A stretch of DNA of 63,856 nucleotides, counting the filler, from Sluysia triapertura (Eukaryota): the NCBI GenBank assembly GCA_046118255.1. It is 4 parts of 4 records of this genome, joined end to end, with 100 filler letters (N's around TTAATTAATTAA, not from the genome) between each part and the next. Parts side by side here need not be neighbours in the genome. Positions count along the whole stretch, not along the records: positions 1 to 14,784 come from JBJNIA010248868.1; 3 more parts are not named here. One strand, 5' to 3'. Every line of letters starts with the position of its first letter. Positions within the stretch are counted from its first letter, which is position 1. This document shows, piece after piece, positions 1 to 63,856 of this stretch. The notes beneath the pieces are model-generated. The model did no database searches. It had not been told where the DNA came from and worked only from the letters and a program-made list of their open reading frames with translations. Position numbers and translations under genes: made by a program.

Positions 1-33
<33 letters not shown>

Positions 34-700
34 TTATGAACAAATAAAAAACTTAATTGATCCAATACAAACAATTTAAAGAAATATAATAACAGTTTAA
101 TAATATAGTGACAAAAGTTTAAAGGACTTACTCTCTTAGTACTTAAAACGTTAGTATTTTGCGGTCTAGGAAAATAAAAATGATTTTAAGTAGATTTTAT
201 TTTCTTATTCCAAATAATTTTACTTGTTTTTTGGTATCTACATCATGAATTCTAAAAACATTTAATTATCTCTTGCTAATTCTTGTCTGTTTACTAAAAA
301 TTCTTCTACTCTTTAAATAATATTCTCTGCATCCATCTTGATTGTTGAAAACTATATTTTAATTATTTTAAATAAACAAAATTATTTTTTTTCCTTTATC
401 TTAATAATTTAAAATAAAATTATGATTTTCTTATTGCTTTAAAATAAATTATTCTTACTCTTTTAAAATGAATTAAATTAAATTTTATAAATTTAAAAAT
501 TTATGATTTATATTCTGATTTTAATTTTTAAATTTAATATTTTAAGTCTTAATATTTATTTAATGTAGTAAATATAAGGAATTTAAAAAGATAAAAAAAA
601 ATACAATTTTTATAACAAAATTAATTATAATTACATGTTATAATTATAATTACCTAAAATAATATCAAATTGTAAGTCAAACTCAACATTGTTATAATTT

Positions 701-738
<38 letters not shown>

Positions 739-869
739 GTTGTTGTTGTTGTTGTTGTTAGTATTACTTCATTATTATTTCATATTTATACTATTAATAT
801 TTAAAGTAATAGTAAGATTATTTTTAGAACCATTATTATTGTGGACCATTAGGTACTAATAAATATTAC

Positions 870-1740
870 TTGAAGTATGAAAGTACTCATCTCATGATCT
901 ACATTTGGGCAATCCCATTATTTATATTTAAAAGAAACATAGAAAACTATAAAATGAAGGACATATTGATACGAGGTGATAGACAGAATATTAGAAGCAT
1001 CGTTGGAGTAAGAATCATTAAGATGAAATCATCTAAAATAATGTTAACAGCTGTAGATTATCTTGGAGTTCCAAAGACTTGTGTTGAGACTTCATGGAGG
1101 CTTGAGATGGATTTGAAAAATCTTTAAAGACATTAGGTTCTCTTTAAACTTCTGAACCTTTATATCGACCATTAAGTAATCTTGAAACTTTGATAAGCAT
1201 TTAAGATTTTTTATTAACCTTATTAAGGAGTTGAAATCTTTAATATATTCGAGAAATAAAATCATTGTTACTAATATTTAAGATAAATTTAAGTAGTAAT
1301 TAACATAAAGAGAGAAAAAGGAATAATAGTGGTGTCGGTGTACGTGTCTAGAACCTTCTATGTACCGCATAAAATAGTAAACCTTTAAAAATAAAATAAG
1401 ATAAAGTCTAAAAGTAGATTGACTAATTAAAATCTTAATTAACTTAATTAAGAAAAAGTGAGTAACGTTTGAATGCGGAATGCTATGCAAAATGAACTTT
1501 GTATGGATTTGTTTAAAGAACACCTTTCAATTAAGACAGTAGTTTATGCAAGAAAAGCTTTAATGTTAAGCAAAGTCAAATTTTAATTATTTCTTAATTA
1601 TGAAATTTTTCATATTTAGAATAATAAAATGATAATGAATTACATGTGAGATGGTTGGTCTAAAAGAGGAGAATCTAGAGATAAGTTTGAAATGTCTGTA
1701 GAGAAAAAGAACTTTAAACATTTTGGAAAATAAAAGAAGT
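870..1740 (-). repeat. Dispersed repeat R1, copy 1 (decayed coding-like)
   Basis: Shares CTTGGAGTTCCAAAGAC with 14597. Its reverse complement aligns by eye with 28170-28620 and 55900-56500 (e.g. GCATTCCxxATTCAAAxGTTA...AAGTTAATTAA). Confidence 0.75.
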
Positions 1741-3313
1741 ATTTTGTCAGATTAAATTTTATTCAAAAAATAGTGTATAAGCTCATAAAAAAAACCTAAG
1801 CAGAATAAAATGAAACCGTCAGATTTTTCTTTTTTTATTAAGAAGATTAAATATTAAAGTGTGTTGCACAAGTTGGAGGTCTATTATCAAAGCGTTTTGT
1901 TAAGTTGTTATCTATTGTATTTTATAGTGTAAATATATTTTAAAGTGTAAATATATTTTATAGTGTAAATTGTATTTTATATGTAAATATACATATTAAT
2001 TGCAATTATAAATTTTATTTTAAAATAAAAGCAATTTTCGCATTATGAAGTTAATTTTGAAAATAATAAAAATTTTAATAAATAAATAAATAATTTTGGA
2101 AACGTATAAATTTATATTAGAATTATGTAATAATTTATATTTAATTTTTAATTGTTTGGAAATTAAATTTATATTTAAATTATTAGAATTTAATTTTTTT
2201 AATTTTACTAAAATAACTGTTTAAATCTAGACCTTCAAGGTTAAAGTTATATTATAAATAGCTAAGCATTTACAGCAATTGACACACTTAAAGGTATTTA
2301 AAGTTACACTTCAAATTATATTATAAAAATTTAATCAAGTGAATCGGATTTGATTCTTCTGACAAATTTGACTCTATTCAAAGGAGATTTTTGTAATATG
2401 TATTTCTAACGATCGTTAGTTTTACTTCATATAAGTTTCGAAATATTCTAAATAGTTTTAGTAAAATTTAGGAAAAATCTTTTTACTAATTTTGGTAGCT
2501 AACGATTAACTAAGATAACTTAATAAAATCATTTATTTAAAATCTAAAAAAGTAAAAGATTATTATTAAAATAATATAAATAAATTATTTCATAACTTAC
2601 TATATTGACATAAATTTTGTATTTGTTTTATTAATATATCAAATTGTACAAATTTTAGTAATAATAAATCTTCGTATTTGGAATATTTTTAATAAAGTTT
2701 TAAAAAAGATAAAAATTGTTTTCTCAAAGTTTCCTATAAGATGAAACCTCAGTAAATTCTTGATAATATATTTAATAGGTTCTATTTAATAAAGAACCTT
2801 TATAAAATCGCTTATACCTTCAGTAAATTATATATTGTAAGTTGATAATAAAGTTAAAACAAGCGAATAAAAACATTAGGTCACATTTCATTATTTAAGA
2901 AAACAATAAGTGAAATAACAAATATATCTCTTCAAATCCAGACAACTTATTATTGACTTCCATTAAATTTATATACTAAATTTCTTTAAAAATCCAACGG
3001 TGTAACCATAACCTGGATACATAATTTTATTCTGTAAGGTTAAATAATCTTTGAAAAGGAAAATCCATCAGTTTTATAACCTTGTTAAGTACGAATATTA
3101 ATGGGGAATTCTAATACTAATATTTAAGTAAAGTTTATGTAATTTAAATGTCATACAATTAATTTATATGGATATTTATCAGGATTCTAATATTAATATT
3201 TACGATTATATTAGATTAGTAATTAAATGTATTTTATACGATTGATAACGTAAAAATCAATTATTTTTTCTTTGATTTTATATTATTGGTATAAAAAATG
3301 GATAGATTAATAT

Positions 3314-3523
3314 TTATATTGGTGGTAAAAACCAGCTTTTTGACATTTTGACATTCTCTGGTAACTGGTTGTATATTTTTGAGACATAAATAGTATACAA
3401 CCTATCACCTAGTTTCTTATCACTGTTAATTCTGTATAGATTATTATTATGTCTCAATGAAATATTCGTCATAGTTTCCAATTTTCGTATTATTTCTAAA
3501 AGATATTCAGGACTTCCGTAATG
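3314..3523 (-). mobile_element. 3' fragment of an L2/CR1-group LINE ORF2
   Basis: HYGSPEYLLEII..ISLRHNNNLYRINSDKKLGDRLYTIYVSKIYNQLPENVK matches the PxYL..LR..GxRxF..WNxLP C-terminal pattern of L2/CR1-like LINEs. Confidence 0.6.
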
Positions 3524-6424
3524 TAAGCTGTAGGGAAATCACACAAAATTCATCACACTTCACCACATAAAAACTCTTCACATGTACACCGATTTTTAAA
3601 CAAATTACTAAACTCATTCAAAAAACAAACATAATTATCGCACATAGTTAACTTGAACTACAGCTGTTATTATTACATTTCAAATCGTATTAAACTATAT
3701 GTAATAATTATAGTCATTGTTGTTATATAATATGAATATCAAATAATAAATTTCACAATAAATTTCATACCAACATCAACAATTCAGCATTAATAAACGT
3801 AATAACCACGTTATTGTTATCAATATCATTTCTTTTATCCTTATTATCAGTCTTTTTTACTCTTCTGCTTCTCTCATTTTTACATAATAAGTAATGCTCA
3901 ATCAGAAAGACCTCAAATTGTCAAAAGAATGTATCAAAAAAAAGCAAACGATGCGCCAATAAAATCATTGACACTGAGTAATAGCATATAAAAACGATTA
4001 TTAGAAAGTTTTCTTAGTACAAGAAGATTCGGCAACATTGATAGAATCATTTCTAAAAATCGAACAGCTTCAATTATCAGAAGATTCATTATCAAAAGAA
4101 TCGACGATTAAACGTTCAATAATTATAGGTATTACGGAAATTATTGTTTGTTTGTTTGCTAGTGCCAAGTTTCACGATAACATGCGATATTTATCAGAGG
4201 TTTATCAATACATACCATTTACCGACAGTATCACGGAAAATGTAACGTTTTAGAAGATAGTTGCTTTCACAATAATAGATAAAAATACTGAGACTCCGAA
4301 AAATACAGTAATTATATTTATTTAGAATGTGATAACACAATTTACTACAAATCAAATATGTACAAACTATTATATCAGTACTTTGCCTGCTTTCTTTGTT
4401 ACCCAATAATTTCTTTTTCTAAACTTTGTAAAAATAATAAAAATAATAATTATTAGAATAATTAAAAAATTGGCATAGCAAAAATAAAAATAATGAATTA
4501 AATCGATGAAGTTCTTCTAATGCTATTCCGATATGTAATATATTTGATATTTCTGCATTTCTCATTTCCATGTACATATTTTGAAGATGGATACTATATA
4601 TTCGAAAAAGGTGTTCTCAAAGTTACAATAGACAATTTATTTACCAAAACAAGCCAATTTAATGGAATACGATGGCGCGGTTTTAGAAATTTTGCTTACG
4701 TAATTACTGATACAATTGGCCCAACGTTAGAGGCACACTTTAAGGAATGTAAACATGTGCTGGGTGTTCTATACTACAGTTTCTTTGCATTTAAAAGTAT
4801 GGAAACTAATTGGAGATATGTCATAATCAGAAGCCCTTCAATAACAAAAGACACAATTAAATTGGAAAAATCGGGTTTCATCTTATCATTTGGTATTGAT
4901 TACGGTTGCCTCGTTGAATTGAATTAGATGTATATTATCAGTTAAGCGATAATCGAGGAAAATTTTCAGAAAGCTCTAAAAAATTTGTGACAATTATAGA
5001 GGCATTTTCATTGTATTGGACAGTGTTAAAAATAAATTCATACAAATGCTTGGAACATGTATTATGGGTCCAGTATTCTGCATACAGACTTCCTGTGTTG
5101 GAGAAGTTCTATCCATGTCCTTGCATAGGCAAATAAGGTTCATATAATTTGCCCTACCCTTACGATATAACTTATAACGAAAAGTACATAGTAACAATAA
5201 ACTGGAAACCAAAAAATTACGAATTACCACAACGTAGCTACGAAATAAAATATGTTAGTTATGTTTACAATAGTACCTTGGATAAAAGAAATATTAAAAC
5301 TAACAATACTTTTTACGAGTACAGAGTTGATACACTAGGTCATGTACTTGTAAATATCAAAATAGGCTACCAATTATTCGGTATGGAATATCCTCATGTT
5401 TTCACATTGGAAATGCCCACAGTAAAAGAGGAAAGCGTCGTATTTCTTGACAGTTGTTACTATCTCGTTCTTAATATTGTGTACATTGGAAATGACAAGG
5501 TCGAAATGACGATTTTCATCACCTCAGACACTAACGTGTGGATCTCTAACACGGTAATTCTTACGAGTACAATAACAAAAAGGTTCGAATTGACCTGTGG
5601 CCAAGTTACATATCCATTCTATTACGTGTACTATATCACAGTGTTGTCTCAAACACACAAGATTAGACACCATTGTGTTATTCAAAAAACACTCGGTTTG
5701 GTATAGAAAGTTATGCTGGTTCGAAATGCTTTCATTACTTCTGGGCTGAACAGAGCGATACGTGCGATCCTCATTATCGTACTTTGAAGTACATGCATAA
5801 ATTTGAAGGTAAGGACTGGGGGAATATGTATGAATCACCAAATGTTGTTGGCTTAAAAGCTATAGGTGGTATCCGATATTTTAACATGAAATTGGAATGA
5901 TTGCAAACTGACGTGTGTTACTATAATTACGTATTTAAAATTCAAGTATATACTGGTAATTTGAAAATATCTGAATGCAAAAATGGTCCAATCATACAAG
6001 ATATTGCAGTTAATATTACCAAAGATCTACAGGGTGCCTTTGTGACCTGGAGTTTGGGATCAATAATAAAAATGTGTATTATTCGGTTGAAGTTGATCAA
6101 ACAACCACGGGTACAAAAATAAAGTTCAATACTTCTAAAAAAAATAGAAACGGAAATGTCCTTTGTAGTACCGATAGTTTTATATTTGACTTCGTTTATA
6201 TCCGTTCTTTACTTGTTATATTTAATTTTAATAAAATAGCACACTTTGTTACTGTTTTAAATTCGTTAATTTTTACAGGCCTTAAGCCTATTTCGTTGAT
6301 AATCTTAAAATTAAAGTTAAATTGTTTTTGCTTAATTAATGTTTTAATTTTTCTTAATAAAAGATTTAAAAACAATAAAAATGTTAATAATTTGTTTAAT
6401 TTAAATTGTTTATCGCCCTCAACA

Positions 6425-8373
6425 CGCATATTTGATATGTGGGACAAATCCACTAACATTGGCTGCATCATCCATGTTGGGAAATCAATTTATTTTAAAT
6501 ATTTCTTTTAAATCGGTCGATAAATTATTCAGATGATTTACAATAACAATATCGGTTACTTCACATTTTTGGAGCCAGTGGAACTGTTCAAAGATTTTAT
6601 TAATATGTTTCTGACATAATTCAATATTGGTAATGAAACTAAATATCTTCGCTTTTGTATAGACAAGAGTTTTATTTGTTCCTTGATTGTTAATAAATTG
6701 TTAATAGATGCTTCATTTCTGGTTTGTCGCTTAAAAAATCAATAGAGTATCAAACAGTTCCATAAATCTTTTCAAGCAGTTTCCATTAGATAGCTACCTT
6801 ACTTCAGTATGAAGTAAAAACCTCACATGGTCTTCATTTTGTTCTTCACAAAGGAGCTTGAAAAGACGTTAACATTTGGCACTAGCTTTAATAACATTAA
6901 CACATTTTATTACAGAATGTGGTACTTTTTAGAACAGGCGAGATGTTTTTAGCTACCACATTTTGCATCTTTCATCAGTTTTAAGCAGCCATTTTTCTTG
7001 CCCATCATATTAATAAGTTATTTAGCTTATTAAATATATCTTTGGAAGTAGTAGTGTTTTCTAATCTTTTACAGAACAACATTTCTTCTGCTAAATGACC
7101 TTTATCAATATATCTTATGTAAATTATCAATAGTGCCTTACTATCTCTCAAAGTTGATTCATCCATTTGCACTGAAAATTTTCTTGTTTGCAGCTTTTCA
7201 ACAATATCTTCACTCATTTCGTCTATTTGTCTTCTAACTGTATTTTTACTGAGTGGCATAGCTTTTACATCTTGGTCATATTTTTCAAGAACCGTTTTAA
7301 GAAATGCTGATATTATTAAATTCTCTCCTGTAGTGTGATTTTTTCCAGTTTTAGCGATGAATAAAGAAATTTGATAACTAGCCTCAGGAACATGATTATT
7401 GGTTGAGTATGGGCAGTAAATAGCGACTTTATTGTTTTTCTTTTTCCAAGTTTTTCTTCAATGTTTTAAAGTAACTCAAATCTGAATTAATATGAGCACT
7501 ATGTTTCGCCTTCAAATGCGCCTCAGGACGATCTCGTTTCATTGATTCGTTACTCAAGCATTGTTGGCATAAAAAACAAAAAGGAATCTGCTCATCGTGA
7601 ACAGCAGGTATGAATCCAAATTTTAAATATTCCTCCGAATATTGACGAGTTTTTTCTTGCTTGCAATACTTATTTTACTATGGGCTATAAGAAATAAAAA
7701 TAAAATCAATAAAAAATAATATTAAAATGTGTTAAAATTAATTCACTGTGTCATAGAGCAAACGTATACTAAAAATGCATATTTATTTAAATGTATATAA
7801 CACATTTACTGCATTGTCACCGCAAATCAAAAGGTACCTATATTTTTTCTATTTGAAAAAATTCTCTGCAAAGGTATGCTTCTAAAATTTAAATAAATAA
7901 AAATATTTACCAATAATATCTATATATTAAATATGTGTATTTATAAAAACGAGCTTCTACTACAGTTTTGACGGAAACTTATTTCAGATTAATACCAACA
8001 GAATGATGTGAAACACTACAGGTGTTGCGATAGGCCAACTAGGTGCGGACAACTACGTTGTTTAGCAAATTTCTTGACTGGCCGTGGTTTCGCCTCCCTC
8101 TGGGAAGACTGCACATTCCGCGGTGAATCCCGGACCAAGTTTATTCAACGACGCCAATCACCCAGTTGATATTTTGGTCTTGTCAAACGAAATTATATCT
8201 GATAATTATTTAAGAATTTGCTTTTTTATTAAATGTGGCACCGATATCTAGCATTGCACTTGAATGGCCCAGAGCGAAAGGGTTAAAGTTGTGTCGAGTC
8301 CATTTTCAAATCGTCCCCCTGCATGGCGCCCGCGGCCCCTTGTAGGGCGTGGGCCCCACGTTGGAAAACACTG
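6425..8373 (-). mobile_element. Decayed hAT transposon (Buster/Charlie type), 3'-truncated
   Basis: Terminal CAGTGTTTTCCAAC at 8373 (minus). BED-like RQYSEEYLKFGFI..CFLC..LSNESMK..HLKAKH; PLSKNTVRRQIDEMS..FSVQMDEST; LLHTEVR*LS. Many stops and frameshifts. Confidence 0.92.
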
Positions 8374-8389
8374 AATTAGATTGATATTA

Positions 8390-9238
8390 GGATATATATA
8401 CTAGTTATCAGCAATTGAAAATTAATCGAAAATTTTAGAATGTTCTAGAATTTTATTTCTTCTTATTTTCTTTTATGGAAATTAATAATGTTAAATGATT
8501 TGTGTTTAGAAATTTGATGATTTAAGGAGGCTGTGATGACAAAAATTTAAAATCGATTTTAACGCTAGCACTAAACTAGCGGAAACAAGTTAACAATTTT
8601 GGTTTTGATCTTAATCCTTGTGTTAAATAAGAGAAACTTACAAACTAAAACTTATAGATTTTATGTGAATGGATTTGAAATCGAATGTGGTTTCTGAAGT
8701 TATTTTCGAAGTACGATCGCACAGTATAAAAAAATTATCTGATTAAGTCAGCAACATTTGTCAAAATAACGCATTGTAATTCCACGTTTGCCTTAACATT
8801 TGAAGAATTTTCCTAATTTTTTTGAGGTTTTAGCTTTTGTAGTTCTTTATGTATCTGTTCACATCTATTTACACTCCACTCATTTAATTGTTTAAATTAT
8901 TAATTCAATTAATTATTTATTTTTAATTATATACATTAATGCATTCATTAATGTATTTATCATTTTATTAATTAAATTGCATTCATTTATTGATATATTT
9001 ATTTTTTAATTATTATTATTTTTATTATGCTTTAATTCTTTAAATTTTAATAAACTTTTAAACATTACGTTAGACTGTCATCACAATCCTCTAAGATCAT
9101 TTAGAAAATCGCTATTTTCTACAAAGAAATAAAATAAAAATATAAAATAATATAAAAAAATAAAAAGAATTTTATACCATGTTAGAAAATTCTAGAATTC
9201 CATTTGTTTTTGATTGACGGCTGGCTAATATATATTTT
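8390..9238. mobile_element. Foldback/MITE-like element with ~150-bp imperfect inverted arms
   Basis: Left arm about 8390-8541 (ends GAGGCTGTGATGACA) is an imperfect reverse complement of right arm about 9076-9238 (TGTCATCACAATCCTC...TTCTAGAA...CTAATATATA). The interior is non-coding. Confidence 0.6.
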
Positions 9239-9455
9239 CAGCTGAATCATAATGAAAAATTATACAGTTATAATCCAGTCATACGAAAATTATACATTCT
9301 CAATATAGTGTTGCAATCATTCTGTTTGTCCAAAAAATTCATTAATTTTTCGTTGGAGACAACAATATTTACCAAGGAGTGATATTTCACAATCGTTTGT
9401 TAAAATAAGCAGATTAATTCAATCCAACTTCAGATTTTAATTTCTATGTTATTGG

Positions 9456-10538
9456 TGCGAGGATTACTTTGAAGGCGAGTCGACCTAATAGAGACGGTTT
9501 ATATCTGACCGAAGGCGGTCTATTAGGATTTTAAATATAATTGAAAAAATTATACTTATCTAATAAGAGTGCAATCCTTCTCTTAATCGCTTAGCTACCA
9601 AACCGTGAATTAAACTTAGACTGTCACGTTAAACTCAAACGATCACATTAAACTAGCCAAATTATGGTCTAGTTGGATTAGCAATTAAGCTAACCGAATA
9701 TGGTCTAGCAAACTCAAAATAGATTTTATAGAAATTACACTTTAAACTAGCCTTAGTAAGGTCTAGTTAAATCTCTTACTGATTTTAGATATTAATATTA
9801 ATAAATACAAAAATGCCTTAAACTCTAAAAATTTATTATAGACAAAATTTACAAGAATGTCTTTAACTGACAACCAACAATAAAAATTACAATACGTATA
9901 ATGAATTTAAATATCACTTAAGATAACAAATTAACTTAGCAATATTTTAAAGATTTTAGAAAATAAATTAAGCAAGCCAAATTATGGTCTTGCAAAGAAT
10001 AACTGATAGATATTTAACTTTCCTATTATGGTAAAGTACAGTCTTATAAATAAACGAATTACTTGAATCGTATTATTCCAAAAATTATTGTCTTCGGATT
10101 TTAATCTTCTGATATTTTATTCTCTTACGCTTGTAATCAAATTTTATTCTTCTGCGCTTGTGTCGTTTACTAAATTTCCTTGGCTTATATAATAAATTTA
10201 TACCCACCATCTTTGTTTATTTATTTCGTGGATTCATTTAAACAAAATTAACAAAATTATTTCATTTAAACAAATTCTAGTTTTATTTAATTTTAATATT
10301 TTTTAATTAGCATTTTAATATTTGATTTTAATATTTAATTTTAATGTTTTTTAATTAGTATTTTATTATAATATTTATAATATTTAATAAAAATAGAAAA
10401 AATAAAAATAATTATAAACAATTGTTTATCAAATAATTACAAATAAAATAAACATAGAATTGTTTTTATTATATTATCATCACGTTTTACTATATTCATA
10501 TCATCAATAAATATCATCAAATTGTTTTCACTCTCACA
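9456..10538 (-). mobile_element. 3' LTR (~1.08 kb) of a Ty3/Gypsy-like element
   Basis: Termini TG(C)GAG...CTCACA. On the minus strand it is directly preceded by a purine tract GCGCGGGGAGTA (10541-10552) and a GATTTG-AGGA-CAAATC hairpin. A homologous inverted copy lies at 29434-29720. Confidence 0.7.
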
Positions 10539-10599
10539 AATACTCCCCGCGCAGGGAAGATTTGTCCTCAAATCGTAAATTGTAATAATAATAATAATT

Positions 10600-11874
10600 C
10601 ATCAGAGTCTAGATCCACGGGCGAGGTATCCGGCACATAATTCATTGGTGTTGCCAATTGTGGAGATTGGGTCGAAGTGCGAAGGAGAGCTTCCATTTTC
10701 TTTTAAGCGGACGAAGAGGTGGTGAAGAGCAATTTGGGGTACGTTGTTCAAACTCCTTTGCTAATTTTACAACTTGGTTGTGTGTTTGACGAGGCTTATT
10801 TTGTATTACTTGCCGGAGTGGTTGTGGGCGTTTGCATTGCTCCGGTATTACAACTGATCTTTGAATTGCGTTCCGGATTTCATCAGATACTGATGGTTGG
10901 GAATAGGAAGAGAAGAAGAATACGGAAGAGATTTTTTAATAGAAATTTTTGAAGAATTAGGAAAAAGTGTAGGTGGGGGGTTTATTGCAGTTTGGAATGA
11001 ACACTAGATCCTTACCTCTAATCAGATCTAAAAGCTCAACTAACTCAGATGCGAGTTCTCTACATGAAAACTTAGGACAGACAGGATATAATAGTTTAAG
11101 TGTCTGTCTCGCACGAAGAAAATCATTTTCCATAGTAAAAGATATGAAGTTGTGATTAGTAAGGTTAATCACACCTCGCAGCCAACCAAAAGGCAGCTGT
11201 AAAGATTCAGTGATGAAACGGGGTTTTAGGGACACCAGAATTTTGTCCTACAGGTGGCAGAAGAAAAAGGGTTTGATGTCGTCGATGTCTTTAGCCTTCT
11301 TCAAATTTGCATCTGAAACCTGTTGTATGTTTCGCAAGAAATTCTTAATCCTACAACGGGGCCTAATATGAGCTTCAGAATGGAACTGCTTACTATAAGG
11401 TGTGCAAGCGAGGCCGGTTTATCGAAAAAATCGAGGGCGTTTTGATAGGAAATAAAAACGAGACGTTCCTCGTCATATGCTGAAAGAGGGGGAACGTGAG
11501 TGCAGGAGGTACCACTATTCCATCTACCAAGATTAGGCGTATCATCAACACAGGGATTCGGTAAAAAGGAAGGAAAGGGCGGTAGAACAAAAAGAAGATA
11601 CACTGGGTATGCCGTGATATACAATGTAGATCCTCCCTCTACGCATAATAGAAGTAGGGTACCATTAACAACAAGGGTGATTCTAGCATCACCTCGGGTC
11701 ACAGCGACATATAGAGATTCAAAATCGTCGGGGGTATTTGGTAATCCCTTCAAAGTTTGGGGCGGAATCGAACAAAAAGTAAAGGCAGCGGAAATGAAAT
11801 CTGTGTTTGCAAGGAACAGTCAGTGCGTAGTATTTTCTGATTGAACAGAGAGTGAAACGAAGTTGTGTAGACAT
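10600..11874 (-). pseudogene. Decayed intronless ORF beginning with a degenerate RING-H2 finger (cargo ORF-C)
   Basis: ATG at 11874: MSTQLR(F)TLCSIRKYYALTVPCKHRFHFRCLYFLFDSAPNFEGITK(Y)PR(R). The CxHxFHxxC core is intact and the outer Cys positions are substituted. Open fragments follow at 11301-11753, 10957-11235 and a Pro/Gln-rich tail. GC is higher than in the flanks. Confidence 0.55.
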
Positions 11875-12141
11875 AACTAGACTGAAAAGAAAGATACATA
11901 TAATAAGTTAATATTAATTAATTATAACAAAAGTTTACATATTAACTATTAGAATTATCAATACATTAGAACAAAAATATATTTTACATTAACTAAAATT
12001 AGAGATAAAACAAAATATGAGTTATTCAACACCATCTTTTTGCGGCCAAAAATGGATAGTTAACAGCCATCACATATGGCCTGCAAATCGGAGATGCCTT
12101 TACTCATACTTATATCTTATCTTAGAATTTATATTTTAAGT

Positions 12142-13135
12142 TTATACTTTAATAAAAAGGTGATTCCTATGCCTAATAAATTGATAAAACTTATGAACTT
12201 GAAAAACGCCATGTACTATTGATAAAATTAGAAGAGAATAAGTTACAACATAGTAGACGAATATAGCGTGATGAAGACTTACTACAGAATTAGTAATAGA
12301 ACTTATGTATGAATAATTTTGATGTTGTAAACTTAAATTTTTACTTGGTTTAATAGTATGGCTTGTATCTTTAATATTATACGTGGTAGTCTTAGTAGTA
12401 GTTGTAGTAATTGATGCTAAAGTGGTGATAATATCTGGTTTATCCAAAATAGGTACCCTTAAATCGCATGCTCTATATTCTGGCCAAAATCCAGTTATAT
12501 CGTGAATCTCATTGTAACGTAAAATCCAAACCTCGATAAATGCAAGATTATATTCTGGTTCTAAGAATAGATGAATACTGGTGTTGGGTATTATTAGTGC
12601 ATAATGTTGTTCTGTATCGAACAGTGCATCGAAACTTTCACTAGTAAGATTCTTTTTATTTGATTAGTAGCCTATTAATATGCTATGTTTCATTAAGGGA
12701 TTTGATATATGAACGAAGTTATTGTTCTCCCTACGCAATATCATTATGAATTTGATAATTATTGTTAGATAACTAAAAATATATGGTTTCGTTCTAATCC
12801 TGTAATTACATAGAGACTTGATTTTCGAATCCCAATTTGTCATAATTTCTAAGCGTAAAGTTATTAAATAATTGATTTTCTATAAGGCCGTCACAAGAGG
12901 CGATCCAATATTTTGTATATTTACTAACATCTGATTGATGATAACACCATTTAGTCAAACAACACTGAATAGTAATATTGGTGATAATAACAATATCACT
13001 CCGTATTTTAGGGTATTTTGTACATTGTAATGCTTTTAGTGTGATTCGCGGTTTTATTATTGTTGGTTTTGCGTCTATGTTAGTTATACAGGTTATACAT
13101 ATACATGCTAACATTATAGACTGCAGACTTGTCAT
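12142..13135 (-). pseudogene. Type I membrane glycoprotein-like ORF (cargo ORF-B) with one frameshift and one stop
   Basis: Signal-peptide-like start (MTSLQSIMLACICITCITNIDA) and a Cys-rich segment (CCLTKWCY). A frameshift near 12815 and a TAA near 12665 rejoin it to a Thr-rich stalk and a C-terminal hydrophobic helix with a short basic tail. Confidence 0.55.
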
Positions 13136-13138
13136 TTG

Positions 13139-14359
13139 TCAATCTCCGTACATTGATGGTAAATTATTATATTCGTAAACAGGAGGTGGTGCCAATGGAA
13201 ATCCGGGTGGCGGCCCAAAGTTACCTCTGTGCGGAATAGTATATCCATCGTCATCGTCATTATTTGGAGGTAAACATGGATATCTACATCTATTTGACAC
13301 AAACATAATAATTATCAATACAACTATTGATAGAGCGATGATAAACAATATTGCTGCTAATACTAGAATCAAAAAAACTGGATCATTTTTTAACATTTCC
13401 GATAATAATAGATATTTTCTTGTTCCTTTTAGGGCGAAATACAATTGTTCTAATCTTGCTGGTGCTACATATATTCTAGCGATAATATGTCGTTCTTCAT
13501 TGGCCAAAAAGTCAGTACATTTAGCAATAGGGTTTATCAAATTATTGATATAATATTCCTTCACATTCCAAGAACTAAAGTTGAGTCTAGCTGGTTTTAG
13601 GCACACAAATCTCACTTGAATATCATTCTGCAATACTTTAACTCTTACTTCAGTATTATAATTACGAAATTCAAGATACTCGGTTTTATAAATTTGTACA
13701 TCATAAATATTACACTGTACCGCAGTGATTATCATAAATAACAATAAAGGTATCAGATTTTTATTGACAGTGAATGGACATATCTTTTTACTAATATCAA
13801 TTACATGCAGTATGATCCACATTGCATATATTACTATAAGAATTACTGAAATAGGAATACGTTTGTATATTAATGTAATAACGTTAGGTACTATATCGTT
13901 TGTTAGATTATTTTTACTTTCAACTCTAAATGCACATTTGTTCGTGTGCCTATTCTGCACCAAATTTTGCACTTTCCTCGTGTTTCGCTTTGTATCTAAT
14001 GTAAATGCTATCAGCATTGGTCTATATGCATATTGCAAACAACGTGGAATCTTATTTATGTGATGCGGTTTACCTATTAATAATGGTTCTAAATAAATTC
14101 AATATATATCGAACATTTTCTTCGAAGCATATTTTATTTCCCTATATTCACTGTAAATGTTTGTAATTGATATCTTTCGTTCTTTCCCATTATTAATAGC
14201 AGCATACAAATTTCTATATTCCTCATCCTCTTCAATATCTATAGCTTTAGTAAAATTAATTAAGGATAAGAATATAATTATAACTATTAGTAATGCTGTC
14301 CTCCATGATTTCTTCTGATTATTTATTTTATTCAATAAATAATAAATAACATTATTCAA
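13139..14359 (-). CDS. Multi-pass membrane (poly)protein (cargo ORF-A); one frameshift near 14130 joins the 86-aa and 299-aa ORFs
   Basis: N-terminal signal-like segment, internal TM, second signal-like segment (LIPLLLFMIITAVQC), second ectodomain and a long TM. The cytoplasmic tail contains DDDDGYTIP and PPPVY. It is intronless and its stop lies 3 bp from the ORF-B ATG. Confidence 0.55.
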
Positions 14360-14589
14360 TTCAATAATTTTCTAAATAATAAATATTAATAATATTATTT
14401 AATAATTTTGCAAATAATAAATGTTTAATAATTTTAACTTTAAAATTAAAGTAATGATGTTGGGATTGTCTTAGTTAGTGTATAGAATTTAAAAAAATAT
14501 ACAAGAAAAAATGATGTAAAATAGTTGAAATATGACAATATAAACGTAATTAGTGAATAGTGAAATATTTATAATCATTTTGAAACAGA

Positions 14590-14784
14590 AGAATACCTTG
14601 GAGTTCCAAAGACCTTTGTAGGGTATTGAGACCCTTGTGAAGACTTAAGTAAGGGTTTGGAAAAATGTCTTGAAGTATGAAGATACCTTTGAACTTCGGA
14701 ACCTTTTGATCATTTTAGACCTTGTTGAATGATCTTGTTGATCTTTCGGAATCCTTGAAGACATTTAAGATCTTAATAAACTTT
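14590..14784 (-). repeat. Dispersed repeat R1, copy 2 (cut by gap)
   Basis: Similar to 1060-1215 in the same orientation. Confidence 0.7.
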
Positions 14785-14884
14785 NNNNNNNNNNNNNNNN
14801 NNNNNNNNNNNNNNNNNNNNNNNNNNNNTTAATTAATTAANNNNNNNNNNNNNNNNNNNNNNNNNNNNNNNNNNNNNNNNNNNN
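14785..14884. other. Scaffold gap with artificial TTAATTAATTAA linker; same at 29265-29364 and 52230-52329; plain N gap at 22931-23060
   Basis: Identical 44N-12mer-44N layout at three sites. Confidence 0.95.
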
Positions 14885-14892
14885 AGTATAAA

Positions 14893-14953
<61 letters not shown>

Positions 14954-16842
14954 ATAAAAATATTCTTGAAAACCCAACATATAAATAATACTTATATAAT
15001 TAATGAAAGTTGGATTAAATGAATGTTGCAGAATCGACATCTACAAATAGAATATTGAATAATTTAATACATTAATATAATTTAATGTACAGGAACCTAG
15101 TAAACAAAATTCTATATTTCTTACAATATGCAGAGATTTATTAAATATGTCCGTATAAATGAACAACAAAAATAGTACAACATGATTAATTTTGATATCT
15201 AAAATCAATAGATTTTTACAATTTGGTAATTAAATTTTATATTTATGCGGTGAACACTATTTCTACGATAATTTGGGTTATTAGACAAATCTGCATTATA
15301 TATTTCTATATTATATATTATAAATATATATTATATATTAAAATAGTTGTCACAGAAGAAAATACAGATATAAAAACTAAGAAAATAAACACTCAATACA
15401 GTTTTAATACTTTAGTTAGAGAAATTTTAATTGTAAAAAATATAATTATTAATTTTTGTTTTTTGTTATCTAAGATTAATCCCCATAATATCATATACCA
15501 AAAAAATTTATATATATATATATTCATACCGATGTGACAGAATGTGTAGTGAAAAGAGCAGTAAAATTGCAATATAGTGGCCAACGTGGTACAGTTTATC
15601 CATTGTATCGTTCATATCATTAATAATGACTGCAGATACCTGTTTAGACGCATTTCAAACAGATAAAATAAGAATAAGTAGTGACTTAATAATAGAAGTA
15701 AAAAATGGAATCTTAAAATATTATCACCTTGCAGTCGGAAGTTATTCTGAAAGCAAATATGGATTTTGTACGCAGGGACATTATAACTTAGACAGAATAA
15801 CCTAAAAAATATAATCCCAATCATATTATATACCAAAAATGGCACCATTGCAATGTATTAATTATTTTTTTAAGTACACGTAGGAATTCATTTATTATAC
15901 ACTGAATTATTTATTCGAAAAAGAATTTCATTAACACTGTATAAATTTTATTTAAAATTTTCAGTATATTTTTTCATCAAATATAGATGAATATGAAAAT
16001 TGTTCGAACAATAGAAATAGTTATATTAGTTTAACAAACCTCAACACCGATTCCACAAATATTCGCAACGACTTTATATGAAGCATACCAATAAAACATT
16101 CGGCAAAGTTCACCTTCAACCATCTAAATGTCACTTGCTGAAATTAATAAAGCAATTTCATATTATTCCGAATTGAAACGATTTTTAATTATTAAAAAGC
16201 TTTACGAATAAACTCATTTGTGATGCAGATTTCTTTTACTTCATTAATCATTATTAATTTAAAAATAAAATTTATAATTAATTAAACTGTTTTTTCAAAT
16301 GTTGTTATGGCAATGCTTTACATAAATGCTTGTGTGATGATTTTGTAAATTCTTTGATAATTTATTTTGTTTTAGGCAAAATGTTTTAATTAGTTAAGCA
16401 AACAATAAAAATATATTTTTTAGCAGTTAGTCGAATACAGATCAACATAATAACAATAAAATTTTGCGAGACCATTTTTTGTTTTTACCAAACCACAATC
16501 GAAACCATTAATTCAAGCTTCACAGATCACAGATCAGCTATTCATTTCAGGTGAATAACTTGTGGTAAATATCACAAAATGATGACTGAATAATTTTTCC
16601 ATTTTCAACTCTTAATTTAAACCGTCCTTATCTAACAAATCATGATTCTAACTCGTTTTTTATGTTGCAGATGGAAATGCGAACAAAATTTTAAATTTAT
16701 ATTCAGTTTCCAACCAAATTACCCACTTATTTATTCCTAATTTGCATCACAATTATTTTAATGTAAACATAAATTAAAATACTACACCTGATGAAAAATT
16801 TATTTTATTAATTTTAAAAATTATAATTTATTTACTTGTTTA

Positions 16843-17712
16843 TGTGGAAATTTTAAGATAATACTTACAGGATAATATAAAATTTTTTAACGTGAGTCCA
16901 CCAACGTACTAGGCTTACTAGTTAGGGCTAGCCGTTGGATTTATAGAGAAAAGATTTTTTAAGTAAAGATGGGAATAACTTCCTAAGGTTCTGTGAATTT
17001 ATTATGATACTCTTAACTTAGTGAGACTAATCAAATAATTTTTTATATTAATTCAGAATTTAAATACTTAAATGCTTATCAGTCAAATCTGGTTGAGTTA
17101 TTTCAAATAATAATAATAATAATAATAATTTATTAATGATTTTTCGGGAAACTATTATAAGTTTCGAAATTAATTACAAAAATTTATTTTAAGTGGATTT
17201 TACGGGGATATTTTTTATATCCAAAACTTAACATAATAAACTAACGTAGCTTTTTCTGAAAAGGAAAATTTCGGTAAGTTTTATATTCAATTTTCCAAAA
17301 TTTGTAAACACTTTAAAGATTATGTCATTCTTGCCCACTCTTCGTCCGAATAAAATATTTATAAAAATTTGGTTGAAGTTGTCAAAAAATAGTGTGTGAA
17401 AGTTTTAAATTTTATGTGTATTTATACCTAATTTAACTGGCCTTGGCCAGGTTAAAACAAAATATTTATTTTAATTATTAAAACAAAAATAATTCGATTT
17501 AAATTTAATTTTAAAAATATTAAAGTTTATATTTAATTAATAAAATTATTCACGTTAGTTTACTTAGTTTATTTCAATAACAATAGGAATAATTAATAAT
17601 TTAGATCCAATCCAAAAACAAAAATTAATTAATTCAATAATTAATTAACAATAATTAATTCAATAAAATTCAATAAAAATCGATAATTAAAACAAACAGT
17701 CATTAATAAATT
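16843..17712. mobile_element. LTR-like repeat (family L2), copy a
   Basis: Starts TGTG. Shares AACGTGAGTCCACCAACGTACTAGGCTTAC.AGTTAGGGCTAGCCGTTGGATTT and CTGGCCTTGGCCAG with 24730-25801. Confidence 0.65.
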
Positions 17713-18747
17713 TGTGAGAAAAGTAAAGTAAAAGTAATAGAATAAAATAATTATCAAGGTGAGTTCACCAACATACTGACTTACCAGTTAGGGTCAGCCA
17801 TTGGATTTTAAATATCCAAGTAAAGTCTATTCTCAAAAGAATTGCTAGTACTTACGTTCTCTAATAACTGTCTATTATTTTGAAAATATAAATTAAATCG
17901 AAATTTATTTAATGATTTTTTGTAAATTCCTTTATATGGAATCTTTATGTTAGATTTTTCGTTGATAGAGTTAAATTCTATCTTTCTGAAAGCAATTGCA
18001 ACTCTTGATTTTTTAGAAATTGAAAATATGTAAATAACTAATTAATTTCAAAAGACTTTATTATTAAATTATAGAGAAAACGGATAATATACCGTTAATA
18101 GTAATAATAATAAGTTTACAAAAAACTATCTTGAGTTAGTTTAGTAATAAATATCTATTTTAAAAAATTTATTTTTCAACGGATCTACTATATGATCCAA
18201 AGACAATTTAATAATTTTTCGCGTATTTTGAGTGTGATATATTATAAATATCAAACTTACGATAATTAAACTAATGTGATTATGTGACAGTAAAGTATCG
18301 AAATTTGATCAATTATCTTTGATGATTGAAAACACCTTTAATAAGGATAATGAATTGAGATACTGATTGTTGTGGTCAGACTAAAACAAGTCATTTAAAT
18401 ATTTAAAATAATTATAATAATCACGTTAGTCTAAAATTTTACGTTTTATTTATTTTAAAAAATTTTAGACAGTATAATAAATTCTTACTTTAAATAATTA
18501 ATTCCAATAAAATATTGTAATAAAAATCAAAATATTAATTAATTCCAATAAAATTTTGTAATAACAATCAAGATATTAATAAAGTTTTTTAAGATATCAA
18601 CATAAACATACAATTAATCACAATTAGTCATTGATGTTTATATTTACAAATTGTTAATCATTATAAAATTCAATAAAAATCGATCAATTTATTATTCAAC
18701 ATTATTCAGCTCAAAAATTAATCACTATCTTACAATACGTTTACACA
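17713..18747. mobile_element. LTR-like repeat (family L2), diverged copy b, tandem or nested with copy a
   Basis: TGTGAG start and ACA end, ~1.03 kb. Contains GTGAGTTCACCAACATACTGACTTACCAGTTAGGGTCAGCCATTGGATTT and shares ATAAAATTCAATAAAAATCGAT with copy a. Confidence 0.6.
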
Positions 18748-20989
18748 ATACGTCAATACTTTGTACTTTATACATTAACAAGATTATTAGAAATTAATCT
18801 TAGAGTAATATGTTAAAAAAATATTTTAATTACCTACTTTAGTAAAGAGTAGCTCTGTTAATTCGAGAGATTTTAAGTGAAAATTTAAAATATGCAATGT
18901 TAAAAATTGTAAAGTAATCTAAATTAATTAAACTAACGACAAAAATACAATCTTTTCGATTTTATGAAGATAGTTCTGGAACGCGGATTGGTTTTCTTGA
19001 TAAATGATATCAAAAATCGTTATATAAAATTTTAAAGAATTTTAATGATGTACTTAACTGTGAGAGTTTTGTCATAGTGCTGCATCTTAAATATTAGAAA
19101 AGTGACCTTGAAAGTCAATAGCTATTTTAAACAATAACGATTTTAAATAAAAATTTTCTGTATTCCGAAAAATCAGATTAATTTATTTTGTTATTAAAAA
19201 AATGATGATAAAAATAATTTACTTACTTTAAAATTAAATTTATAATCCGTAACTAAGATTGTTATTTAAATTTATTTGAATGAACTATAAATCTTACTAT
19301 ATTATATACATATAAACATACAAACTTTATTACTATAACTATAGAAGATATGAACTTTACTTTGAACTTTATAACAGAAATGTTAAGAAATAAAATAGAA
19401 CATACGAAAATAAAGAGAAAATTATTACATTCTTCATAACAAATTGCTGATATAAAATTAGGCAAACCATAGGTCATCAGCGCATCATTATGTAAAATCT
19501 AGTGAAATTGATTGCTCGTGAGTTGACAAGTGATTCTGATTTAAATCAAAACCTTTCTTGATAAACAATTGAAAAGCAGTGATTCATCTCACGAACAAAC
19601 CCAAATTCAAATTTTCACGTTTTGATTTCCAGATTATCTTTAAGGGAAATTAGCAACTTTTACATTAATTTACCAAAAGATCGTAACTTTTGCTGTTATA
19701 AGATTCCTCTTATTTAATGTAATTTTTTCTAATAGTATCAAAATCAATAATATTACAATAATATTAAAAGATATCATATTATTATAAAGTTATCATAATT
19801 TGTATTATATTGTCTCTTGTTATTAGAATTGTGTAAAAGCTTTTCTATTTTGATAATTCCATCTTGTATATTATATTCTATTAGTGTTACAGTGAATATT
19901 AGTAGTACTCAATTACTTGAGTTATTTAATTTAATAATATAAAAATAGCTACGATCAAATAAAGAAAGATATGGGGTAAACGATTTAAGTTTTCGTTTGA
20001 ATCGCAGTAGTTAAATAAATAATTGGAAAATTTTAATCAAGTTTTATTTAGTGAATTAGACGTAAGCTTGATAAATCACCTAAAAAGAAATATGAGTTGA
20101 AAGAAGTTCCTGTATTCGTTCAATATAAAATAGTAATGTTAACGCTACTAAATTAATTGGACTTATATTTTATAATTTAAAATAATGAGATCGCATGAAC
20201 CTACATTCAGTTATTTCTTTAATCATTGTAGGTTCTCTCCTAAGAGCATAAATCGTCCACTATAGGCGAATCCTAAATTAAATACTTTTTGGAAAATTTC
20301 TAAGAACACTTGCAGAATTGATATTATTTTTATATTCTTTATTCTGAAATAAATCTTAAATATAATTAATTTTATTAAACAATATTAAATACAATGTTTA
20401 ATCTGAAAACAATTAATAATCGCATATGTTTGACTATAATACCTTTTCTACATGAATAAATTGATAAATTAGTCGTTTTTGTTTGATTAAAATATCAATA
20501 TTAGTATTTCATACTTGTTACAGTTGGATGTGTTTTTTGTTCTAATTCACGTTTTTCTTTGGCACTGATGAGTTAGATTTATGAACATTCTTACAATTAG
20601 ATTATATATGCGTTAAAAATTTATTACTCGTTTAATTATTAATTATATTGTATTTTTTAATATTTAAACATGTACGTGTTATGTTACATTAGAAAGTTAA
20701 GTACAATGTTGACTAAATTACAAATAGAAATATTTTATTAATTCTTTTGTAAACTTTGTAGCGTTAAACTTAATGAAAAATAACTTTTTAAAATTAACAT
20801 TTCTTTAATAAATAATAAATCCACGTTTAAGAGTAAATAAGTTATGTATGTTACTTTTGTAGTTTTCAAATTTAATTTAAATTTGAAGTTTATAAAAATT
20901 AAGTAAACATTGTGTTTGTTATTTGAAAAAATGGCATTAATCGACTTTAATTTGAATAATTTAAAAATTCTATTTGCAAACGAAAAAAG

Positions 20990-22571
20990 GAAAATAAAAT
21001 GACAAATTTATTTTGATTATATAATCATAGAATTTGTTACAATTATTGTAAAATGTTCTACCATTTTAAAGATTAGGCCGGTTTCTGAACACGCCATTAG
21101 AACAAGTTTATGTTTCCATAAATAGAAATAATTAAAATTAAATGATTGAATATAAATAATATTAAATTTTACTTTTGATAATAAATTGTTATCAAGGATA
21201 TTCGGTAACATATAATCTTTCATCTCAATCTTGTCGATTGTGAAGCTTAAATTAAAATGTTTCGATGAGAAGATTTATCCGATTCCTATGTTGATTGTAA
21301 TTGGTATCTCCAATTTCGTTATGATCGATTTCTTCGATACTGTGATAATATTTGCAGGCTTTGCCAGACTTAATACATTTTTCAAATTCATTAGTTTGAG
21401 AACTACATTGTTCTAAGATTTTGTGAACAATAAGTTTTGCGTTTGAATAAGTTTGTTGATGAAATTGATTATTGGGTTAAGTTTATTACTTCATTTACCT
21501 CTATTTTTGTAACTTTTCGTCGCTGGTAATTTGGTATTGTTTTGAACATTAATAAAACTTGTTCGACTTTACAGATACATTGCCTCTGTGTCTGTCATCT
21601 TGTTATCCAAAATACTATGATCGTCTTTTCTTAACATAATATTACGAACAATGAGCCGAAAATCTGTGCGATTTTGATTACTTAATGATTGAAATAACAG
21701 TTTTACATAAAAATATTATTTATTATGGAAGGTGAATTTTATACGAGACGGTAGGCATTACTTCTAGTAGTCTAGACTTAAAATTGACTTCATGTTGTTC
21801 TAAAGATCTCTACAAGTACGAAAACATAATGTCTAAAAGTTTGTTCATTGTTGTATTAGAAACATGATTAATCATAACGAATTCGAATTCGGTATTTTTT
21901 ACCTGAATACCACGATTTACATCTAAAATTGCATTAATTGTTACATTCCATTATTCCGGCATTAACGTATTGGTAACATGATTTTAGACACTAATGATAA
22001 AGACTCCAATTTTATTTGTGTTGATGGAGAAAGACTAGCACTACTGCTGTGGATGTTCTTTTCTAATTTTCTTGAATCGTTTAGATATGATTGTGGAATA
22101 TACCAATTTAACATTAAATTAAGGACATTGAATTCATCAGTATAAGTTAATTTTGTCTCGCGATTTATCAATGATGTAACAGAATATCTTATATCACTAA
22201 TGATTACAAACTTAGTCAAAATAGTTTCTTCATAATATTTAATTTTTTCTAAATGTTTATTAACTACCAAAGCTATCGTACCATTACAATCAGAAGCATT
22301 CATATCATCGGAAATTTTGACGTTATGGCTTATTATTAAAAGAAAATGTTTTCTTAGCGTATAATGTTATTAAAATGAATTTCGAAAACTCGAAAATGTA
22401 TTGTCGTTGATAAGGTAAGTTATCATTATTGAGGTTTGTAAAATAATTTGACTTGACATTGTTCAATGTAGATGATGACTTTAATCGTTTATAGATGAAG
22501 TTAAACAATTTAATCAACTTTAGATGTATAACAGAATTTTTTATTCTTTCTACTAAAATTGGTTTCATCAT
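20990..22571 (-). pseudogene. Decayed ~1.6-kb intronless ORF, unknown family
   Basis: Chain of same-strand open fragments (22323-22571, 21962-22303, 21017-21223) separated by stops or frameshifts. Confidence 0.35.
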
Positions 22572-24729
22572 AATTTAATTTTTTACTAATATTAGTTTTT
22601 ATTTTGTGTAAATATTGTGCCATAATTTTTTTATTGTTTGAGACATAAAAAGCAAAATTGTGATATACTCACGATCAGTGATTAATAATGTGCCTTGTGA
22701 TTGGACGTCCAGTAATAGTAGCATTAAATATAATTCAAAATAGAATTGATTGGACATCCAATCAACTAAGCAGAAAACATTAATTAAAAGTAATGTTGTA
22801 AAAATGAATGTCTGTCACCAAAGCTGAACAGAAATGATAATTAAAAATAATGACAGGTAATTTCACTCAATGCAGCTGATAACAGCAAATTCCTCTATGT
22901 ACAAATGATCTGTCTAAATTGACACAATGANNNNNNNNNNNNNNNNNNNNNNNNNNNNNNNNNNNNNNNNNNNNNNNNNNNNNNNNNNNNNNNNNNNNNN
23001 NNNNNNNNNNNNNNNNNNNNNNNNNNNNNNNNNNNNNNNNNNNNNNNNNNNNNNNNNNNNACATAAACTTATTTCTTTTAGATACATACATTTCTCTTCT
23101 AGTTCTTGTAGATTAAATTCTTTTTGGTTTTAGATGTTAAAAAGTGATTTTAAAATAAGAATTTGATGTCTTTAAAAGATGTTAAAGTTTGAGTATTGAA
23201 GGATTGAGAACTTAAAAATGTTTTAGATTAATTTTGAATAGTATGATTGATAATTTGAGCTGAACATTGCGATTGAAATGTTGTGAACTTGAAATGTTTT
23301 GAATTATTTTAAAATGTATAAATCATACTTTAAGATGTAAATTGTGATTCTAATGTTGTGAGATTACAATTTAAAAATGTTTTAATGAAATTTTAAATGT
23401 ACATTAATGGTTTTGAATGTGAGTATAATTTTAATGTTAAAAAATTGTGAATTTAGTTGTTTTGAAATGTAAAAAGGTTTTAATAGATCTGAGAAATATA
23501 AAATATTAGTAAATGTAATATTGCTAATAAAATAATTATTTTGAATTTTAAGTTAAAGGTTGGCCACCACACCATGTTTTACAAAAAATAATTCTTATTT
23601 ATTATTCAACATATTTTTCAATTGATAATCCTTAAATTAAATTCTTATATAACATTCCTTGCTAAAATCAGCAAGAAAAAAGGAACTAAATTATAATTTA
23701 TTATTAGAAAGGAAAAACAAAACATTTATTTATGAACATATTCGTTATTTTCATTTGTGGCTTCTTTAAATGTGAAAACATATCATCTTAAATAATTATA
23801 AATTTAGCTGAATTCGTCTGCGATTCAAGACTTACAAATATGACAGCATGCCCATAGGATTTTAGAAATTATCAATATCAACAAAGAAGTATGTTTACTC
23901 TCTTCAAATATTTAGAAGTTATTTTAACTAATTCAATTGATTTATATTTTTTATGAGTAATCAATAAATTCAGATAATTACTTTACTTATCAGTAAAGTT
24001 TAAAATAGATATAAACCTCTTTTTAAAATGAGGTATAAAATAGTGATTTTAATTCACTATTTAAAATGGGAGGTCGAAATATTTTGAGTTTAATATATTT
24101 GTATTTTAATCTTCTATTTAAAATGAAGCAATATAGTTTATGCGGGAAATATTAATAAATATAACTGCTTTACTATTGGAATTAATCTTTTAATAAAATA
24201 ATAAATTACAATAATATAAAAATAAAAGTTTAATTATTTAAAAAATGTTTTTAAATAAAGTAAATGAGATTTTAATTAGATTTTAATGCGATATTTAAAA
24301 TACACCGTGCAAAAATAATTGAAAAACATTTGATATATTTTAGCATTTTTTTGAAAGTGCGAAAACTTATTAATTACAAAACTTGCGGTTATAATCTCAT
24401 TAATTATGGTTAATTGATTAATTTACCACAATTAATATGATAAAAATAGGTATATAATTAGATGTGAAATTACGATAAATTGAAAAAGATACTTAAAATG
24501 TCGCATATTGTTCAGTTTTTTTGTTAGTTTTTAAATTATACTTATACTATGTTTTGTTGTTTGCATGTGTCATAGTTAATTATTTTTAATAATTATTTTC
24601 ATTAGATATTTTCATTCATCTTTAACACTTCAACATTTATTTTGAGTGAAATTTATTTTTAAATACAAAATGCGATTATTTTTAAATATAAATTATAATT
24701 TCCAATATTATTATTATTATTATTATTGT

Positions 24730-25801
24730 TGTGAGATATTTAAAGTAGGATTTTAACGTGAGTCCACCAACGTACTAGGCTTACCAGTTAGGGCTAGCCG
24801 TTGGATTTGTGGATAAAAGATTTTTAAGTAAAGGTTAGTAAAACGGTCTAACGCGTGTGTGATTTTGCTATTCTTAGCTTAACAATTATTGATTTTCGAT
24901 TTTAGTAAGCACTGGAGGTATATAAGTTATCTTTAGTATTAAGTTTTCTAAATGATTAAAGCAATTATTTAATTGTAGAAATAAATAATTTATGAAGTAT
25001 TTTACGAGGATCCTATGAAAATGATCGATAAAATGATTTTACGGGATTATAGTTAAATTCTTATCGTTGAAATCGTTACTCTCCTGAAGATTTTACAATT
25101 AAAGCTATGAAATTTAACAATAACGAATAATTACTTGAAAAAATTTATTAAGCAATAGATAAACGAAGGTACAATTAAAATATAATGGAATAAATAACTA
25201 ATTTACGAGGAATTAATTCAATTCCTGATATAATAATATTTAATAAAGATTTTGCGTAAGATCTATTTTAAGATCTTTTTGAAAAATAATTACAAAATAA
25301 GTTTAAGTATATTTTACGTGGATATATGTCGTATATCTGTGACTTCACACAACAAACTAACGTATTATTTTGATTAAAATGAGATTTGTCAAGCAGGATT
25401 CAGCAGGGATAGAATAAAAATTTTGTTCTCTCAAAAAATGTTGAATTTGTAAAATTATGTTTGTAAAATTGAATTAAAAAATTGTGAAATACTTGAACAA
25501 TCTTGCGACTATTTATAGTCGACTTAGCTGGCCTTGGCCAGATTAAAACAAATTATTTTAATTAAAGCAAATAAAAAATTTTTAGAAATTAAATTTATAT
25601 TTAATTAATAATTTAAAAATTACTTACGTTATAAAAATAATAATCCAATTAAAATATCAAATTGATTAAAAATCCAAAAATTATAAATTACAAGATAAAA
25701 TTACAAATAAATATTAAAAATTAATAAATGAATTAATAAAAGTCATAATATCGAAAGCCATAATATCAAAAGTAATAATATGTATCGTAATATATTACAC
25801 A
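24730..25801. mobile_element. Solo LTR-like repeat (family L2), copy c
   Basis: TGTGAG...ACA, ~1.07 kb, with a near-identical 55-bp block shared with copy a. No clean TSD found. Confidence 0.65.
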
Positions 25802-27649
25802 GTTATATTATCAAAAGTCATAACAATAATAATCAAGTATATAATAAAAATTAATTTTCCATAATAAATAATTCAAATCTGATTCAAAATATCTTTTTAG
25901 ATCATATTTAAATTTGAAAATATAACCTTGCTAATATTAGCGGAAACATAATTGAGAATATTTTCTTTAATTTCCAGAACTTCCATTTTCTTGAAATGCT
26001 GGCCCTTAAGTGCGTAAGCCCGGTGTCATAAAGGTCTTACGTATATAAAAACATAAATAAAAATAAAATTAAATATTTATAAACCAAATTCTCACAGTAA
26101 TACGCACTAACAGCATTTTTCATGCAGTCAAAAATATAAGTATAATTTATGAATAAATATTCACTTTTATTTAATTCAGAAAATTGAATTGCTACTTTCG
26201 AATCTCCAAACTATTGTCAAGAATTATTTAATATTCTATCGTCTTTGTAATAATAATTTTAATAATAAGAATAAGAACAACAATAATAATATTAATAGTA
26301 ATAATAATAAATTGCAAATAAAATAATGATAATAATATTAATAATATATTGACAAAAATTTTCTATAATAATAATAATTTTAGTAATATAATAAAAAATA
26401 ATACAAAATATAACAATAATAATAATAATAAGGTTTTGTAGCCTGAATCAATTTTTAGTTAAAAATAGAGTGGCTATTCACAAAGAAGTACGTTTGTACT
26501 CCTTTAATAATTATTATAAATTCGGCGAATAAGGAGTACACAGCCAATTTTTATCGTAGTTCACATTTTTTTATTGCAGCCTAGTATTTGATTTTGATAT
26601 AATTGTTTGCGCGAATTAATTTGTTTAAATAGTGCAAAGAACTCCTTTCAAATATATTTAAAATACGCGCACCATCTTCGCAACCATTTTAATGGGATCC
26701 CAAATATCAAAAAATAAATTATATAGTTTTAAAGTAAAAAACGAAGTCGTCTTTGTAAAATTGTTTTCACACCGGTTTAAAGACAGTGATAAAAACATTT
26801 TTTAAAATCCTTTTTAAATAAGATTACCTAACAATACTTAAATCTCATTAATACAGGGACAATGATTTAACGAGTTTTATTAGGCTCAAATTGATAAAAC
26901 TTTATCTTTAAATTAAGGACCTTTAATTATAACTTGATATTGATAGCTGTGATTCCACAAGCCAAAAATAACATTTTTGCTGAGAGAATAGAAAGGAAAT
27001 TGCTCGAAATTATGATTTGAAATTTATATCTTTACTTTGGTATAACATCTGGGAAATATTTCTTACTGTGCACACCACCAGTTTACATCTGGTGTTCACG
27101 GATGAATTAAGTCCAAACAACTTCGAATGCTATGCGATAGATTCGAATTATTATTAAACGTTAAAGGTTAGTTATTGCTTTATCTTAACTTGGTTGCAAT
27201 GGGTTTTGAAGTTGAGAAACATTGGTTTATTTATTTGTGTAATTTTTATGTTAACTGGCAATTATTCGTGCAGTTAAAGTTTATTTTGGATAATTACTAT
27301 TTATTGTCATAACTGATTAATTTAATATTGATAATATTTAGAATAAAATTGCAGTTAATTTTATTCTGATTTCTGAGATTTGAATTTAAAGTAATTTTAG
27401 ACGCAACATTATTAAAATCAAAAACATTAAAGAAACAATCAACAAACAAAATAACTAAACAAGATAAATAATTAAATATAAATTACTGTTAAACATTCGA
27501 AGATCATGCTTGTAACATAATTTTATTACTAATAAAATAAATAAATGAAAATTACTGTATCATCACGGAATAGATCATCAGTCATAATAACATGCATTGT
27601 TATAAAATCCAATTATTAATTACGTTTAACATGTACTTAAAATCTATAC

Positions 27650-28700
27650 AATTATTTATTTCCTACATTTTCAACTTCCAATTATCATCTAGCTTATTAA
27701 CCTAACATTCCTTACACAAATCATTTGAAGATTTTTTGAGAATCGAGCGGACAATGATAGCTCTAACAATTACATGACATTCATTTCCAGACTAGTATCA
27801 TGAACATAAAAAATTGATTAATTGTTAAATGCTATTTCTCCGTAGTCTATTCAATCTATTGTGATTTAAATTATTTCTCAAGTCAAAATTTCAAATATAT
27901 TATTATTAAAAATAGTGATTTTAACTTTAGTTTTTAGAATTTATTTTATTCAATTATTTTTGGCTAATTTTCTATTGGAAAACGTTTAAAATTCTTATCC
28001 TCAAACAATCAATCTCATAAGTTATTCAATAAATCATTCGTACCAATATTTTCACACTCAATTCATTCTCGTTGCATTATTAAACGATAAGAATTTAATA
28101 TTTTTTGAGAATAAATTCAAATTCAAATTCAAATCATATCTCTATCTACAAATTTCTACAGTCATGATTTTAACGCAGCATTCCATATTCAAACGTTATT
28201 TTATAAAACTTATTTTCCATAAATAAGTTAATTAAGATTTTATTTAATTTAATATATTTTTAGAGTTTATCTTATTTTATGCTTAAAGATTTTCCAAGGT
28301 AATAAAGTTATTTGATACTTACGGAGTTGTAGAGATTTTAATTTTTTGTTACTTTATCTGCTTATTTTGTTAATTTATTTCAATATCAAATTCATGTTTA
28401 CTATTAATAGCAGTATTTTTATTTCACAAGTATTTTAAACATTTTTGATATTTTACATGGTTTTCCTTTTGTTTCAAACACTTATTAATGTTCTTAGGAT
28501 TCATAATTACCTAAAGGTTTGCAAGAATCTTAAAAGGTTTTGAAAACTTCCAAAAATGTTTTAAATTCTCGAAAGTCTCGAAGGTTCTACAAATGTCTTC
28601 AAAGTTCTTAAATAATTTTTGAAACTCTAATATATGATTATGTATGTTTTCATCTTTTCTTAACGATGTCAGATTATGTTTCTGTTATTTTAAATTTATA
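27650..28700 (+). repeat. Dispersed repeat R1, copy 3
   Basis: Colinear with 55640-56500 (CAAATCAT..TTGAGAAT..GACAAT..ACAATTACATG) and inverted relative to copy 1. Confidence 0.7.
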
Positions 28701-29364
28701 TTTTTCATTTGTGTGAGTGTACAAGTGTGTGGTTAGTCTGGAGTTACTGCACATTTCTCATCGATACTCACATTATTATAAAATGAGGCAAACCTTTGTG
28801 TATTTTTCTTAAAGAATTGATTTTGATTCTTTCATGATTGTTGAATCTTGTTATTAATTTCACGATTTATATTTGAAAATTAGATAATCCAATAGACGTT
28901 AATTTCTTATCCATATGTAGTTATGAATGTTGTTTGGCACTCGGTGGAGGGCGTTAATTGCTTGAGATTAGAGGTAGTTATGTTTAATTTTATATCATGA
29001 TGCGATAATTCAAAACATTTTAATATCTCGGGAGACTTTGTTATTTTTACGGCGGATCTAGTACTACACAAGATGATCAACTTATGCTTCGGCATTTCTA
29101 CTCTCATTCCGTTAGTGTATGAATTAGTTACAAGGTTGTTGTAAGAAAATTGGTGAGAAACCTTATTAAACTTATAGTCTCTCTTCGTTTTACAATTGCC
29201 CCTAGATATTTTGTAACATGAGGTCAATTTAGGGAAATGATAACGTCTATGGAGACATTCGTAGNNNNNNNNNNNNNNNNNNNNNNNNNNNNNNNNNNNN
29301 NNNNNNNNTTAATTAATTAANNNNNNNNNNNNNNNNNNNNNNNNNNNNNNNNNNNNNNNNNNNN

Positions 29365-29433
29365 CATTATGAGCGGGTATTCTTAAGTACAGTCCATAAA
29401 ACGGGTAATAATACCCGCCCCGCTCATAATGTG
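29365..29433. mobile_element. Tiny TTAA-flanked MITE (piggyBac-type end) next to a gap
   Basis: CATTATGAGCGGG...CCCGCTCATAATG inverted repeat followed by TG-TTAA, with an internal CGGGTA/TACCCG hairpin. Confidence 0.55.
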
Positions 29434-29720
29434 TTAATAAGGCTAGTTTAAAGTTTAATATTCTTAAAATCTTTCATCTGTACGCTAGACCATAATCGGC
29501 TAGCTTAATTGATTCGTAAAATTAGGCCAGAGTCTGGCTAGTTCAATTTGATTTAACTTATATAAGTTTTTACTTGAGTTTAACTTAATTGGAAGTAGTG
29601 TTACGCTTCAATTGATAAGTTTATTTAGTATTCTTTTAAGTATATTAAAATCCTAATAGACCGCCTTCGGTCGGATATAAGTCGTCCCTGTTAGATGAAC
29701 TCCGCTTCAGATAAGAAATC
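29434..29720 (+). mobile_element. Partial inverted copy of the 9456-10538 LTR
   Basis: AAAATCCTAATAGACCGCCTTCGGTC and AAGGCTAGTTTAAAGT are reverse complements of 9509-9534 and about 9738-9753. Confidence 0.8.
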
Positions 29721-31443
29721 TTTTTGCAAGAGTTTTAATATAAAACTACACCATAAATATAATATTAATTATTCATTTTAAATAATTTTTAAATAATAAT
29801 TTATCATTTTAATTTTTCATTAGTTTGCTATTTTTAATAAAATCAACATTAAATAGTTAATAAATTATTTTAAATTAAGAATTAAATTTTAAGAAAATCT
29901 TAATTAGAAAATTTTCGACTAAGGGAAAGATAATTCTTATTTTAATGATTATAATTTTATTATAGTCATATTTGATTTACTCTATTGTTCATCTATTTAT
30001 TATTCAAAGTTAATTTATTATTTTACTATTAATTTACTATTAATTTACTATTTCTTCATTTATTATTAACTATATAATTTGAACTATATTATTATCAGTA
30101 AATTTATTGGTATTGAGAATATTAATGAATTTATTTGGAATATTATAAAAATTTGTATATTGAACGATTAATTTTGAAAATATTATAAGATTTCGTATAA
30201 AAAGAACAGAATATAGACCAAAAAACAGAATTACTTTTCAAAATTATTGAATTAAAACGTATCGAAATTATCTTGATGAAAGATTTAAAATACTTAGACT
30301 TAAAATTATTTATCGAAAATATTTTAACAATTGATTTGAAACAAGAAGATTCAAATGAGAATTATATTTTCTTTTTTGTCGAAAATTATTAAAATTACAA
30401 TCAAATTTTTCTTATTAATAATTATATTGATTTACAATTGAATTAATAAATATTTATTAAAATTATCTTTTCATTTTATCATTTGTAAATTAGACAAGGG
30501 TTAGAAATAGAGTAGTATGGTGCAATAGTAAATTTTAGATTAAGTAATTATAATCAAACCTAATCATTAAGTTTAAATCAAACATTGACTAGCAAAATTG
30601 AATTTAAGTCGAATATTAATTAAGGCATAGTCACATAATTATCGTTTAGTCGATTATTAAGCACTTCTATCTTTAAGGACGAGTATATTGATTCATACCT
30701 CCAGTTAAGTTTAATATAAAGTGATAACATTGATAGAGAAGTTCAGAATAATTATAAGAATTCATAAAGAGATTTAAATTAAGAGTAAAGAGCAAGAGTT
30801 TTGCAAGGACCTATAAAATTTATAAAGTATAAAATAGCATTCAGACATATTTAACGTTGACGAAAGTTTAATAAAGTAAAGGCAAAGAAATAACACATAA
30901 ATTTTTAGACTTAGAAGAAACAAAAATATTTTCCATGTACGACATAAAATCTAATTATAATATTATAAAAAATTTAGGAATATATTATAGTTAATTTAGT
31001 TTTGTTTTTATTTTGAGACCAAAGAAATTTCAAATTTTATTTGGACTTTCATCTCTTACATAAGGAACAAGTTGGAAATACGATTTTTCAGGTAATATCA
31101 AAATCAGTAAATATTAGACAAAGTATTGTGATAGTTTTGATTTTAAAGTTAAACTAAAATAATGTAAAAATAAGTTTTACAAAGTTTAAAAAGTTGTATT
31201 TATTTAAAGTTATCGAATAATTTTAAAGAGTTATTAATATTTAGTAAAGAATAAATTTAAAGATAATAAGTCTAATTTAAATTCCGAGTTATTAACGACA
31301 CATGTTTTATTAGATAACGATAAAATATTATAACTTCGTAAATTTATACCATAAAGAGAAATGTAATGATACTTTTTAGAATTCGAGTCATTTAAATTAA
31401 AGTATTAAAACTATTAAAAATTATAAAACTACAATATACTTAC

Positions 31444-34400
31444 TGTAATTCCACACCATTCGCATCGAAATCCTGTCAAACATTCATTTGACCAGCATGC
31501 TTTTTTACAAACTTCGCATTTAGAATTACTTGGCAAATTACCTTCTCTCCAATGATGGAATTGTTTATATGAGTTCTACAAAAAATAAAATTATTTTAAC
31601 ACTAGAACTACTAAGACCGTCATATTGATGGTTATCAAATTTCATGCTTAAAAATTTGATATAATTTACGCATTATTCTAGGATTTTATAACGTGACTTT
31701 TAATGAAATATAAGAACATTTAAATATTCCTATTCAATTTCCACTCAGCCATTTTAACTTCCATAATTAGTATGACCTATACCTATTTATACCAATGACG
31801 GCTTTGGCAATTTCAAAGTTGAATGATCCAGTGCTGGACAGCCATTATAACGAGATCTATTTTGCTCCGTTTACAATTCAGTTTAGAACTGAGTGGTATT
31901 ACTGATAAATGTAATCAGGACGCAATCATTATCAGTTGTAAAATCTGTGCAATCTTTACAAAAGTCCAATCTCTGGAAATAGTATGAACCTATTTTTATA
32001 AAATTTTGAAATTTATTTTTTGTAAGTCCTAGGCAAAAAAGTTTTCGAAGAATTCAAAGAACTCACTATGATAAATGAAGAATGTTCGGACACTAATTCA
32101 AGTAATAATAATTTGGACATATTTTGCGTGGAAAATAAAACTGATTTTTCAGATTCTCAAGAAGGTTAAGATGAAATTGAAGTAACAGTTACTTAACAAA
32201 GTGAAGATGAATATGAAAATGAAGATTCAGGGAGTGAATATGAAATTTCCCGAAAGAGCCACAAACGCAGCAAGCGATTACGTATATATTTGAATCGGAT
32301 AGTCAAACAGAAACAAAAAAGACAGCAGAAAGAGATTTCTCTCGAGCCAAGCTTGTTACAAACCAGATCAGAATATAAGCGTAGATGAACAAATGTTTCC
32401 CACAAAGGCAAGCTGCAGATTTCTGCAATGTATGCCGAATAAACCGGTCAAATTCAGAATTAAGTTTTGGTCAGCTGTAGTCGTGCGAAGTAAATATCAT
32501 AAATGGCTTTCCATATTTAGGCAAAGATGAACTTAGACCATCACGAGTACCTTTGAATGAATTTGTGGTTTTGAATCGTGTAGAAAATTATGTAAATTGT
32601 GGGAGAAATATAGCAACGGATAGTTTTTTTACGTTTACAACTCGCAAAGAAGCTATTGGCCAAAAAATAAGTCTTGTTGGAACTATGCGAACAAATAAAG
32701 AGAATTGCCGAAAAAAGGTAAAGTTAGAAATCATGGCTCTTTTCTCCACAAAACTCTACAAATCAAATGACTTTTTTCTAACAATTTACAAAAGCAAGTC
32801 TCGTAAAAAAGTACTACTTAGCTCAAAACATAAATCCTTAAAAATTGCTTCTAATAAAACACAAATTCCTGCAACTGTGTCGTTTGGCGTAGATGTAGAT
32901 AGCCAAATAACCAAATATAGTGTAAAAGCAGGGTCACGCAGATGGCCTTTGCAGGTATTTTACAATATTTTGGACTTGGCAGCAATGAATTCGTGGATTT
33001 TATATAAAGAGACTTGTGATAAAAATATAACTAGAAAATAATTTTTGTTTCAGTTATCCGAAGAACTGTCCAGTGAATAAGTTCTGCAGAAAAGCTTCCT
33101 CCCAAAAACAAGAACGGAAGGAAATGGACTGCACTCCAGAAGACTCAAAAAAGTCCAAATTCGATTGTGCAACAAAAGAAGCGATCTATACCTGCAATGC
33201 AAGCAACAGATATGTTTGTGGCAAGTGTTCATATAAGATAACATGAACTTGAAAAATATATCTCATAGTTATTCTTGCAAATGAAATGTGTTTTACTATA
33301 AATTCAAATAGAAACTGTTTTGTTTGTTTTTTTATTATATTATATTCTTTTATTTACATTACCAAGGTCAAAAGTTACAATGAAATCCATGATCAAAAAT
33401 CTGTCAATTTGGCGGGTGCAGTAAAATTAGGTATATATTTATCATCGGTAGTTCTAGTGTTAAACAATGCTACGATAAATAAATGTATAACCATAAAATA
33501 ATTTTAACTAAATAATGTTCAATTAAAGTACATTTCCCATTATACGTAACATCAGGTTCAATAACTAACTACGAACTGTGGACCTTTAAAATTGCTAATC
33601 CGGAGCTTGAAAATAGTTCGAGATTAGAGTGATTCATTGTTGCAGTATTAAAATATAAGTGCTTGTCAAATTTAAATCAAAGTATATTTATTTTAGCATA
33701 CTTCCATGAAATATTTGTGATCGATAAATATTAAACATCATTAAATCCATTATAATTCATTTTAATAACGGCGTGTTTTTATTCGATACAAACAGCTGAG
33801 ACGAGTATAGGACTTATATTGTAAACTAAACTCGATAATATTCAGATTGAATTTAGAATTAGGTCGAAACTAAAGTTAGGCGGAACAAGTAAGATATCCA
33901 AAATAGCCAAATATTAGATATAGGATCATTACAGAAGAGACATTAAGACTGTCAAATTTGATAATAGAGTCAGACTAAAATAAAATCAATACGTGAGACA
34001 AACATAATCAACTAAAAGATATTGCAAGGGTAAAAGTGGCAGAATATATTACTACTGACCAAGACAATTTACTTATTAGCCAAGAGACATTTTAATCAAA
34101 ACATGAAATTTTACAATAATAATAGAAGTAATAATAAATAGAACAACTTATAAGTAATTTAATTAATAACCTGCATTAGCACCACGTGGTTGTAATGCTT
34201 AAATAACTAAATTAATTAAAATCAAATTACAAACTTGAATTTTGCGAATTTTCAGGCTCTACAAAAATATAAATCAATATGTTTTAAAATAGCATAAATT
34301 TTATCACACATTATAATGAAGTATATGATAATTGAGTATAACACTAAAACTACCAAGACCATCATTTTGACGGTTTTCAAACTTCATGCTTAAAAATTTG

Positions 34401-37400
34401 TTATAATTTATGTATTGTTCAAGAATTTTAATGAAATATAAGAACAGTTAAATATTCCTATTCGATTTCCACTCAGCCATTTTAACTTGCATAATTAGTA
34501 TGACCTATACCAAGACCCTTAAAAATGACGGCTTTGGTAATTTGAAAATTGAATGATCCACAGTCTTAGACCGCCATTATAAGGGGATCTATTTTAGAAC
34601 TGAGTAGTCTTACTGTTAAATGTAATCAAGCGTAATCATTATCAGTTGTACAATCTGTGCAAAAGTCAAATCTCGGAAATTAGTATGAACATATTTTTAT
34701 AAAATATTGAAATTTATTTTTGTAGACTCTAGGCAACAATGCAACGATCTCCAGGAAGCAAGAAATTATTCGAAGAATTCAAATGACGACCTAATTCAAG
34801 TAATAATAATTTGGGCATATCTTGCTGATTTTTCAGACTTTGAAAAAGGTGAAGATGAAATCGAAGTACGAGATATTGAAAGTGAAGAAGATTCACGGAG
34901 TGAAGATGAAATTCTCCGAAAGAGCCATAAACACAGAAAGAGATTGCTCTCGATGGTACTAAATGTGAAGAATTAGGCAATGGTTGTGTTGATAGATTGT
35001 CATCACATATTATATACAAGGATGCTTCAGGCCCAATTGGTTATGCGAAGCGAAACATTATGATTGGTAATGTTAGGAGTGCATTTAAACATATAGTTGA
35101 TAAACTTGTACTGAGCTCGAGGCCAGAAATGTTTTACAAAGGACGATTTGGAAATTACTATTGAAGAATTATATGCGTTTGTAGTTATTTTGTATTCTCG
35201 AGTAGCCTTCGAAGCGAGAAATTTCAAATTATTGTATTTGTGGTCAGAAAAATTGAGACCTTCTTTCTTGCATGAAACTGAGTAGAAACATATTTTCAGA
35301 AATTATGAGATTCATTCGTTTCGACACAAAAAGCGAGTGTTCGCTTACGAAATGACAAATTTGGATTAGCTTCCGACGTATGGAAGTCCTTCATTGAAAG
35401 TAGCCAAGATTGTTACAAACCAGATGAGAATATAAGTGTAGATGAACAACTTTTATAGCTGAAATATTTTAATTATATTTACACAATTTTACATTAAAAA
35501 CAATTAAATTATTTCTTTCTAGAAACAATTTAAAATAAAAGGCACAAAATAAAATTCCGAAAATAACATGTTAATAATACAATACGTTTGGAGGAAGAAT
35601 TCATAAGGTGTAAGATATAGACAAATAAATGACATAAGCCAGTTAACTAAGCTTATTTCTAAACTAATGATCTGGTTTGTCATAAACTCGATATTATTAT
35701 CATAATTTGCTGCAACCAAATAGTATTGTGCAGGATTAGGCATCAGCTAATATTTTTCGCCGAATTTAACCATAGAAATAGAAACATTAGGTGTATACAA
35801 TTGTGTATAACTAATAGAATTAAAACCAGATATGTGTTTGATGCCATTTAATCCTGTTTCAAAATCATCAACATGTATAAATTTCGCGACGATAATAGCA
35901 TTAGAAAATTTATCATCTATTGTACACATAAAATTTGAATTGAAGACTTTTCGACTCCGAAACTATATATACTCATGTTTATCGGATAATTTAAGTTGAT
36001 CAGCCGAATACATTTTGTTAACTCTGCAAGCTGTTGAAATAATGGTCGTCCTTTTAAATTATATTTCATTTATATTTTTAGTATCTCGTCACTAATTTGC
36101 TCGTTGATCTCATCAACTTCATTCAGTAATTCATCACGTTTTACTAATTAAGAAATTTTGTCGTTACTGTCATTTATAGATACTATAGTAAGGTAAGCCA
36201 TAATTTCAACTAAGTTGGAAATAATATCAAATTGTGCATCTACTACTAACTTTAGTAGATAATAGAAATTTAACACGTTGTCGTAATTTATTAAATAAAT
36301 TTAATTTTTATTATAATTATTACTCTTATAGTTTAAGAAAATTATTCACAAACAAATTCATTATATCATACGTCTTGTCTAATTTTATCATTACTCCAAA
36401 TTATTTCACTGATAATTGTACATAAAGTGACAAAACTATACCAAAAATATAAAATACTAAAAATAATTTCAATGAAATAATTTACAGGTAATGTACATTG
36501 AAGAGTCGTATTGTACCTAATTGAGCAAGTTTTAAAAAAAACAAATACATGTTTGTCGATACATTGTTTAATAATTGCACCATATGGTGGCCAAGATAAT
36601 TCGATAATTTGAGATTATTTCCTGCTTGAGTCATTATCAAAACATAAATTTCCATTTGAATTAAAGCATTAATTATATAAATTAATTTTATTATTAAATA
36701 AGTGACATTTAAAAGTACAATTTTTCGAATTCCATTCGTGACATATTTAATTTTAATTTACTGAAATCATTTTGATTCATTCGATTTAATATTCTTTCTT
36801 CTCGAGTTCAGTTTCTATTGTAATTCTAGATGAATTTACTTTGCTTAATTTTGCCACTGTTTCGATAAAACTTGTTTAGGCTAAACAGTTTATGGACGCT
36901 TCATTTCCAAAACAGCTTGAAAAATTTCTGAATTGAATTCCGATGGTTTTGGTTTGATTATAAATTTATCATAATGTGACTGAATATTATATCTTTCGAT
37001 TCTAGTGGTGAGGTGGTGTTCTTAATCTTTTTATTTTTTGTTTATCTAATAGCGCCGCCTGATGAGTTTCATCAACTATCCGTTCACGTTCCTTTTCTTT
37101 TGTGCGGCTTATAATATTTATCACTATACATATAACACTTGGTAATGTTTTTAATTGTATTTAAATCTTATAAAATCCTATCATTATCTCGCTTGTAATT
37201 ATATAATTGTTTGAAGGTTGATTATTATTCTCTTTAATAATCCTGTTAAGCTTTTGTTCTGCACGATGCAGCATTTTGATAGTTGATGTTGAGGATGAAG
37301 AAGGTAGTTGCTGTTATGGTTGAATAATGAGAACAAATGATGGTAATTGGTTATATTGTGAGAAAGAGAGAGTATTATGGTAAAGTTGAGAGGAATTGAA

Positions 37401-40299
37401 ATTGTTATAGAAATTTCATTTTTGAATGAAAAGATTTTAAGTTATTAATATTTAATATGTTATGTTATTTAATTGTTATATGGTTATGAAATTAAATTTT
37501 GAGTAATGCATTTGGTCACCACACAATTGTTTCCCACAAAAGCAAAATATGCCGAACAAACCGGATAAATTCGGAATTAAGACGTGCGAAGTAAATATGT
37601 TATAAATGACTTTCCATATTTAGCCAAAGATGAACTTTGAATGTATTTGTGGTTTTGAATCTTGTAAGAACCCATGTAAATTGTGGAAAAAATATAACAT
37701 ATAATTTTTTACTGTGTACAACTGGCCAAAAAACAAGTCTTGTTGGAACTATGCGAACAAATAAAGAGAATTGCCGAAAAAAGCTAAAGTTAGAAATCAT
37801 GGCTCTTTTCTCCACAAAACTCTACAAATCAAATGACTTTTTTCTAACAATTTACAAAAGCAAGTCTCGTAAAAAAGTACTACTTAGCTCAAAACATAAA
37901 TCCTTAAAAATTGCTTCTAATAAAACACAAATTCCTGCAACTGTGTCGTTTGGCGTAGATGTAGATAGCCAAATAACCAAATATAGTGTAAAAGCAGGGT
38001 CACGCAGATGGCCTTTGCAGGTATTTTATAATATTTTGTACATGACACCAAATAATTCGTGGATTTTATATAAAGAGACTTGTGATAAAAATATAACTAA
38101 AAAACAATTTTTGTTTCAGTTATGCTAAGAACTGTCCAGTGAATATAAGTAGTGCAGAAAAGAAGCCTCATCCCAAAACAAGAACGGAAGGCAATGGATT
38201 GTACTCCAGAAAACTCAAAAAAGTCCTTATGAACGTAAATCTTGCCAAATTCGATTGTGCAACAAAAATAGAGCGACTTATACCTACAATGTTGTGGCAA
38301 GATATGTGCCTCAGTTATTTCATGTTCTGTACTATAAATGCAAATAGAAACTGTTTTTGTTTGTTTTATTAATAAATGTTGTTTTTGTTAAATTACATTC
38401 AAAAGTTACAATGAAAGTCATGATCAAAAATCAGTCAATTTGACGGGTATGGTAAAACTAGGTATATATTTATCATCAGTAGTTCTAGTATTAAAATGAA
38501 AGTGATAATCACCACGTATAAATGAAATTAACAGCATTTTGTGAATTTTTATACTTAATACATTTACATAATTTATCTCGTTCTTAGTAATTAAAATTTC
38601 ATAAAAATAAAATATGTATATATCATATAAAATTTAGAAGAATTCAAATATAAAGTTTAAATTTTCAGTCGAAAACTTATTTTAAATTATAATTGTTGAT
38701 AATTATTTTCGCAAGCAAAAAGTCTCGATTGGCAAAAAAGAAAATTCTATAAAATTACTAAAGATGAATTGTGCTTTAAATTAGAATTGGGTAATAGCAA
38801 ATAGTCAAGATGGATACACAATTTTTATATTTTTTAATTTTAAATTTACTTTATACTTACTTATTTAAATTGAATTTTTTAAGTTTGATTCTAAAAACAA
38901 AAAATAATGACCCATTACAAACATTTGAAGTCATTAAATGTTTAAAAGTACAAGTCTTATTTACTTATTTAACCCATTAATTGCCATGATTCTCATTTGG
39001 GTTTTTGAAATTTTCGTACACTATTTTGAACTAAGAATGTATCTGGTGCTTTTGGTAGTTTAATATCATTTTATTCGTATAAGTCAATATTTTGTGTATA
39101 GTTTCTTTTCAACAAGTGAACAAGTTTGGAAATCATTTGTAAGTTGTAAGTAATGATATAACCGAAAAATAAAAATAAAAAGTTAAAATGCCTTTAAATT
39201 TTCTTCGATATATTTTTTTATTATCAAAGAAAAATTTATTATGCTTCGAAAAAAAGTAATCATTCTTACTCAATGACTGATATATGCAAGTGAACCAGAT
39301 AGGTCAACAAAGATGGTTTTCGTAATAAACAGAAATAAAACTAAGCTTTATTAATGCCATATACATTAAGAAATAAAAATCATATTTTCTACAATTATAA
39401 TAAACTTTAAGATTCTCGTATTGACTTTGATATAATTATAATTCTACTCTGATCAGAAATTTTGTCAGAAATGTGTTTCAGATCTTACCATCTTAAAATT
39501 TACCAACTAAAATCACTTTGTTAAAGATTATCAAAAACTTATATCTAGTTTATGGTCAGGTCATTCAAAAGTTTTTGATCATAATTTACAGTGATTGAAA
39601 TTCAAGAAAAAGCCAAAGAACATAAAAACAATTATTAGATCAAACTTCGCTAACTTTAATGCACTGAAATCTTCTGAACGATTTTTTAAAATGATTTAGA
39701 ATATTTTCAAATGATTATTTTACGTTATCGGTGAATGAATTAATTTTTTGAATCAAAAGGTAGTTACTTTTCTTTCACTTAGTATTTCCTTCCATTCATA
39801 TCCATGTAGTTTTATGTAAACAGGTGATACAGATACGTGTTAAAGATAATGTTAGTTCAACAGAAATATAAATTTTAAAAGTTTTATATTGCTGGAAAAA
39901 TCAAAAACATATTTTATTTATTTGCTTAATGAGGATATTTATTTAGAACATTGTTTTTGCATTTGATGTGCTCGTACTCGTGCTTTTAAGTTTCAGGCAA
40001 CAATTAATATACATTTTTTCAGGGGTATCCAACATAAAACAAAATGATTAATTAAATTTAAGTTTATTTAAAAATATCTCAGGCTGATTGGATTATTGGT
40101 AACTATTTTCATAAACATTATAAATCATTCTTGTACAACAAAATAACCACGCAATCATCGTTGGATATTGGCCGACTTCGAAATTCGAAGTCAGTATTAC
40201 ATAAGTTGCATAAAGTACTGCGCAACATTTTAATTAAGAGTTTTTAAAGTATTTCAATTTTCTTAATTTCTGCTTTAGAGCACATAAAAAAGTGAAAAA

Positions 40300-40377
<78 letters not shown>

Positions 40378-53879: not shown

Positions 53880-55460
53880 ATAATGAAGTGTATTTCTTTT
53901 ACCATAAATGCCATCATAACACTGCTGGTAGTGTCCTTTATAAGTAAACGCTGGACGATGTCTCATTGTCAGCTTGGTGATTATTGATCTATGTTGGCAG
54001 CATCGGATGTCAGCTTTACACTTCGTTTAACTCTTTATGAATGGCTGGACAAGTTAGCAATGTATGTTTTGATTGACATTGACTGAATTTCCTCATCAGT
54101 AAAGTGTTTTGTCGCAGGTGCCTCACCAGCATGAGGTGAGGAGCCATCAACGAGATCATTTTACTTTCGAGCATTCCAATTAATGGATGGAATCCTCTGT
54201 GATTGTTGTACAGTTTTCCTGAACATTAAGTGCAATGTTCTTAACATCAACATCCTAGAGAAGGTTTTCTGGTATAAAACAATTGGCATTGTCCTGGATG
54301 CTGTGCTTAATAACGCTTTAACGTTGTCATATAGAAAAAGATTCAGCAGCATCGCAACAAACAGCAGTCGTAACTCATGCAGTTTCGATGACATTTTGAT
54401 CTCAAAAGAAGCTGAAGCATTGACGTAAACAATGTAGTGTACAAATTTCTTAAGATTCCTTGCGTGTATGTTATCTCAAGCATACAGACAGAATAATCTT
54501 ACAGCAAGAATCAATTTTCCTATCAGTATTCATAGAGTAGGCGTTGGTTACTAGTGAGGTCCTTCATCGGTTCACTAGAAGTCTCCACCTTATCAAATGA
54601 AGCTTGAGGATTAGTGTGAATGTTATTTTTGCATTTTTAACCCAAAGGTCATGTGAAAATTGTTCGACCTGTCTCATCATCCAGTTTCTTGAAAAATGCC
54701 TTTTATTCTAGTGCAGGGAGCATCCAATAATGTGAAGACTGTTCCTCCTAACATACTCATACTCCTGTAATACATTGAGCCAGAACTTCATCAGTGACAC
54801 CAGTAGTTCGAATAACAATGTAAGTCAAATAGACCATCTCTACTGGTAAAGCTTAGATGATGTCTTCGAATCATATATTTCTTAAGAATGACTTTCTGAT
54901 CAAATGCAGTTGTTTCGCTGTAAGTCAAGGTATTGTTGCGTCTATGAAATTATTAATAAAAATAAATCAGTATCAGTTTATTTTACCGAAAAGGAAATCT
55001 AGGTACCCACTAAATTAAATACAAGTTATCTCAAAACCTATTAATTTAGTAATGGTATCTATTCAACCCCAACAAAAATTATATAACTTAATTCAAATTG
55101 ATAACAAAAACTCAATGTTATAATAATTACAAAAATCTAATACAAATTACTATGGTAAATCTCTGCTTTAACAATAATATGAATGAATTAACTAGAAATG
55201 ATTAAAACTAAAAGAAAGTTAACAACCTTTATAACTATCTTAAGTATATAATAATTTGTCCAAAATAAAAAAGAAAACCAAAGGTGACACAACAAAAATT
55301 AAAATCAAACCATAATAATATTTATATTCTTTCCAATAATTCTGTTTCAACTCAATAAACAAAAAAACTATAAGATAAATTTTGTAGGGAGTCTCCCAAA
55401 AAAATCAAATTAAAACCAAATTATGTCGATATTCTCAAAACTAAATAAAAATATCCCGCA

Positions 55461-55495
<35 letters not shown>

Positions 55496-58400
55496 CGATA
55501 GCAAAAAATTAATAAGAATAAAATAATAACAAAAAATCTACCAAAATCATGGATCTTCACAACATTTGAGCGTTAGATACTTTGTCATCGTCTGATTGTA
55601 TGGTAAAATTTTTAAGTTCAGAGTTTCACGATAAAACACTCACGCAAATCATAAAAACTTCGTTGAGAATTAGACAGACAATACTAACTTTGACAATTAC
55701 ATGGCACGGTCTGTCAAACTACATTAGGTATAAAACACAAAAGTTTGATTTATTAGCAACCATAATTTGCTTTTGCTCTACTCAATCTATTTTTACTTAA
55801 ATTACTTCTCACATTAAAATAACAATGAACAATATTATTAAAATAATGAATTTAATCTCACTTTTTAGAATTTAATTGATTTTTGATTTTTCATACCCAA
55901 GTTTCTAATGAAAAATGTTTGCGATTCTTATTCACAAACAACCTATTCTGTAAATATTTCAAACTCACTTCAAACTCATAGCAATCATCTCATATTCAAT
56001 TCATTATATCTGCATCACTCAAAGTATAAAATTCAGCATTCCATAATTAAAACTTAATTAAAATTTGACTTTCCTATCATGAACTCGGTCAAACCATACC
56101 CTCATCAAAAGGTCTTTTTAAAAAAATTACGTACACAGTTTCAAATTCAACGTAGCATTCCTCATTCAAAAGTTATTCACAAAAACGTACTTTTTCTTAA
56201 TTAAGTTAATTAATGAAGTTAATTTTAATTAATTAATCTATTTTTAGACTTAATTTTATTTATGCTTTAAGATTTTATTAAGCTCCAAAGTTATTTACTA
56301 TTTTATAAGGCATTCATGAGGCTCTAGATGTTTTCACCTTCACCTCTCTGATTCCTTTATTTACTTCATCATGTTAATTATTATCATATCAAATTTATCC
56401 TTATTATTTTGAACAAAGATATTATTTCTCAAACATTTTAAAGATTTTATACACTTCATAATATTTCTCGAAGATCTTAGATGCTTATTAAGGTTTCATT
56501 AAGCATTACTTTCATCGATCCATTACTTTGTATCAATACTTTCTTAATTTTCTAGTTTTGTGCGCTTTTACTCATCTCCTAATCTACTTTCCAATCTATT
56601 CCGACACAATTATGTTTTGTCTTCTCTTGCGATGCAATTTCTTCACCGATTACTCTCACCTTTGCCTTAGTTCTGTCTAACTTTCATTTGACCGTCATTA
56701 TCGAACTGACCTCTACTTCAGTAAATTCTTAATGACACGAACACTTCCCTGTTACATTCTCATATCTTAGAAACTTTACTAGGCTATACGTGTCAACTGG
56801 CAACTTATATTGTTTGTTTGACTCATAATGCTCTGACTGTTGTTGTTGTTGTGAGACCTGCTCTAAGATTATTTGTCTTCAGCTGCTGTAACTTACCCTC
56901 TCGGTGGGCTGCTCTATGATCAACTTATGACATCTGAAATATAACTTAGGCACTTGTTTTGAGTATCTTGTCTCTAAGATATGCTGGATCTTCAATGGGA
57001 ACCTTAGCACTTGTAGGATAGGTACAGAGAATGTGCTCTTCACAACAGTTTTGCTTCCCACACTTAACTCGGAATTCACTGAATGCAACTGTCTCCAGTG
57101 AACAACAACAAGCTCATATATCAAACAATTTGTTCAATTTTGACATGCATTGCCATGATTTCTGTTAATGTCTTTCACAAGGCAGAAGAAGTCTGAGTTT
57201 TCGACTAATAGATTTATCAGTAATCAATCCAGCCTGGGATTTACTGACCTTCCTATTGATTTCAACTCTGTGGTTGTCTGATTTACCTTACTTAGGTAGT
57301 ACTAACCTAATCCATATGTAGATGGATCTGTTGGCTACAATTCATAAGGACTATCTCTGAAAGTTTCTTCTCGTTACTCGACATTTCTTTGCTTAGGCAT
57401 TTTAATCAGTTCTATAAATTATCTACAATTAACAAAAAGTTTGGAATGTAAACACTGCAGTATAATTAGATTATTGAATAAAATTGTTAATTCCGTAAAT
57501 CCTAAATAAATAATGTGACTTGAAATAGGCACGTTTTCAGCTTTAGCACAATCTTCTCATTCTAATATGTTCATCAGCATATACCTGCAGCTTGACGCAA
57601 CTGGTTGAAAATCTATTATTCCACAATTTATTATTTACCTGTTAAATGAAGACAGGTCAGAAGACATACTTCACCGTACGCTAATTTCGAGAATACTAAT
57701 TAGAGGATGATACGGTAACATTTTAAAGAAATGAAAAAATATTTACCGTGCGATTGATTTTGTAACTGCTGTTGCATTTACTAGTTTAAAAGCTAGATTT
57801 CATTATTTTCCTAACGAATACATTATTTTCACTAAAACAAATGAATACATGAAACAAAATAAGGTAATATACGGTAATTCAGTGTTCTTTTTCACCCTGC
57901 TAATTTTGTGATATAGACTTTTCCAAATTTTAGGCTTTTAAACTTAATGTCATTCTCTGTATACTGTAACTTGGAAAGCTATAATCGGTTGTTCCCATTT
58001 CTAGCTAAATACCATGAACATTAACAAAAGTAAAATACCTATTAGATTAATTAATTATATGATTGTTTTACAGAGGGACTAAACTAGGAAAAGTTAATAA
58101 CCACGAATTTATTAATAATTTATTATAATGAATCAAGGAATCTTCTCTAACGTTACAACAAATACCAAGCAGCTCTTCGAAATTCGTCTGAAATAGAGAC
58201 TACAAAGCACCTCTGAGTTTCGGCGATTACTGAGGCGATTCATAATTATTGAAACTTGTTTGGATTACATTTCAAACTACAGATACAATTAATGGAACTA
58301 TTAAAAAAGGTTCATCACAGAATAATATTGAATCAATTACTCTAAGTCTAAATACAGACTACGGAGAAACTCGTACAGTAAATTTTGATGATATTCATAA

Positions 58401-58773
58401 TCGAAATTTAGTTTGTCTTAATAAAAATATAAGCAATGAATTAGCTTATTTCAACTAGAACCTTTCTTTACATTTGTATTTGCGCCCCCATTTCAACGTA
58501 TTTATTTCTGGCGCCCAAAACTTAATAAGAAAATCATAATCGCAGAATACCAAATAGCATAACATTTCTAGCGCACAATTGATGTATGAATTTATAAGTA
58601 TATTTGCTTTGAAATTTTATTCTTGATGATTGTTCTTCATCAAGAACGTAAATTATGAAATTAGGTGATGGGATTACTTGATTGGTAAAAAACAAAAAAT
58701 TTTGAAAGAACAATTTTAAAATTTTTAGCGTCCCCAAATTATTATCACGCGCTCCCATCGGGGCTCACCCCTA
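53880..58773 (-). mobile_element. Decayed hATm-like DNA transposon, split by a ~1.6-kb insertion (about 54950-56540)
   Basis: Candidate terminus TAGGGGTGAGCCC at 58773 and ATG at 57400. Motifs in order: LFDI*ACCC..KVPIEDPAYLRD, CVGIDWKVD, LHIIGCSLH*N, FKKLDDET, DLTSNQRLLYEY, YIVYV..FEIK, NANCFIPENLL, IPSINWNA, SHS*RVKRSVKLTSDAA. The second TIR was not found. Confidence 0.75.
55600..56500 (+). repeat. Dispersed repeat R1, copy 4, inserted into the hATm-like transposase
   Basis: Same blocks as copies 1 and 3; it separates the two halves of the transposase. Confidence 0.7.
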
Positions 58774-59177
58774 GTTTGTGAATCTTTGAAATAGCATCTT
58801 ATTTTACTTTTGCTTTAATTAAATTTATATTAATACGAATTCTTGTAAATTCTAAAACTGCTTTTCTAAATCTTGATTTTTGTTTTAGTAATTTTTGTTT
58901 CATTTTCCAAACAATTTGATTTTCGAAATTTTAAATATTCCATCTAAATAATACAAAAATATTCGAATAAATGAAAAATCAAATAACCCAAAGGCAACTA
59001 TAATTAATTATAAAACAATTGAAATAAAACCATATAACTTAATACATAACTTAAAACCGTATAAAATCTAATACTCAAATGATCAATCTAAAATATCTTC
59101 AACTTAGATAAGTTTAAATTAATAAAAAAATAAAAGTAAAAATAATAATACTTAAATAAATACAAAGATAAGCTCAA

Positions 59178-62100
59178 TTATCCTTCTCCTCCACCATAAC
59201 TACCAGCGGGTGGTCTGTATTTCTTAGGTAAAATTTTGACTTGAAACTTATTGAAAGCGTATTTATCATTGTTTATGTTCTTATAGCAATTAACACGACG
59301 TAAGCCCGTACTTCTAAGGCAGTCAAGAGCATCTCTTGATTGTTTCTTCTCAAGACCACAAATATTCTGTAATATAATTAGCAAAATTATTTTACTTTTC
59401 CGATAGTCAAAAGTTTATTAATAAAGTAATATTTACCACACAAGATTTTCCCATAAAATTGTATTTTTAATTATTTCAATAGGATTTTGTTTTATCAATT
59501 CACTATTTTTGTGGTAGTAAACTAATAACAGTATTTTAAATTTTAAAATTTTATACGTAATAAAATAATTTGTTTAAAATTTAAATTTAAAATTTCTCTA
59601 CTTTATCATTTCAAAAAAGAATAAATATTAATATATTAATATATTAATATAAAAATTAGATTACTTTTAACCAACGCATCTGTAACAGTGTTATGGCCAT
59701 ACCAGTTCGGTCTTTACCAGATTTACAAGAAATGAAAAAAATTGCTTTCCAACTATGCGAAATTTCTTCAGCCATTTTTAAAATATTTACTGGTCTATTT
59801 TCATTACGATCGATTTCATATTTTAGATCATTTAATCGATCAATTATTTCTGAATCTTTCCAAGTCTTATCTAATTCGAAAATGGAAATGTGAGAATTAT
59901 TAATGAAATTAAAATATACTTTAAACAAACCTAAAAACATTTCATTAATCTTAAAATAAAATTATAAATCTTAAAATATCGTGGTAAAGTCAAAATAAAC
60001 ATCTTAAAATGTCGTTAACAGTGAAAGTACTGAGATGATCATTTTGACAATATTAATTCATTTGGAAATAAACATTCACTGCTGTAAAATTGTCTTATTT
60101 CTATGTCAAATATTATAAAGGAACATGAGGAATTTCTCTCAGTAACAACTATTATAAAAACATTTATGTGCAGTCATTCAAAATATTGTTTACAACAAGC
60201 ACTTACAAGTGCAACGCCACTTCTTTCGTTACGTTGAGCACCAAGACAAGGAGTAATATTTAAGAATTTTGTTATTTTAGGCATAGATTAAATAATATTA
60301 CACTGGGATAAAATTAGCTTATAGTTTGATTATAAAAACTGACAATGAGATTTCTGAATGGAGAAACTGCTGCCATTTTATGCCTGGATATTTTATCATC
60401 AAATCTAAATTTAGTTCTTCTATCCATAACATCCCTGCGATAAATTCAGCGAATGAATTTTTTAATTCCCCCCAAGTTGAATGCTTTAAGCGAACAAAAT
60501 ATTTACATGTATGTTTAAAAATAATATTTAATAATTTTGGTTTGAACAAAAGCTTACAAGCACAAATTGGTCAGTTTATATATTTCATGTTATATGATCT
60601 AAATGATATGTATAAAGTTGAGGAAATACGTATTAGCATAAAACGTACATAGTTACACCAACAAAAGTACTTTTGCATTAAGAATAAATCATCTTTGACT
60701 TTCATTTCATTAAGAATAGTATTTAGAAATTCTGTAGACGAGCCATTTGTTGTAAGTTTTGAATCACAAGCTAACTTGTGTAAGCAATTTCTTTTCATTT
60801 ATGATAGGTGGCTTTCTTAATTAATAGAACCCAAATTCAGCAGATGCACTTAATATTACTAAGGATTCTGCCACATCTTTAGATATAAAACCTTTAATGT
60901 TATTAAGTACTTACAATTTGTAAAGAATTCGTAATATCAGCATTATCAAAGAATATGAAATTTGTAATCTATCTAATGATTACATTTCCATCGTTCGGAA
61001 TAGATAATTACAGTGATTACTCATATTTTATATTCATTAATACTATCTGCTCAATGCCTCATATTTACCTTTTTTGTGTTCACAGTGTTTTATTTATTTC
61101 ACAATTCAAACTTTAAATCCTAATATAATTTGCGACCGCAGGACATCTTTATCATTCGAATTCACACTTATTGAATCTAATTCACGCTTCTTCAAACTAT
61201 TTAAAAAATTCAACCGAATTTAATTTCAGAACTTTACCAATACCGCCTGTACAACAAATATAACACAAATGACAGACTACACATTCGATTAAAACACACT
61301 AAATATTAAAATATGCCTGTGTATAAGTGGCACCTCGTTTATTAACTATGACTTCTAGATCTAATAATCTCAAGTAATTACATATCAAAACCCATCCCTT
61401 TTTCAGGTAGTCCAATTATTCCAGAATTATTGCTACTTCTTTTCCAACAATTCGTGATGATACATGGTCATGCAATTTATTTATTCTTATTTCAATCAAA
61501 GAAGCTATGTAAATAGTGCCGCACAAACTGTCACCATTTATCAAATATTTAAATGCTTCACGCCCACAGTCCATAGCTAGTACTCGTTCTTGTGCATAAA
61601 CAAGTTGTCTTTACATCTAATCTTATAATTAATCAGCAAAGCACACATTATAAACCACAGACGCCTTCTAAAATGCATCACATTCCGACTTATTACGGTG
61701 CATCTTAATCATCCATTTTGTAAAATTTGTCAGATTGTGTTATTCGTTAGAATTCTAAGCAGTGTTTAATTTTTCGTTACTAACCAAATCTAGAAGGTTA
61801 ATTAACAATAATAATTTAGTGGTAGAGTTATTTTTTACAATATGAATATATAAATGCATATTACAAATAAGGTATAAAACTAAAATTATTAAAATTTGAA
61901 GTTTATATGCATGACTTGGTAATAGCATATACTTATAAGATGATTTTGTATGGTTTTGTTATAATACTAATTTGGATTTTATTCACATACATTTTCTTAT
62001 GCGTGATAATCATTACTATATAATTATGAAATTAGTTTGAGGGTCACTTGTTTGAGTGATATGTAAATATGAAAAAATCATGTGAACTGTTGATGATTTA

Positions 62101-62591
62101 ATTGTGAATCCGAATTCAGTGTAAAATGGATAAGAAAATATAGTGACGATGATTCCAATGTAGAAAACAAGTACAGATCAGCACACATTTTAAAATAAAT
62201 ATGTGCTACCGACAAAATTAAGACTATCAGCTAAATTAAATATTATTAGTAGAAAATCGACGTATGAATAAGTACATAGTCACTAATGTATGATATGTAA
62301 TAGTGATTGTCAAATCCCGCAATTAACCTAACCTCTCGTCCAATAAATCTTTCTGAAATATTAAATGAGACAGTAAACAGACCATTCACTTTTAGTGGCT
62401 AGAAATAATCCTAAAATGAATACTTTAATACTTTACAATAAAATTAAAAAGAAATAAAAAAATTTTAATATGGAAAAATTAAATAAACCTCACTTGGATT
62501 GCCTATATTTCGAACATAAAGATCGTAATATGAACGAACACAACTGTAACCCATTAAATTTATTTGACGAATAATATTATTTTTGGAGATT
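59178..62591 (-). CDS. INPP4: Inositol polyphosphate 4-phosphatase (INPP4A/B-like), last three exons; 5' part lies beyond the window. Exons 62494-62591, 59665-59870 (alternative acceptor 59930), 59178-59366
   Basis: Spliced translation ...IIRQINLMGYSCVRSYYDLY...RPVNILKMAEEI...FISCKSGKDRTGMAITLLQ...ALDCLRSTGLRRVNCYKN...KYAFNKFQVKILPKKYRPPAGSYGGGEG*. It contains the CX5R motif CKSxKDRT and the INPP4 C-terminal YAFN..YRPPxGxYG signature. Boundaries are GT-AG with compatible phases. Confidence 0.92.
60050..61800 (-). mobile_element. Probable decayed KDZ/Zisupton-like (HMGXB3-related) transposase gene in an INPP4 intron
   Basis: Fragments in the expected order: QLVYAQE.., ECVVC.., SAP-like LHKLACDSKLTTNGSSTEFLNTI, YVRFMLIR, LNITPCLGAQRN, FLMFLYNI*HRN. 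Short GT-AG introns and multiple stops. Family assignment is from recalled motifs only. Confidence 0.4.
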
Positions 62592-63856
62592 CTGAAAAAA
62601 TATTGTTAAAAGTTTTACTTTAATAACTAACATTTTTCATTTTTTAAATATTTTATTTACAATCATTATAGAATATATTAAACTAAAGTTTTAACCGTAT
62701 CTGTTCAAATAATTAGGAAACAAAATGTATTTTCAACTAAACATATATTCGAAGCAATAAAAACAATATAGAAAGTAATATTTTAAGCTTAATTCGGTCA
62801 TTATGATATTTAGATTATTCAGAACAATGTGTAAAAGACTTAAGTACTTTAATTAATATCTACGAAAGAACAACTGTAGTATTGTTACTGTCATTTTCTT
62901 ATTTTATGATGCATATGAGGAAAAACCAAATTCGTTAATTTGTGAATATAAAGTAGAGTAACATGTTTTGAGACTGTGAAATATATTACGTTTCTTATTT
63001 TTATCAACACAATGTTCTACTTTTTTACATTCTATTTTTAAGTACTTTAAGGTCTCGTATTGACGAAGTTTTCAAATTGTAGAAACCTTTTGTTATCAAA
63101 AAAGTTGAAATTAAAAAAATGTCGTTTTCCACTGATGATGTACTACCAAAATTGAATAAGAATTCTTTAAAAGAGTTGCCGAATTTGATATATTAATGAA
63201 TGTGAGTTCTCTGCAAAACCCAGAACGTAAATTTTGATTAAGCATCGAATTAATTTATGAAATTGTTTCTATTTTAAAGGTTATTTCAAAAAAACAATTG
63301 ACGAGTTCATTGGTTGTATGGATAATAAATACATTCAAAATTAACTATACTTTAAGTATACTTCGAACATGTCTATATTCGAACATAGCCTAATATTTTA
63401 ATTGGTTTGATTTATTAGGAAACAGAAATTATTTCATTGACTAATGTAGTTCGCTAAATAAGTATGTGCTATTAGATATCAAGATTATAATTCCTACATT
63501 GTTATTTCATCACCTTCCTGTAACTACAAGATTAGATACAAATTTTAAAATCTTTCTTATTTTGATATAGTATTGATGATAATCTCAGAAATGTCTCATA
63601 AAGTTTTATGGTGTTCTAAGAACGAAAATAATTATGGATAAATGCTACTAGATTTTTGACAGAAACAAATTTATTAAATAATTTAGTGACAAAATATATA
63701 CAAAATGTAATTAAAGTCTAAATAAATTAAAAATCAAATACTTTGAACTTTTAACTTTATACTCATTAATATGAATGGTATACATTCTATGTATATAATA
63801 AATTACTTGCGGCACATTTTTATTATGATTCATTAGTATACATGACAGTTATTTTC

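Follow-up and report, generated by a model that had tools for sequence, protein, structure and literature searches.

To our knowledge, every retrotransposon so far described with an envelope relies on a captured fusogen of the F, gB or Gn/Gc-like kind, or on a tiny FAST-like protein. The phlebovirus-like Gn/Gc envelope of nematode Bel/Pao elements has the topology signal, ectodomain, transmembrane (TM) segment, signal, ectodomain, TM segment. Errantiviruses are env-carrying Ty3/Gypsy elements with an F-type or gB-type Env (PMC13524379, PMC12992720), and in those of flies env is as a rule spliced, with its start exon upstream (PMC12992720). The sORF2/FAST-like proteins of the insect MDG1 group are 63–107 aa long and myristoylated, with an ectodomain of about 30 aa, and such small TM proteins may let capsids pass from cell to cell with no classical Env (10.1101/2025.03.14.642691). 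That LTR elements of invertebrates can carry cargo ORFs is already well known. The planarian Burro/GYPSM1 elements are giant, high-copy Ty3/Gypsy elements with accessory ORFs and with cargo for ubiquitination and apoptosis, of the RING, BIR, MATH/TRAF and BCL2-like kinds, and decayed fragments of them are described (PMC6431247). Burro1 carries B-IAP (as summarised in PMC13465017). In the bdelloid rotifer elements Vesta and TelKA, a variable ORF3 downstream of pol has TM segments, cysteines and RxxR, and is exchangeable cargo (PMC5408684).

The locus described here lies in a window of 63,856 nucleotides (the whole stretch of DNA that was analysed) from Sluysia triapertura. Read on the minus strand, the order is ORF-A, ORF-B, ORF-C, a weak purine tract and a 1,083-bp TG..CA unit. 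On balance we favor reading it as the dead 3' end of a multi-copy LTR retroelement of Ty3/Gypsy or Bel/Pao type in an animal genome, with three extra genes before the 3' LTR, a place where elements of this kind mostly have a single envelope gene. The parent element would then probably be large. That the cassette belongs to an LTR element at all is likely. The features are as follows.

9451..9455, unstranded: candidate half of a target-site duplication, outside the element, its partner beyond the assembly
9456..10538, minus: putative 3' LTR, 1,083 bp, TG..CA, from its ends and a depth step
9650..9992, minus: four bulged-A palindromes, sense-strand starts 9992, 9766, 9708 and 9672
10539..10553, minus: weak polypurine-tract-like element directly before the LTR
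10642..11874, minus: ORF-C, about 410 codons, 41% G+C, with an N-terminal partial RING-H2
11882..11896, minus: candidate splice acceptor, CAG after 11/12 pyrimidines, 7 nt upstream of the ORF-C ATG
12142..13135, minus: ORF-B, about 330 codons, from a stop-free run, a TM segment and depth
13139..14314, minus: ORF-A, about 390 codons, from stop depletion, hydrophobic segments and depth
14315..14560, minus: A+T-rich spacer (15% G+C), leader- or intron-like in composition
14561..14784, unstranded: repeat R1, very high copy (summed depth 222,000)
14785..14884, unstranded: artificial scaffold linker at the contig end, with identical linkers at 29265 and 52230
29434..29729, plus: diverged copy (70%) of the outer 290 bp of the LTR, by similarity to the 9456 unit

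The closest known systems are the planarian Burro elements and the cargo ORFs of rotifer Vesta, and the gene set here differs from both. Burro/GYPSM1 shares with it an LTR element in high copy, ubiquitination-type cargo, accessory ORFs and decay (PMC6431247). Most of the Burro cargo is encoded within a single Gag-Env-Pol polyprotein, in which an F-type env separates gag from pol, whereas here three separate ORFs lie directly before the LTR. The RING here is of the H2 type, N-terminal and without BIR, F-type homology is lacking, and the host may not be planarian. The Burro signature, a BIR/RING IAP module with an F-type env in a Gag-Pol polyprotein, is absent from the present cassette. The likeness to Vesta and TelKA is in orphan ORFs with TM segments, cysteines and RxxR; those elements have one ORF3 of 210–230 aa (or an F-type env, GDSL esterase or DEDDy nuclease), whereas here there are two glycoprotein genes and a RING ORF (PMC5408684). 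The favored reading gains support from the TM or RING domains known in cargo ORFs of LTR elements from rotifers and planarians (PMC5408684, PMC6431247). With errantiviruses the cassette shares the position before the 3' LTR, a signal peptide, a furin-like site, a TM anchor and a possible spliced start (PMC13524379, PMC12992720), but the ORF-A ectodomains fall far short of F or gB fusogens in length and show no homology, and there are two further ORFs. The sORF2/FAST-like class does not fit either, since ORF-A (~390 codons) and ORF-B (~330 codons) have signal peptides and far larger ectodomains. A literature search of titles and abstract openings found no description of this gene set; Repbase or Dfam may hold the family.

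Three broken genes on the minus strand

ORF-A, ORF-B and ORF-C are genuine coding sequence, and each is broken by stops or frameshifts in the window copy. Stop depletion and codon-position G+C typical of real genes support the favored reading. The sequence-only reading had described this cassette on the minus strand. Its ORFs, membrane segments, 3-bp spacer and TG..CA unit are confirmed, while its RING is partial, its hairpin is not significant and its purine tract is short. It had also called the ORFs tightly packed, which is true of the 3-bp A–B junction and not of the 266-bp spacer between ORF-B and ORF-C.

The ORF-A frame has one stop in 390 codons against about 33 expected (a stop lies at 14101–14099), and its 319-aa stop-free run is reached in 0 of 500 simulations. 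The layout is a signal, an ectodomain, a TM segment, an internal signal, a second ectodomain, a TM segment, a Cys pair and a Pro-rich tail with PPxY. Hydrophobic segments fall at residues 26–44, 172–190, 197–227 and 337–355 of the X-read frame, and the two ectodomains are about 130 and 115 aa. The first ectodomain has RxxR at 13987–13976, and the single PPxY is at residue 396 (13186–13175). There is no in-frame ATG before the signal peptide. ORF-A was kept under purifying selection, and the window copy decayed neutrally afterwards. By hand count over 30 codons, diverged ORF-A copies have 18 synonymous and 6 non-synonymous differences (binomial p 3e-5 at an expected share of 0.33), which indicates purifying selection. 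The TM segment stays hydrophobic in the diverged copies, and one subfamily diverges just past PPxY and remains open for 10 more codons. Among the 27 listed near-fixed differences of the window copy in ORF-A and ORF-B, 9, 12 and 6 fall on codon positions 1, 2 and 3; this does not differ significantly from an even spread (p 0.37) and fits neutral decay.

No relative of ORF-A appeared among 7,996 scored candidates or in 1.84 billion representative proteins, and there was nothing in Pfam, viral contigs, metagenome contigs or phages. The best ESM Atlas score is 0.86, to unnamed clusters, and the best PDB match has an E of 1.2. A predicted fold of the second half is a low-confidence model (pLDDT 49) with 0 Foldseek matches at E 0.001. 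Set against class I F and class III gB fusogens, ORF-A has no Pfam or PDB match and its ectodomains are too short. Its topology is like that of Gn/Gc, but both ectodomains are about a third of the Gn/Gc size, Cys-poor and without a Pfam match. The earlier description of the element as enveloped thus finds neither fusogen homology nor a fusogen fold behind it.

ORF-B starts at 13135, in the same frame as ORF-A, after the 3-bp spacer. It has a signal-like N terminus, a Cys-rich part, N-glycosylation sequons, a Thr-rich stalk and a single C-terminal TM segment. Its 173-aa run is equalled in length by 0 of 500 simulations, and the frame is broken by at least one frameshift (12880–12810) and one stop. 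No match was found in the smaller libraries (Pfam, PHROGs, NCBIfam), nor for the second half in PDB or viral contigs.

From its sequence, ORF-C is likely a ubiquitin-ligase gene. A RING-H2 is defined by eight zinc ligands, C3H2C3; the partial domain at 11847–11785 has five of the eight (C, C, H, H, C) and is frameshifted right after, and its Pfam zf-RING E of 0.0017–0.004 is below the curated cut-offs. A run as long as its 172 aa comes up in 3 of 500 simulations. The frame is interrupted by three stops and by at least two frameshifts, one near 11750 and one near 11370. There is no BIR in the six frames of 10541–11917, no relative of the second half among 223 candidates of a large protein search or in PDB, and no match to the middle frame in viral contigs. 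An SF1-helicase reading, from a motif-VI-like stretch near 11740, is no more than a weak lead, with an Atlas score of 0.81 to UvrD_C_2 that is under the lead threshold and no Pfam match.

Copies of the cassette

The copy evidence comes from the contigs (Logan) of X1, the sole run containing the stretch. The family carrying the cassette is repeated and diverged. Contigs pile up over ORF-A, ORF-B and the outer end of the terminal unit, far above the flank. Summed depth, which is not copy number, is 5,000–27,000 for ORF-A, 2,000–16,000 for ORF-B, 130–2,600 for ORF-C, 5,900–7,400 at the LTR outer end, 430–925 inside the LTR and 85–278 in the flank. That the evidence is from a single run, perhaps related to the source, counts against the favored reading. 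The sequence-only reading had named single-copy ORFs as grounds for giving it up, and diverged copies of all three are present in the run. Those of ORF-C are in contig records 2 and 3. Record 6 spans the ORF-A/ORF-B junction, and record 2 covers the stretch between the end of ORF-C and a point 13 nt short of the purine tract; both are diverged. Run depth, diverged contigs and the second LTR-end copy in the window together mark a dispersed multi-copy family.

The same depths could come from a nested composite, in which R1, ORF-A and ORF-B form one abundant mobile family and ORF-C and the LTR another, the two being neighbours here or in a few copies only. The depth of ORF-C is about tenfold under that of ORF-A and ORF-B, its G+C is 11 points higher (41% versus 30%), the depth of R1 is about 30 times that of the LTR end, and the ORF-B copy in record 4 stops matching at the ORF-B stop codon. 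However, all the parts are co-oriented, the 266-bp spacer between ORF-B and ORF-C has no terminal repeat or target duplication that we could find, and in another copy a contig at depth 19.5 connects spacer position 12080 with the end of ORF-B at 12142. Fast-evolving LTRs would also be hidden by the 80% match threshold, the window's own second copy being only 70% alike. We consider the composite unlikely, even as the uneven depth and the G+C contrast of ORF-C fit it as well as they fit variable cargo in the favored LTR element.

The terminal unit and the contig break

The terminal bases of the 9456–10538 unit are inverted-complementary at 5 of 6 positions. Its outer end is supported by the depth step and by the end of a single-locus contig (8471–9492, depth 14.9) that stops just within the repeat. 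The inner part is A+T-rich and holds a 48-nt duplication. There is a TATA-like site at 10191 and there are several AATAAA. Against the LTR element we favor, the TG..CA ends differ from the TGTT..AACA consensus of animal Metaviridae LTRs (PMC3601003). The purine run is 6 nt long and 4 nt from the TG, shorter than canonical, and fails a 7-purine test. The sole GGGG run of the 5.2-kb sense strand directly precedes a 5/6 inverted image of the outer end; GGGG and inverted end occur jointly in 47 of 2000 simulations, under a criterion chosen after the site was seen. This arrangement and a second copy ending at nearly the same point give the 3'-LTR claim of the sequence-only reading moderate support, and the short purine tract takes from it.

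That second copy, at 29434–29729, is cut by a small inverted-repeat element (29365–29432) and a gap, and has the outer end and the palindromes in common with the first. Six of the window's seven palindrome matches fall in the unit and its second copy, where 0.3 are expected per window. Loops vary and stem changes are paired, and the palindromes are candidate RNA hairpins or dimer-binding sites. The outer 325 nt of the LTR overall fold better than shuffles (z -2.8, 0/100); the same comparison gives z -1.6 and 5/100 for the second copy. The hairpin beside the purine tract is not significant (z -1.2, with 25/200 shuffles folding as well), and one in the last 90 nt of the LTR is no better than shuffles. 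The LTR core motif has 0 matches in metagenome and viral contigs. No tRNA lies in the window, and Rfam has no match in 9000–15000.

It is quite unlikely that the unit is instead the end of a large DNA-type element with virus-like cargo, whether an integrated DNA virus or a long terminal inverted repeat bearing palindromic sites for a transposase. The four palindromes near the end resemble subterminal binding sites, the second copy is inverted relative to the first and 20 kb away, and two more intronless virus-like cassettes are in the window. But 9456 and 29729 fail as paired terminal inverted repeats, being only 70% alike, without a common target duplication and with three assembly gaps between them. 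A G tract followed by an inner end that mirrors the outer one would be expected in an LTR and not in an inverted repeat, and the cassette has no transposase, polymerase or capsid gene. A Helitron would have TC..CTRR ends and a subterminal hairpin, and a TIR element paired inverted repeats and a target duplication; this end has TG..CA, and the copy at 29729 shares no target duplication with it.

At the other end, the contig stops at 14784 within R1, and the linker that follows consists of two blocks of 44 N around a 12-nt sequence with stops in all six frames. R1 has a 70% copy at 1024–1161 with different neighbours, and might be either an insertion of its own or a cis element internal to many families. 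The window shows no second LTR, target-site duplication, gag, RT or integrase, and no gag, protease, RT, RNase H or integrase is in the pieces scanned within 9456–14371, the upstream part being beyond the contig end. The missing gag and pol, which had been remarked on in the first reading, are thus an artefact, because the contig ends inside a very high-copy repeat. The suggestion of a non-autonomous vehicle rested on the same break. Such a LARD-like vehicle would carry these genes only and borrow Gag and Pol from a helper, and we think it very unlikely. In its favor, the 4.2 kb in front of the LTR lack gag and pol, an absence that the contig end accounts for, and the copies have many internal deletion joints. 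An apparent cassette-free joint (10598 to 14589) is probably a false match, its short side being an AAT run that mimics the A+T-rich sequence before the other copy of R1. Purifying selection on ORF-A would be easier to explain in an autonomous element. An expanded host family of surface-protein genes beside a chance repeat is extremely improbable: the TM segment, Cys pair and PPxY tail recall host membrane adaptors of the Shisa/WBP1 kind (with no Pfam match), but the cassette has no introns, a spacer of just 3 bp between genes, very high depth and several breaks in each gene, while an INPP4-like host gene in the window has an intron of about 295 nt. A homology search with that INPP4-like gene, meant to place the host lineage, gave 3 candidates of which none is significant, and the host can be described as an A+T-rich animal.

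A possible route of expression

If the LTR element we favor is real, its genomic RNA would start in the 5' LTR, and gag and pol would lie beyond the contig break. Spliced subgenomic RNAs would express ORF-A and ORF-C, the ORF-A start codon coming from an upstream exon as in errantivirus env, and stop-restart at the 3-bp spacer would allow ORF-B to be translated after ORF-A. Signal peptidase would cleave ORF-A into two small membrane subunits. Together with ORF-B, a mucin-stalk glycoprotein, these might form a surface complex by which Gag particles leave cells or pass between them. The PPxY tail might recruit NEDD4-type ligases and ESCRT for budding or sorting, and ORF-C, as a RING-H2 ubiquitin ligase, could blunt host defence. 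At its fullest, this would be a new infectious retroelement lineage. Its envelope would be three small orphan glycoprotein subunits (two from ORF-A, one from ORF-B) rather than F, gB, Gn/Gc or FAST, with PPxY in the tail of the envelope rather than in Gag and a RING-H2 anti-defence ligase of its own made from a spliced RNA, so that a "complex retrovirus" organisation was reached independently in an invertebrate. We regard that as doubtful. If true, a selected membrane polyprotein with no detectable relative, a glycoprotein and an E3-ligase-like gene would widen the routes by which retroelements leave cells and counter the host, and might supply a new fusogen or adhesion fold. At minimum, orphan, selected, element-borne genes are added in a genome with other such cassettes, within the limits of a window copy that is dead and cut by an assembly gap. 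Among the listed RNA datasets none contains the stretch, which speaks neither for nor against expression. As to the splice sites, the acceptor candidate for ORF-A at 14315 is poor, with 3/12 pyrimidines, and the one before ORF-C at 11882..11896 ranks second of the 95 YAG sites in the cassette.

Coding content of the cassette

The cassette that reads on the minus strand from 14784 down to 9456 is a real, multi-copy mobile set of orphan genes under selection. Its parts are listed with their depth in one public sequencing run, X1 (0.49 of sampled words), which may be related to the source.

Parts of the cassette in reading order, with the summed depth of X1 contigs aligned to the window at 80% likeness; summed contig depth is not copy number.
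14561-14784, R1, a repeat cut off by the contig end, deepest of the window: 222,000
13139-14314, minus strand, ORF-A: 5,000-27,000
12142-13135, minus strand, ORF-B: 2,000-16,000
10642-11874, minus strand, ORF-C: 130-2,600
9456-10538, putative LTR: 430-925 in the inner part, 5,900-7,400 at the outer end
Left flank: 85-278, with a single-locus contig at depth 14.9

The three ORFs are genuine reading frames, as the sequence-only reading had proposed: stops are depleted, and open runs of such length are rare or absent in simulation. ORF-A contains a single stop over 390 codons, about 33 being expected, and its 319-aa run, like the 173-aa run of ORF-B, was equalled in none of 500 simulations; the 172-aa run of ORF-C was equalled in 3 of 500. 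G+C, 26% over the window, declines along the codon in ORF-A (0.37, 0.30 and 0.24 at positions 1, 2 and 3), as it does in ORF-B's second half and midway through ORF-C. All three are broken in the window copy: ORF-A carries one stop, ORF-B a stop plus one or more frameshifts, and ORF-C three stops plus two or more frameshifts.

By hydropathy, ORF-A runs in the order signal, transmembrane segment (TM), internal signal, TM, and ORF-B has a single C-terminal TM. The tail of ORF-A also carries a PPxY motif (13186-13175), which had gone unmentioned. The RING-H2 assigned to ORF-C appears at its N terminus in partial form, with 5 of 8 ligands and Pfam E-values (0.0017-0.004) under the cut-offs. Apart from this RING, none of the three ORFs matched the family libraries. 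Large protein searches returned no relatives of ORF-A or of the second half of ORF-C, and the predicted fold of the second half of ORF-A was unusable. Right after the RING, in the second frame of ORF-C, is a helicase-motif-VI-like stretch (11700-11760, minus strand), which scores 0.81 to UvrD_C_2 clusters in the ESM Atlas and has no Pfam match.

A pyrimidine-rich candidate acceptor, ranking second among 95 YAG sites, stands 7 nt upstream of the ORF-C ATG, and ORF-C may be expressed through it from a spliced RNA. ORF-A has no in-frame ATG; two weak AG sites, at 14315 and 14372, agree with it in phase. Its start could be supplied by an upstream exon, as it is for the env genes of fly errantiviruses (PMC12992720). 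It is equally possible that the start was lost in the window copy. ORF-B begins 3 bp after ORF-A in the same frame, the spacer being as first described, and its translation by stop-restart or read-through would fit.

Copies and selection

The cassette is a repeated family under selection, and a rough inference from X1 puts its size at hundreds of copies. Among eight pieces listed (8,711 more exist), seven are diverged copies of ORF-A, B or C; among the same pieces, one crosses the A/B junction and one extends out of ORF-C, stopping 13 nt short of the purine tract. Five of six loose ends listed (1,518 more exist) fall in ORF-A. Four of them align without gaps and, by hand count, cover 30 codons: 18 with synonymous differences, 6 with non-synonymous ones and 6 unchanged (binomial p 3e-5 at an expected synonymous share of 0.33; 5e-4 at 0.4). 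The fifth departs immediately downstream of the PPxY, and its frame continues for 10 codons with no stop. Of 40 near-fixed differences listed (773 more exist), 27 lie in ORF-A/B, and their spread over codon positions (9/12/6) fits decay of the window copy after insertion. A contig of depth 33.9 brings 12151 next to 10580, separated by 28 LTR-like letters; it may represent a form that passes from ORF-B to the LTR and lacks ORF-C, or a false match in A+T-rich sequence.

The putative LTR and the contig end

We regard the cassette as probably, by no means certainly, the 3' end of a large LTR retroelement. The unit at 9456-10538 is likely an LTR. It has the TG start and CA end of the ~1.08-kb LTR claimed earlier, 5 of 6 terminal bases are complementary, and its outer end matches a depth step and the end of a single-locus contig at 9492. 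The purine tract before it is short, however, and the ends of the unit differ from the TGTT..AACA consensus for animal Metaviridae (PMC3601003). A GGGG run, the sole one in the 5.2 kb of sense strand, stands directly before the inner end; such a site appeared in 47 of 2000 simulations under a criterion chosen after the fact. Part of the unit recurs in the window:

29434-29729, second copy of the outer 290 bp of the LTR, 70% identical, ending at nearly the same point
29365-29432, MITE-like element of 68 bp with perfect 13-bp terminal inverted repeats, at the contig start and adjoining the second copy

The two copies share a 26-nt core exactly, and the second is cut by the MITE-like element and by a gap. 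We also noticed bulged-A palindromes, of which the unit has four and the second copy two. These make up 6 of 7 matches in the window (0.3 expected), their loops vary and their stem changes are paired. They may be hairpins in a leader RNA that serve in packaging, or places on the DNA where a dimeric protein would bind.

R1 occurs a second time at 1024-1161 with different neighbours and may be a separate element; that the whole cassette is a composite of separate elements is unlikely. A DNA-type element is quite unlikely. R1 holds eight short (C/A)AAG(G/A)(T/C) motifs, and two joints at 14588-14589 are perhaps near its edge.

The lack of visible gag/pol in the sequence-only reading was an artefact. 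The contig stops inside R1 at an artificial linker from 14785 (44 N, 12 nt with stops in all six frames, 44 N), so the absence says nothing about the 5' half. A non-autonomous vehicle is improbable. Identical 100-nt linkers at 14785, 29265 and 52230 join contigs, so adjacency across them is untrustworthy for any finding in this assembly.

For the retroelement reading, the arrangement is comparable in its working to the cargo regions of Vesta elements in rotifers (PMC5408684) and Burro elements in planarians (PMC6431247). By the membership tests, it falls outside errantivirus env (PMC13524379) and the Burro IAP module (PMC6431247), and its ORFs fall outside sORF2/FAST proteins (10.1101/2025.03.14.642691). 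That it encodes a new multi-subunit envelope is doubtful. No title or abstract opening listed in the literature searches described this gene set.

Other elements of the window

Two more intronless cassettes, several transposon remnants and a host-type gene are present:

43360-43902 and 44709-45089, minus strand, second cassette: degenerate RING-HC, then an intact 181-aa ORF
4520-6240, plus strand, third cassette, decayed, ~570 codons, with a broken ORF alongside at 3890-4450
32425-33464, 37542-38495, 31597-35449, 7005-7674 and 40784-41020, decayed piggyBac-type copies and hAT-like and PIF1 fragments
59178-59900, minus strand, spliced phosphatase gene, divergent, with CKSGKDRT (Pfam Y_phosphatase3, E 7e-4)

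In the second cassette, an acidic N terminus accompanies the RING-HC (Pfam zf-C3HC4, E 0.034), and the 181-aa ORF is 800 bp downstream. Its motif spacing by eye resembles BCL-2 BH3/BH1/BH2; this BCL-2-like reading found no Pfam or PDB match, and the AlphaFold pLDDT was 34. Burro cargo includes RING and BCL2-like domains (PMC6431247). The third cassette encodes a signal-like start, a beta-rich body and a C-terminal TM; it has no Pfam match over 4502-6102 and is unrelated to ORF-A/B by tblastn. The transposon remnants comprise a transposase fragment of piggyBac type, which matches Pfam DDE_Tnp_1_7 at E 5e-8, and weak DUF4371 hAT-like and PIF1 (Helitron-like) fragments. Together with the low G+C and the phosphatase gene, they indicate an animal with A+T-rich DNA. 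The INPP4-like phosphatase has an intron of ~295 nt with an A+T-rich acceptor; its divergence and this acceptor suggest a fast-evolving animal lineage.
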